DNA of 64,000 nt, from NCBI GenBank assembly GCA_950097015.1, contig CATNEN010000001.1, positions 992,001 through 1,056,000 on the forward strand. The letters are read 5' to 3'. Shown piece after piece: positions 1 through 64,000 of this stretch; position 1 is the stretch's first letter; every line of letters starts with the position of its first letter. The notes below the pieces were generated by a model. The model was not told the origin of the DNA, searched no databases, and worked only from the letters and a program-made list of their open reading frames with translations. The DNA is from Macrostomum hystrix (Eukaryota > Animalia > Platyhelminthes). A program made the translations under genes and the position numbers.

Positions 1-1326
1 TAATTTCAAGTAAAGTTTATACAAGTTTCTCATGTAAAAAATCATAATTAAAAACGGATTCGTTTAAAAAAGTAAAGTACGCACGACTAATAAATTATTA
101 TACGCTTACGTCTTGCTAGATATGCCAAGATAAACAATTAAAACATGCAAACTGGGTATGTAGTGCATAAAATCGTGCGTATTTTAACATAGACATATCT
201 GCTTGGTACAGCTCGATTTTTCGCGATTTTTTTCTTCGTATCGAAATTTTTCCTTTTGAAAATACAGTCAGACGTTTTTGGTCATAGACACAAAAAAACG
301 TCTGCCTATAAATTATATTGTATGCAGTATTTTTGCAAAAGTTCTTTAAGTAGCGTGGCTATATCTTATGTTATTTTCGCGAATGCAGATACGTATTCTC
401 ATAAAAAGTGGCTTGTACTTTTTTTAACATGGACACATTTAGTTCCTAAAATGTTGAAAGGGGGGGTCTGGTCCAGCCAAGCCCCAGCCAAGGCCCCAGC
501 AAGACCAAAACGGACCTCTGTTGTACGTGTATTCTAAATCGGTGCGAGTTTTCCCCAGAGACGACGACCCTAATTGGGATAGCCTATATAAAATGTTCTA
601 TATTTAGAAATACACTACGGAGATCAAAAAAAGGTCATTCGGCTTTTTGCGCGCTACTATTTACAGCCATAGACGTGTGCAAGAAATACACTAAGGAGAT
701 AAAAAATGTATTTTCAGCTACGCATGCGCCTGCTGTAAGTAGTAGCTATAGCAGTGCAGAAACTGGCTAGTCAGTGAGTTGCAGCTAGAAGAAGCTGCAA
801 ATTTGGATTTCGGCTTTGGTTTTTGGCTTTGGATGCTTCAGTTTCTTCGAACTGATCTCAACTGAAAAGCACTCTGGTACCATTCATTGACATGTTACTT
901 TCGCGAAAACATAATTGGAGGATAGTGAAATCGAGGGAGAGTGAAGAGAGGATCAGATCGAAGGAATAGGAAGATAGGGAGGGAGGGGAGGAAAGCGAAG
1001 GTAGGGGAGGAAGCTAGGACAGAGTGAAGGGAGGATATGAGAGTGAGACACCACCACCTACCCAACCACCTGCACTCTGCATCCACCCACCCAAATTCGT
1101 ACGACTGATTCATTGTACTGATGTGTTACTTTTGCGAAAACATATTTGGAGGATAGTACAGGAGGAAATTGATAGAGAGGGAGAGTGAATAGAGGATCAG
1201 GGTAGATCGAAGAAAGGAAGAGGAGGAAAGCGAAGGTAGGGGAGGAAGCTAGGACAGAGTGAAGGGAGGATATGAGAGTGAGACAACATGCACCACCTAC
1301 CCAACCTGCACCTGCACTCTGCATCC

Positions 1327-1372
1327 ACCCACCCAACACCACACACCACACCACACCACACCACACCACACC
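1327..1372. repeat. (CACAC)n microsatellite next to the palindrome; also at ~8735-8776 and expanded at ~35521-35670
   Basis: Directly visible CCACA/CACAC runs at the same position in three copies. Confidence 0.9.
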
Positions 1373-1395
1373 CTAGCTGCAGCACTCCAATTATA

Positions 1396-1968
1396 AGAGT
1401 TTATGGACTTAGAGAATTTATAAACGTAAATTCTCGACCGTCCCAAGGCTTAAATAGTGTAGCGGGATCGGGGCGGGATAGAGGGAGCCAGTTAGTATAT
1501 ACTCTAAAGAAAGGTGCGCGCTGTACACTTTCGCTGGAGGCAATATGACGGAGATTATATCTAGATCGGGCTTGATGACGACTAATAATTACTAGATGAC
1601 CGAAAATGCATGGTGTTTCTATTTTTAGCCTAAGGCGCACCTTTCTTAAGAGTATATACTGACTGACTGGCTTGCGTGCCCCATAGACTTCAATAGGCTG
1701 CCATTTAAATACACACGAGCCAGCTTGTATATACTCTTAAGAAAGGTGCGCCTTAAGCTAAAAATAGAATCGAATCGCCCGGGGTTCAGCCAGCCCGGCT
1801 ATACTAGCCCCCATATGCAGACGACGTCGAGTAGCGAAGTCGAGTAGCGAAAAAACAGCTCGCGCACCTTTCTTTAGAGTATATATATACCTGCCTGTAT
1901 AGCATTTACTACTCCACCAGCCACACCAACTAAAAGCTCTGGGGACGGTCGAAAATTTTATCACTGAC
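1396..1968. repeat. Large nested imperfect palindrome (putative origin/recombination region), right end truncated
   Basis: Four TATATACTCT(A/T)AAGAAAGGTGCGC motifs in alternating orientation, plus paired outer arms (AAATTCTCGACCGTCCC / GGGACGGTCGAAAATTT). Confidence 0.9.
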
Positions 1969-1971
1969 TTT

Positions 1972-3250
1972 ATGCTGATGTTCCTGAACCTGCGCCAACC
2001 AGAAGATGGTTACACTGTTTACTGCGGACTGCATGCCCTTTTGATGGAATCTGCGGAAGCTTCGGCCTACCTGCATCCTACAATGTGTAGAATGACAGTG
2101 TCTGGTGTACGCAGTGCGTCAAGTGCAATTAAGCTAGTTACCAGTACGGACGAGTTTCCAGCTCTTTTCCGCGTTTCTACTCAAGAGTGCAGCTTGCTGA
2201 CCAAGGCCTTTTGCTGGGTTGCTGCTCATGAGACGTCATCTACTGAGCCTTTGCTAGATAGTGGCTTCATGTTCGAACACTTTCGTGTCAGACAAGAGCT
2301 CAGCGATTACTTTAAGGTGACTCAGATGAAACGCGTAATAGCAACAGAGGTGCTAGCTGGTTGCCAAAACTGTCGCTCTACTGCCGCTGCCGCCGCCGCC
2401 GCTGCTGATGATGCTGCAACAGCCGACTATGCGAGGACGACCTTGCCTACTCAGCTGGAGGTATGCAAAATATTATAATACATGACATTTTTTAGCACAC
2501 GTACGAGTATTGATGATTGAATTTTTGCTGTTGTTTTAATTTAAATAATTATTACTTTTGGACAATTAATTAATTAATTGTATGCGAACCTACCTAACAA
2601 CACAACAGGTCTCTGCTGCTGCTGATGTTGCTGCTTCCGCTGCTACTGCTGTTCAAGTACTTGATGCCGCCGTCGCTCATGTTCCCCGGCTGATCGCCGC
2701 CGCCACCAACGAGTGCCCAACTGTAAAGGCTGTGTGCAGCGCGTTGCAATTGCCAACTGGTGTCGTCTATCTATACGGCCCGTCTGGCGTTGGGAAGACC
2801 CACTCTGTGCAAAGCCATCTCGGTTCTACGAAAGTGCTGAATATCCAGGTGCAGAAGCGGTCTAACACGTTTATGTTTGACAAGCTCTGCGAGACTATAC
2901 ACACTGCCATGTTTATTGACGAGCTACGCCCGCAACTGTTTGATGACACATCTGAAGTCATGTGCACACTACTTCGTTTGGTCAATGGAGACACTTTTGA
3001 AGTCAATGCTAAATACAAGGCTATTCGACACGTCTCTTGGCTCAATCGACTGTTAGTGCTTGCTGGGCATGCTCCGGTCAGTGCGTATTCGATGGACTTT
3101 CAGCGCCGATTAGAACCGACACCTGATGGGCACAAGCGTCCGGTAGTTGCCATCTTCATTGGTCATTCCCTCAGTACCGACTACCAATGCGATGGACAAT
3201 GCCACCCAATACGCAATGTGTTTGGCGATCACCCGGACCGGCGAGTATGA
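1972..3250 (+). pseudogene. 5'-truncated Rep-A (exons 1972-2460 and 2609-3250), SF3 helicase part intact
   Basis: Near-identical to the 3' part of 37476-40191; GPSGVGKT Walker A, FIDE Walker B; GTATGC...CCTAAC...CAG intron. Confidence 0.85.
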
Positions 3251-3917
3251 GCGACAAGACGGTGCTGTTAGCAGGTTTTTTTTACACCAAACTGCCTGCA
3301 TGCTGCTATTTTATCGACTATATTTTTACTCGGTCATTCATTCAGTCTTTCAGCTGTTTTTTATATTTTTTTAATGTTTCATACTGTTTTTGTATGCAAT
3401 TTTATAATTATTCATACAAATAAAAGCATTGCTATATGCTCAGTTTTGAGCTTTTATTGTTGTGAAGTAGGTAATTGCTACTTCTGTTGCAAAAAAATCA
3501 TATTTCTTGCTAATTGTAGTCAATTGACTGATTAATGAAGCCCAACACGAATACAATAAATGTATTGAGCGTTTGCATGCATAAAAATACAAACAATAGT
3601 TACGATGATCAGTAGATTTATAATATAACTGCATAATGAATCATAGTGATTGTATTATTTTACATTCTGACGTTATGACGCCTCTGCTTCCTTCAGCTGT
3701 GGCATACAAAAGCTCGTCCTCAACTGGGTCTCATGTGCAATTTTTCTATATATAGTATTACTATCTTCAAACGAAGGTATATGCAAAGTGTCAAAGTATT
3801 GATTAATAAAATTCATTTATAGGTGTTATCGCGAAAAAAAAATAACGACTTCTAAACCGAAAGTAAATACGGAATTTTAGCGAAAAGACAGTTATGTTCT
3901 CAAAACGAAGGTAGGAG

Positions 3918-4185
3918 CAGTATTTTTGCAAAAGTTCTTAAAGTAGTGTGCATGGCTAAATATTATGGTATTTTCGCGAAAATACTGATATGCTATTAAA
4001 CAAAGGTAGTTGGCGGTATTTTTGCAAAAGTTATTAAAGTAGGTAGTGGTGTGCATGGCTACATATTATGGTATTTTCGCGAAACTACTGCTATGCTATT
4101 AAACAAAGGTAGTTGGCGGTATTTTTGCAAAAGTTATTAAAGTAGTGTGCATGGCTACATATTATGGTATTTTCGCGAAAATACA
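3918..4185. repeat. Short array (~3 units) of the ~100-bp palindromic repeat
   Basis: GTATTTTCGCGAAAATAC and TTTTGCAAAA cores, same unit as 40578-42055. Confidence 0.85.
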
Positions 4186-4621
4186 TGCATATTATTAGAC
4201 TAAGTATCTTGTACATTTTTAACCATAGACACATTTAGTATTTCTGCAAATTGCCAAGAGTCATAAGTGGATTTTTTTTCGCGAAAAGACTATATACTAT
4301 CTATATATTGTATTGAATACCTGTGAATGAAAAATAATGACAGTTTTTTTTGCAAAAATACTAACGATACTGCTGTATTTATGCGAAATTGCTTTGAGTA
4401 TTAAAATAATAGGAACGTTTACAAACAAAAAAATACAAACAATAATGCTTACGTAGTGCTGATGATTGTTGATGATGGTATTTTCACGAAAAGATTAGTG
4501 TATTTTCAATCACTAACAAAACAACACCAATATGTATATCAAATCGTTATGATAATCAGAGGCTTTATTTATAAAATAACTGTAATTAATCATAGTTTCT
4601 GCATTATTTTATAATATAATT

Positions 4622-5275
4622 TCAAACGTATGCCTCCGCCTCTTCAGCTGCGGCATACAATAGGCAGTCGTCAGCTGGGTCAAATAAGCAGCTACTGGCT
4701 GCCATCGCTGCCGCTGCTGCTGACGCCTCCGCCTCTTCAGCTGCGGCATACAAAAGCTCGTCATCAGCTGGGTCAAATAAGCAGCTACTGGCTGCCATCG
4801 CTGCCGCTGCTGCTGACGCCTCCGCCTCTTCAGCTGCGGCATACAAAAGCTCGTCATCAGCTGGGTCAAATAAGCAGCTACTGGCTGCCATCGCTGCCGC
4901 TGCTGCTGACGCCTCCGCCTCTTCAGCTGCTGCATACAAAAGCTCGTCATCAGCTGGGTCAAATAAGCAGCTACTGGCTGCCATCGCTGCCGCTGCTGCT
5001 GACGCCTCCGCCTCTTCAGCTGCGGCATATAAAAGCTCGTCGTCAGCTGACTCTAAGCAATTGGCTGCCATCGCCGCTTCGACCTCTTCAGCTACGGCGT
5101 ATAACAAATGGTCGTCTGCCAGGCCGAATACAAAACTGTATGTTGAATTGTATGTTTCATCATACCCGTAGTCATCATAGCCTGGCTCTTCAATCAGCTC
5201 AACGTCATCGTCGTGACAGTTGGATTTTTCCGCATCGTTTAGAGTTGGCCCTGATGATGATGTTGATGTAGGCAT
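4622..5275 (-). CDS. Acidic Ala-rich protein with 31-aa tandem repeats (CLFDPADDELLYAAAEEAEASAAAAAMAASS)
   Basis: 217-aa ORF, 93-bp repeat, frame conserved in the second copy 42497-43268. Confidence 0.6.
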   Translation of the reverse strand: MPTSTSSSGPTLNDAEKSNCHDDDVELIEEPGYDDYGYDETYNSTYSFVFGLADDHLLYAVAEEVEAAMAANCLESADDELLYAAAEEAEASAAAAAMAASSCLFDPADDELLYAAAEEAEASAAAAAMAASSCLFDPADDELLYAAAEEAEASAAAAAMAASSCLFDPADDELLYAAAEEAEASAAAAAMAASSCLFDPADDCLLYAAAEEAEAYV

Positions 5276-5510
5276 GGCGAGACAATGGGGGCAGTATTTA
5301 AAATGTTGAACTTGTTTTATTTACTTCATTAATTGTCCAAAGTTTCAACTGCATTGATTACATATTCCCAATCACATAAGATTATCAGCAAGCTTGTTAC
5401 CATAGACTAGCAATAGGGTTTTTAGTTGGTTACTTTACTAAGGTAAGTGGCGTAACTTATTTACACATTTTAGATTCTTAATTATTGTTTCAAATAAAAA
5501 AAACTACAAC

Positions 5511-5966
5511 ATATCATCCCTGGGTGGGCGGCACAATGGCGGAGATCAAGATCGAGATATCGACAGAGAGGATCACAACTCTGGCAACGACAAACCGATC
5601 TCGTGCCCTACCGTCAGTAGCAGCACAGATGTCGTGATTGGCACTGAGCGACGTCGACGAAGGCACAGCTCGGATAGTAGTTCAGACTCGGATTTTGCTA
5701 TTCTGCCTTCACGTCAACGTGTTCAGTACGTATTGCATCGTCCAGGTGTCGTGCGCATTTACAATCAGAGATTTTCTATTGTGAACGCCAATCCGACACG
5801 TGATTTAGCCGGCCAATTGCAACTGCCGCAGCATGCGCAAGTGACCGATATACAGTCACCAATTGTAAGCAGTAGCAGCAGCATCAACAATGGCGGCACT
5901 GGCACTGAAAGAGAGCGCGGCGATGCCAATCGTGCTGCAAATAACCCAGATTTGAATGACATGTAG
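5511..5966 (+). pseudogene. ORF E copy whose ATG reads ATA
   Basis: Matches 43505-43963; CAAC ATA TCA here vs CAAC ATG TCA. Confidence 0.45.
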
Positions 5967-6479
5967 CAATTGTTTTGTTAAGCACTGTTGCCATTGCTTA
6001 TAATGAAATTAATTAACTGATTAATATAATTAGAAGTTTCATGTATTTGATTCATACATCAGAGTATTTAAAGTCGACAGTTCATGATGCCTGCAAATGT
6101 TTTAAAGTACTTTTATATACACTAGCTCTCGTTCACCTTCACGTGGTATATTCAAAGCATAAGAGTTTGCCGTCACTATTGACAATATATTGTCGCGTTT
6201 ACCATTAATCATAATCAGACGACTGATGAGATCAGTCAGTAATAAAATATTAATACGCGAACACAGATGTGTGCAGGTAGTCAATCGGTTATTATTAATA
6301 CGGTTTTTATTAAATTTCACCAATACATACAGAGTATAAATATATATAGAATTTCATTGGTTGAACAAATAATCGTGCCATTCTACAATTAGTCTGATTT
6401 GCAAAGTCGCGAGAGAAAAAATAAACGTGTAAACTATAATACATAAAATTCTGCATATAAATTCTGTATTTTACAGCAT

Positions 6480-6860
6480 TCATTGTTCGATGTACCAGTA
6501 GCGAACTCCATGTATGATGAGCTGGAGTTCAGCTTGGGCTTCCTCTAAAAGCTCTAGCACTTCGATGATGTCTTGTGCTTCATCCTCTCTTATACCAGTC
6601 ACGAACAAGACAGCCTTATAGTCTTCTGCTGACCGGTGCTGTTGCAGCCATTGTTGAGTGCGCCGTAATAATAAGCATAACTCATTAGCGCTATACTCAG
6701 CATTTGGAACACCGCGCTGCAAACTAGGTAGCTGCTCGAAGCACCCTCGATGCGCTATGAACCGGCCAATGCAATCTATGCGACAGCTGAGAAAGAGTTG
6801 AAATATGTGCGGGTGAAGATACATTTGCACTAACTGCATCTGATGGGCAATGAACGACAT
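6480..6860 (-). CDS. ORF C family, small helical orphan protein (126 aa)
   Basis: Intact copy at 44474-44854 and diverged homolog at 18384-18803 (F.AHRG..EQL..LQR..PNAE...ELQ.I.HG..YW). Confidence 0.75.
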   Translation of the reverse strand: MSFIAHQMQLVQMYLHPHIFQLFLSCRIDCIGRFIAHRGCFEQLPSLQRGVPNAEYSANELCLLLRRTQQWLQQHRSAEDYKAVLFVTGIREDEAQDIIEVLELLEEAQAELQLIIHGVRYWYIEQ

Positions 6861-7115
6861 GTTCAGTCAATTAGAAAATCAAGCCGGCCTAAAGGTAAAA
6901 AAATAGTTAAGTTAAAAAAAATTATATCTTTAATCAAAGTCCCCATAGAGTATATTTTATCAAACACAGGTGAGTCAGTCCACAGACAAATCAAATGAAT
7001 ACAGGCCAGTCTGGGTATTAAGAACAAGAAATCTTTCTCGGCCAAGAAATCAGCCCACAACCAACGTTATAGCCATACCAGCAGCAAACCATACCAGATA
7101 CAACAGGATTTCATC

Positions 7116-7477
7116 ATGACATTTCATATGTTTCCGGCTGCTTTTCGGAATTTTGTCCTGTCCTCCGCTGCCAAGGAGCTAGATGAGGCTCTTTTAAAAG
7201 CCAGTTCAGCAGCGACAGCAGTGGCGGCGTCGGAGGCCTGGACGCCGGACCGGCGCCGGGCGGAGGCCGAGATGGCTGCCGCTATGCGGCGGGTCCGGGC
7301 GGCCATGGTCCGCATGGCCCGGGCCCGCCGCATAGCGGCAGGGCTGGATCCATATGTGAGAAGTAGATTTCGATTCCTTTCATTTGAATATTTATGAACA
7401 CATCTGATAACATCTGAGCTAACAAACTAAATGGAACCTAAAACCCATCCTTCATCCCGCAGCCGGGTGTCCTATGA
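7116..7477 (+). CDS. ORF D family, small Ala/Arg-rich protein, spliced (7116-7355, 7463-7477; ends GLDPY-PGVL*)
   Basis: Four paralogs in the window; GTGAG donor, CTAAC branch point and CCCGCAG acceptor conserved. Confidence 0.7.
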
Positions 7478-8114
7478 CCGAGGACTGGACTGAGGACTGA
7501 GGATGAACCGAGGATGTACCAGAGGACTGAGGATCAACCGAGGATGTACCAGAGGACTATTAATAATAGTTGGGAAGTTTGGACGCGGCTTGTTAATCCC
7601 ATTTCCCAAGGATGACTTGGTCTTGAAATTGATTATTAATTAATTGTCAATTGATTAAAATATAAATTAAAATATAGATTGAAGTATTAATTGATTAAAA
7701 TGCTAAATACGACTTATTGTTTTTTTCTTAGCTATAGTTGTATGGACAGGCCTCTATAATTTCGTTTATTATATGAAATTGTAGGCGTGCAATAATACAA
7801 CTATTATCGTACATTATACAGCCATACTCGTATAAGTTAGTTGGATAAGTTTGAAAAAGTAAAGTACAAACGACTAATAAATTATTATACACTTTCGTAT
7901 CGCTAGATATAAGATATTACAAGATGCACTATTAAAACGTGCAGACTATAGGTATGTAGTGCATTAAATTGTGTGTATTTTAACATAGACATATCTGCTT
8001 GGTACAGCTCGATTTTTCGCGATTTTTTTCTTCGTATCCACATTTTTTCTTTCGAAAATACAGTCAGACGTTTTTGGCCGTAGACACAAAAAACGGCTGC
8101 ATATAATTCATATT

Positions 8115-8146
<32 letters not shown>

Positions 8147-8798
8147 TGTTAGTAGTAGCTATAGCAGTGCAGAAGCTGGCGAGTCAGTGAGTTGCAGCTA
8201 GAACAAGCTGCAAATTTGGATTTCGGCTTTTGTTTTTGGCTTTGGATGTTTGATCGTTTTCTTCGAACTGATCTCAACTGATCGTTCCAACAAAAGCACT
8301 CTGGTACCATTCATTGACGTGTTACTTTCGCGAAAACATAATTGGAGGATAGTGAAATCGAGGGAGAGTGAAGTAGAGGTAGTGGAGGAAGCTAGAACAG
8401 AGTGAAGGGAGGATATGAGAGTGAGACACCACCACCACCTACCCAACCACCTGCACTCTGCATCCACCCACCCAAATTCGTACGACACTGATTCATTGTA
8501 TTTATCGATTCATTGTACTGATGTGTTACTTTCGCGAAAACATATTTGGTGGATAGTACAGGAGGAAATTGATAGCGAGGGAGAGTGAAGGGAGGATCAG
8601 GGTAGATCGAAGGAAGGAAGAAAGGAAGGGGAGGAAAGCGAAGGTAGGGGAGGAAGCTAGGACAGAGTAAAGGGAGGATATGAGAGTGAGACACCATGCA
8701 CCACCTACCCAACCTGCACCTGCACTCTGCATCCACCCACCCAACACCACACACCACACCACACCACACCACACCCTAGCTGCAGCACTCCAATTATA

Positions 8799-9392
8799 AG
8801 AGTTTATGGACTTAGAGAATTTATAAACGTAAATTCTCGACCGTCCCAAGGCTTAAATAGTGTAGTGAGATCGGGGCGGGATAGAGCGAGCCAGCTAGTA
8901 TATACTCTAAAGAAAGGTGCGCGCTGTACACTTTCGCTGGAGGCAATATGACGGAGATTATCTAGATCGGGCTTGATGACGACTAGTTACTAGATGACCG
9001 AAAATGCATGGTGTTTCTATTTTTAGCTTAAGGCGCACCTTTCTTAAGAGTATATACTGACTGACTGGCTTGCGTGCCCCATAGACTTTAATAGGCTGCC
9101 ATTTAAATACACACGAGCCAGCTTTTATATACTCTTAAGAAAGGTGCGCCTTAAGCTAAAAATAGAATCGAATCGCCCGGGGTTTAGCCAGCCCGGCTAT
9201 ACTAGCCCCCATATTGCCGACGACGACGACGAAGTCAAGTTGCAAGTTGCGAAAAAACAAATCGCGCACCTTTCTTTAGAGTATATATATACCTGCCTGT
9301 ATAGCATTTACCAGCCACACCAACTAAAAGCTCTGGGGACGGTCGAAAATTTTATCACTGACATGATAAAATTCTCTAAGTCCGTCAACTCT
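8799..9392. repeat. Large nested imperfect palindrome, copy 2
   Basis: Same structure as 35692-36284. Confidence 0.9.
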
Positions 9393-9773
9393 ATTTGATA
9401 TGGAATTACGGATGTCAGAGGCCTATTTGCTATGGAGGTCGATTTGCGAACTGACTTGGCTCTAAATAGACTGAGTGGATGGCTGGTTCGCGAATTTACC
9501 TCAGAGTCGAATGTAAGGTTGTATTTTGCGAAAATACGTAAAGCCTTGCTGGTTATTATTCTAATGTATTTTCGCTAAAATACACGATGGAGGTATTTTC
9601 GCGAAAAGTGTGTTTATAGTACATGTATATTCATGGATTAATGAATTTTCGCGATAATACTGCTATGTTCCCAAAACAAAGGTAAGGGCAGTATTTTTGC
9701 AAAAGGTTCATAAGAATACAACATGCGAAAGAAATGCAATATAAATAGCCAGACAACACACTCTTTAATTGTT

Positions 9774-9857
9774 AGTGAACTGGCATGCAGGTCTAATGCA
9801 TTGTCGCTAGTACAAGTGGCTCGGGTTCGAATCCCATTCACCCCAACGCACTTTTTT
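9774..9857 (+). ncRNA. tRNA-like putative Pol III transcription unit
   Basis: A-box-like TGGCATGCAGGTCTAATGC, B box GGTTCGAATCCC, paired GTGAA/TTCAC ends, upstream TATAAATA, downstream T6. Confidence 0.6.
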
Positions 9858-10326
9858 ATTTAAAAAATGGGCAACATTATACTAGAAATGAAAATAAATT
9901 TTTACTAGGAATCTGTTTTTTATATTGGAATCCAAACTTTTTGTGTGGATCCCCATTATTATTAATGTTTACTTACTACTGCAATATTACTTATAGTAGT
10001 GCCGATTGCACCTGAAGTAGTAAAGTATACTGCGAAAGTAATTGAATTAACATGGCTAGTCTATTTACTTGTAACGGTTTTTTCGCGAAAAAACTAACAT
10101 GGCTAGTCTATATACTTGTAATGGTTTTTTCGCGAAATAGCCATAGAAATTTTATCTATTAGTATTTGCGAATTGGGGATTATGAATCAAATGAATACAG
10201 GCCAGTCTGTGTATTAAGAACAAGAAATCTTTCTCGGCCAAGAAATCAGCCCACAACCAACGCCACAGCAGCAGATAACTTATAACAGAAGCTTATAACT
10301 TATAACTTATAACAGATAACAGAAGC

Positions 10327-10710
10327 ATGAGCAGCGACAGCAGCAACAGCAACAGTACCAGCTTTCCGATGTTCCCGGCGTCGTTCCGGGAACACGTCTG
10401 GGCCTCCGCTGCCGTGGAGTTGGAAAATTCCCTACGAGCTGCGAATGAAGCAGCAAATTTGGTGGCGGCAGCGGAGGCCTGGACGCCCAGACGGCGCGTG
10501 GCGGTGGCGGATCTCGCTGCAGCTATGCGGCGGGTCAAGGCGGCCAGGGCCCACCGCATAGCTGCGGGCTTGGACCCCTATGTGAGTAGTAGATTTAGAC
10601 TTTTATTTTCATTTGAATATTTAATTATAACACATCTAATAACATCTGAGCTAACAAACTAAATGAAACCTAAAAACCCATCTTTCATCCCGCAGCCAGG
10701 TGTGCTATGA
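10327..10710 (+). CDS. ORF D paralog (exons 10327-10581, 10696-10710)
   Basis: Diverged paralog; last exon still encodes PGVL* through synonymous changes (CCA GGT GTG CTA TGA). Confidence 0.7.
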
Positions 10711-11215
10711 GTCGGCTGGTCTACAGCTCGATTTTTCGCAATTTTTTTCTTCGTATCCACATTTTTTCTTTCGAAAATACAGTCAGACGTTTTTGGCCAT
10801 AGACACAAAAACGACTGCATATAATTCATATTGTATGCAGTATTTTTGCAAAAGTTCTTCAAGTAGCGTGGCTATATCTATGGTATTTTCGCGAATATAG
10901 CCAGACATTTCATCTATAATTAGTATTTGCGCACTGCCAAATTTTTTTTCGCGAAAGTACATACGTATTCTTAAGTCAAAACGACTATGATCGTTGACTA
11001 CTTGAGATCTGTGCATATTGTGGCAGTGGTAAAAAGGTAAGAAGGCTCTTGTGGAAGACAGTATCGTCACACCTGACTGCTACGGTATTGTAGTGTATAG
11101 TGATTCGGTGTGACGGTTCCGTGGTTCACATACTGCGACATGTCACATACTGGTTGAACAGTAGAATGTATTTTCGCGTCCTTCAACGGAAGCTGCTAAG
11201 ATATCAGCTGGCTAT

Positions 11216-11313
11216 TGCTCACGCATTGCCGTTAGGCCGCACGTTAGTCAGATTTCAGCTTTTTTCTGAATGCTTTCAGTTGGCTAACGTGCGGCCTAAC
11301 GGCAATGTGAGCA
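11216..11313. other. Long hairpin with perfect 24-bp arms
   Basis: CATTGCCGTTAGGCCGCACGTTAG (11224-11247) / CTAACGTGCGGCCTAACGGCAATG (11284-11307). Confidence 0.9.
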
Positions 11314-11743
11314 GTCAGCATTGCTCTGCACCGGTCATCCGTTTTAAAATATAAATAAATAATAAATATAAATAATTTAGTGTTTGTTATTTGTATAATC
11401 GTTAAAAGTACACAACTTCTTATCTTGTTTATTCTATCATTAAAATAATATGAACTGAACTGACTGGCGGTTATGCGGTGTACATTGGCGTTGAGACTTA
11501 TTACAAGACCGACGTAATCGTAATCGATCAGTCTGAGATATTATGTTTGTATTTATATTGCGCAAAACCTGAGAATAATGAAGTAGACTTAAAACTAAAA
11601 TTGATGTAATAAGAATAGACAGTAGTGGAATTAAATCGCGTAAAAGTTTAAATTTTTTAGTTTATTCTTATATCAACGTATATTAAATCAATCGATTAAA
11701 TCAAGTTCAGTCTGAATTTATTATAAGTGAGTCAGTCGATTAT

Positions 11744-11786
<43 letters not shown>

Positions 11787-12012
11787 ATCAGCCAGTAGAC
11801 AGACAAAGCAGCCCAATCTGAGTTGCACGCCGAGCCAATTGAATTGAATGAAATCAATTGCTGCACAGACATTGTCGCGTCTTGATCAATCGGCCGTGTC
11901 TTGACACTGTCGTAGTCAATATATTGTGTGTGCATATACAATGCGAGCGTCTAGATGCATGCAAAGCATCAGTCGCAGGTATAGTAGATTGCGATGACTG
12001 CACATCACTTAT

Positions 12013-13377
12013 TTAACTTGCGACATCGTCTTTAAGGTCGGCGGTCAGAACCAATTCTGCTGCGGCATCGGCATCTCCTTGCGGCACAGTCACATCAGAT
12101 AGCTGTTGAACCGAATCGTTGTTGACATCAGCAATGATGATCTCCATTGCGACATCAAACATATCATCGATGTGACTTGCTTCGGAATGGGCAGCGAAAT
12201 CCGATCCAGCAGCAGCAGCAACACAATCCGTATTGGTAGACAGAACTTGCATAGCGGCAGGTTGCATCAAGTCGAGCAGAATCTGCGCCATTTCAATGTC
12301 ATCACCGTGACCGGATGATGTACCAATACACACTGACTGCGTGCTGACATTGGATTCGATTGAAACATCGGTCACACTGTTTTGTGCACTGACACCAACT
12401 GTCGCTGTTGTTACTCTGGGCGCACAGACAGGAATAAAAACAGGTAGCGGCACCGGAACGAAATACGGCACGTCGACAGTTGGAATCGGCAACATAGGCA
12501 TCGCTGGTGATCCGATCGGCTCAATTTGCAAAATTGGCATTGATGGCGATGGTACTGGCGAGTGATCCGATTGGATTGTTTCTGCTGCTGCTTCAATCGC
12601 ATTGTGATTAAGCGGAGTAGATGTACAAATTGGATGCCGTACTGATCCAATTGACACGCTGTCCGCTTGGCTCACATGTTCAGCAGGCTCGTCAGTACTT
12701 GTTGCATAGATGATGCCTGATTCAGCTGCGCTATCTTCTATGATGATAGTTTCTGCTGGCTGCTCTGCTGCTGACTGCTCTGCTGATGGCTGCTCTGCTG
12801 CTGGCTGCTCTGCTGCTGGCTGCTCTGCTACTGGCTGCTCTGCTACTGGCTGCTCTGCTGCTAGCTGCTCTGCTACTGGCTGCTCTGCTACTGGCTGCTC
12901 TGCTGCTGGCAGTCGACGGGCAATGTAGCGCTCGTGCATATAGTCGACAATCTCGCCGACCACAGCTGGTAGTGGATCCAGTTGTTCAAGCTGGACCACT
13001 TCGCCCATTGCCGCTGCTCCCGCCACTGCCACTGGCTGAGCTGGTTGGCCACCGACGCGACGCTGCGGATTCCGCTTACATCTATATTGATAATGCAACA
13101 TGTTGGACGTTATTTTGTTGCAATGCGGACACGCTAGCACACGTCCACCGGCAGCGACATCTACACCAGCCCGCTGTAGTTGCAGCATCTTCCAGACGGC
13201 ACTTCCACGCTCCTTAACCGACGCGAATAGCGATGGCCTTTGACCAACAGGTAGGACTGTCCAATCAAACTCGGCATGGACAGCTTTATGCGCCTCTATA
13301 AAATGTCTTCGCATCATACTGGCGCTGATTTGCTGGCCGCAGAAATGGCAGAAGCGGAGTCCGTTATTGTTTTCCAT
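12013..13377 (-). CDS. Zinc-finger protein (ZF-A) copy with a premature stop ~50 aa before the normal end
   Basis: CHFC...RRHFIEAH and CPHC...H...C motifs, EQPAA repeats; the rest of the gene continues to ~11850, as in 46802-48349. Confidence 0.7.
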   Translation of the reverse strand: MENNNGLRFCHFCGQQISASMMRRHFIEAHKAVHAEFDWTVLPVGQRPSLFASVKERGSAVWKMLQLQRAGVDVAAGGRVLACPHCNKITSNMLHYQYRCKRNPQRRVGGQPAQPVAVAGAAAMGEVVQLEQLDPLPAVVGEIVDYMHERYIARRLPAAEQPVAEQPVAEQLAAEQPVAEQPVAEQPAAEQPAAEQPSAEQSAAEQPAETIIIEDSAAESGIIYATSTDEPAEHVSQADSVSIGSVRHPICTSTPLNHNAIEAAAETIQSDHSPVPSPSMPILQIEPIGSPAMPMLPIPTVDVPYFVPVPLPVFIPVCAPRVTTATVGVSAQNSVTDVSIESNVSTQSVCIGTSSGHGDDIEMAQILLDLMQPAAMQVLSTNTDCVAAAAGSDFAAHSEASHIDDMFDVAMEIIIADVNNDSVQQLSDVTVPQGDADAAAELVLTADLKDDVAS

Positions 13378-13574
13378 TGCAGCTTGTATAGTAGATCGCT
13401 GGCTAGCTTGCTGCATAATCGACAGAGTGATCGTTGTGGCTGACTTTTAATTATCGATTTGCGTGCGCGCGCGCATATATTTACCAAGCACTGCTCATAT
13501 CCTGTACAGAGCAGCAGTCAGACACATAGACATAGACAGACATCGTCAACTGGGTCTAAGCTATTTCCATATAT

Positions 13575-15250
13575 CAGTATTTTCGCGAAAATACTGATAT
13601 GCTCTAAACAAAGGTAAGAGCAGTATTTTTGCAAAAGTTTTTGAAGTAGTGTGCATGGCTACATCTTATGGTATTTTCGCGAAAATACTGATATGCTATT
13701 AAACAAAGGTAGTTAGCGGTATTTTTGCAAAAGTTCTTGAAGTAGTGTGCATGGCTACATCTTATGGTATTTTCGCGAAAATACTGATATTGTTGTACCG
13801 GTCGTCCTGCTAACAATGCGGGATCCGGCGAACTCCAATATGAAGTCCAAGAATACTAGGTAGTGTAGTAGTAGGGCTGCCACCAGGGCGTCAGGACTTC
13901 TGCCTTCGGTGAGGTGAAGGATCCTTGGCCCGAAAGAGATAAAGTCACGAAGTCTCGAGAAGCACACAGTGCAGAGTTTCAGTTGCAATTACAGGCCGTC
14001 AGTGTCCTGCGTAGCTCGGATGGTGGGGTGGAAGGCTAAGTTAGTTTCGGGACTTAGCCAGAACTGAGCTTACGTGCAGTCACATGCAGAGACTGAAGTA
14101 GGAAACTTAGACACTCGATGGCACTGACAATAGAGACTGAAATAAGTCAGAGAAAACGTTAATGACAGAAAGTGGAAGGGTTGAGCCGGGAGAAAGGGAT
14201 GAGGACCAGAGGAGCGGGGAGCTTTCTTTTATAGGCAGGGGCCTCCCATAGGGTCAGTGCAGAGTTAGAAAACACGTGATTGAATCACGTGGTTTCTAAA
14301 AATAGCAACTGACGTCAGTGGCGCCAGAAACGTCACTCCTACGTAGGTTCCTGTCCCATAATCAAAGCCCCAAGTGCAGTAAACATGTTTACTTGCACTT
14401 TAAAAGACAAAGAGAGAGGCCAGTCGCATGAGGAGAATCACGCGCTGACTGAGTGCAGACAACCACACACAAAGAAAAGGACAAGGGACAAAAAAGCCAG
14501 CGCGGGACAAAGAGGTGATGACTCATCCCTGGGGGGAAGAGACAGCACACTCAAAGTACAGGCGCGGCCGGGGAAGGGAGGGGCAGAGAGGGACAGACCA
14601 GACAACGCCAGAGAGGGCGGGCCGGGCAGCCACTCAATGCTAGCAAAAAGAGGGCACCTAAGCTACCTTGCAGGTGGGGCTACTGACAGCTAGTGAGACA
14701 CCAATAGGCCCCTAAGCAGTGGCTCACTACAATATGCTATTAAACAAAGGTAGTTGGCGGTATTTTTGCTAAAGTTATTGAAGTAGTGTGCGTGGCTACA
14801 TCTTATGGTATTTTCGCGAAAATACTGCTATGCTATTAATCAAAGGTAGTTGGCGGTATTTTGCAAAAGTTCTTAAAGTACTGTGCATGGCTACATCTTA
14901 TGGTATTTTCGCGAATGCAGATACGTATTCTCAGACAAAGTGACTTGTACTTTTTTACCATCGACAAATTTAGTATATTTCTGCTAATTGCCAAGAGTCA
15001 TGTATGTATTTTTTTCGCGAAAAGACTATAACGTTACTATGATGAATATATTTTTGCAAAAATGCTATGTTCTCAAAACGAAGGTAAGAGCAGTATTTTT
15101 GCAAAACGTCTTAAAGTGTGCACATGGATACATCTTATGGTATTTTCGCGAAAATACTGCTATGCTATTAAACAAAGGTAGTTGGCGGTATTTTTGCAAA
15201 AGTTCTTAAAGTAGTGTGCATGACTAGATATTATGGTATTTTCGCGAATG
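13575..15250. repeat. ~100-bp palindromic repeat array interrupted by the solo LTR
   Basis: Repeated GTATTTTCGCGAAAATAC / TTTTGCAAAA units either side of 13791-14731. Confidence 0.8.
13791..14731. mobile_element. Solo LTR (941 bp) inserted in the 100-bp array
   Basis: TGTTGT...ACTACA termini; 4-bp TSD ATAT (13787-13790, 14732-14735); removing it restores the repeat unit AAAATACTGATATGCTATT. Confidence 0.85.
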
Positions 15251-15663
15251 CAGATACGTATTCTCAGACAAAGTGACTTGTACTTTTTTACCATCGACAA
15301 ATTTAGTATATTTCTGCTAATTGTCAATAATCACGAATGATTTTTTTCGTGAAAATACAATATATACTGTGTATCTGCGGCTTTTAAGAAAACGAGAATA
15401 GTTTAATCTTAGTTTAATCAGATGATAATCAAATGATTTCATTTGTAAATTAATTTATTTACTAACGAAATAATCACAGTGTTGACAATCATTAGCATCT
15501 TAACAATATAAAAGAGAGCAACAAACAGAACATATGAGATTCTCGGTTGTAAAGGGACGGGTATTAGTGGGGGTATCACAATTGACACAATTGATAATAG
15601 TTTGGCAAATCAGACAATCAGCACATAAAAAGTCAGGTGACACGACTGGGACAATCTGAGCAT

Positions 15664-17520
15664 TCAGATGTCCAGTCTAGTTCTCGAACTGATCAGGCGC
15701 CCAGATCGCGTCCTGTATGCCGTTCGTCGAACCATGAGTAGCTCAGAATCCGAGCTGGTCTCATTGTCATTGCTGACGTGCTGTTGTTCACCATCATCAC
15801 CTTCTTCGTCGATATCGTCGCGAACGTTGCCTTGTCCAGCCGATGCTCCAAACATCGGCGGTTGACTAAGACTGCGTCGTCTAGACGATGTAGACGAAAT
15901 AGGCGATGGTGTTGCTGAATCGATGGCCGGCTTTGTCGACTCGGTGTTGTCCGTTGTTGAACATCTAGGACTAACCGTAGCGGGTCGCATTGTCGACATT
16001 CGAGGTCGCTTCTTGTCAGACATGGCCTGACATGGATGTTGCACTCGGCGAAGTATGGCAATAGAAAGTTGTCTATCCATTGCAGTAGACATTCGCCGAC
16101 TTTGCGTGGCGCAGTCCAGCTTGCACCTTTACCACGACCGCCCTTTTTGTGTGCCACTTCGGTAGGCGGCAGGACTGTGACAATGGTGGAGGACGTTGAT
16201 ACGCCGCTATTGAGTGCAGCATCCAAATAGCAACGCCGAATCGCGACCCATGGACGTAGTCGGTTGGCATGTACAATTGCTGCACAGAAGAAGGCCAGTT
16301 CACGAGTGATCGGCATAATAAATGTATTCCATTTGCCGACGACGTTGGCCATTCGACGTGCACATTGTCCAATGCGACCCCAGTAGCCCTTCACGGGTAG
16401 ATGAGACCACGAATGTTTGGCGACCATATCAATCAGGCAGTCTAGCCGGCCGTGAATGATGCGCCATTCGTCAGCGGTCAGGAACTTATCCGTGTAGGAC
16501 AGCTGGCGTTCGTCATCGCGCAGGTGATAAATATTCTCTTGCCGCTGACGAATCAATCCAATGCAAGCCTGTACATGTTAAAGGGTTATGAAAGAGAAAG
16601 TACATGCAGTAGCTTCTACAATTGTTCATAATATATCAACTAACATAGTATACAATATGCGACACAACAACACTGCTCACCATGATTGATTCGATGCGGC
16701 TAGTTAACAGACCAGATACTGCAGTCTGATGATAGAGAATACCATCTTTGCGCGGGTCAGGACAGGCAGGCAATTCTGACGCGGCCTTGACAATGTCGGC
16801 ATGCACGTTGGCAAACAATCCATCTGGTGGCGAGGTCAATTGGAACGCGTTCATAACACTAGGAGCACCGAAGTCGTTGTTGGCTGCTAGAAACTTCTTC
16901 GCACCGCTCAATATGTTATGAAGCTCGTTCATTCGTTGTCCAACAGTCGATTGTTTCCAGATATGGCGCTTCACCATCTCGTCCAAATCGAATTGGATGC
17001 GCGCTGGATTGATGAACCACATCTCGACTGTGACATTGATTGCGTGTAGGAGACGACTAGTTGTAGCATGATAGTTTCGCTGGATTGCTTTCCTACGGCT
17101 AACATGCGATGCGTTCTCTTCTACACAGCAATGACCCTTGAACCAGATGTCGCCGACATTGTCTAGTTGCTTGTACATGTGTTCAGATGCAACGTGGTAG
17201 TCTGGGCCGTCGAAAACAACAAGCCGAGACTTCTTGTGCCTCCGTTGCAATACAAGCTCCTCTTTGGCCGATCGCTCGTCGTCACTGACAGAATCATCAG
17301 TATTTTCCACGTCAGATTTAGAGGTCTGAGTCTCTGCTTGTCGCTGACTGACAGCATTGGTGACTCCGACCGGAACATAGTCTGACGTATAATGGAGGAT
17401 TGCTTCTGTCAGATTGACCAGATTCTGCAAGCTAGTACACATGCGCGGATGCTCAGCGTTGTGGGCTTTCTGCAGAATCTCGTTGAGGCCGGCCGCATTC
17501 AGACGCAGTCCATTGATAAA
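15664..17520 (-). pseudogene. Defective tyrosine recombinase YR-A: exon 1 missing and ~500-bp deletion at ~16020 removing the catalytic C-terminal motifs
   Basis: Near-identical to 49897-52260 except that ~50252-50750 is absent. Confidence 0.85.
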
Positions 17521-17702
17521 TTCTGTTTGACATGAATGTTATAAATATTTGTTGATTATTTTACTATATTTCTTTATATGTAAATTTAAAAATATAAAGG
17601 CATGTACAACATATTTTCCTCGCTCGCACTCAGTCTCTCTATTGAAATTGCAATAGTGGCAATTCAGCCCGGCTGTGTAGTCTATGGTTTTTTATGTAGC
17701 GA

Positions 17703-18007
17703 TTCTTATGCAGCAAAAGAGCCCGGCCGAGTCCCCTATGCTTTCTTATGCAGCAAAAGAGCCCGGCCGAGTCCCCTATGCTTTCTTATGCAGCAAAAGA
17801 GCCCGGCCGAGTCCCCTATATGCTTTCTTATGCAGCAAAAGAGCCCGACTCAATCCTTAATGCTTTCTTATGCAGCAAAAGAGCCCGACTCAATCCTTAA
17901 TGCTTTCTTATGCAGCAAAAGAGCCCGACTCAATCCTTAATGCTTTCTTATGCAGCAAAAGAGCCCGACTCAATCCTTAATGCTTTCTTATGCAGCAAAA
18001 GAGCCCG
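17703..18007. repeat. 40-bp tandem repeat, 8 cores, two subtypes
   Basis: TTCTTATGCAGCAAAAGAGCCCG followed by GCCGAGTCCCCTA (x3) or ACTCAATCCTTAA (x4). Confidence 0.9.
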
Positions 18008-18383
18008 CGACCCGCTTTGCTATAATTCTAAATTGATGACTACTGATAGAAATTGTTGCCGTGTTAGGTGCGAGATCGGTTGGCTGATTGAATACATATA
18101 CCAGTCATGATAATTTTGTTTCAAATGGCGCAGTTGTGACAGCAGCGGAATGCAGTTCGAACATTCTATGAAATGAGTTTCTTGCAGGGTATTATCTTAC
18201 GTTACATGATGACTGCAGCCCCATGCCACTGCCCGCACCTGAGTTAGGGACCCATTTCGCACTGTGATGATCGATCGAAATTTTTCCAATATACTGTGGG
18301 ATATATAGTGACTATAGCGGTATTAGCTAGTGTTAGACGCGTTGCTGCTGCACTCACGACATTGTTGGGTGCGTAGAACCACG

Positions 18384-18803
18384 ATGAATGCTCATCCTGT
18401 GGCGCTGTTCGGCTCGCCGGCCATCGTGGCACTCCTGGCCAGATGCGACATCGCCTGCCTGGCCCCGTTCCTGGCGCACCGAGGACGACTGGAGCAGCTG
18501 ACCTGCCTGCAGCGCCACTGCCCGAATGCTGAGCTGAATGCCACCCAGCTACACACCTTGCTGAAGAGCCTCCTGGACTGGCTGCTACAACACCAGACAG
18601 CTGCGGGCTACGAGACTATCCTGGAGGTGACCTGCCTAACAGAGAACGAGGCTTTCGACTTGGCCGAGCTGCTAGGCCTGCTGGAGGACACCTGTTCGGA
18701 GCTGCAGCACATTCTACACGGGCTGGACTACTGGCGCGGCGTGCAGCAAAGGGCAAGACTGCGAGAGTTGTTCCGGAGTCGCGAATATCGAATGGAGCAG
18801 TAG
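18384..18803 (+). CDS. ORF C family homolog, lineage B (139 aa)
   Basis: Aligns by eye along its length with the 6480-6860 protein. Confidence 0.75.
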   Translation: MNAHPVALFGSPAIVALLARCDIACLAPFLAHRGRLEQLTCLQRHCPNAELNATQLHTLLKSLLDWLLQHQTAAGYETILEVTCLTENEAFDLAELLGLLEDTCSELQHILHGLDYWRGVQQRARLRELFRSREYRMEQ

Positions 18804-18957
18804 CAGCAGCAAAAAGACTTAGCTACTAGACAGTTAAAATAACTTATCCCTGTTTGTGAACCCAAACCAAGTCTGCACCAATAAAAGAACTAAGGTGGCA
18901 GATCCAACTCGATACCGGTAAGTTTATTTTGGATAACCTAAAAATAGACCGTATAAG

Positions 18958-19095
18958 AGTACAGTTCGTGGTGCGCGCACAATCCCTAAGAAATATATAT
19001 ACAAGACGATTCGATTAGAGCTGCTTATCTACCTAAGAATAGCAGGCAAGTCCTTATATATTTTTAAGTAATGTGCGCGCACTATGAACTGTACT
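18958..19095. repeat. Inverted-repeat site B1 (putative protein-binding/origin site)
   Basis: GTACAGTTCGTGGTGCGCGCACAATCCCTAAGAAATATATA ... TATATATTTTTAAGTAATGTGCGCGCACTATGAACTGTAC. Confidence 0.9.
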
Positions 19096-19190
19096 TCTAG
19101 CTAAAAGTACACAATCAACTTAACCGGGATCCGAATTAACCTAATTAAGCACCTATTAATAGAATCTGAGTCGATCAGTTTAAAACTATA

Positions 19191-19228
19191 AGATCAATAT
19201 GCGCGCACATGTGCGCGCATATTGATCT
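19191..19228. repeat. Perfect 38-bp palindrome 1
   Basis: AGATCAATATGCGCGCACATGTGCGCGCATATTGATCT. Confidence 0.95.
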
Positions 19229-19447
19229 ACTAGAAGTAGTAGTAACACTGGTACTATCTGCTGCTCATCCTAAATAGCCTGCTCCTCCTCCTTGGGACGT
19301 ACTTGGGACTCTATTATTAATAGCGAATCCCACCCTGTTGCACCCAGTTGAAGTTGAGTACCTGGGACTGCGTTGGCTTTCTGCAGCCTGCTCATTTTCA
19401 TACATCCAAATTTGAACGCGCCTATAATTAACCTGCGGAAGCACAGA

Positions 19448-22240
19448 ATGTCGTTCAACTTTTCAACCGGCTGCGACAGCGACGATGAGCGAATTGCGGC
19501 CGCGCTGGACGAGTTTGAGAGAGTTGCCCAAGATAGTAACTCCGCCGGGCCGGTAGCGTCATCAACTCGCCAGCCACCATCACAGCGAAAAAGAAAGAGC
19601 GCTCCCTCTCAACGTCGGATTGTCAATGCAGCAGCCGCAGAATCTACGCCAGGCCCAAAGCGTATATATACTTTCACCCCAGTGCAGACAGCAGCGGTGG
19701 CTAACATCAGCAGCGACGCCGACGACTTCAGCCTGCTGCCATTGAGCGGTGTCATGCGCCTAAACACTGGAGAGCAGCAGCCTGCCAGTGACCAGATGTC
19801 CACAGGCAATCAGCAGCCACCGCCTGCCAGTATATCGGCCGTCTACGCGCCCATCTCCCACGCGATGGCAGCCTCAGCCTCGACTGCGCCAAAAGGGAGC
19901 ATGCTGGCTTGGCTCGGAGATCAGCACCGGAGTGCCAAGAAGGCCACCAGCAGATGGTCATCGCCGGCAGCGATCAGGCACGTCAGGCGACATGCTCCTG
20001 CCAACTGCGGCGATGGCGACGGGGCGGCGTCTGATGCGCCCGACATGTCCACGGCAGCCCTACAGCCTCGCAGCCCCGTCGTCATCGAGATTGAGGACGT
20101 CGACGACGAGCGCGCCGATAACGGCAGGCCGACAGCGGCAACTCGCACAAAGGCGGAGCCATCGGAGCCTAACGAGCAGGAGGCGGCGATGGATAGCGAC
20201 GACCGCGATGCTCTGCAGGCACTGCTGGACTACGAGGCGTCCACCGTTGCGCTGTCAGTCGCTGCAGATCCCCCACCGTCGGGCGCTGATGCGGAAATGG
20301 AGGAGGCCGCCAGCACGGTGCCGAAACCGCCTCAAGTCGCGGCCGACCAACAACAGCAGCCAGGGAGGCGGAGATTCCGTTTCCAGCGGCTCGAAACGAC
20401 TGCTCCCGCTGTTGCTGCTGCTGCCGACTGCTCCATTGTGGGCGCCATGGTGCCAGACTCGCAGCCCGATGGCCGACGATTAGCAGTCGCCAAGACCACA
20501 CCGTCTCAGCGTCCGGAAGATGAGACGACGGCCTACGTGGTGTCGCCTGGCACAGCGGCATTCGCAGCAGCCGTGGTGGCCGCTATGAATGAGGCCAGCC
20601 AGTCCGTCCCTGTCGGCGAGGAGTGGTGGCGCATATTAACACCACAGCCGCTGCAGCAACAAGAGCAGGTGCAGCTCGAGCGTCCTCCCTCGCTGGTGCC
20701 CTTCAGCTACAGTCCGCCGGCGTCTGCGGCACAGCTTATTCACTTCCTCCAGCAACAGCAGGGGGACAGCGAGGCGAGCGGGAGCGGGGTCGGCGGCGCC
20801 AGAGGACAACGAGGCGGCCGAGGGGTGCGACGGCTGGGCCAAAATCCGCTGCTTAATGCGGCAGCAGCACAGCAGCAGTTCACTGTGACGCGCTCAGTCA
20901 GCCGGCCGCTCGCAATGACCGGTGCTGCTCCTGCGGAGCGACTGCCCGAGGACAGCGGCATTCTGACCGGGCGCCGCTATTTGCACGTCTTCCACATCGA
21001 CAAGGTGCGCTTCGTCGGTGAGTCACTTGCTTTGTTCATAAGCTCTGAATCATATAACCAGCTGCTGGCATCCACTGTTTCCATGCTGCCTACATAAACA
21101 GGTCGTGCCAAAGTATATCTGGGCGAGGCTCTGGAGGCACACTGTGTCGAGCTCGTCCTGGCGTCCAGCCCGGGCCTCTGCGTCGGCATGGATGAGTTCT
21201 GCGACCGGCGGCTAGTCGCTGACCCGCTCTCCGTCGACGAGATGGAGCAACAGCAGCAGCAGCAGCAGCACAGCGAGTATCGGCCACACCGCACTCTGTC
21301 CGGCTTCGTGCGCCTGGAGACCAACGCGGCCGGCTGGCATTTGTACGAGCTGCTGTTCAGCCTGCTGCCTAGCCGAGACGAGGGACGCTGCTTTGTGGTG
21401 CCCGACCGGACCACCCTGACGCTGTGCGGCGTCCGCTCGCCAGACAGTGTGCTGCGGAGCCTGACGCAGCACGACGGCTACCCGCTGCTGATCGGGATCG
21501 GCGCCACGCAGTGCAGCATGCTGGTGCAAGCGACTCGGTGGGCGCTGTCCTACCCGCTGACTGCCAACCTGCCCGACCAGACTGACGGCTTCTTGTTGGC
21601 CCACCAGCAGATGCGCGCCACGTTGCTGGGGGTCTTTAGAGACGTGCAGCGCCAGCGCCGGATTCGCAGGGAGCAGCTCGCCGGCTGTTCCGCATGTTCC
21701 ACCGAGGCTGCCGACATTAGGAACCTGTGCCCGCTCCGAGAGGCCGTCTGCACAGCCCTTCGCCACCAGTCGGGCGTTGTGTACCTTTACGGGCCGTCGG
21801 GAGTCGGCAAGACCACCGCCGTCGAGCGCCACCTGGGCCAGGAGCGCGTCTTCTGTCCGGACATCAAGCGCTTCGGTGGCAATGACTTCATGTTCGACGG
21901 CCTGGACACCGCGCGCCACTCCGTCATCTTTCTGGACGAGGTGCGGCCGCACATGTTCGAGGGCGGCGACCTGGAGACCACGCTGTTGCGCCTGCTGAAC
22001 GGCAACAGCTTCCTGGTCAATGCGAAGCACCAGGCGCACGTCTACCTGGACTGGGGCCAACGGCTGGTGATCATGGCCGGCCACGCCTCACCTGACGACT
22101 ACCCGGCTGACGTGCAGCGGCGCCTGCGCAACGAGGGCAACACGTGCGTCGAGGTCGACCACGACATCGAGGCCTGCCAGGGGGGGTGCCGCCAGCAGCC
22201 AATGTTCGGAGCCGCCGCCGCCAACGCCCAGGTTGAATGA
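19448..22240 (+). CDS. Rep-B: disordered N-terminus, degenerate HUH-like domain, SF3 helicase (exons 19448-21017, 21102-22240; ~902 aa)
   Basis: GTGAGT...AAACAG intron joins two ORFs in frame; GPSGVGKT, IFLDE, LLRLLNG..F.VNAK, QRRL; aligns with Rep-A across the splice. Confidence 0.8.
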
Positions 22241-23719
22241 GGCCGCCTTTATATGTCTGTCTGTCTGTCTGTCTATTGCTAAATTATTTCATCCCTGCGC
22301 CCGTATTTTGTCTCCACCACCATCTTAAAGCGGGTTAGCAGATGTGGGCAGGCAGAAATAGCTAGACGGCCAAAATATTACATAACAAAATATTAGTCCT
22401 TATTGGGCTAAATAAGGAATGGCTTTTGGGTTCGGCTGTTTAACAGCACCATATATTATAATCTATACCTGGCACGCAGTTGCAGAAAACGGGGTAGCAG
22501 AAATGTGCGCGGACTATAGCAATTTATAAAGCATTAGATGGGATTAGTTTAATTGAATTAAATAGCGCGCAGTGTTTTCCTAGTGTTTTTGTTGCTCGTC
22601 AGTCTAGATGTGCTAAGAGATGGAGATGGCATTTATTACTTGTTCTCAGGATCGCTTCTCGCTCTTATCTGATTGCTTTTATTTTGAGTTCTATTATTTC
22701 AGAGTCAATATTTTCATTTAGCATATGTCGCAGGCTGTCGACAATTTCAATTGTCCCCATTTTATTGCCGTTCTACTTTTTCTGTACCGGCTCCATTAAA
22801 CTTTTTAATCCCTCACCGCCAACAAATAGTTGTTGTTGTTGTTGCTGTTGCTGCTCTCCAACAAGTTAGATAGATGGGCAGCTAGAATAATTAACAATGA
22901 TTGCCTACCTTGTGGAGCGCAGATAAAAATCACTTTAAACGCAGTCGTCGTCGTTGGGGTCGCAGCTGGAGCGGAGCAATCGGAACAGTGTAGGGGGCAG
23001 TTGAAACGAAATAGTAGATCACGAAGGAGCTGATTTGGTTGATTAATAGAGTTGGTATTGAAAATCAAAGTGTAGCTTGGGAACGATCGAGTCTGTCTTA
23101 ATCGATTGGCATAGAGAAATCAATCAGTGCGCGAGCTAGCTCTCTTTGACTTGTGTGCTCAAGATGAGCAATACAGTCCTTCCTGATAAAATTTAGTTTC
23201 TATGTGCCTAAGCTTTGTCTATGTCTTGAGTTTATCGCATTCCTTTATTAATAGTAGTCTAAAAATAATTTTACACACACGCAGTTGTTATGTGCTTATT
23301 TGGGCGCTATTTGTGTTATTATAATTTATAATAATTGAGCTATAATAATTTGAGCAAGTATACTAGTATATGGTATGAAAAGCTGACTGCATGCATTAAT
23401 GTGTGAATAAAGGACATAAATCAAGAAAAAGCATTCGATCAAGAACTACATGTAGACGGTACGTATGGATTTGAAAAAAACTAATTTAAGATGATAATCA
23501 ACAAGCGGCATCTGAAACAACAATCTATTAAAATACATGTAGTAATGATGTGTGCATTAAAATACAATTTGGATGGACGCAAAAAGCTATACATATAATA
23601 TAGTAGTACGATTTAATAACGGCAATTAACAGCTGCATATAGTGCTACTCAGTTATTTATAGATTTTATATAAGAAACTAAAATTTCAAATTCGCGCTAA
23701 ATTCTACGAAATTCAAGGT

Positions 23720-23836
23720 GTACAGTCTGTAGTGCGCGCACATTCCCTAAAAAATATATAAGGCATGTCAGCTCTAATTTTAGAACGACGATCCTTATAT
23801 ATTTTTTAAGTATTGTACGCGCACTATGAACTGTAC
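23720..23836. repeat. Inverted-repeat site B2
   Basis: Arms homologous to site B1, different spacer. Confidence 0.9.
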
Positions 23837-24039
23837 CTAAATCTAAAATTAAATTGCTTACTTGACTACTATAAGTAGAGCAGTTAGCAGCATTTGTTTA
23901 ATAATTGTCAGATAAATCTATGGCTAATTAATTCTATCAACAAAAACAATAAAGTATAATATTATCAACGGGAGTAATCAGTCAATCAATACAATCAATA
24001 TTCTTAACTATAGCATATAATATCAATTATAATAACATT

Positions 24040-24077
24040 AGCGTATAAAGCGCGCACATGTGCGCGCTTTATACGCT
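24040..24077. repeat. Perfect 38-bp palindrome 2
   Basis: AGCGTATAAAGCGCGCACATGTGCGCGCTTTATACGCT. Confidence 0.95.
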
Positions 24078-24265
24078 GCAGTAACATGCAGTCAAACGAA
24101 TTCAATTATCCCTCCCTCGAAGGCCTGTGCATGTTTTCTCTGCGTGTTTTCTCTCTGTCCCGGCCCCCTTTATCTGCCCCACGGTGTTTTTCACTCACTA
24201 TTTAAATATTTTATATAAAATCTTAAATAAAGCAGGCAGACAGACAGGCGGGCAGGCAGGGCGAA

Positions 24266-27152
24266 TCAATCAAAATTATGCTCCGCCACTGAGTGCAGCC
24301 GCCGTCGCTTTCCGGCCACCGGTCTACCGTGCAGGACTGCGTCGGCTCGTTGGGTGCTCGCCGCCACCTCCCCACTTCCACCAGCCAGGCTGCTGATGAG
24401 TCCCTGGGTCGGCGGCCTAACTATTGGTCGCATCTCTGCGTCACCTGATGGCACCACAAACCGGCGGACAATATCGCGGCTGCGAATTACTGTGCCCATC
24501 TCGGTGGCCATCTGGGCATTGTGCCCATAATTGTACCGGATGACAGCTGCAGATGTGCCGTGCGCTCTGGCGAACATATCCAGCTGCTCCGGCTCCATCA
24601 TGAGCACTACGGCACAGAGGGTGCGACGCCAGTGCGTGGCCACATAGTGCCGACCCAGTACTCGCTGCCCGCCTGCGCTGATCATGCGGCTCATTGCCGA
24701 CTGGCTGTACACACCGCCGAACACATCAATGAAGACGGTCGGCGACTCCGGTTGCTCGATGCCGCGAGCAGCAAGCGACGGCACGATATATTCGTCGTGC
24801 AGGCGCAGCAAGGCCTCGCAGAATATATCCGGCAGCACCATCCTGGCTGGGTCGCCGGAGTGTCCGACCTTGTGCGGCACTTCACGCAGCGGCAGGACGA
24901 GATGCGAGTGCCCAGCCAGATCGGCAGCGGACGGCCCGCTCCCCCCATCTGCACTTTGCGTGTGTTGGCGGAACAGCTGTTTTTGGTCGGCCGACGCGTT
25001 TCGCCGAACCGAACGGTCGACCAGGTGTCGCCGTCTCAAGTATATCCACGGCAGAAGTCGCAGTGCCTGCTCGACGCTGCAGTAGAAAAGCATCTCCTGC
25101 ACTATCCGCCGCAGACATACCATCCGGCGACTGAAGGCGCCATCATCTGCTTCGCCGTTGTCTTTAGTGTCATCAGCGATGCCATCAGCGACCACACCTG
25201 CTGCCTGCATGCCCCATTCGCCGTCGACTGGCAGTGAAGACCAGCTGTGTCTTTGGAGCATGATGAAAAAGCGGTCTCGACGGGCGAACACGGCATCAAC
25301 CTCGTCCACGTTGACGTAGGTGTTCATAAATGCCACCTGCCGCTCATTGTGGCCAAGCTTGTAGACGGCCTGCATAGTATAAATGTGGTTGCGTTTACTT
25401 CTAGTAGATAGCAGCACGAAACCAAATAGAACTAACTGTCATTAATGCAGCTGCTGTGCAGCTATAGCCTACCTGCTGTATGGCTCGGACATTGCCGAAC
25501 TCGCCACGAGCCTGCTGCACCACGCTGCTAAGGCGGGCGATGAGAGCCTGCTCAGCCGCCAGCGGGTTGTTGGCCTTCTGCGCCAACTGCATTCTCCAGC
25601 AGACGCCACTGCCGACAGAGTCGACGTCCTCAATAGCAGGGCGCTCGGTGTCAGGCGAGGGTGAGTCGATGCTGCAGAACAGCTCGGCTTCGCGCAAGCC
25701 AACGGCGGCCATGATGGCATTGGCGCCTCGCAGGCCCCTCACGCGTAGCCAGCCCTCCTTGCAGCGGCAGATGCTGACAAGCTCCTGGCACTTGCGCGCA
25801 GCAGTCGACTGGGCCAGCTGCATGGCGTCACCGACTGTTTCAGCGCTGAAGCAGTCCTGCACCCTGTCCGGCTGAAGCAGCAGGTCTGCAAGCGATATGC
25901 CCGCTCGCTGCCAGGTGCGTAGAAGCGTCGAGCTCACGGACCTGCTGATGTCGCGCCAACGCTGCTGGTGGCACAAGTTGGCCGCAATCCTGGCCCGCGA
26001 TGGGTCCCTCCACCATAGCTCCCGCAGGCGTTCCACCGTTGCGGAGATGCTGGGCCGGTCACCCAACGGCTGCAGCAGCTCTGGTGGCACGGGCTTCGCA
26101 GGTGGCGACGTGCGAAAGTGTCGACAGCGCGGACCGCGACGCTGTTGCTGCTGCTTCTGATCGGCTGTCGACGCTTCCTGCTGCAGTTCTGCTCCGAAGA
26201 TGGACTTTTGAAGCCGGTCGAATTCGGCACTGGCCAGTTTTATCTTCAACGCAGCCCACCTTGCTGCAGCTGCTCGACGCTGCCTCGGCGGAGTAGCTGC
26301 CAGCTTCACTAGCGGCCTCTGTGCAGCCGACACCACAGCCGATGACGTGCTGGGACGATTAAGCGCCGACTTAGTGGCCTGCACCGCCAACTGCAGACAG
26401 GCAGCCGAAGAGGAAGACTCTGCTGCCACCGTATGGACCGTCGACAGAGTCCGCATTCTGATGCTGGTTCCGGGCAGTAGCTCCTGCAAGCCGACATCGT
26501 CATCTCCATCGTCAGCGTCCTCCTGTGAGGACATTAGCAGCAGCGGCGCAGTCGGGTCAAATAGGCGTCGCCGGACGGCTGGACGGCTGGCTGACGACAG
26601 CCGAGCACTGGCCGCTGACTGTCGACCGTAAACGGACGGCGCGGCGATGCTGTAGAGCTCGGCCAACAGAGACCCAGCCTCGTATTCAGCTGGTTCTGCC
26701 TCTGAAGGCTGCTGCGGAGGCGGTGGTGGCATCTGCTGCGGAGGCGGTGGTGGCATCTGCTGCGGAGGCGGTGGTGGCATCTGCTGCGGAGGCGGTGGCT
26801 GCTGGTGTTCCACAGCAACGGTAGCAACAACAGCTGGCACTGCTGGACAACTGTGCTGCCTTGCTGTCCTACGCAGCACCTTGCCGCAGGCTGGGCACGC
26901 ATGTACATGCTCAGTGTTGGCTGAGCTGCGCGTGTGGGTGCTGCACGTCAGGCAGAGCCAGACCATCTGGGCACGCTGCTTGGCTGACGCCGCTGCCCAA
27001 GATGCCTCGGACGGCCGCACCTTGACTGGGGCATCATCGAGTCGGAATTGGCGCACAGCCTCCTCCGCGTGCCTCCTCAGGAAGTGGCGCTTCGGATGCG
27101 TCTGCGGTCTGCCGTCGCCACAGAAGATGCAGCACGACTCGTTGTCTGTCAT
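24266..27152 (-). CDS. YR-B: zinc-finger plus tyrosine recombinase (exons 27152-25473, 25369-24266; ~927 aa)
   Basis: In-frame GTAGGC...TGCAG intron; candidate catalytic set ALR, HK, THWRR (HxxR), AHGTSAAVIRYNY; N-terminal CIFC..HFLRRH / CPAC; homologous to YR-A. Confidence 0.75.
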
Positions 27153-27415
27153 AGCTATTGTTATTACAAATTGATGCAGTGCCATATAGGTGTATGAACT
27201 GAATTCAGTATACATGCTCAATCAACACATGCTATGTACAGTCCGTTGTGCGTGCATCTAAATAAATATATATATGCCCCTATATCCCATTATGGAATAC
27301 ACTATTTTAAGTGTTGTGCGCGCACATTGTCCCGTACTGTTGTCATCGCTGCTGCATTTATATTCGATTGAGTGCTGCGTTGAGCACATAAATCACTTAT
27401 TTTTATGTTGTACCT

Positions 27416-27446
<31 letters not shown>

Positions 27447-28561
27447 TCCCGGCTGTAAAAATTATAAGCCTCTGAATCATTTATAAATTTTAAAAACATA
27501 ATTTTTCATTTGCTATGTAGTACAATCAGCGTGTGTATGTCAATCAATCGACCTCGTCGAGCAATCAGTTCTATATTATAGAGTTCGATGTTTGGCTGCT
27601 ACATGTATGCCGAGACTCCCCACTGTGAGAGCCCCAGAAGAGGTTTCTTGTTCTCTCACATGCCGATCACATAACGACAGTGCGTCAGTTATTAATTTAG
27701 TCTCTGGCCAAAAGTACTGGCCTCATTTTATGTGCATTCTTACAGACCGCGAATTTATTGGCCTAAATTAAATCGATCGGCAGTCTCTGACCTTGTGGCT
27801 GTGTCCTCTATGGCTTAAAAGTAGCATGTGGCGCGTCTTAATTGGCCAATAGCTCACTGACGCAGACGCAAGCTGCCATAGCACTTAATTCTTGCATACA
27901 TAGAGAATTCACTAAGCACTGTGTTGCGCATAGTGCAACACTTTTAGTCACGCAGGCGGCTATAAGCTCTTTGATATTGTAGTTATTTGAGGAAATAACG
28001 AAGTAAAAGGCGCTCCGACATCTGCTAAATCAAATATTTGAGTTTTTTTTTATTGTAATGTTTTTTATTTGCTATTATTAGTATTATGTTTTTATGTTGA
28101 ACATTCACATTTACAATTTAAAAAAGTACATAATGAATATTAATGAGTAAATAATGAATAATAGTGAATAAAATATTACATTAAGTTACGTTTAAAGACG
28201 GCGAGAAAATCTAAAGGAAGGGAAAATGAAAAGGAAGAGATGTCAAGATAGGAGAGACGAGAGGAAAGGTTGGACAAGAGTAGAGAATGAGGTAAGCACA
28301 AGACCAGGAGAGCCCCTGGGCAGTGGCCTGAGGTCGGACCGAGCTAAGGAACTCTCAGGTCCACTCCCATCGGGGGCAAGAAAAGAAGCAGAAGAAGAGC
28401 TAAATCAGAAATACTGTATACAGCAAAAAACTATCCCCATTTCAATCCCATGTTAAAAATTTATCCCCATTTTGCTTCCATCCATCTCCAAGTCAGTTAA
28501 TCTCCCTGAAACCCCTGTTCCTAATTCATCTCCGATTCTAGGTTCCCATTTGTCGACTTAG

Positions 28562-28915
28562 TTAATTCCGACCTAGGTCCGGCCTAGCACCACCACCACG
28601 ATCGACCCGCTCAGCCCAAGTGCGCAGCCAAAAGTCGGCAATGTTTATTGGCGCAGCCAATAGCTCGCGCACTCTCTCGCGTGTCGGCGGCCCTCTGACG
28701 ACAAATACGCGCCCGTCCTCCATCCGCACGACGGAGATGCCAGGCGTCGACTGTATGGCAGCGATGAAGGACGGGTAGCCGGCTGCCAATACCTCGCCCT
28801 GCGAGACACCAACTGCTCGCATGGAGGTGCACAGTTGGAGCAGCTCGATAACACCACCGCACGAGTCGATGATCATCGAGATGGCTCGGTGCACGACTGC
28901 GCGGATTTCCTCCAT
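28562..28915 (-). CDS. Stand-alone LOTUS/OST-HTH-like protein (117 aa)
   Basis: IIDSCGGVIELLQL...AGYPSFIAAIQSTPGISVVRMEDGRVFV pattern resembles LOTUS domains by eye; upstream TATAAA and downstream AATAAA on the minus strand. Confidence 0.55.
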   Translation of the reverse strand: MEEIRAVVHRAISMIIDSCGGVIELLQLCTSMRAVGVSQGEVLAAGYPSFIAAIQSTPGISVVRMEDGRVFVVRGPPTRERVRELLAAPINIADFWLRTWAERVDRGGGARPDLGRN

Positions 28916-30213
28916 TGTCTAGATTAAATGATGCAAGAAATATAGCTAATCACTGGCTTGAGTCGTCGCTGCCGCATATGCCACCGCCGCAATGGAATCA
29001 GTATTTATAAAACCGTCAGTTCGGTTATATGAAATACACACAATGCAGCAAATTAAAAGAGCAGAGTGAGAGTCAATCTGTGTCAGTATCGGTAGTCAAC
29101 CGATCTCGTTATCAATCATATATATATGTATTGATTTTATCGCATTACAAGTATATGTATAGAGAGTGCATGTGAGTAAATCGTTTAAAAGTTAGCGAAT
29201 ATTTTGTTTGTTAGTTCTTGCTGCTGCTGCTAATTTCCTACTAAGACGGGGCTCCCTCTGAGGGAGAGAGCCCGAAGTTCCAAAAAGAAGCGTGCCCTGC
29301 ACTATATGCGTACTACATTTGTTTACGCTTTAGCAAACCCCTCGAAAAGCTCAGACATTCGATTTTCCAGTGAACAGCACACCCACCCCCTCCAACTCGA
29401 TCTTCCTCCCTCAAAAGCAGTGCCGAGCCAGCCAGACAGACCTGCAGATGGAAAGAGAGACGACTTCGATCGTCTTCAGTCTATGGCCACAGGGGTGACA
29501 TTATCGATTGGTTAAAGCAGACACACTGCTTCTCTTTTTCAAGGCAGAGCAGTGGCCTTCCACACCCTTTTACCATAGACTATGAATTTAGAGACAGGGC
29601 CGCCCCCTTTCGCTTTCGAAGGTTTAAAGAAAGGGTGGCAAGCAAAGTAGCAGTCTTTTAGTTTTAGCCCGGCCCAACTGCTCGATCGAACTGCAGCTTA
29701 CAGTCAAATATAATTCAGAGATTCATTCACAATTCGAATCAACAGTCTGCCTTCTATTTGCTTGGACTATATTAAAACAGGCTACAGATATAATATCGAC
29801 AGAGAGCCACAGGATCTATTATTATGTCAACAGCAAGCATTAGGATCTAATATATTTCTAGGCAGCTCAGAACTGCATAACACTTACAGAGATTACTAAT
29901 ATATTATAATTATAGAGAACTGCATGCGCTATTATCTATTAGATTAACAGACCGATTGTTATATGTATACAAATACTAATTGAAGGGCCTATTATATATA
30001 CAAAGACTAATCTGAGGGCCTATTATATTAACACAGCTTGTAATGCATATTTATGAACAGATACTTATATGGCCTATTTAAAATACATAGCCTTTTTCTT
30101 ATTTGCAGCGCAACAGACAGCATCAGCAGAAGCATCAGCAGAAGCAACCGACAGCATCAGCAGAAGCATCAGCAGTAGCAGCAGTAGCAGCTCAGTAGCA
30201 GCTCAACAGCTCT

Positions 30214-30730
30214 AGCAGCATCAGTACCAGCAGCCAGCCCCATCTGCCCGTGCCCACTTCGAGGTGCAGCAGAAGCAGCAGTACCAGCAGCCAACCCCGT
30301 CCGCCTGTGCCCACTTCGAGGTGAGATAAAAATTAAATTGTACAGCTGGATAGCATTAGTTAGCCTCAGCAACTATATTCGAGTAGACTTTAGCGTCGAA
30401 ATTATATTCTAATTGCTTTTTTCCATGCTCATCCTCAGCTCAGTGCAGCTAAACCGGCCGGCACCAGCCAGCAGCATCAGTAGCCGAAGCCAGCCCCGTC
30501 CGCCTGTGCCCATTTGCCAAGCAGCAGCAGTAGCAGCAATAGCAGCAGTAGCAGCAGTTGCAGCACAAGCAGCAGAAGCAGCAGTACCAGCAGCCAGCCC
30601 CCGTCCGCCTGTGCCCACTTCGAGGTGAGATAAATATTCAATTGTACAGCTGGATAGCATTAGTTAGCCTCTGCGAAATATAATCGAGTAGACTTTAGCA
30701 TAGAAATTATATTCTAATTGCCTTTCCGTG
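30214..30730. repeat. Local direct duplication (~150 bp) within AGC-rich sequence
   Basis: GTGCCCACTTCGAGGTGAGATAAA...ATTATATTCTAATTGC at ~30307-30417 and ~30611-30721. Confidence 0.7.
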
Positions 30731-31260
30731 TTTTTTGCTTGTCGTCGCTGCCGCCGCCAGTCAAAGTTAAATAAAATTATTGAATGTCATAAGACATAGA
30801 GTCTGTGTCAATCAGTGTCAATCAGTCAGTCAATCGATCTCGAACGAAACAATACATTCAGTATACTGTACACTGCTGCTGCTCTAATGCAATATCAATA
30901 ACGAGAGAAAAAGAGTGCTTGCGAGCAAAGCCATAGAGGAAGCGTGGTCTTCCCAGTTCTAAAAATAGCTGCAGAGCTAGCGCGTGAATTTAAATACGCG
31001 TGAATTTAAATACACTGTTTACGTTGTTATAAACGAGAGAAGATGAAAGTGATTTTAGGAAGGCCTTTATGTTCATTTTTTGTCTTAATCTGAATTCCGA
31101 ATAAATAAATCTAAATAGTAAGCTAAATGGAGCAGAACTGAACTGCTGCGCACTGAAATATAAGCGCTATACGAAAATTGCTGTTTGCGTTTCAATGAGG
31201 CCCAAATGGCTCTCCGAAAAGACCGAATAATGAGTCGAAAAAAGCTGGGCAAAAATCTGA

Positions 31261-31641
31261 AAATTAGGAAAGTATATTGACAAATTTCCCTCCTTCACCG
31301 CGGCGTTCCGGGAACACGTACTGGCCTCCGCTGCGGCCGAATTGGAAAGCGCATTGCGAGCAGCGATGGATGCAGCGACAGCAGTGGCGGCAGCGGAGGC
31401 CTGGACGCCGGGACGTCGCGGGAAGGAGGCCGAGATGGCTGCCGCTATGCGGCGGGTCCGGGCGGCCATGGTCCGCATGGCCTGGGCCCGCCGCATAGCG
31501 GCAGGGCTGGATCCATATGTGAGTAGTAGATTTCGATTCCTTTCATTTGAATATTTATGAACACATCTGATAACATCTGAGCTAACAAACTAAATGAAAC
31601 CTAAAAACCCATCCTTTATCCCGCAGCCGGGTGTCCTATGA
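31261..31641 (+). CDS. ORF D paralog (no in-frame ATG at the usual start; last exon 31627-31641)
   Basis: KFPSFTAAFREHVLASAAAELE...AWTP...GLDPY|PGVL*. Confidence 0.55.
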
Positions 31642-32870
31642 CCGGAATGCATCGTGCATCGATGAACCACGTGCATCGTGAACCTTGCTTAGCTGTTTAT
31701 TGTTTAAAGCAGACCATAAAACAATTAATTTTATTTTCTGCACAAAAATACTTGTTGTTTTTGCTGCTTGTGTAATAAAGGCTGCTTGTTAAGCTGTGGC
31801 CTATATCACCTATTATAATAGTGCTACTGGGTCTAATAAAGACATTTATTGCAGTTAGCTAAAAATAATTAAAAATGTTACGTGAAGTTTTTGCAAAATG
31901 TTTTCACAATACATAACTTCTTATCTTGGTTATTTATTTTATCATTATAATAATGAGAACTGACTGTTGGTTATGTGATGTACATTGGCGTTGAGACTTA
32001 CTAGAAGACCGACGTAATAGTAATCGATCAGTCTGATATATAATATCAAGCTAAGTTTATACAAGTTTGTTCAGTTAAAAAATAATAAGAATAATGACGG
32101 AGAACTCGGAGAACTTAAAAAATGTAAATGAAAAATGACAAATAAATTATTATACGCTTGTGCCAAGATAAAGAAAGTTAAGTTTATACGAAGTTGCTCA
32201 TGTAAAAAACATTAATAAAAACGGATTAGTTTTCAAAAAGTAAAGTACAAACGACAAAAAAATTATTACACACTTTCGTATCGCTATAAGATATTCCAAG
32301 ATGCACTATTAAAACGTGCAGACTATAGGTATGTAGTGCATTAAATTCTGCGTATTTTACCAAAGACATATCTGCTTGGTACAGCTCGATTTTTCGCGAT
32401 TTTTTTATTCGTATCCACATTTTTTCTTTCGAAAATACAGTCAGACGTTTTTGGCCGTAGACACAAAAACGACTGCATATAATTCATATTGTATGCAGTA
32501 TTTTTGCAAAAGTTCTTCAAGTAGCGTGGCTATATCTATGGTATTTTCGCGAATATAGCCAGACATTTCATCTATAATTAGTGTTTGCGCACTGCCAACT
32601 TTTTTTTCGCAAAAATACATACATATTAAGTCAAAACGAAAACAAGTTGACTACTTGAGATCTGTGTATAATGTGGCAGTGGTAAAAAGGTAAGAAGGCT
32701 CTTGTGGAAGACAGTATCGTCACACCGGACTGCTACGGTATTGTAGTGTATAGTGATTCGGTGTGACGGTTCCGTGGTTCACATACTGCGACATGTCACA
32801 TACTGGTTGAACAGTAGAATGTATTTTCGCGTCCTTCAACGGAAGCTGCTAAGATATCAGCTGGCTATTA

Positions 32871-32965
32871 CTCACGCACTGCCATCAGGCCGCACGTTAG
32901 TCAGATTTCAGCTTTTTTCTGAATGCTTTCAGCTGGCTAACGTGCGGCCTGATGGCAGTGTGAGC
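32871..32965. other. Hairpin copy 2 with compensatory changes
   Basis: CACTGCCATCAGGCCGCACGTTAG (32877-32900) / CTAACGTGCGGCCTGATGGCAGTG (32937-32960). Confidence 0.9.
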
Positions 32966-33497
32966 AGTCAGCATTGCTCTGCACCGGTCATCCGTTTTAA
33001 AATATAAATAAATAATAAATATAAATAATTTAGTGTTTGTTATTTGTATAATCGTTAAAAGTACACAACTTCTTATCTTGTTTATTCTATCATTAAAATA
33101 ATATGAACTGAACTGACTGGCGGTTATGCGGTGTACATTGGCGTTGAGACTTATTACAAGACCGACGTAATCGTAATCGATCAGTCTGAGATATTATGTT
33201 TGTATTTATATTGCGCAAAACCTGAGAATAATGAAGTAGACTTAAAACTAAAATTGATGTAATAAGAATAGACAGTAGTGGAATCAAATCGCTTAGAATC
33301 AAATCGCGTAAAAGTTTACCTTTCTTAGTTTTTTCTTATATCTACGTATATTAAATCAATCGATTAAATCAAGTTCAGTCTGAATTTATTATCAGTGAGT
33401 CAGTCGATTATTCAGCCAGCCAGCCAGCCAATCAGCCAGTAGACAGACAAAGCAGCCCAATCTGAGTTGCACGCCGAGCCAATTGAATTGAATGAAA

Positions 33498-34733
33498 TCA
33501 ATTGCCGCACAGACATTGTCGCGTCTTGATCAATCGGCCGTGTCTTGACACTGTCGTAGTCAATATATTGTGTGTGCATATACAATACGAGCGTCTAGAT
33601 GCATGCAAAGCATCAGTCGCAGGTATAGTAGATTGCGATGACTGCACATCACTGATTGACATTGCGACATCGTCGTCAAGGTCGGCGGTCAGAACCAATT
33701 CTGCTGCGGCATCGGCATCTCCTTGCGGCACTGTCACATCAGATAGCTGTTCATCAGAATCGTTGTTGACATCAGCAATGATGATCTCCATTGCGACATC
33801 AAACATGTCATCGATGTGACTTGCTTCGGAATGGGCAGCGAAATCCGATCCAGCAGCAGCAGCAACACAATCCGTATTGGTAGACAGAAATTGCATAGCG
33901 GCAGGTTGCATCAAGTCGAGCAGAATCTGCGCCATTTCAATGTCATCACCGTGACCGGATGATGTACCAATACACACTGACTGCGTGCTGACATTGGCTT
34001 CGATTGAAACATCGGTCACACCGTTTTGTGCACTGACACCAACTGTCGCTGTTGTTACTCTTGGCGGACAGACAGGAATAAAAACAGGTAGCGGCACCGG
34101 AACGAAATACGGCACCTCGACAGTTGGAATCGGCAACATAGGCATCGCTGGTGATCCGATTGGCTCAATTTGCAAAATTGGCATTGATGGCGATGGTACT
34201 GGCGAGTGATCCGATTGGATTGTTTCTGCTGCTGCTTCAATCGCATTGTGATTAAGCGGAGTAGATGTACAAATTGGATGCCGTACTGATCCAATTGACA
34301 CGCTGTCCGCTTGGCTCACATGTTCAGCAGGCTCGTCAGTACTTGTTGCATAGATGATGCCTGATTCAGCTGCGCTATCTTCTATGATGATAGTTTCTGC
34401 TGGCTGCTCTGCTGCTGACTGCTCTGCTGATGGCTGCTCTGCTGCTGGCTGCTCTGCTGCTGGCTGCTCTGCTACTGGCTGCTCTGCTACTGGCTGCTCT
34501 GCTGCTGGCTGCTCTGCTGCTGGCAGTCGACGGGCAATGTAGCGCTCGTGCATATAGTCGACAATCTCGCCGACCACAGCTGGTAGTGGATCCAGTTGTT
34601 CAAGCTGGACCACTTCGCCCATTGCCGCTGCTCCCGCCACTGCCACTGGCTGAGCTGGTTGGCCACCGACGCGACGCTGCGGATTCCGCTTACATCTATA
34701 TAGATGATGCAACATGTTGGACGTTATTTTGTT
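33498..34733 (-). pseudogene. ZF-A copy truncated at its 5' end by the left end of the complete unit
   Basis: Identity to 46802-48349 stops at ...GTTATTTTGTT, followed by CCTAAAATG. Confidence 0.85.
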
Positions 34734-35691
34734 CCTAAAATGTTGAAAGGGGGGGTCTGGTCAAGGCAAAGGGGTGTCTGGTCCAGCCAAGCCCCAGCCA
34801 AGGCCCCAGCAAGACCAAAACGGACCTCTGTTGTACGTGTATTCTAAATCGGTGCGAGTTTTCCCCAGAGACGACGACCCTAATTGGGATAGCCTTTATA
34901 AAATGTTCTATATTTAGAAATACACTACGGAGATAAAAAAAAAGGTCATTCGGCTTTTACAGCCATAGACGTGTGCAAGAAATACACTAAGGAGATAAAA
35001 AATGTCTTTTCAGCTACGCATGCGCCTGCTGTAAGTAGTAGCTATAGCAGTGCAGAAACTGGCTAGTCAGTGAGTTGCAGAAATTTGGATTTCGGCTTTG
35101 GTTTTTGGCTTTGGTGCTGTCGCATATTCTAAGTCTATCCTGAAGTCGCAGCAGCAAGTTGGCGGATAGTGAAAGCGAGGGATAGTGAAGAGAGGATCAA
35201 ATCGAAGGAAGGGGAGGAAAGCAAAAGTAGGTTGACTGCACAGATTGTAGATTTGTACTGATGTGTTACTTTCGCGAAAAAATATTTGGAGGATAGTATA
35301 CAGGAGGAAAGTGAAAGCGAGGGAGAGTGAAGAGAGGATCAGGATCATCAGATCCTGAATCAGAATCCAGAATCCTGAATCCAGATTCCAGAATCATCAG
35401 ATTAAAGGAAGGGGATCAGGAAAGCGAAGGTATAGGGGAGGAAGCTAGGACAGAGTGAAGGGAGGATATGAGAGTGAGACACCATGCACCACCTACCCAA
35501 CCTGCACCTGCACTCTGCATCCACCCACCCAACACCACACACCACACCACACCACACCACACACCACACCACACCACACACCACCCACCCAACACCACAC
35601 ACCACACCACACCACACCACACACCACACCACACCACACACCACACCACACACCACACCACACCACACCCTGCAGCAGAACTCCAATTATA

Positions 35692-36284
35692 AGAGTTTAT
35701 GGACTTAGAGAATTTACAATCTGTAAATTCTCGACCGTCCCAAGGCTTAAATAGTGTGGTGAGATTGGGGCGGGATAGAGGGAGCCAGTTAGTATATACT
35801 CTAAAGAAAGGTGCGCGTTGTATATTTTCGCTGGAGGCAATATGATCGACGGAGATTATATCTAGATCGGGCTTGATGACGACTAGTTACTATAATAGAT
35901 GACCGAAAATGCATGGTGTTTCTATTTTTAGCCTAAGGCGCACCTTTCTTAAGAGTATATACTGACTTGCGTGCCCCATAGACTTCAATAGGCTGCCATT
36001 TAAATACACACGAGCCAGCTTGTATATATATACTCTTAAGAAAGGTGCGCCGTAGGCTAAAAATAGAATCGAATCGCCCGGGGTTTAGCCAGCCCGGCTA
36101 TATACTAGCCCCCATATGCCGACGACGACGACGAAGTCAAGTTGCGAAAAAACAGCTCGCGCACCTTTCTTTAGAGTATATATATAATACCTGCATTTAC
36201 TCCACCAGCCACACCAACTAAGCTCTGGGGACGGTCGAAAATTTTATCACTGACATGATAAAATTCTCTAAGTCCGTAAACTCT
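35692..36284. repeat. Large nested imperfect palindrome, complete (593 bp)
   Basis: Outer arms AGAGTTTATGGACTTAGAGAATTT / AAATTCTCTAAGTCCGTAAACTCT; four inner ~24-bp motifs in alternating orientation. Confidence 0.9.
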
Positions 36285-36654
36285 AGTTTATACGTATAGA
36301 CCGAGTGGGCAAGCAGCATCGGCTGCCTGAATCACATATCCGTACATATATGTGATGGATGTCGATTCGAAAACTGACTTGGCTGTGAATAGACTCAAAT
36401 GCTGGTATTTTCGCGAAAAGTGTATTTATTTTCGCAAAAATACTGATATGTTTCCAAAACAAAGGTAAGGGTAGTATTTTTGCAAAACGTTCCTGAACTA
36501 CTCTCTATATTCGCTGAATAAAAATTATCAGTCTGTTAGAAAAAAAATTGTATTAGTGGTCAAGATTTCACCATTTGCAGACAAACGTCATTAAAACTCG
36601 AACATGCGAAAGAAAATAAATATAAATAGCCAGATAACACACTATTTGATTGTT

Positions 36655-36738
36655 AGTGATCTGGCGTGCAGGTCTAAGGCATTTCTCTCTAATACCAGTG
36701 GCTCGGGTTCGAATCCCGGTCAGCCTTACGCTTTTTTT
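36655..36738 (+). ncRNA. tRNA-like putative Pol III unit
   Basis: TGGCGTGCAGGTCTAAGGC, GGTTCGAATCCC, TGATC/GGTCA stem, TATAAATA upstream, T7 downstream. Confidence 0.6.
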
Positions 36739-36924
36739 GTTATTAAAAAAACAGCTAACATTTTACTATCAATGAAAATAAATCTTTACTAGAAATCTAT
36801 TTTTTTATATTCGAATCCCCACGTTTTGTGGATCCCCATTATTATTAACGTACTTTTGCTCGAATACGCCAGTTAAGAAAAGAAAAGCAATATAAATAGC
36901 CAGACAACACACACTTTAATTGTT

Positions 36925-37007
36925 AGTGAACTGGCATGCAGGTCTAATGCATTGTCGCTAGTACAAGTGGCTCGGGTTTGAATCCCATTCACCCAACGCA
37001 TTTTTTT
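36925..37007 (+). ncRNA. tRNA-like unit, B box mutated (GGTTTGAATCCC)
   Basis: Near-identical to 9774-9857. Confidence 0.5.
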
Positions 37008-37475
37008 ATTTAAAAAAAATGGGCAACATTATACTAGAAATGAAAAAATATTTTTACTAGGAATCTGTTTTTTTATATTGGAATCCACACTTTTTGTGTG
37101 GATCCCCATTATTATTAATGTTTACTTACTACTGCAATATTACTTATAGTAGGGCCGATTGCACCTGAAGTAGTAAAGTATACTGCGAAAGTAATTGAAT
37201 TAACATGGCTAGTCTATATACTTGTAATGGTTTTTTCGCGAAATAGCCATAGAAATTTCATCTATTAGTATTTGCGAATTGGGGATTGCAATACACACGA
37301 GTGAATTTTCGCGAAAAAAAAGTTTTGTCTGTAGTCAAACCTAGAACTACAGTTGAGTACAGTCGCAAAAGTGAGCTATGTAAGACTGAGCGCGCTTAAC
37401 ATCTACTTTGTGACCGACTGACTGACCGACCGAGTAATTACGAGTTAATTCCTACGCCTCGACTTGAATTTTGAA

Positions 37476-40191
37476 ATGTCAGCATTTCGTGGCCGTGGAA
37501 AGAAGGCTCGTGTGGATGCCAGCATTGCTACACCGGATGCTAATGGTCTACGCCAGACTATGATCGTGGATTACTTTAGATCTCAGCAGTCAACCGATCG
37601 TCCTACTGGCGCAGCATCTAGACCGAGTGTGCAAGCATCATCGGCATCATTTACAGCAATGGCAGGAACGGCTGGTCGGGCATCGGCTGCCTTCACTGTT
37701 CCCCGCCTTGCAGTAATACAGCAGCAGCAGCAGTCGAAACAGCAGCAGCAGCAGCAGCAGCCGAAGCAGCAGCAGCCGAAGCAGACTGTCCCATCGAGTG
37801 CAATTCGGAAGCGTCGATATGCCCGATCGACTCTACGCAAGCGGACGCGTACAGTTGTCGATTTGGATGCTTCGTCTAGCAATTCATCGTCGTCTGATGC
37901 TGAAGACACTGGCGTTGGATCTCTAGTAGCCATGCGACAGCCTCTGGTTATTGTTGCCCAACCAATTTGTGGCGCCGGCGACCATGCTGATCGCATAGAG
38001 TCCACGCCTAAAGTGCTATCATCTGAAGATGACTCAGCGGACGACTTGCTAGCAGACGACGTACAGCTGGAGATTGTGGACGAGTGGACGAGCAATACAG
38101 ACAATGTAGAGTCTAATACTGCCCCTGTTTTGACGGCCTCTAATAGTTCAGCCTTGTCATCGCAGCTAGTCGATGATAAGTACAAAACAGAGGTGGCAGA
38201 ATTATTGCGCGTTAATGGCGAGTCGACTATTCCTAAAAATAGTGCCGCACTTGGTGCCTGTCCGACTTCGCCAGATTATGCGCCTCGCTCTACACCGGCA
38301 ATGTCTGTCATCGAGAATGGGACAACATCCGATGCTGATGAACCAGTTCGCGCTGTATTCTCTCCAGCGTATGTCGACGCTTCTCAACCAAAAGCGCAAC
38401 AGTCGGGACGACTGCAGCAATCGCAGCAGCAGCAGCAGCATCAACAGCGAGAGCAACAACCGCAGCAACAGCCGCAGCAGCAGCAGTGGCGGCAGCCGCT
38501 GCGGCAGCAGATACAAGGGCGTGAACGGCAGCAGCAAGAAGTTGGTGGCGTGGCATTTGCTCCGATAGCCGATGAATATGCGTTGTGTCGTTCGACATCA
38601 CCACTTCTACGGCTATGTCCTCGAGCTCCAATTACCGACTACGCCTCTTTAACAGCAGAGGGCAGGTCGGTTCTTATGACTAGAAGGACGCTACATCTTA
38701 TAGAGATTGCATTCATCTCGAGCGATGTGGAAAAATTCAAGGCGTTTCTAGAAGATGAATTGGTAGCTCCATGTGCACAGTTTGCCATCGGCGCAACATC
38801 ATGTATTCAGGTTGACATGCTGACCAGCGAAGAAATCCGAGCGCGTCGTCAGCAGAAATACAACATGTCAATCCGTGAATGTTTAGGAGCTCCGAATCAT
38901 CCCAATGGTTTGCTGATGTTCCTGAACCTGCGCCAACCAGAAGATGGTTACACTGTTTACTGCGGACTGCATGCCCTTTTGATGGAATCTGCGGAAGCTT
39001 CGGCCTACCTGCATCCTACAATGAGTAGAATGACAGTGTCTGGTGTACGCAGTGCGTCAAGTGCAATTAAGCTAGTTACCAGTACGGACGAGTTTCCAGC
39101 TCTTTTCCGCGTTTCTACTCAAGAGTGCAGCTTGCTGACCAAGGCCTTTTGCTGGGTTGCTGCTCATGAGACGTCATCTACTGAGCCTTTGTTAGACAGT
39201 GGCTTCATGTTCGAACACTTTCGTGTCAGACAAGAGCTCAGCGATTACTTTAAGGTGACTCAGATGAAACGCGTAATAGCAACAGAGGTGCTAGCTGGTT
39301 GCCAAAACTGTCGCCCTACTGCCGCTGCCGCCGCCGCCGCTGCTGATGATGCTGCAACAGCCGACTATGCGAGGACGACCTTGCCTACTCAGCTGGAGGT
39401 ATGCAAAATATTATAATACATGACATTTTTAAGCACACGTACGAGTATTGATCATTGAATTTTTGCTGTTGTTTTAATTCAAATAATTATTACTTTTGGA
39501 CAATTAATTAATTAATTGTATGCGAACCTACCTAACAACACAACAGGTCTCTGCTGCTGCTGCTGATGTTGCTGCTTCCGCTGCTACTGCTGTTCAAGTA
39601 TTTGATGCCGCCGTCGCTCATGTTCCCCGGTTGATCGCCGCCGCCACCAACGTGTGCCCAACTGTAAAGGCTGTGTGCAGCGCGTTGCAATTGCCAACTG
39701 GTGTCGTCTATCTATACGGCCCGTCTGGCGTTGGGAAGACCCACTCTGTGCAAAGCCATCTCGGTTCTACGAAAGTGCTGAATATCCAGGTGCAGAAGCG
39801 GTCTAACACGTTTATGTTTGACAAGCTCTGCGAGACTATACACACTGCCATGTTTATTGACGAGCTACGCCCGCAACTGTTTGATGACACATCTGAAGTC
39901 ATGTGCACACTACTTCGTTTGGTCAATGGAGACACTTTTGAAGTCAATGCTAAATACAAGGCTATTCGACACGTCTCTTGGCTCAATCGACTGTTAGTGC
40001 TTGCTGGGCATGCTCCGGTCAGTGCGTATTCGATGGACTTTCAGCGCCGATTAGAACCGACACCTGATGGGCACAAGCGTCCGGTAGTTGCCATCTTCAT
40101 TGGTCATTCCCTCAGTGCCGACTACCAATGCGATGGACAATGCCACCCAATACGCAATGTGTTTGGCGATCACCCGGACCGGCGAGTATGA
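37476..40191 (+). CDS. Rep-A: PIP box, Q-rich disordered N-terminus, degenerate HUH-like domain, SF3 helicase (exons 37476-39398, 39547-40191; ~855 aa)
   Basis: In-frame phase-0 intron with CCTAAC branch point; GPSGVGKT, MFIDE, LLRLVNG..FEVNAKYK, QRRL. Confidence 0.8.
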
Positions 40192-40577
40192 GCGACAAGA
40201 CGGTGCTGTTAGCAGGTTTTTTTTACACCAAACTGCCTGCATGCTGCTATTTTATCGACTATATTTTTACTCGGTCCTTCAGTCAGTCTTTCAGCTGTTT
40301 TTTTTAATATTTTTTACTGTTTCATACTGTTTTTGTATGCAATTTTATTATTAGTCATACAAATAAAATCAATTTATATGCTCAGTTTTGAGCTTTTATT
40401 GTTGTGAAGTAGGTAATTGCTACTTCTGTTGCAAAAAAATCATATTTCTTATTACTATATATAGTATTACGCATTCAAACGAAGGTATATGCAAAGTGTC
40501 AAATTATTAATTAATAAAATTCATTTACAGGTGTTATCGCGAAAATAAAATAACGACTTTTATCCGAAAGTAAATAG

Positions 40578-42055
40578 AGGTATTTTTGCAAAAGTTATTA
40601 AAGTAGTGTGAATGGCTACATCTTAAGGTATTTTCGCGAAAAGACTGCTATCCTATTAAACGCAGGTAGTAAAGGTAGTTTGCGGCTGTGACCTGGAAAA
40701 GTTATTAAAGTAGTGTGCATGGCTACATCTTAAGGTATTTTCGCGAAAAGACTGCTATGCTATTAAACAAAGGTAGTTGGCGGTATTTTTGCAAAAGTTA
40801 TTAAAGTAGGTTATATGCGTGGCTATATGTTAAGGTATTTTCGCGAAAATACTGCTATGCTATTAAACGCAGGTAGTAAAGATAGTTTGCGGTATTTTTG
40901 CAAAAGTTATTAAAGTAGTGTGCATGGCTACATCTTAAGGTATTTTCGCGAAAATACTGCTATGCTATTAAACAAAGGTAGTTGGCGGTATTTTTGCATA
41001 AGTTATTAAATTAGGTTATATGCGTGGTTATATCTTAAGGTATTTTCGCGAAAATACTGCTATGCTATTAAACAAAGGTAGTTGGCGGTATTTTTGCAAA
41101 AGTTATTAATGTAGGTTATATGCGTGGCTATATCTTATGGTATTTTCGCGAAAAGACTGCTATGCTATTAAACAAAGGTAGTTGGCGGTATTTTTGCAAA
41201 AGTTATTAAAGTAGGTTATATGCGTGGCTATATCTTAAGGTATTTTCGCGAAAATACTGCTATGCTATTAAACAAAGGTAGTTGGCGGTATTTTTGCAAA
41301 AGTTATTAAAGTAGGTTATATGCGTGGCTATATCTTATGGTATTTTCGCGAAAATACTGCTATGCTATTAAACAAAGGTAGTTGGCGGTATTTTTGCAAA
41401 AGTTCTTGAAGTTGTGTGCGTGGCTATATCTTAAGGTATTTTCGCGAAAATACTGCTATGCTATTAAACAAAGGTAGTTGGCGGTATTTTTGCAAAAGTT
41501 ATTAATGTAGGTTATATGCGTGGCTATATCTTATGGTATTTTCGCGAGAAGACTGCTATGCTATTAAACAAAGGTAGTTGGCGGTATTTTTGCAAAAGTT
41601 ATTAAAGTAGGTTATATGCGTGGCTATATCTTATGGTATTTTCGCGAGAAGACTGCTATGCTATTAAACAAAGGTAGTTGGCGGTATTTTTGCAAAAGTT
41701 ATTAAAGTAGGTTATATGCGTGGCTATATCTTAAGGTATTTTCGCGAAAATACTGCTATGCTATTAAACAAAGGTAGTTGGCGGTATTTTTGCAAAAGTT
41801 ATTAAAGTAGGTTATATGCGTGGCTATATCTTAAGGTATTTTCGCGAAAATACTGCTATGCTATTAAACAAAGGTAGTTGGCGGTATTTTTGCAAAAGTT
41901 ATTAAAGTAGGTTATATGCGTGGCTATATCTTAAGGTATTTTCGCGAAAATACTGCTATGCTATTAAACAAAGGTAGTTGGCGGTATTTTTGCAAAAGTT
42001 ATTAAAGTAGGTTATATGCGTGGCTATATCTTAAGGTATTTTCGCGAAAATACAT
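40578..42055. repeat. ~100-bp tandem array, about 15 units with palindromic cores
   Basis: Period 100 (TATGCTATTA at 41161 and 41261); cores GTATTTTCGCGAAAATAC and TTTTGCAAAA. Confidence 0.95.
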
Positions 42056-42496
42056 GCATATTATTAGACTAAGTATATTGTACATTTTTAACCATAGACA
42101 TATTTAGTATTTCTGCACATTGCCAAGAGTCATGAGTGCATTTTTTTCGCGAAAAGACTATATATTATCTATATATTGTATTGAATACCTGTGAATGAAA
42201 AATAATGACAGTTTTTTTGCAAAAATACTAACGATACGATGGTGAGCATATTTTTGCGAAAGAACATGTTCTAAAACAAATACAAACTGCGAAATTGCTT
42301 TGAGTACTAACATACAAACAATAATGCTTAACATAGTGCTGATGATTGTTGGTGATGGTATTTTCGCGAAAAGATTAGTGTATTTTCAATCATTTACAAC
42401 ACAACACATATGTAGATATCAAATAGTATTGATAATCAGAAGCTTTATAAAATCACTGTAATTAATCATAGTGAATGTATTTTTTATAATATCATT

Positions 42497-43268
42497 TCAA
42501 ACTTGTGCCTCCTCAATTGCAATCGCTACTGCTGCTGACGCTTCCGCCTCTTCAGCTGCGGCATACAATAGGCAGTCGTCAGCTGGGTCAAATGTACAGC
42601 TACTGGCTGTCATCGCTGCTGCTGACGCCTCTGCCTCTTCAGCTGCGGCATACAATAGGCAGTCGTCAGCTGGGTCAAATAAACAGCTACTGGCTGCCAT
42701 CGCTGCCGCTGCTGCTGACGCCTCCGCCTCTTCAGCTGCGGCATACAAAAGCTCGTCATCAGCTGGGTCAAATAAGCAGCTACTGGCTGCCATCGCTGCC
42801 GCTGCTGCTGACGCCTCTGCCTCTTCAGCTGCGGCATACAATAGGCAGTCGTCAGCTGGGTCAAATAAGCAGCTACTGGCTGCCATCGCTGCCGCTGCTG
42901 CTGACGCCTCCGCCTCTTCTGCTGCGGCATACAAAAGCTCGTCATCAGCTGGGTCAAATAAGCAGCTACTGGCTGCCATCGCTGCCGCTGCTGCTGACGC
43001 CTCTGCCTCTTCAGCTGCGGCATATAAAAGCTCGTCGTCAGCTGAGTCTAAGCAATTGGCTGCCATCGCCGCTTCGACCTCTTCAGCTACGGCGTATAAC
43101 AAATGGTCGTCTGCCAGGCCGAATACAAAACTGTATGTTGAATTGTATGTTTCATCATACCCGTAGTCATCATAGCCTGGCTCTTCATTCAGCTCAACGT
43201 CATCGTCGTGACAGTTGGATTTTTCCGCATCGTTTAGAGTTGGCCCTGATGATGATGTTGATGTAGGC
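42497..43268 (-). CDS. Acidic 31-aa-repeat protein, longer allele
   Basis: Same ORF as 4622-5275 with more repeats and a different final segment; frame preserved. Confidence 0.6.
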
Positions 43269-43504
43269 ATGGCGAGACAATGGGGGCAGTATTTAAATGT
43301 TGAACTTGTTTTATTTACTTCATTAATTGTCCAAAGTTTCAACTGCATTGATTACATATTCCCAATCACATAAGATTATCAGCAAGCTTGTTACCATAGA
43401 CTAGCAATAGGGTTTTTAGTTGGTTACTTTACTAAGGTAAGTGGCGTAACTTATTTACACATTTTAGATTCTTAATTATTGTTTCAAATAAAAAAACCTA
43501 CAAC

Positions 43505-43963
43505 ATGTCATCCCTGGGTGGGCGGCACAATGGCGGAGATCGAGATCGAGATATCGACAGAGAGGAACACAACTCTGGCAACGACAAACCGATCTCGTGC
43601 CATACCGTCAGTAGCAGCACGGATGTCGTGATTGGCACTGAGCGGCGTCGACGAAGGCACAGCTCGGATAGTAGTTCAGACTCGGATTTTGCTATTCTGC
43701 CTTCACGTCAACGTGTTCAGTACGTATTGCATCGTCCAGGTGTCGTGCGCATTTACAATCAGAGATTTGGAATTGTGAACGCCAATCCGACACGTGATTT
43801 AGCCGGCCAATTGCAACTGCCGCAGCATGCGCAAGTGACCGATATACAGTCACCAGTTATAAGCAGCAGCAGCAGCAACAGTAACAATGGCGGCACTGGC
43901 ACTGAAAGAGAGCGCGGCGATGCCAATCGTGCTGCTAATAACCCAGATTTGAATGACATGTAG
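43505..43963 (+). CDS. ORF E, 152-aa low-complexity protein with a basic RRRRR patch
   Basis: ATG-initiated ORF; frame conserved in copy 1 despite a 3-nt indel. Confidence 0.45.
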   Translation: MSSLGGRHNGGDRDRDIDREEHNSGNDKPISCHTVSSSTDVVIGTERRRRRHSSDSSSDSDFAILPSRQRVQYVLHRPGVVRIYNQRFGIVNANPTRDLAGQLQLPQHAQVTDIQSPVISSSSSNSNNGGTGTERERGDANRAANNPDLNDM

Positions 43964-44473
43964 CAATTCTTTTGTTATGCACTGTTGCCATTACTTATAA
44001 TGAAATTAATTAACTGATTAATGTAATTAAAAGTTGGTATTTGATTAACACATCTAAGTATTCAAAGTCGACAGTTTATGATGCCTGCAAATGTTTTAAA
44101 CTACTTTTACATACACTAGCTCTCGTTCACCTTCACGTGGTATATTCAAAGCATAAGAGTTTGCCGTCACTATTGACAATATATTGTCGCGTTTACCATT
44201 AATCATAATCAGATGACTGATGAGATCAGTCAGTAATAAAATATTAATACGCGAACACAGATGTGTGCAGGTAGTCAACCGGTAATTATTAATACGGTTT
44301 TTATTAAATTTCACCAATACATATAGAGTATAAATATATATAGAATTTCATTGGTTGAACAAATAATCGTGCCATTCTACAATTAGTCTGATTTGCAAAG
44401 TCGCGAGAGCAAAAATAAACGTGTAAACTATAATACATAAAATTCTGCATATAAATTCTGTATTTTACAGCAT

Positions 44474-44854
44474 TCATTGTTCGATGTACCAGTAGCGAAC
44501 TCCATGTATGATGAGCTGGAGTTCAGCTTGGGCTTCCTCTAAAAGCTCTAGCACTTCGATGATGTCTTGTGCTTCATCGTCTCTTACACCAGTCACGGAC
44601 AAGACAGCCTGATAGTCTTCTGCTGACCGGTGCTGTTGCAGCCATTGTTGAGTGCGCCGTAATAATAAACATAACTCATTAGCGCTATACTCAGCATTTG
44701 GAACACCGCGTTGCAAACTAGGTAGCTGCTCGAAGCACCCTCGATGCGCTATGAACCGGCCAATGCAATCTATGCGACAGCTGAGAAAGAGTTGAAATAC
44801 GCGCGGCTGAAGATACATTTGTACTAACTGCATCTGATCGGCAATTAACGACAT
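44474..44854 (-). CDS. ORF C family (126 aa)
   Basis: See 6480-6860. Confidence 0.75.
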   Translation of the reverse strand: MSLIADQMQLVQMYLQPRVFQLFLSCRIDCIGRFIAHRGCFEQLPSLQRGVPNAEYSANELCLLLRRTQQWLQQHRSAEDYQAVLSVTGVRDDEAQDIIEVLELLEEAQAELQLIIHGVRYWYIEQ

Positions 44855-45095
44855 GTTCAGTCATTTAGTAAATCAAGTAAAGCAAAAAATAGTTTTGTTA
44901 AAAAAAATTCTAAACTTTAATCAAAGCCCCCATAGAGTATATTTTATCAAGCACAGGCGAGTCAGTCCACAGACAAATCAAATGAATACAGGCCAGTCAG
45001 GGTATTAAGAACTAGAAATATTTCTCGGCCAATAAATCAGCCCACAACCAAGCACTTCGCAAGCGTGTTAAACCATTGTCAACTTTCAACTTTCA

Positions 45096-45464
45096 ATGTC
45101 AACTTTCCCATTGTTCCCGGCGCCGTTCCGGCAATTCGTCCTGGCTTCCGCCGCCGCCGCACTAGAGAAGGCGATGGAAGAGGCGATGGAGGCGGCCATG
45201 AAGGTGGCGGCGGCGGAGGCTTGGACGCCGGAACGGCGCCGGGCGGATGCCGAGATGGCTGCCGCTATGCGGCGGGTCCGGGCGGCCATGGTCCGCATGG
45301 CCCGGGCCCGCCGCATAGCGGCAGGGCTGGATCCATATGTAAGTAGTAGATTTCGATTCCTTTCATTTGAATATTTATGAACACATCTGCATGGTAACAT
45401 CTGAGCTAACAAACTAAATGAAACCTAAAACCCATCTTTCATCCCGCAGCCGGGTGTCCTATGA
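45096..45464 (+). CDS. ORF D family (exons 45096-45338, 45450-45464)
   Basis: GTAAGT donor, conserved intron, PGVL* last exon. Confidence 0.7.
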
Positions 45465-46801
45465 TCACAGGACCGAAGGACCAGCTAGAGGACCGAACTT
45501 CGAAGGACTTGAATAGTTGAGACTTGAGACTTGATGACTTGAATAAATCCGAATGTTCATTGTTCCGAATTAGAATAAACCCGAATTATCTGTCATATGT
45601 GTCATTATCTGTCTGCTTGATTAAATATGAAGTAATTAATTGATTAAAATGCTTAATACGTCTTACTGTTTTTTTCTTAGCTAGGATTTCGTTTATTATA
45701 TGAAATTGTAGGCGTGCGATAATATAACTATTATCGTACATTATTCAGCCATATAAGTTAGTTAGATAAGTTTGATAAGTTTGGAAAAGTAAAGTACAAA
45801 CGAATAATAAATTAGTATATATATAAGATATTACAAGGTGCACTATTAAAACGTGCAGACTATAGGTATGTAGTGCAATAAATTGTGCGTATTTTAACAT
45901 AGACATATCTGCTTGGTACAGCTCGATTTTTCGCTATTTTTTTGTTCTTCGCATCCAAAATTTTCTTTTGAAAATACAGTCAGATTTTTTTGGCCATAGA
46001 CACAAAAACGACTGCACTTGTATGCAGTATTTTTGCAAATGTTCTTTAAATAGCGTGGCTATATCTTATGGTATTTTCGCGAATGCAGATACGTATTCTC
46101 AGACTAAGTGGCTGTGGAGTAATTTTGAGCATTACTAAAATTATTATTACTTATTTGAAAGGAGTTCAAGCTGGCTAATGCACACATTGCCCTCAGGCCG
46201 CACGTTAGCCAGTTGAAATCGAAGCAGCTTCCTTTGAAGACCGCCGCGATCTGCACCCGGTCATCCATTTTAAAATATAAATAAATAATAAACAAAAATA
46301 ATTTAGTGTTTGTAATTTGTTTAATTGTTAATAGTACACAACTTCTTATCTTGTTCATTTTATCATTAAAATAATATGAACTCACTGGCGGTGTTATATG
46401 CGATGTACATTGGCGCTGAGATTTATTACAAGACCGACGTAATCGTAATCGATCAGTCTGTGATATTATATTTGTATTTATATTGCGCAAAACCTGAGAA
46501 TAATGAAGTGGACTTAAATCTAAAATTTATGTTATTCAATTCGTCTGTTATTATAAAATTGATATAATCAAATCGCGTAAAAGTTTATATTTTTTATTTT
46601 TTTATTACATCAACGTATATTAAATCAGGCGAATAAATCAAGTTCAGTCTTAATTATACCATAATAAGTGGTAACTTAAGTGAGTCATTATAAATGAGTC
46701 AGTCGATTATTGCAGCAAGCCAGCCAGCCAGCCAAGCAGCCAGTAGACGGTCAAAGCAGCCCAATCTGAGTTGCACGCAGAGCCAATTGAATTGAATGAA
46801 A

Positions 46802-48349
46802 TCAATTGCCGCACAGACATTGTCGCGTCTTGATCAATCGGCCGTGTCTTGACACTGTCGTAGTCAATATATTGTGTGTGCATATACAATACGAGCGTCT
46901 AGATGCATGCAAAGCATCAGTCGCAGGTATAGTCGATTGCGATGACTGCACATCACTTATTGACATTGCAACATCGTCGTCAAGGTCGGCGGTCAGAACC
47001 AATTCTGCTGCGGCATCGGCATCTCCTTGCGGCACTGTCACATCAGATAACTGTTCATCCGAATCGTTGTTGACATCAGCAATGATGATCTCCATTGCGA
47101 CATCAAACATATCATCGATGTGACTTGCTTCGGAATGGGCAGCGAAATCCGATCGAGCAGCAGCAGCAACAACACAATCCGTATTGGTAGACGGAACTTG
47201 CATAGCGACAGGTTGCATCAAGTCGAGCAGAATCTGCGCCATTTCAATGTCGTCATCGTGACCGGATTGTGTGCTGACGCTGTTTTGTGCACTGACACCA
47301 ACTGTCGCTGTTGTTACTTTTGGCGCACAGACAGGAATAAAAACAGGTAGCGGCACCGGAACGAAATACGGCACCTCGACAGTTGGAACCGGCAACATAG
47401 GCATCGCTGGTGATCCGATTGGCTCGACTTGCAACATTGGCATTGATGGCGATGGTACTGACGAGTGATCCGATTGGATTGTTTCTGCTGCTGCTTCAAT
47501 CGCATTGTGATTAAGCGGAGTAGATGTACAAATTGGATGCCGTACTGATCCAATTGACACGCTGTCCGCTTGGCTCACATGTTCAGCAGGCTCGTCATAT
47601 CTTGTTGCATAGATGGTGCCCGATTCATCTTCCATGATGATAGTTTCTGCTGCTGGCTGCTCTGCTGCTGGATGCTCTGCTACGGGCTGCTCTGCTACTG
47701 GCTGCTCTGCTGCTGGCTGCTCTGCTGCTGGCTGCTCTGCTGCTGGCTGCTCTGCTGCTGGATGCTCTGCTACGGGCTGCTCTGCTACTGGCTGCTCTGC
47801 TGCTGGCTGCTCTGCTGCTGGCTGCTCTGCTGCTGGCTGCTCTGCTGCTGGCTGCTCTGCTGCTGGCTGCTCTGCTGCTGGCAGTCGACGGGCAATGTAG
47901 CGCTCGTGCATATAGTCGACAATCTCGCCGACCACAGCTGGTAGTGGATCCAGTTGTTCAAGCTGGACCACTTCGCCCATTGCCGCTACTCCCGCCACTG
48001 CCACTGGCTGAGCTGGTTGGCCACCGACGCGACGCTGCGGATTCCGCTTACATCTATATAGATGATGCAACATGTTGGACGTTATTTTGTTGCAATGCGG
48101 ACACGCTAGCACACGTCCACCGGCAGCGACATCCACACCAGCCCGCTGTAGTTGCAGCATCTTCCAGACGGCACTTCCACGCTCCTTAACCGACGCGAAT
48201 AGCGATGGCCTTTGACCAACAGGTAGGACTGTCCAGTCAAATTCGGCATGGACAGCTTTATGCGCCTCTATAAAATGTCTTCGCATCATATTGGCGCGGA
48301 TTTGCTGGCCGCAGAAATGGCAGAAGCGGAGTCCGTTGTTGTCTTCCAT
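46802..48349 (-). CDS. ZF-A: zinc-finger protein paralogous to the recombinase N-terminus (515 aa)
   Basis: CxxC-x11-HxxxxH and CPHC motifs shared with YR-A/YR-B; EQPAA repeats; PYFVPVPLPVFIPV; SRHGR tail. Confidence 0.75.
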   Translation of the reverse strand: MEDNNGLRFCHFCGQQIRANMMRRHFIEAHKAVHAEFDWTVLPVGQRPSLFASVKERGSAVWKMLQLQRAGVDVAAGGRVLACPHCNKITSNMLHHLYRCKRNPQRRVGGQPAQPVAVAGVAAMGEVVQLEQLDPLPAVVGEIVDYMHERYIARRLPAAEQPAAEQPAAEQPAAEQPAAEQPAAEQPVAEQPVAEHPAAEQPAAEQPAAEQPAAEQPVAEQPVAEHPAAEQPAAETIIMEDESGTIYATRYDEPAEHVSQADSVSIGSVRHPICTSTPLNHNAIEAAAETIQSDHSSVPSPSMPMLQVEPIGSPAMPMLPVPTVEVPYFVPVPLPVFIPVCAPKVTTATVGVSAQNSVSTQSGHDDDIEMAQILLDLMQPVAMQVPSTNTDCVVAAAARSDFAAHSEASHIDDMFDVAMEIIIADVNNDSDEQLSDVTVPQGDADAAAELVLTADLDDDVAMSISDVQSSQSTIPATDALHASRRSYCICTHNILTTTVSRHGRLIKTRQCLCGN

Positions 48350-48549
48350 TGCAGCTTAAATATAGTCGTTCGCTGGCTAGCCTGCTGAATAATCGACAGA
48401 GTGTTCGTTGTGGCTGAATTTTAATTATCGATTTGCGTGCGCGCGCGCATATATTTACCTTGCACTGCTCATATCCTGTACAGAGCAGCAGTCAGACACA
48501 TAGACATAGACAGGCATCGTCAACTGGGTCTAAGCTATTTCCATATATA

Positions 48550-49490
48550 GTATTTTCGCGAAAATACCGATATGCTCTATAAACAAAGGTAAGGGCAGTA
48601 TTTTTGCAAAAGTTCTTGAAGTAGTGTGTGTGGCTACATATTATGGTATTTTCGCGAAAATACTGCTATGCTATTAAACAAAGGTAGTTGACGGTATTTT
48701 TGCAAAAGTTCTTAAAGTAGTGTGCATGGCTACATCTTAAGGTATTTTCGCGAAAAGACTGCTATCCTATTAAACGCAGGTAGTAAAGGTAGTTCGCGAA
48801 AATACTGCTATGCTATTAAACAAAGGTAGTTGGCGGTATTTTTGCAAAAGTTATTAATGTAGGTTATATGCGTGGCTATATCTTATGGTATTTTCGCGAA
48901 AATACTGTTATGCTATTAAACAAAGGTAGTTGGCGGTATTTTTGCAAAAGTTCTTAAAGTAGTGTGCATGGCTACATCTTAAGGTATTTTCGCGAAAAGA
49001 CTGCTATCCTATTAAACGCAGGTAGTAAAGGTAGTTTGCGGTATTTTTGCAAAAGTTATTAAAGTAGGTAGTGTGCGTGGCTACATCTTAAGGTATTTTC
49101 GCGAAAAGACTGCTATGCTATTAAACAAAGGTAGTTGGCGGTATTTTTGCAAAAGTTATTAAAGTAGTGTGCATGGCTTTATCTTAAGGTATTTTCGCGA
49201 AAAGACTGCTATGCTATTAAACAAAGGTAGTTGGCGGTATTTTTGCAAAAGTTATTAAAGTAGTGTGCATGGCTACATCTTAAGGTATTTTCGCGAAAAG
49301 ACTGCTATGCTATTAAACAAAGGTAGTTGGCGGTATTTTTGCAAAAGTTCTTAAAGTAATGTGAATGGCTACATATTATGGTATTTTCGCGAAAATACTG
49401 CTATGCTATTAAACAAAGGTAGTTGGCGGTATTTTTGCAAAAGTTCTTAAAGTAGTGTGCATGGTTACATATTATGGTATTTTCGCGAAT
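48550..49490. repeat. Second ~97-100-bp array, about 10 units
   Basis: Same unit and orientation as 40578-42055. Confidence 0.9.
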
Positions 49491-49896
49491 GTAGATACGT
49501 ATTCTCAGACAAAGTGACTTGTACTTTTTTACCATCGACAAATTTAGTATATTTCTGCTAATTGTCAATAATCACGAATGATTTTTTCGTGTATCTTCGG
49601 CTTTTAAGAAAATGAGAATAGTTTAATCTTAGTTTAATCAGATGATAATCAAATGATTTCATTTGTTAATTTATTTAATTACTAACGAAATAATCACAGT
49701 GTTGACAATCATTAGCATCTTAACAATATAAATATATAAGAGAGCAACAAACAGAACATATGAGATTCTCGGTTGTAAAGGGACGGGTTTTAGTGGGGGT
49801 ATCACAATTGACACAATTGATAACTGATAATAGTTTGGCAAATCAGACAATCAGCACATATAAAGTCAGGTGACACGACTGGGACAATATGAGCAT

Positions 49897-52800
49897 TCAG
49901 ATGTCCAGTCTAGTTCTCGAACTGATCAGGCGCCCAGATCGCGTCCTGTATTCCGTTCGACGAACCATGAGTAGCTCAGAATCCGAGCTGGTCTCATTGT
50001 CATTGCTGACGTGCTGTTGTTCACCATCATCACCTTCTTCGTCGATATCGTCGTGAACGTTGCCTTGTCCAGCCGATGCTCCAAACATCGGCGGTTGACT
50101 AAGGCTGCGTCGTCTAGACGATGTAGACGAAATAGGCGATGGTGTTGCTGAATCGATGGCCGGCTTTGTCGACTCGGTGTTGTCCGTTGTTGAACATCTA
50201 GGACTAACCGTAGCGGGTCGCATTGTCGACATTCGAGGTCGCTTCTTGTCAGTGGCCTTGCAAATGGACGATCGTCGAGTGCGTCGCTTGCGTGTGCGTT
50301 GACTATGTGGCATCACAATGTCATCAGCAGGTAGAGGAGATGCAGCCGATGAATTGGTTGCGTCCAGATCAACGCTACAGGCGGCAGAGCGACGACGCTT
50401 CGTGTCGTTTTCGGCTGTTGGATGTCGTTGATGTCGACGATCAAGTGGCCGATTGTGACAGAATGTCTCGAAGCATCCTCTGACGTCGTCGGCGACCATC
50501 AGATTGGCCTGCTGTTTGGCCAGGCGTCCATACGCATTCACGACACAGTTGCGCGATGTGTCGTACAGAGGCACCAGCTGGTCTAGCTTGTCGGGATGCG
50601 CGTGCACATAGGCCGACAGTACATTTCGACGACCATCGCCCATGCGATAGGGCCGATCGATGACCAACTCGGCGCCCTGCTTGACAAGCGTGCTGAAACT
50701 TGTCGAGTCACGCTGCTTGCCACGATGCGTAGGAAACAGCAGACATTTGCCTGGCCTGACATGGATGTTGCACTCGGCGAAGTATGGCAATAGAAAGTTG
50801 TCTATCCATTGCAGTAGACATTCGCCGACTTTGCGTGGCGCAGTCCAGCTTGCACCTTTACCACGACCGCCCTTTTTGTGTGCCACTTCGGTAGGCGGCA
50901 GGACTGTGACAATGGTGGAGGACGTTGATACGCCGCTATTGAGTGCAGCATCCAAATAGCAACGCCGGATCGCGACCCAAGGACGTAGTCGATTGGCATG
51001 GACAATTGCTGCACAGAAGAAGGCCAGTTCACGCGTGATCGGCATAATAAATGTATTCCATTTGCCGACGACGTTGGCCATTCGACGTGCACATTGTCCA
51101 ATGCGACCCCAGTAGCCCTTCACGGGTAGATGAGACCACTGATGTTTGGCGACCATATCAATCAGGCAGTCTAGCCGGTTGTGAATGATGCGCCATTCGT
51201 CAGCGGTCAGGAACTTATCCGTGTAGGACAGCTGGCGTTCGTCATCGCGCAGGTGATAGATATTCTCTTGCCGCTGACGAATCAATCCAATGCAAGCCTG
51301 TACATGTTAAAGGGTTATGAAAGAGAAAGTACATGCAGTAGCTTCTACAATTGTTCGTGATATATCAACTAACATAGTATACAATATGCGACACAACAAC
51401 ACTGCTCACCATGATTGATTCGATGCGGCTAGTCAACAGACCAGATACTGCAGTCTGATGATAGAGAATACCATCTTTGCGCGGGTCAGGACAGGCAGGC
51501 AATTCTGACGCGGCCTTGACAATGTCGGCATGCACGTTGGCAAACAATCCATCTGGTGGCGAGGTCAATTGGAACGCGTTCATAACACTAGGAGCACCGA
51601 AGTCGTTGTTGGCTGCTAGAAACTTCTTCGCGCCGCTCAATATGTTATGAAGCTCGTTCATTCGCTGTCCAACAGTCGATGGTTTCCAGATATGGCGCTT
51701 CACCATCTCGTCCAAATCGAATTGGATGCGCGCTGGATTGATGAACCACATCTCGACTGTGACATTGATTGCGTGTAGGAGACGACTAGTTGTAGCATGA
51801 TAGTTCCGCTGGATTGCTTTCCTACGGCTAACATGCGATGCGTTCTCTTCTACACAGCAATGACCCTTGAACCAGATGTCGCCGACATTGTCTAGTTGCT
51901 TGTACATGTGTTCAGATGCAACGTGGTAGTCTGGGCCGTCGAAAACAACAAGCCGAGACTTCTTGTGCCTCCGTTGCAATACAAGCTGCTCTTTGGCCGA
52001 TCGCTCGTCGTCACTGACAGAAGCATCAGTATTTTCCACGTCAGATTTAGAGGTCTGAGTCTCTGCTTGTCGCTGACTGACAGCATTGGTGACTCCGACC
52101 GGAACATAGTCTGACGTATACTGGAGGATTGCTTCTGTCAGATTGACCAGATTCTGCAAGCCAGTACACATGCTATTAACGCGAGGATGCTCAGCGTTGT
52201 GGGCTTTCTGCAGAATCTCGTTTAGGCCGGCCGCATTCAGACGCAGTCCATTGATATATTCTGTTCGGACGAAAATGGGGTGAAAATAAAATTATGAATA
52301 CTCAGTAACTCAGTTTCCTCGAAATAATAAGTAATAGTTTATAGCACTTACCGATCATTGCCATTTCATGTTTGGCTTGGATTAAGACAGGTACGTCGCT
52401 ATAATTGCTTTGCAGTCGATCCAAGTCATTGCTGACAATCTCGGCCATGTATGAAGATTGTACTTTGGATGGACCCGGTTGCGCATGCGGGGACGTAGTT
52501 TGACGAACACCAGATGTCAAGTCACATAAACGTTTAGTTGACTGTTGCGTGATCGTCTGTTTGTTTGCAGAAGTACTCGCATACAGCTCACCTACGTCTA
52601 CTACGGCATACTGTTCGTTGTCATCCGATGAAACACTGCCGTTATCGGATACCACCGCTATGTCTTGAGCAGCCGGTAGACCCTTACACGGGCGTGCAAT
52701 GTGCCTTTTCAGATGACGCACATATTTGCCACAGTGCGGACATGGCGAAAGGACATTATCGACTCCCGCTCTTTGCAACCGGACAATCTTCCATATATTC

Positions 52801-52967
52801 ATGGCCTTGACTTCATAGGACGCAGATTCAGCTGGTCGCTTGCTTAATGGTACGCAATCCCAATCAAAAGACTCGACAAAGTCCTTGTGGTTCCGGATGA
52901 AATGCCGTCGCATATTAGAACGTAGAATCGTCATTTGACATAGGAAACAATTAGTTTGTGCGTCCAT
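49897..52967 (-). CDS. YR-A: zinc-finger plus tyrosine recombinase (exons 52967-52352, 52260-51410, 51297-49897; ~955 aa)
   Basis: Two GT-AG introns join three ORFs in frame; candidate catalytic set NRLR, HKK, LLFPTHRG, GDGRR, YDTSRNCVVNAY. Confidence 0.75.
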
Positions 52968-53559
52968 TTTACCTGCTGAATTATTATTATCTCCTGAATT
53001 GCTTATATACTGCTTATAACAGAAGAAATTTTGCAAAGATTTGCAAGCGAGCGCGCTCGGCTTCTGACTTAAGCTGCTATCGTGACCCGTACGACAGTTT
53101 AATCACATAAACTATCAATCAAGGTTTGTCTATGGCGAAATAGCATAATATTGAAGTCATAATATATTTAACGTTGCTATATTGTCTACTCATAGTAGAG
53201 TAGGTAGTTTCGAACAGCATATGAACATAAACACGAATAATTAATTGATTTCTGAGTTATGTCAACAATTTTAATCTATATGTTGAGAAAGCCTTTAAAT
53301 TATTGTTGATTATTCGAGACCTATTTTCGCGAAAGTACATATGTATTCTCAAGCGAAGGTCAATGTAGTCTTTTTGCGAAAATACTTTTGTGTCAATATG
53401 ATTACTGTTTCTGATGGTATTTTCGCGAAAAAACATGTTTCCTAAACGAAAGTAAAGGCATTATCAAAAGAAGGTAACAGCCGTATTTGAGCAAAAGTAC
53501 GTTAATAATAATAAATATTTTTCATTAGTAGTAAATTATTAGCAGATTTTTTTAATTAG

Positions 53560-53643
53560 AAAAATATGTGGTAATGACTGGGATTCGAACCCGAGCCACC
53601 GGTAACTATAAAAGAATGCTATTGACCTGCACGCCAGATCACT
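53560..53643 (-). ncRNA. tRNA-like putative Pol III unit, inverted relative to 36655-36738
   Basis: Reverse complement reads TATAAATAGCC...GTGATCTGGCGTGCAGGTC...GGTTCGAATCCCAGTCA...TTTTT. Confidence 0.6.
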
Positions 53644-54289
53644 TGTAACTGGATGGTGTGTTATCTGGCTATTTATATTGATTTTCTTTCGGATGTTGGA
53701 TTTTTAATGATTTTCGTCTGCTAATGGTAAAATCTTGAGAACTTTTCCATTTTTTTCTTACAGAATGACAAGATATATTGAGAGAATATGGAAAGTACTG
53801 CTGATAATGCGGATATATATTCAAACGAAGGTAGAACAGTATTTTAGCAAATGTACTTTAAGTGTATTACCATTGATTATACAGGGCTAGGTATTTTCGC
53901 GAAAGTACATTTTCGCGTTATACTTTTGCGAAAGAACGAAGGTAAATATGTTCTTGCGTCTATGTAAACTCGGTGCATTCGGGAAAGCACAATAAAATAG
54001 TTCAGGACAAAGAGACAAAGAGATATATTAGTACTTTCGCAAACACGACTACATGCTCCGCAGTGCCCGAGTGCGAAAAGACATAAGCTTAGCTGTTCTA
54101 ATTATAGAAATACACTACGGAGATCAAAAAAAGGTCATTTGGTATATCTGTCCGTATTTTCGTGAAATGACCACATGATCTGTTCTATTTTTAGAAATAC
54201 ACTACGGAGATCAAAAAAAAGGTCTTTCAGTCTTTTTGTGCGCAAGCCTACTGTTAGTAGTAGGTATAGCAATAGAGCTATATCGAAAA

Positions 54290-54612
54290 TTTGGCCCGGA
54301 CTTTTTTGCTCGGGAATTTTGGGTATTTTTAGCCGGACTTTTTTTCAACCAGGAACCCGGACTTTTTTTTCACATGCCCGGACTTTTTTGCTCTTTTATT
54401 TTTAGCCGGACTTTGTTGCAGCAGGACCCCGGACTTTTTTGCTCGGTTATTTTTAGCCGGACTTTTTTGCACCAGGAACTCGGACTTTTTTACCACTTTT
54501 CTGGGTGTCTCGTACTGACCTTGAGCATGGATTTCCCTTTGTACTCGAAAGTTGAGGGGTATTCCACGAGACCCCTGTAAAAAAAGTCCGGGCTTTGGAA
54601 AAAAAAGTCCGA
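54290..54612. repeat. Cluster of CCGGACTTTTTT motifs with inverted copies at the right end
   Basis: About 8 direct copies, then AAAAAAGTCCG twice; lies between duplicated blocks 53965-54140 and 54637-54806. Confidence 0.7.
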
Positions 54613-55209
54613 TGCAAATTTTGTTAGTGAGTATGCAAACTCGGTGCATTCGCGAAAGCACAATGAAATGAAATGAAAGCACTAGTGATATATATTAGTA
54701 CTTTCGCAAACACGACTACATGCTCCGCAGTGCCCGATTGCGAAAAGACAAGCTGAGCTGTTCTAATTATAGAAATACACTACGGAGATCAAAAAAAAGG
54801 TCATTCAGCCTTTTTGCGATACGCATGCATGCACTTCCTTCCGGAAGATGTTGCTTCCTATGGATTTACATTGAGGCAATCCCTTCCGGAAGATTTTGCG
54901 TCCTATTGATTTACATAGAAGCAATTCCTTCCGGAAGATTTTGCCAATGCAGTTAATATGCTAGAGCCATAGACGGTTGGGTCTGGAGTGTGGCGAAAGT
55001 ACTTTAAGTATTTGTGATGACTATATCTAATGGTAATCAATAACCAAATATGACTTGACTTCATTATATTCACGCCGCATATACAATTTGCAACAGGTTC
55101 ACTCATGTATATTTGCTTGAGCGAATTAATTGGGTCAATTAGCTGGCATTAATTAAACGGCGAACAGGAAACTACAATTAGCTGTATTAAGTCTTATAGC
55201 TAAAACTAG

Positions 55210-55247
<38 letters not shown>

Positions 55248-55249
<2 letters not shown>

Positions 55250-55511
55250 ACTGCTCCATTTGATATTGGCGACTCCGGAGCAACTCTCGCAGTCTAGCCC
55301 TTTGCTGCACGCCGCACCAGTAGTCCAGGCTGTGCAGAATGTGCTGCAGCTCCGAGCAGGAGTCCTCCAGCAGACCTAGCAGCTCGGCCAAGTCGAATGC
55401 CTCGTTCTCTGTTAGGCAGGTCGTGTCCAGGATGGTCTCGTAGCCCGCAGCTGTATTGTGTTGTAGCAGCCAGTCCAGGAGGCTCTTCAGCAGGGTGTGC
55501 AGCTGGGTGGC
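55248..55511 (-). pseudogene. 3' fragment of lineage-B ORF C
   Basis: High DNA similarity to 18540-18803. Confidence 0.8.
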
Positions 55512-55514
55512 GCA

Positions 55515-55766
55515 CTTGCCACTGACGAATCAATCCGATGCAAGCCTGTACATGTTAAAGGGTTTTTAAAGAGAAATGCATGCAGTAGCTTCTACAATTG
55601 TTCATGATATATTAGCTAACATGGTATACAACATGCGACACAACAGTACTGCTCACCATGATTGATTCGATGCGGCTAGTCAACAGACCAGATACTGCAG
55701 TCTGATGATAGAGAATACTGTCAGGACAGGCAGGCAATTCTGACGCGGCCTTGACAATGTCGGCAT
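55515..55766 (-). pseudogene. Fragment of YR-A spanning intron 2
   Basis: Matches ~51270-51530. Confidence 0.8.
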
Positions 55767-56692
55767 CTCGGCAGGCACACAAACGATGCGGCACATAGCT
55801 CACTTTCTGTTTGAGTTGCTGCATCATGGAGTCTCCGAGCTTCACGCCCCGCTTCTGGCGCCTCAGGGAAGAGAAAGTTTGGAATCTCTCCCTCAAGCAG
55901 GGTGACAGAGCTGAACAGCTGATCAGGCTCGAAAATCTCCAGTGCAGCAGAAGTAGCCATGTCGTCGGCACCAGCCTGCAGGGCTCCTCCTTGCTCATTG
56001 GCCTGAACAGCTGGTGGCGCGAGCATCAGCGACGGCGCCGATGGTCCTTCCACTCTTTCACACTGAGCCTGCAGATTCGGCCCATCGTCTCTCCGTAGCA
56101 TTTTGCCTCGAACTTCCGGCCTCCGAATGGCTGCAGCAGCAACAGTGGCGTCCGTCACAGAAGCTGTAGGACCGATCACATCAGTCTCAATGCTCTGCAG
56201 TGCAGACTGGGTAGAGTCACGCCGCAGGCGCTTTCCTCCATGTTGCGGTGCAGCATCAGCAGCAGTGCGCTTGTTCGCAGCCGCGCCTTTGCGAGTGAGG
56301 CTGCTGGGCATCAGGAAGTCATTGTCGCTGCCAGCTTCTTCCTCATCAGGTTCTGGCCGTCTATTGATTACGTCCTCGAATACCTGGGTGAACACACCAG
56401 AACGTGCAGTTGGCCGCTCATTCTCAGCCCGCTGTTTTTGCTGGTCGCGCCGCAGTTTTTCTTGTAGTTGCTTCGCAGCCCTGATGATCTTCCAGCGCTG
56501 GGCCTCCCTTTCCTTCTCCGTCGAAGGCACAATTTCGTGCTCCTTGTGCTTGGCAGGCACCTGCTTGGTCTTCACCTGCTCCACGATGCCGCACTGGCTG
56601 CAGGCAAGCCAGCGAGTAACTTGGCAGGTGTTGTTGCTATGGTGTCGCGGGGAGACACCCCCAATTGTGCATGCTTCGCAGGTCAAACACAC
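55767..56692 (-). CDS. Unassigned ORF fragment with CxxC pairs and a coiled-coil-like segment
   Basis: ~310 open codons (CEAC, CSQC); no ATG start; fused to the YR-A fragment. Confidence 0.35.
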
Positions 56693-57671
56693 CTCATAGA
56701 GGTCTTTGTGACAACTTTTAAATATTTAAAAGTTATAGTTAGCATCCCATCAGTCTATCCCTGGTGGGATGTGTATACACAGGCACTGTGTACACAGGCA
56801 CCCACCCACCCCATGCCTCCCCACCCTCCAGTCTCGGGTTGGACGCCACACCCCACCCCACCCCAATGCTTTCTTCCTATCTTATTCCTCCTCTGTTCTG
56901 AGATTGTCGGCGCCCCTCCACACTCCAAAATACACTGGCGAGATAGCCTCCTATCTCCGCAGTGTCGGCAGGGTTCTGCTAACTCCTACTTGAGGAACGA
57001 TCAAATTCCAGGATGGATAGTTATCACATCGTTATTTCATCTTTATCACAATGCATAACTTCTTATCTTGGTTATTTATTTTATAATTCCAATAATATGA
57101 ACTGACTGGTGGTTAAGTGGTGTACATGGGCGATGAGACTTACTACAAGACCGACGTAATCGTAATCGATCAGTCTGATAGATAATTTCAAGTTAAGTTT
57201 ATACCAGTTAGTTAGGTAGAAAATAAAACATTAGGAAAAACGGAGAACTTGAAAAATAGTAAATTAAGAACGACTAATAAATTATTATACGCTTGTCTCG
57301 CTAGATATGCCAAGATGCACAATTAAAACGTGCAAACTGGGTATGTGGTGCATTAAATCGTGCGTATTTTAGCATAGACATCTGCCTAGTACAGCTCGCG
57401 ATTTTTTTATTCGCATCTGCATTTTTTCTTCGAAAATACAGTCAGGCGTTTTTGGCCATAGACGCAAAAACGACTGCATACAATTCTTATAGGTTAATCA
57501 AAGTCTAACCGAGTCTGGATGTATGGCCAATTCGAAACCCGAAAAGAACTACTCTGACTGATGGACTAAAAACTTTTTTTTTGTGTGAATACAATGGCGG
57601 GATTACTAATACAATATTGTTGTGTTTAATTAACTCCTAATAAAATCTGTATTCGTATTCGATTCGATTCG

Positions 57672-58172
57672 GCCACTGTTTTTGCACATACACCAACTGT
57701 CCCTGTTGTTACTCTTGGCGCACAGACAGGAATAAAAACAGGTAGCGGCACCGGAACGAAATACGGCACCTCCACAGTTGAAATCGGCAACATCGGCATC
57801 GCAGGTGATCCGATAGGCTCACTTTGCAACATCGGCATTGATGGCGATGGTACTGGCGAGTACGATTTGATTGTTTCTGCTGCTGCTGCTTCCATTGCAG
57901 TGTGATTAAACGGAGTAGATGTACAAATTGGATGCTGTACTGATCCAATTGACACGCTGTCCCCTTGGCTCACATGTTCAGCAGGCTCGTCATAATAATT
58001 GCATTGATGATGCCTGATTTATCTGCTCTATCTTCTATGACGATGGTTTCGATAGCTGCTGGCTGCTCTGCCGCTGGCTGCTCTGCTGCTGGCTGCTCTG
58101 CTGCTGGCTGCTCTGCTGCTGGCTGCTCAGCTGCTGGCTGCTCTGCTGCTGGCTGCTCTGCTGCTGGCTGCT
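57672..58172 (-). pseudogene. Diverged internal fragment of ZF-A
   Basis: PICTSTP, VPYFVPVPLPVFIPV and EQPAA repeats. Confidence 0.8.
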
Positions 58173-58174
58173 CA

Positions 58175-58835
58175 GCTCAGTTGCTCAGTTGTTCCATTGC
58201 TCAGTTGTTCCATTGCTCAGTTGTTCCATTGCTCAGTTGTTCCATTGCTCAGTTGTTCCATTGCTCAGTTGTTCCATTGCTCAGTTGTTCCATTGCTCAG
58301 TTGTTCCATTGCTCAGTTGTTCCATTGCTCAGTTGTTCCATTGCTCAGTTGTTCCATTGCTCAGTTGTTCCATTGCTCAGTTGTTCCATTGCTCAGTTGT
58401 TCCATTGCTCAGTTGTTCCATTGCTCAGTTGTTCCATTGCTCAGTTGTTCCATTGCTCAGTTGTTCCATTGCTCAGTTGTTCCATTGCTCAGTTGTTCCA
58501 TTGCTCAGTTGTTCCATTGCTCAGTTGTTCCATTGCTCAGTTGTTCCATTGCTCAGTTGTTCCATTGCTCAGTTGTTCCATTGCTCAGTTGTTCCATTGC
58601 TCAGTTGTTCCATTGCTCAGTTGTTCCATTGCTCAGCTGTTCCATTGCTCAGTTGTTCCATTGCTCAGTTGTTCCATTGCTCAGTTGTTCCATTGCTCAG
58701 TTGTTCCATTGCTCAGTTGTTCCATTGCTCAGTTGTTCCATTGCTCAGTTGTTCCATTGCTCAGTTGTTCCATTGCTCAGTTGTTCCATTGCTCAGTTGT
58801 TCCATTGCTCAGTTGTTCCATTGCTCAGTTGTTCC
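58175..58835. repeat. 16-bp minisatellite (GCTCAGTTGTTCCATT)n, about 41 copies
   Basis: Period 16, almost invariant. Confidence 0.95.
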
Positions 58836-59548
58836 TGATCCCCGCTGGACCCCGCTGGTCCAGGCGGCCCTCAAGGGGATCCAGCGCGACATCGGCTCTG
58901 TGCCAAGGCAGGCCACAGGCCTGAGCCCCGCAGAGCTGCGACAGCTTCGCAGCCACCTGGCCGTTGGGACAGCACCCGGTGCTGCCATGTGGAGCTGCCT
59001 TCTGGTTGGTTTCTACGGGATGCTTCGCTGCGCTTATCTCTGCGTCCCATCGCTCCGTGGAGCTGGCGCCACTGGGGACTCAGCTGTGCTCACCAGCGGC
59101 GTCAGCCTGCAGCACGACGGCTTTACTGTCTCGATACGACGCAGCAAGACAAACCAGTTTTCGTGTCCGCGTTCACCAGGTGTGGATTTCGCGCCTATCT
59201 TCATCAAGCGGTGTGAGCCTGGAATGCTCTGCTCCGGCATCTGCAGATCAACGGCCCGCGAGCACTGAGCAGTCACCTGTTCGCTTTACGGCAAGGCCAG
59301 GTGCTGCTCCCGCTTTCACGCGCCTCGCTCGAGGCTGCTCAAGAAGGCTGGCGCTGCTGCCGGCCTCGACGCCCGCACTTTCTCCGCCCATTCGATGCGG
59401 TGGTGCAACGTGCTTTCTGAGCTGTGGCGCCTCACTACCAGCCGTGATGCATATCGGCGACTGGCGCAGCGAAGCCGTCCACCGCTACCTGCAGTTGCCA
59501 GCCACCGACCTCAAAGAGGTAGCACGTCGTGTTGGACGATTTTTCTGA
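58836..59548 (+). pseudogene. DIRS/Ngaro-type tyrosine recombinase, frameshifted
   Basis: LKGIQR, GFYGMLR, IRRSKTNQF, FSAHSMR/GGAT, IGDWRSEAVHRY spread across frames; ~70-bp direct repeats downstream (~59625, ~60124). Confidence 0.85.
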
Positions 59549-60576
59549 GCGTTGCTGACTGTTCTTGCTTTCCTCGCTGCGCCTCTCCCGCCTTTCACAT
59601 CGTGTTTGCCCTTGGGGTCCCGCTTGGTGCGGCATCGTCTCTTCCCCACTTGCCGCTTGCTGTTGCCTTTGCTTGTGAGCTGCGCTAGCCAGGGAATTTA
59701 TGGTCCGTAAGCGTGCACTTTTACGTGACATTTACGGGGGTCAATGACCGGCTGGCCCCCCCCGTCTCGATCTTTCTGCCTCCCTTTTGAGCGCTCTCCC
59801 CCTCAGCCTTCGCCCCTCTGCACCCACCCCCTCCCTGAGCAGCTTATATGGCTGCAATGCCTCTCTCGCTTCTGTTCGTTCCGCCTGGCAGTCGAGTAAA
59901 ATTATTTTCTTCATTTGTTGCCTTTCGTTTCCTGCTGCCTGCTCACCCGCGCGCAGGTTTGCCGCCCGCACTTTTTTCCTCTTAGTCCTGGCTCACTCGT
60001 TGTATTATGTGCTCCTACCTAGCGCCGCTTATGCCTTTATTTATTTTTTTAATGTGACGTCACAGTTGTGCTTTGACAACCAGCCGAAAACAAATCAGCA
60101 TGGACCCTCGATTTTAAGCCATCGGTGCGGCCTCGTCTTGTCTTCACTTGCCGCTTGCTGTTGCCTTTGCTTGCGAGGTGCGCTAGCCAGGAAATTAATA
60201 ACCAAATTTGTCTGTAATTGCGCAGCAACTGATCTTTTTAAGGACGGATCTGTTAAGCTGACCTTGAAGGATACGGAAACTGTGTGGGTTGTCGAAACTT
60301 TGGATGACATTGACGACTCACGAGTCCCCTTTATATACTACTAGCTTTTTTGCCCGTTGTTTTTGGGGCAGAAATTTAAAGCAAAGCAGTAAGCAATTCA
60401 CGTCTCTGTATTAACTTTATAGTGAAGGTCACCATTTATTTATTTACTGCATTAATGAAAAGTGAAGAGTTTGTTTAAGGGCGTTTTAAGTAAAAAATAA
60501 GTGAAAAGTTTGTCCAAACAGCCCCCTCTTGATTACTTCTTTAGAAACATGTCTCTTAGCCACTCCTCTATACAGT

Positions 60577-60849
60577 CAGTGGCAGATCCAGGAATTTTGT
60601 TTTGGGGCGGTCTGTCAGGGGAGCGCCATGAGAATCACAGAGGGGGTGCCAGCGGCCGAAAAAGGGCGCCAGGAGCCAAGAAAGGGCGCCAGCGGCTGAA
60701 AAACGGGAGCCAGGGCTGAAAAAGGGGCGCCAGCGGCCAAAAAGGGGCGCCAGTGCTGCGACTGGCGCCCCTGGTGGGGGCATCTTATTCCCATGATTAA
60801 AATTTTGGGGGGGGCGACTGCCCCCCGCCCCCCCCTAAATCTGCCTCTG
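60577..60849. mobile_element. hAT-type MITE nested in the Helitron
   Basis: TIRs CAGTGGCAGAT / ATCTGCCTCTG; 8-bp TSD TATACAGT. Confidence 0.85.
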
Positions 60850-61001
60850 TATACAGTATGCATGTACACGCGTATACATAAGGAAAATAGCCATGGCATA
60901 ACAATAACAATGTCAAAGAAACAAAATTAAACTGTTTCAGAGTTCAGAGTTAGACAGGTCAAGGTCAATTCGTGACTACTTTTCTATTAATTGCTTGCGA
61001 G

Positions 61002-61925
61002 TCACCTCAAGACCTGGGGATACACCACATTCTTCGTTCTTCCCCTTGGTGCGAAAAGCTGCCCATGCGAGAAGCAAGGAGTCTCCAGGTTGATGCCAGC
61101 CACCTTCAGCGACTGTCCCTGAGCCTTGTAAATAGTCATCGCAAAGCACACTCTCACAGGGAACTGCAGTCGCTTGAACTGAAATGGCAGGTCCGTGGGG
61201 ATAATTGGAATCCGGGGAACGAACACAGACTCTCCTCTGCCAGATCCAGTCATTATCGTGGCCTCAATCACGTGTGGGAAGAGCCGCCTGACTATCAGTC
61301 TGGTGCCGTTACACAGCCTTGGCGCATTCAGGTTGCGGAGGAGCATAATTGGTGCCCCAACTTTCAGCTGCAAGTTGTGCGATGGAGTTCCAGGAGGATC
61401 TAGAGAGTTCAGAAACTCAACAGGATACTCCACAGCGGTGTCATCAGTCAACGTTGTATCAATTGACTTGTAGGTGAAAACTGCACCTGGCAACTCCTGA
61501 AGCAGTTGGTAGTTAATTTCGTTGGCGGCATCATTTCTAGGACACAGAATTGCCCTCTCTGACAGCCAGTCAACGTCAGCATATCGAACCATCAGGTTCG
61601 GGTAAACTTTTGCCTTGAGCTCCTGCACTGACTGCACAATGTTTCCGATTGTAGCGATCGATGACTGCCCATCCTCGGTGCTAATCTCCAGCAGACCATT
61701 GCCGATTCGCAATAGATTGGCAGAGAACTCATGAGCTGTTTCGTCTCCTTGAATTGTAGCTCTCATGTTTGTTCGTAGGTGCAACTTCACAACCGATGGC
61801 CACAGGTGAGATGATTTTAGGCAAGCATTAATCTCATCAGCAGGAGTGCCACGCGGAATCACAGGCAGCGTCTGTCTAAAGTCTCCAGACAGCAGCAGAG
61901 TGACACCACCCATCAGTTGATCGCC
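61002..61925 (-). pseudogene. C-terminal Pif1-family helicase fragment of Helitron RepHel
   Basis: GDFRQTLPV, LRTNMR, MLLRNL..PRLCNGTRL, RLQFPVRVCFAMTI.KAQGQSL, FSHGQL. Confidence 0.9.
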
Positions 61926-62639
61926 AGCCTCTCTCTTTCTTCTATCCCAGGCTGGCTGGAGAGAAATATCGACCGGAGAGCCCTGCGCACTGGGACGCCA
62001 CCGCACTCAGTCTCAGTGCTGCTTGGGGGCCAGTAGACAGTCTAGGGGTTTGGGCTGTGTACATTCACGTCTTGAAATACAATGTACAGTCTGGGGCTTC
62101 GGCGCCCGGGGAAGGGAGGGGGTGGCTGTAATAAAATTTGGCCCGCAGAGTGGCGGAGGGGAGTTGGGGTGGCTGTCCTCGGAAAACAAAAAGTGACTCA
62201 CTTTGAGATGATGCAGCTTTGCTCTGGATTGAGTAGAGATGTTCAAAATTGACAGCATTGTTGGAAAACATGTAAAGTGTAAGTGGATCAAATTTGGAGA
62301 AAATCTGACAAAGTGGGGCGACGATATGTCGAATTGAGTGATTTTTTGACGATTTTTGAGCAGTTTTTTGCACTTTTGAGCAGGAAGGAAATGATTTTTC
62401 GGGAATTTGAGTAGCCTATTGCACTCAGCGTAGGTGGTTTTAGGTATGTGCAAAGTTTGGTGCGATTTGGTTGAGCGGTTTCGGCGTCTATAAAGACAAA
62501 AGGTTGCACACAGACAGACAGACAGACAGAGTTTTCACTTTTATATATATAGATGAGTTGTGCCAAAATCTAAAGACAATAACCGAAGTGACACAGGCAC
62601 AGCAAACCAATGAATAAACAAGTAATTAAATTGCCAACC

Positions 62640-63362
62640 ATGGCATCTTACGGAAAGAGAAATGTTCCTCAAGTTGGCCATTCAAGCAAATGCTGACAGA
62701 CTAGATGGGATTCGTCCTGCCGAAAAGTTCGACAAAATAGCGCGAGGTTGGATGAAGGTGTGAATAGGAACCTGATCTTCCTTGACGAATTTGGGTTCAA
62801 CATTTGGACGGCTCGAACTCAAGGATGGGCCTCAAAAGGTCAACGTGCTGTGCGCATTGTGAATGGTCAGCGTGGAAAGAATCTGAGCCTCTGCCTTGCC
62901 ATCTCGCCAGAGTGGGGGCTGGTTCACTCTGCGCTGGTTGAAGGTGGATTCCGGAATGAGCATTTTGCAGATTTTTTGGTGGAGCTCGATGTTCTGGTGG
63001 AAGCTGAGTGGACCCTGGTTTTTGATGGCGCACGAGCCCACAATGCGGTCCCCGGTCTCTCACCACAACACTCAACTTTCCAACTGCCGCCTTACTCTCC
63101 ATTTCTCAACCCTGCTGAGTGCGCCGGTTCATGCGTCAAGGCTGCAGTCAAGCGAACTCTGTCGGCTCCCAATGTGCAGCAGGAGATTGCAAATGGGCCA
63201 GCTGCGGCAAATCTGACTCTGCATGCTTGGCGAATGCTCATTCTCAAACGGGAGGTGGAGGCTGCACTGCCGGTGATTACCAGGGAGAAATGCATGCAGT
63301 GGAGCCATCACACCACTCGCTACTACGGACGGTGCTTGAACCGCGAAGACATTCTTTTCTAA
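62640..63362 (+). pseudogene. Tc1/IS630-like DDE transposase, catalytic domain fragment
   Basis: IFLDEFGF, VFDGARAH, LPPYSPFLNPAE; upstream part disrupted. Confidence 0.85.
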
Positions 63363-64000
63363 TTTTGCTATAATTCATGAACTCAAGAACTTACCAATTG
63401 TTTTTATATTTTTCAATGTTGGAGCCCATGTTACATAGTCACAGAGTTACAGAGTTATTTTTTATTGGTTTGTATGCAGTTAAAAATTGGCATTGGACGA
63501 ATTATATTGCAGATTGGCTGAATTGTTCTGCGGGATAATCCAGTTGTCTATGGGGAATTCTGGCTTCCACTCAATGGGCTGGCCCTGGCTGGCTGAAAGC
63601 TTTTGCAGATAGGCTGAATTCATTTACAAAAAGCTATATTTTTTTAGTTCTTTTAGTGTTACGGATGTTTCGTTGAAGTGCATCAGATTGAAAGCTGTTG
63701 TCTACGGCACTTTGTAGAAGTGGTACAGGGGATGGGGCATGAAAATTTAAATATCTCGAGAATGACAGTAGATACATGACCAAACAGCTAGTCATTTTTA
63801 CGGGCAGATAATTGTCTTTGTAACCGCTGCAGTCTGAATATTTTTTTGGTCAGAACCGGCTGAAATGAAGAAAGTGCACGGACTTTTGGGACACCTCTCG
63901 TACGTTTCTCTCGTTAAACTTGTCAACTGGCACGAGCGCAATCACGATGATCCTCGTTTTTTACGATATATGGCAACGCAGGAGTCATACGAATCTATTG

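Follow-up and report, generated by a model that had tools for sequence, protein, structure and literature searches.

Two diverged lineages of a putative recombinase- and helicase-encoding mobile element in the flatworm Macrostomum hystrix

Within a 64,000-nt stretch of Macrostomum hystrix DNA (the window), two lineages, A and B, adjoin that protein alignments identify as deeply diverged branches of one family. Because the two divergent gene pairs adjoin and carry one paired DNA signal, they suggest a mobile element that is likely self-excising and self-copying and has no detectable capsid; no description of it was found in the literature searched, setting aside Repbase, subscription papers and supplements. 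Lineage B is represented by an intact gene set at 18.4–27.2 kb, containing ORF C and genes for a 902-aa helicase (Rep-B, + strand) and a 927-aa recombinase (YR-B, − strand).

Organization and divergence of the two lineages

The 139-aa ORF C of lineage B (18384..18803, +), which belongs to no known family, lies upstream of Rep-B and on the same strand, whereas in lineage A it is downstream of Rep and on the opposite strand. Rep-B occupies 19448..22240 (predicted exons 19448–21017 and 21102–22240) and YR-B 24266..27152 (predicted exons 27152–25473 and 25369–24266); the lineage A reference copies are Rep-A (855 aa; 37476..40191, +) and YR-A (955 aa; 49897..52967, −), and A-type copies and fragments in the window share 88–98% identity. 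The sequence-only reading of this DNA had noted that Rep and recombinase converge in each lineage and that the coding DNA of B is richer in GC. Both points hold: the two genes face each other across a gap of 2.0 kb in lineage B and of 9.7 kb in lineage A, and GC3 is 0.75/0.69/0.76 for the B genes, versus 0.48/0.52/0.47 for the A genes.

Proteins of the two lineages were compared after joining exons by script, with an X placed at each junction, and significance was assessed with 500 shuffles per region. The test set beforehand, whether alignment extends outside the P-loop, found homology well beyond it, at 22–45% identity and z of about 10 to 43. The helicase domains are 43% identical over 166 aa (E 1e-38; z 38 without the P-loop), the Rep domains upstream of them 27% over 258 aa (E 3e-23; z 42), the recombinases 22% over 495 aa (E 3e-26; z 43 for the catalytic part and 9.7 for the middle), their N-terminal Cys/His domains 29% over 108 aa (E 4e-8; z 16), and the ORF C products 45% over 112 aa (E 3e-33). 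The low-complexity N-terminus of Rep is the sole region at shuffle level (z 2.2). The peptide pair quoted earlier is present in the B/A alignment.

Long-run purifying selection, also proposed earlier, accords with the intact 900-aa frames and with pN of 0.34–0.51 against a saturated pS of 0.71–0.82; with synonymous sites saturated between B and A, an inter-lineage dN/dS is not estimable. Among close copies, two of nine comparisons indicate constraint at P<0.05, and none of the nine after correction.

The whole of 17600–31641 had been assigned to lineage B. The gene set at 18.4–27.2 kb bears this out, but the ORF D region at 31278..31641 (+) is A-type DNA outside the B-specific stretch, resembling A copies (95% identity to 7209–7480 across 273 nt). 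A 40-bp tandem array of 7.6 copies (17703..18007) lies close to where the B-type DNA reaches its left limit. A second B-type piece, matching the 3' part of ORF C at 93% (55240..55511, −), is fused to the start of a YR-A exon at 55515. Accumulation of both lineages at one locus, one of the two options proposed earlier, is thus observed; the other, targeting of the locus, is conjectural. The B block is not a clean insertion: both A/B junctions are inside genes, neither at element ends nor at motifs, the two B junction regions have no common repeat of at least 9 nt, and a search of the window found no terminal repeats, target duplication, defined ends or empty site for the block. No tRNA or Rfam families were found in the window. 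A 117-aa ORF at 28562..28915 (−; GC3 0.68) is without a counterpart in the window and its membership of lineage B is uncertain; a resemblance to LOTUS/OST-HTH domains is unsupported, with no Pfam or PDB match and a negative score against a profile of 24 bacterial domains.

The helicase and recombinase proteins

Rep-B consists, in order, of a 470-aa low-complexity N-terminus, a Rep-like domain without HUH or YxxK motifs, a CxxC, and a helicase that is SF3-like by its compact order of Walker A, B, B', C and arginine finger. Its motif C carries His, Asn being usual in SF3. PF00910 and PF19263 span the helicase domain at E ~0.002, below the family cut-offs, and the helicase profile is collinear with eight phytoplasma (pCRESS) Rep helicases, scoring above 100 of 100 shuffles; tblastn of the helicase against plasmids and phages gave chance-level matches only.

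The domain upstream weakly resembles the folds of parvovirus NS1, CRESS Rep and papillomavirus E1, according to one of two low-confidence structure models (pLDDT 32 and 35). With the Rep N-domain model lacking the P-loop (pLDDT 35), NS1, Rep or E1 account for 20 of the 50 viral matches listed, and for 20 of the 34 that are named among them; with the other model they account for none of the 50 matches listed. The best N-domain fold match has an E of 0.0066 and none reaches E≤0.001, and the NS1/Rep/E1 rows have TM scores of 0.13–0.21. PDB Foldseek, VIA wide and BFVD (first model) returned nothing usable for folds, the Atlas returned nothing above 0.80 for the N-domain, and 45 of 100 shuffles score as high as the N-domain profile against phytoplasma HUH domains.

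HUH/HUQ motif II and YxxK motif III are defined in the available text of PMC10288648. Neither HUH nor the YxxK tyrosine occurs in common in the A/B alignment, and both are absent from each lineage; the HUH-aligned positions are H-L-Y in B and T-V-Y in A, the choice of positions being one reading of the alignment. We reject an active HUH nickase on these absences, and the label 'Rep' should not be taken to denote one. Papillomavirus E1 provides a precedent for a Rep-type protein without HUH and YxxK.

YR-B comprises a Cys/His domain, a linker, a helical domain and a tyrosine-recombinase catalytic domain. The catalytic R, K, R and Y are kept in order in B, in A and in the M. lignano protein P0013, with exceptions in P0009, which is without the first Arg, and P0003, which has W-K for H-K; the catalytic tyrosine is retained in every row covering it. 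Both catalytic histidines are replaced, that of HxxR by T, G, S, Y or M, and the second, the His/Trp position ahead of the Tyr, by Thr in all seven covering rows. A profile of seven family rows is collinear with one of 20 bacterial integrases, outscores all 60 of its shuffles, and superposes R, K, R and Y on the corresponding integrase residues; hhalign probabilities are 3–4%. The top Atlas match is a PF00589 cluster (0.96), PF00589 being assigned to 17% of its members, and no family or sequence match was found in Pfam, PHROGs, NCBIfam or PDB.

The named relatives are Macrostomum lignano proteins, among them P0001, a GenBank model 70% identical to Rep-B; the M. lignano annotation was built from assembled transcripts, as described in the available text of PMC5730564. 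Protein searches gave one match among 7,995 candidates for Rep-B, none among 5,897 for YR-B, and none among 7,989 for longer Rep forms, and a HMMER scan of 1.84 billion representatives recovered eight recombinase relatives. In two unrooted trees the B recombinase groups with six environmental fragments and not with A, which joins M. lignano P0013, with 100/100 support for the split, as expected of the old, diversified family proposed earlier.

Predicted introns and a shared DNA motif

Splicing of the Rep and YR genes can be inferred from the sequence and from homologues. Removing five predicted GT-AG introns leaves four stop-free frames (Rep-B, YR-B, Rep-A and YR-A). These are an 84-nt phase 1 intron with an in-frame stop in Rep-B (21018..21101, +), its length close to a net 27-residue insertion relative to Rep-A; a 103-nt phase 0 intron in YR-B (25370..25472, −), where the homologue P0004 spans the junction and matches both exons; a 148-nt intron in Rep-A (39399–39546, +); and two in YR-A (52351–52261 and 51409–51298, −). 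All contain stops in every frame and have a GC content of 0.26–0.44, compared with 0.44–0.65 in their flanks. The B and A sites do not coincide, in agreement with the sequence-only reading. Its further proposal of independent intron gain is plausible because the B-like fragments P0004 and P0009 run uninterrupted across the two junction positions of the recombinase; however, these fragments could themselves derive from transcripts, and differential loss may explain the pattern instead.

Both lineages carry a GCGCAC...TATATA motif in inverted pairs (18 matches, compared with 0–3 in 30 shuffles, for a pattern drawn up after viewing the sequences). In lineage B these form hairpin h1 (18959..19097), an inverted pair of this motif; h2 (23720..23838), a direct repeat of h1 at ~70%; and h3 (27237..27337), a degenerate third pair upstream of the recombinase. 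In lineage A four motif arms cluster at 35793..36185, and also at ~1496–1886 and ~8899–9290. A 38-bp perfect palindrome with a GCGCAC core (19191..19228) exceeds the longest in 30 shuffles (24 bp), and a second of the same length (24040..24077) has the same 18-bp core with different arms. The motif pairs and palindromes are putative recombinase or origin-binding sites; for the palindromes a protelomerase reading is also conceivable.

Comparison with known elements and alternative explanations

The explanation we favor, to which we give an even chance, is an integrating DNA element replicated by its helicase, with no capsid gene detected by family searches and no earlier description found. Excision and reinsertion would be the work of its tyrosine recombinase, while the SF3-like helicase would initiate copying of the excised circle by host polymerases. 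The Rep domain would bind and melt a double-stranded origin without nicking, and papillomavirus E1 acts on its origin in this way. Copies would pile up and then be scrambled by deletions. A circular form is presumed, YR donors being typically circular (PMC4642659, available text).

Cryptons are likewise eukaryotic DNA elements with a tyrosine recombinase, and animal Cryptons are without terminal repeats (PMC3212892), but the recombinase is their sole core enzyme, whereas here both lineages link it to a second, 900-aa helicase gene, have hairpin motifs and carry a Cys/His domain at the N-terminus of the recombinase; the word 'helicase' does not occur in that paper. Starships are fungal YR-mobilized elements with a circular intermediate (PMC10104507; 10.64898/2026.09.21.753150; both from partial text). 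Pfam gave no match here to the Crypton, DUF3504 or Starship recombinase families. To our knowledge the Starship core is without a replication helicase. Rep-B is similar to CRESS/pCRESS Rep, NS1 and E1 in its order of origin-binding/nickase domain, helical linker and SF3 helicase and in weak fold and profile matches, and differs in lacking HUH and YxxK and in its 470-aa low-complexity N-terminus, linked recombinase and absence of a detected capsid. E1 itself is thought to stem from the conversion of a Rep to a nickase-dead form.

Eukaryotic recombinase elements described to date have either no replication gene (Cryptons) or capsid genes (polinton-like viruses). If an animal element combined a non-nicking helicase derived from Rep with the absence of a capsid, it would stand between these two kinds as a plasmid-like intermediate, and would serve as a living model of the transition from the Rep of ssDNA viruses to origin helicases of the E1 type. 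The broader proposal of a new eukaryotic group, in which animal nuclear replicons integrate, have no capsid and combine a tyrosine recombinase with a Rep-SF3 helicase rendered nickase-dead by an E1-like conversion, one recognition motif being kept while the proteins diverged to 22–45% identity, is tentative and somewhat doubtful. The family is testable through lineage B because its comparison with A reveals which residues are conserved and defines a candidate binding site of 24 bp, and the host genus includes a transgenic laboratory model.

An endogenous DNA virus is an unlikely but serious alternative, in which helicase and recombinase would have served an invertebrate virus for replication and integration, its structural genes being either lost or present among the unassigned ORFs. 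Polinton-like viruses and virophages pair a tyrosine recombinase with an SF3 helicase (a primase-SF3 helicase in polinton-like viruses) in one element of 10–20 kb, and one virophage group favors circovirus Rep-like nickases (PMC4642659; bioRxiv 10.64898/2026.10.13.758929; both from partial text). The NS1/Rep/E1-like domain upstream of the SF3 helicase, the environmental fragments nearest to the B recombinase and the long inverted stretches flanking the reference A copy (36499–37053 versus 53513–53797, 75–79%) fit such an origin. However, no capsid or packaging-ATPase family was found in 26 ORFs with Pfam, 10 with PHROGs or 11 with NCBIfam, pattern scans of viral contigs (IMG/VR) and metagenome contigs found no relatives, and both core genes have predicted spliceosomal-type introns in both lineages.

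The hint of a Rep-like fold, the stable DNA hairpins adjoining Rep and the tandem, ragged arrays of partial copies could also reflect a rolling-circle element with unusual nickase chemistry, or with the recombinase nicking at hairpins. Replitrons and Helitrons are Rep-related eukaryotic mobile elements with hairpins, but they keep the catalytic motifs replaced or missing here, their helicase is SF1B (Helitrons) or absent (Replitrons), and a linked recombinase is not described in the available text (PMC10288648); we regard this reading as quite improbable. Also improbable is that these are immobile relics, whether domesticated or dead, which segmental duplication multiplied within a region rich in repeats, even though truncation or rearrangement affects the majority of A copies, seven of the nine close-copy comparisons give no significant constraint, and M. 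lignano assemblies are rich in duplicated sequence (PMC5730564, available text). Against it, gene pair, orientation and cis motif are kept across the lineages at 22–45% protein identity, the catalytic tyrosine persists as noted above, and B-like recombinases are present in four kinds of public source.

Homology, composition and selection

Spliced in silico, with X marking the junctions, the helicase and tyrosine recombinase genes of both lineages read through without stops: 902 aa in Rep-B and 855 aa in Rep-A, 927 aa in YR-B and 955 aa in YR-A. Lineages B and A share 43% identity in the helicase domain, 27% in the domain upstream of it and 22% in the recombinase, whose Cys/His domain reaches 29%; in the small accompanying ORF C the figure is 45%. 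Because five of six aligned regions score above all 500 shuffles (z 9.7-43), homology extends beyond the P-loop and the sequence-only proposal of two homologous lineages stands; the low-complexity N-terminus of Rep does not rise above the same number of shuffles. The coding DNA of lineage B is indeed more GC-rich (GC3 0.69-0.76 vs 0.47-0.52 in A genes), with non-coding GC alike in both (B 0.38, A 0.34).

All five predicted introns in Rep-B, YR-B, Rep-A and YR-A begin with GT and end with AG, have more AT than the sequence on either side, contain stops in every frame, and are predicted to be spliced. The 84-nt Rep-B intron is about as long as the net 27-residue insertion that an unspliced reading of B shows relative to A, and P0004, a database relative, matches both YR-B exons continuously over the predicted junction. 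The predicted positions differ between lineages, as had been proposed: those of the recombinases are 11 codons apart, and those of Rep lie on opposite sides of the N-domain and linker. P0013, a 1,084-aa Macrostomum lignano recombinase, lacks ten residues at the position of the second YR-A intron that its cluster mate P0005 has, suggesting that this intron is common to their clade.

The claim of purifying selection is supported over the long term by the intact 900-aa frames. Saturation of synonymous sites between the lineages (pS 0.71-0.82, pN 0.34-0.51, a contrast biased by protein-guided alignment) precludes a dN/dS ratio; among close copies dN/dS is 0.2-0.3 in two of nine comparisons, both of YR-A (P 0.015-0.03, uncorrected).

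Relatives of the two proteins

P0001, a Macrostomum lignano protein, is 70% identical to Rep-B. The annotation of that species was built on assembled transcripts, according to PMC5730564, and since the P0001 locus tag appears to belong to that submission, expression of a B-like helicase gene is probable. P0013 is 41% identical to YR-A. With P0001 and P0013 as the named relatives and no exact match found, a flatworm of the M. lignano group is the likely host. Eight recombinase relatives occur among 1.84 billion representatives, two from M. lignano and six as fragments on contigs of 0.6-2.4 kb. YR-B is 27-33% identical to these six vs 23-25% to A and P0013, and two unrooted trees of fragmentary rows (omitting P0005 and P0006, near copies of P0013) separate A and P0013 from B and the six fragments at 100/100. 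By these identities and this split, lineage B is no recent offshoot of lineage A.

The recombinase has no family in Pfam, PHROGs, NCBIfam or PDB sequences, and its top Atlas match is a cluster bearing a phage integrase (0.96). A seven-row family profile is collinear with 20 bacterial integrase domains, drawn from 24 loci; it scores higher than all 60 shuffles, at an hhalign probability of only 3%. In this alignment the family R, K, R and Y fall opposite the bacterial catalytic residues, and both catalytic histidines are replaced.

Over its whole length the C-terminal helicase domain of Rep resembles two SF3-type Pfam models, with scores that fall short of their cut-offs. Its alignment with phytoplasma Rep helicases, eight in number after one of nine loci was dropped for stops, outscores all 100 shuffles. 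The domain upstream matches nothing from Atlas, PDB sequences or a phytoplasma HUH profile. Its structure model is poor (pLDDT 35) and contains no P-loop; among 50 viral-fold matches listed, 34 of them named, are 11 parvovirus NS1 or nonstructural proteins, 6 CRESS-type Reps and 3 papillomavirus E1 proteins (best E 0.0066), counts that include the library's own background share of such proteins. The 50 matches listed for the other model include no NS1, Rep or E1. We infer that the upstream domain may descend from Rep and bind origins after losing its nicking activity, as in papillomavirus E1.

Arrangement of the locus and its repeats

The window is a repeat-rich region, and its self-comparison reveals one long lineage A copy (about 36.4-53.8 kb; Rep-A 37476-40191, YR-A 49897-52967) alongside numerous incomplete copies that are 88-98% identical. 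B-type DNA, initially placed at 17600..31641, begins at 17527, where a YR-A copy breaks off within its first intron, and stops before A-type ORF D DNA at 31278, so that the last part of the proposed span is A-type. The points 17527 and 31278 are not adjacent in the long A copy, and no repeat of at least 9 nt is common to the two boundary regions. A second piece of B-type DNA, at 55240-55511, forms a fusion with a YR-A exon; both lineages have truly accumulated at one locus, as first suggested, and the nest is rearranged. ORF C lies on a different side and strand in B vs A, and extra ORFs separate Rep from the recombinase in A. Long inverted flanks (36499-37053 and 53513-53797; 75-79%) surround the long A copy, and include what we take to be a tRNA T-arm-like stretch followed by a T run, which ARAGORN and Rfam do not match.

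The lineage B hairpin h1 (18959-19097) aligns with an A hairpin as DNA (65%, E 4e-4), the shared arms running from GCGCAC through five to seven bases and a purine-rich stretch to TATATA. This pattern, written after seeing the sequences, has 18 sites in the window vs 0-3 in 30 shuffles. Three four-arm A clusters contain 12 of the sites and the B hairpins five, and one is stray. Hairpins h1 and h2 (23720-23838) form a direct repeat on either side of Rep-B. A perfect palindrome of 38 bp comes after each of them, with an identical 18-bp core in both, and h3 (27237-27337) is upstream of YR-B. Promoter or origin roles fit the motif pairs as well as recombination sites do. Tandem arrays are present in both lineages; those of A (40697-42053, 48542-49489, 13577-15362 and 3920-4184) have 96-100-bp units, many holding one identical 18-bp perfect palindrome, and are iteron-like. 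Long A-type hairpins at 11216-11313 and 32877-32960 are unrelated to the shared motif.

Possible mode of mobility and accompanying fragments

The family formed by lineages A and B is real, and is a variant of YR-mobilised eukaryotic elements not described before in the literature searched; it is possibly a new group. That literature included PMC11071296, PMC10288648, PMC3212892, PMC4642659, PMC5730564 and bioRxiv 10.64898/2026.10.13.758929; supplements or repeat libraries could still contain such an element. We favor, with about an even chance of being right, an integrating element that the recombinase would excise as a circle and the helicase would replicate using host polymerases; YR donors are typically circular, according to PMC4642659. 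An endogenous virus whose capsid goes unrecognised is a doubtful though serious alternative, and that these are immobile relics is improbable. Both lineages' Rep proteins lack HUH and YxxK motifs, as these are defined in PMC10288648, and a rolling-circle element is the least probable reading.

An integrating element aside, the window holds several further genes and fragments. A stand-alone lineage A gene (12013-13446, 33498-34760, 46802-48355 and 57626-58018, minus strand) has an N-terminus paralogous to the recombinase Cys/His domain. Four plus-strand ORF D copies (7122, 10363, 31285 and 45097) have divergent 5' halves and nearly identical 3' halves, which suggests recombination between sublineages. 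An Ala/Ser-rich unit (30110-30750, plus strand) contains a duplicated exon-intron-like block, 93% identical over 157 nt. A LOTUS domain was considered by eye for a 117-aa ORF (28562-28915, minus strand), and tests gave it no support. A 334-aa minus-strand ORF (55721-56725), in which a start rich in Cys and His is joined to part of a YR-A gene, has no other homologue within the window. A broken recombinase-like fragment (58839-59548, plus strand), which resembles a DIRS-type retrotransposon enzyme, adjoins a 16-bp array of 41 copies, and a Helitron-like Pif1 helicase fragment (61002-62006, minus strand) and a DDE_3 transposase fragment (62697-63362, plus strand) are also present.

Follow-up and report, generated by a model that had tools for sequence, protein, structure and literature searches.

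Rep proteins with a nuclease-dead HUH domain and an SF3-type helicase beside putative tyrosine recombinases in Macrostomum hystrix

Genes and Repeats of Two Element Families

The window, by which we mean the whole stretch of 64,000 nucleotides of Macrostomum hystrix DNA analyzed here, is eukaryotic in character and rich in repeats. Two divergent families of mobile elements, A and B, lie within it, and both carry the same three types of gene, namely a Rep gene, a recombinase-like gene and a small gene (Table 1). The summed exons of RepA and RepB yield proteins of 855 and 902 residues, which show 27% identity over 204 columns between their N-domains (E 6e-17) and 43% identity between their helicases (E 1e-42). 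The only named homologs of these Reps are proteins of Macrostomum lignano, P0001, which is 70% identical to RepB, and P0004. An earlier interpretation based on the letters alone, hereafter the sequence-only reading, had delimited RepA as 38660..40191; this is indeed the folded part of the protein, but the gene already starts at 37476 and encodes about 397 low-complexity residues ahead of it.

Table 1. Positions of the genes, domains and repeats within the window
Feature	Position	Strand	Remarks
RepA, whole gene, spliced	37476-40191	+	region of the sequence-only reading is the 3' folded part
RepA exon 1	37476..39398	+	low-complexity stretch of about 397 residues, followed by the degenerate HUH domain, the helical bundle and the first Cys pair
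RepA nuclease-dead HUH domain	38667..39098	+	motif I strand 38691, motif II strand 38907, motif III helix 39042-39098
RepA helical bundle	39099..39311	+	common to nuclease-intact relatives; W..., D-x-F and R..L conserved; ends in LAGCxxC
RepA intron	39399..39546	+	GT..AG, phase 0; joins ORFs 37476-39416 and 39520-40191 in frame
RepA exon 2	39547..40191	+	SF3-type helicase and His/Cys tail
RepB, divergent paralogue with the RepA design	19448..22240	+	84-base GT..AG intron 21018-21101
RepA copy, 5'-truncated	1972..3250	+	DNA 98% identical; belongs to second partial element A copy
Element A recombinase (likely tyrosine recombinase)	49897..52967	-	three ORF blocks (predicted exons), N-terminal Cys/His finger
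Element B recombinase (likely tyrosine recombinase)	24266..27215	-	two ORF blocks, N-terminal Cys/His finger
Small gene, element A	44474..44854	-	homologous to element B 18384-18803
Small gene, element B	18384..18803	+	45% identity, 112 aa, E 1e-33 to element A gene
Cys/His finger ORF	46802..48349	-	paralogous to recombinase N-terminus
Nested inverted repeat, element A	35692..36284	.	upstream of RepA; has four alternating 22-base sites; present three times in the window
100-base tandem array with palindrome TTTTCGCGAAAA	40697..42053	.	second array 48542-49489
Inverted-repeat cassette and palindrome upstream of RepB	18958..19233	.	cassette again 23720-23836 and 27236-27341; palindrome again 24040-24077
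Second partial element A copy	about 734-17527		includes truncated RepA 1972..3250

Contigs assembled from the reads bear on the gene structure. In two of four runs they bridge over the RepA intron, with a joint (39400 to 39554) that lies a few bases off the GT..AG borders and adjoins a short repeat, and a different run includes the intron; the 84-base GT..AG stretch of RepB is likewise missing from contigs in two of the four runs. These gaps likely reflect splicing, the alternative being intron-less DNA copies, with none of the runs recorded as RNA. The idea of a frameshifted pseudogene was rejected, because the breaks are in-frame GT..AG introns that are skipped in some runs. Since both Reps are split by such an intron, the LAGCxxC...CP linker that the sequence-only reading had noticed in them, and that is present in RepA as LAGCQNC (39291) and CP (39655), runs across the exon junction. 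Among the 32 read variants listed for the RepA exons, synonymous changes make up five of six in the folded part and 12 of 26 in the low-complexity part, both of these being small counts taken among the variants listed. The truncated RepA copy differs by five non-synonymous and three synonymous codons.

Each Rep faces a minus-strand recombinase-like gene, and the two encoded proteins are homologs (E 1e-17). They have in common an R, a K, an RR pair and a Y at fitting spacing, which we take to be the tyrosine recombinase residues, going by motif order and spacing; the His of HxxR is present in the element B protein and is replaced by Asp in that of element A. The element B product was assigned to phage-integrase clusters at 0.95 in one language-model search of the Atlas, and sequence searches of Pfam, PHROGs and the PDB gave no match. 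Judging from this search and these residues, both minus-strand genes probably encode tyrosine recombinases, a partner of Rep that the sequence-only reading overlooked. The perfect palindromes of element B had prompted us to consider, by analogy, the recombinase as a hairpin-telomere resolvase; this role is unsupported, and the contigs, which held no strand-change joint, were uninformative on hairpin ends.

Repeats surround the Rep genes in both families. The nested inverted repeat upstream of RepA is predicted to form a strong hairpin (z -14 relative to 20 shuffles) and is a candidate origin or recombination site. The palindrome TTTTCGCGAAAA has 38 exact matches in the window, where 0.02 are expected, and its arrays are candidate Rep binding sites. 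Element B holds three inverted-repeat cassettes and two palindromes in total. The ends of the elements were not found within the window, and no capsid family was recognized among the ORFs scanned with Pfam (15, then 51).

Kinship of the N-Domain With Active HUH Reps

Upstream of the helicase, RepA and RepB share blocks that the sequence-only reading had proposed to be positioned like the rolling-circle motifs I to III. These blocks lie as quoted, as LHLIEI (38691), GLLMFL (38907) and GVRSASSAIKLVTS (39042) in RepA and as LHVFHI (20981), TLSGFV (21293) and GVRSPDSVLRSLTQ (21428) in RepB. A profile built from the window Reps together with two relatives was searched against 1.84 billion representatives and gave 45 matches at E <=0.001, which comprised full-length Reps with intact motifs and fragments with degenerate ones; P0013, a repeat protein, and P0035, an AAA proteasome-like protein, were dropped as apparently spurious. 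We aligned 17 full-length Reps with intact motifs, among them P0015, P0016, P0018, P0019 and P0023-P0026, and refer to them as the intact group, which is a mildly circular sample in that the profile of the window Reps themselves retrieved it. An HMM built from the 17 N-domains with the helicase removed gives 33.4 bits for RepA and 32.0 bits for RepB, as compared with shuffle maxima of 5.1 and 3.0 bits, so that none of 1000 shuffles of either protein reaches the real score and the proposed motif assignment stands above chance.

The match extends from the strand preceding motif III to the end of the helical bundle. The HUH core alone reaches 9.0 bits in RepA and 3.5 bits in RepB and is tied by one of 1000 shuffles in each case; it is weak by sequence, and the assignment of motifs I and II therefore rests on the multiple alignment and the structural model. 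Comparison of profiles with hhalign gives 98.6% (E 5e-16) for the N-domain and 83.7% for the HUH core, and it puts the motif II strand where the sequence-only reading had put it. Pfam Gemini_AL1 is matched by four of the 17 intact-group proteins (best 5e-7). Other searches contributed little. The N-domain of the window Reps had no match in Pfam or PHROGs, and an Atlas search of this domain was uninformative, the clusters returned being bacterial, unrelated and of low recognition. Homolog searches by word index yielded just two, zero and one proteins. JGI metagenome and IMG/VR contigs contained no recognizable relatives of the window Reps, and searches for relatives of P0037, P0026 and P0005 were likewise empty, as was one of plasmids; one viral contig, L001, matches P0024 in the HUH part only.

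A model of the RepA N-domain computed from a 30-row alignment has a pLDDT of 86.1 and the order beta-alpha-beta-(insertion)-beta-alpha-beta-alpha, followed by the helical bundle, with an insertion of about 30 residues behind the second strand. As 19 of the 30 rows belong to the intact group, the model is not independent of the homology claim; a model from three sequences was uninformative (pLDDT 34.9). When the former was compared with 48,161 solved chains, the top 16 rows were all HUH Reps or LT/E1 origin-binding domains (Z 9.7-7.0), including the nuclease domains of CRESS, plasmid and parvovirus Reps, and the first unrelated row followed at Z 6.9. A second comparison ranked the Reps of TYLCV (Z 10.0, rmsd 2.7, 101 residues aligned) and PCV2 (Z 9.9) together with the SV40 OBD (Z 9.8, rmsd 2.5, 101 residues aligned) and the E1 DBD (Z 8.4). 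Foldseek, which had been suggested as a check, returned CRESS Reps as the named top matches in BFVD; in the PDB it gave nothing at E 0.001, and unrelated ferredoxin-like folds ranked high. The predicted structure thus supports an alpha/beta fold of the HUH type, in which motifs I and II lie on strands and motif III on a helix, as anticipated, although the fold alone cannot separate active from inactive relatives. The helical bundle is likely, from its position, an oligomerization domain.

Loss of the Nuclease Residues

The multiple alignment confirms that the HUH histidines and the Tyr and Lys of YxxK are absent from both window Reps. Both motif II His are missing in RepA and in RepB, and the motif III Tyr is found in none of nine lost-type rows, as against 18 of 19 other rows of alignment A7; exactly the same counts hold for the motif III Lys. 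Six lost-type rows cover motif II, and none of them has both His, with P0005 keeping the second one; P0044 lies outside this alignment. Two further residues are missing from RepA, namely the Thr of motif I and the Glu of the second strand, a third metal ligand. The positions that remain conserved in the lost-type rows (V, T, D, P, W, D, F, R and L) cluster around motif III and the bundle. No substitute active site is apparent, since the RepA domain contains no His or Tyr that is conserved throughout the lost-type rows.

In a tree of the N-domains from which the four catalytic columns had been removed, the lost-type rows occupy one side of a branch with 99/96 support, a value obtained with P0001 and P0020 left out and with a bootstrap that was not fully settled. 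Because the nine rows form one branch, loss of the nuclease is a trait of a lineage and not the decay of a single copy. Two lost-type members, P0005 and P0044, have a residual His, which suggests stepwise loss within the Rep family; these two and P0017 are intermediates that bridge motif II. The C-terminal H..CxGxC that RepA (40105-40143) and RepB share was also considered as a mark of the dead lineage. It is present as described, but an H..Cx2-3C tail also occurs in P0026, P0041 and P0036 of the intact group, so that it is not tied to nuclease loss and was rejected as such a mark. Among 1230 frames from the six-frame translation of the window, none was recognized as an intact HUH Rep.

The Helicase Half and Its Relation to Papovaviruses

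The fusion of the N-domain to an SF3-type helicase is borne out by a Walker A motif (39718 in RepA), a Walker B motif (39853), a B' Lys (near 39950) and an Arg finger (40042), all of which are kept in both Reps; the last two do not vary within the intact group. Motif C reads LAGH in RepA (40000) and MAGH in RepB (22073), as the sequence-only reading had it. Its Asn is invariant in the 17 intact-group proteins, AGH is found in RepA, RepB and four relatives, and one helicase fragment of the lost clade retains the Asn. Since this residue is replaced in both Reps, their ATPase activity is uncertain; the remaining motifs still make helicase activity a likely prediction. Pfam helicase matches to the window Reps all fell below the cut-off. 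The helicase profile of the intact group matches E1, AAV Rep and NS1 at 1e-11 to 3e-9, with E1 at 1e-11, AAV Rep at 7e-11 and circovirus Rep at 3e-5 among solved structures, and indirectly, via this group, it connects the window Reps with characterized SF3 domains. E1 was absent among the best 60 PDB matches of the helicase profile of the window clade itself.

Whether the loss is shared with papillomaviruses was approached through 120 viral loci fetched by the E1 Walker A pattern, 74 of which had a usable frame; locus L002 was confirmed as an E1 with a DNA-binding domain. To our knowledge, the sequence traces of the motifs are wholly gone from E1 and LT. On a profile of the lost-type N-domain, all 17 intact-group domains score 14.7-54.4 bits, whereas none of the 74 upstream regions of E1 exceeds 9.5 bits, which favors independence from E1. 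The helicase tree (36 rows, nine of them E1, with the long-branch P0021 and P0034 and short fragments left out and LT outside the sample) recovers a lost-type clade at 97/97, in which five of eight rows are without the motif region. E1 attaches elsewhere, beside the intact P0025, weakly (80/77), and a joint clade of lost-type Reps and E1 is not rejected (p-AU 0.36). A preliminary helicase tree had no reliable root, because its outgroups, the long-branch P0021 and P0034, were placed within the ingroup.

The sequence-only reading had called the shift independent, and the N-domain profile points the same way, but the SF3 phylogeny that it had asked for does not reject a joint clade with E1. Nuclease loss probably arose in this Rep family separately from papillomaviruses, a view that these comparisons favor rather than prove. 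The window Reps resemble the Papovaviricetes, described in a 2026 taxonomy commentary as small DNA viruses in which HUH is inactivated and the helicase kept (PMC13595969), in their inactivated HUH domain and SF3 helicase; their origin-binding domains have no detectable sequence kinship with those of E1 (<=9.5 bits in the 74 regions). RepA and RepB also lack the intact rolling-circle motifs I-III of Cressdnaviricota. Membership of these elements in either taxon was rejected.

A Model for the Elements and Its Alternatives

With a probability of about one half, the best explanation in our opinion is an element that is excised by its recombinase and replicated theta-style by an origin-binding, nuclease-dead Rep. 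Excision by the recombinase would release the element as a double-stranded circle, and the same enzyme would later re-integrate it. The HUH-type domain of Rep is predicted to serve solely as an origin-binding module that binds the palindromic repeats, and Rep would then form a ring that unwinds the origin, so that the host primase and polymerases can act there, in the manner of LT and E1. With priming left to the host, and circularization and integration to the recombinase, HUH nicking and joining would become dispensable; their loss could be tolerated because the recombinase partner would circularize and integrate the element. We infer origin binding, helicase activity and theta-type dsDNA replication for these Reps, the last of which the sequence-only reading had inferred as well. 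Somewhat more tentatively, we propose that the elements represent an undescribed class of capsid-less, recombinase-integrating animal episomes, in which the papovavirus step from rolling-circle nicking to origin recognition by a dead HUH domain was independently repeated within the Rep family closest to E1, with living intermediates that still display the stepwise loss of catalytic residues.

Several alternatives have to be weighed against this model. The one that deserves most attention, although we hold it to be unlikely, is that the nuclease-dead Rep is not an initiator but was captured by a Crypton-like transposon as a DNA-binding or weak-ATPase helper, which might aid recombination, regulate transcription or interfere with related viruses, like apvRep and U94. 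The loss of the motif C Asn and the long low-complexity N-terminus would fit such an accessory role, and so would the captured Reps of poxviruses, which have dead HUH motifs and partly kept helicase motifs and are described as being under purifying selection (PMC10193959); Cryptons, moreover, are reported to move by recombinase alone (PMC3212892). Yet both window paralogues, at 43% identity, retain Walker A, Walker B, the B' Lys and the Arg finger, and the Arg finger is not fully conserved in apvReps (PMC10193959). The entire Rep architecture has, in addition, been maintained across a deep lineage, and the gene is flanked by origin-like repeat arrays. Rolling-circle replication in which an intact relative or a helper virus nicks in trans, the window Rep contributing the helicase only, is a quite improbable reading: intact members of the same family exist, the nested inverted repeat forms a strong hairpin, and endogenized RepE1 cressviruses are reported from sea anemones (PMC11071296), but the window contains no intact HUH Rep, the elements carry a recombinase of their own, and a lost-type lineage as deep as the 99/96 branch would not be expected of short-lived defective satellites.

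A further alternative retains the mechanism of the model and differs in its history, in that the nuclease loss would be common with that of papillomavirus E1 and the element a surviving sister of the E1 lineage. The affinity of the intact-group helicase profile, which among solved structures is closest to E1 (1e-11 vs. 3e-5 for circovirus), and the failure of the AU test to reject the joint clade (p 0.36) would be in line with this. It nevertheless appears improbable in the face of the low scores of E1 upstream regions on the lost-type profile (<=9.5 bits, intact-group domains 14.7-54.4), the position of E1 beside an intact Rep in the best tree (80/77, weak), the absence of E1 among the best 60 PDB matches of the window-clade helicase profile, and the residual His of P0005 and P0044, which suggests stepwise loss inside the family. 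Hardest to credit is a domain that is not derived from HUH, or that cuts by means of a relocated active site. The weakness of the HUH core by sequence alone, the empty PDB result of Foldseek at E 0.001 with its high-ranking ferredoxin-like folds, and the unrelated bacterial clusters of low recognition in the Atlas would allow for it, but the motif III region and the bundle align unambiguously, P0005, P0044 and P0017 bridge motif II, and the lost-type rows conserve no His or Tyr.

The driving force of the transition to an inactivated HUH domain was called obscure by Kazlauskas et al. (PMC6668415). A dead domain that can still be aligned to active relatives, together with forms of partial loss and a recombinase, renders the route from nicking enzyme to origin binder testable, as well as the question of whether a new route of circularization and integration frees the nuclease to decay. 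If the model holds true, a replicating, recombinase-integrating element would be added to the known kinds of animal mobile DNA.

Comparison With Known Systems

Captured Reps with dead endonuclease motifs and partly kept helicase motifs are known from the avipoxvirus apvRep and from U94 of HHV-6, which are accessory genes of large viruses with their own replication machinery (PMC10193959). The window element differs from these in having no other recognized replication gene and in keeping the Arg finger. Cryptons are eukaryotic DNA elements with a tyrosine recombinase and a proposed excised circle, and the word "helicase" does not occur in the main text of the paper describing them (PMC3212892); in comparison, the window elements, at about 10-17 kb, have a Rep, further genes and repeat arrays in addition to the recombinase. 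The planarian PEVE and PIVE and DENSOV_HM of Hydra, as described in PMC3198968, are virus-like, have parvovirus- or E1-like helicases and are in some cases integrated; that paper makes no mention of a recombinase.

The closest nuclease-intact relatives are the members of the intact group, which agree with the window Reps in the context of motif III, in the helical bundle and in the family of the helicase but, unlike these, keep HxH and YxxK. Given the E1 similarity common to both, the intact group likely corresponds to the RepE1 cressviruses of Buck et al. (2024), whose published examples carry capsid genes and of which endogenized forms have been reported in sea anemones (PMC11071296). The novelty of the pairing of Rep and recombinase may depend on what the genome maps of Buck et al. 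show. In the literature searched, we found no description of a tyrosine recombinase as the partner of an SF3 Rep with a dead HUH domain.

An inactivated HUH domain fused to an SF3 helicase is shared by papillomavirus E1 and polyomavirus large T (PMC6668415, PMC13595969), and the RepA model superposes on both the SV40 OBD (Z 9.8) and the E1 DBD (Z 8.4). The window N-domain retains sequence similarity to intact Reps and has none detectable to E1. The window element also departs from E1 and LT in being integrated and multicopy, in having a recombinase as partner and no recognized capsid, and in lacking the motif C Asn. Altogether, the dead HUH domain with an SF3 helicase is the known design of E1 and LT; what may be new is its pairing with a recombinase, in a class of elements that is perhaps undescribed.

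Rep-related proteins

Reps of the lost-type lineage lack the motif III tyrosine and lysine. P0039, a Rep-related protein from the homology searches, is missing both motif II histidines and the motif III tyrosine, yet the alignment places it with the intact group, which keeps the HUH residues. It adjoined the lost-type branch in one tree of the N-terminal domain, but not in a second one, from which the four catalytic columns had been dropped. P0039 may represent either a separate second loss or an early intermediate.

P0004, a Macrostomum lignano protein, contains a RepA-like helicase (58% identity across 124 columns) and is annotated as a GPCR-domain protein; it is probably a fused gene model.

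Repeats, accessory ORFs and other mobile elements

Repeats and ORFs in the window
Feature	Coordinates	Strand	Remark
TTTTCGCGAAAA palindrome arrays	3920-4184; 13577-13790; 14733-15362; 40697-42053; 48542-49489
40-base tandem array	17703-18007		where first element A copy stops and element B starts
Array of 41 near-identical 16-base units	58181-58835		splits a Cys/His finger ORF fragment
Stand-alone Cys/His finger ORF	46802-48349	-	paralogous to recombinase N-terminal finger; then 15-base coding repeats
Further copies of this ORF	12013-13416; 33498-34715
Acidic Ala/Glu-rich ORF	4622-5275; 42497-43348	-	93-base repeats
Pif1 helicase fragment	61002-62006	-	Pfam PIF1 and Pif1_2B
DDE_3 transposase fragment	62697-63359	+
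Palindromes	19186-19233; 24040-24077		perfect or near-perfect

The acidic ORF had no family match, and the Pif1 fragment is likely of Helitron origin. The 40-base array possibly marks one end of element B. Within the repeat palindrome TTTTCGCGAAAA lies an E2F-like site, and its arrays could have an S-phase enhancer role besides an origin role. The two remaining palindromes have no spacer and share an 18-base core; by analogy, they resemble hairpin-telomere resolution sites.
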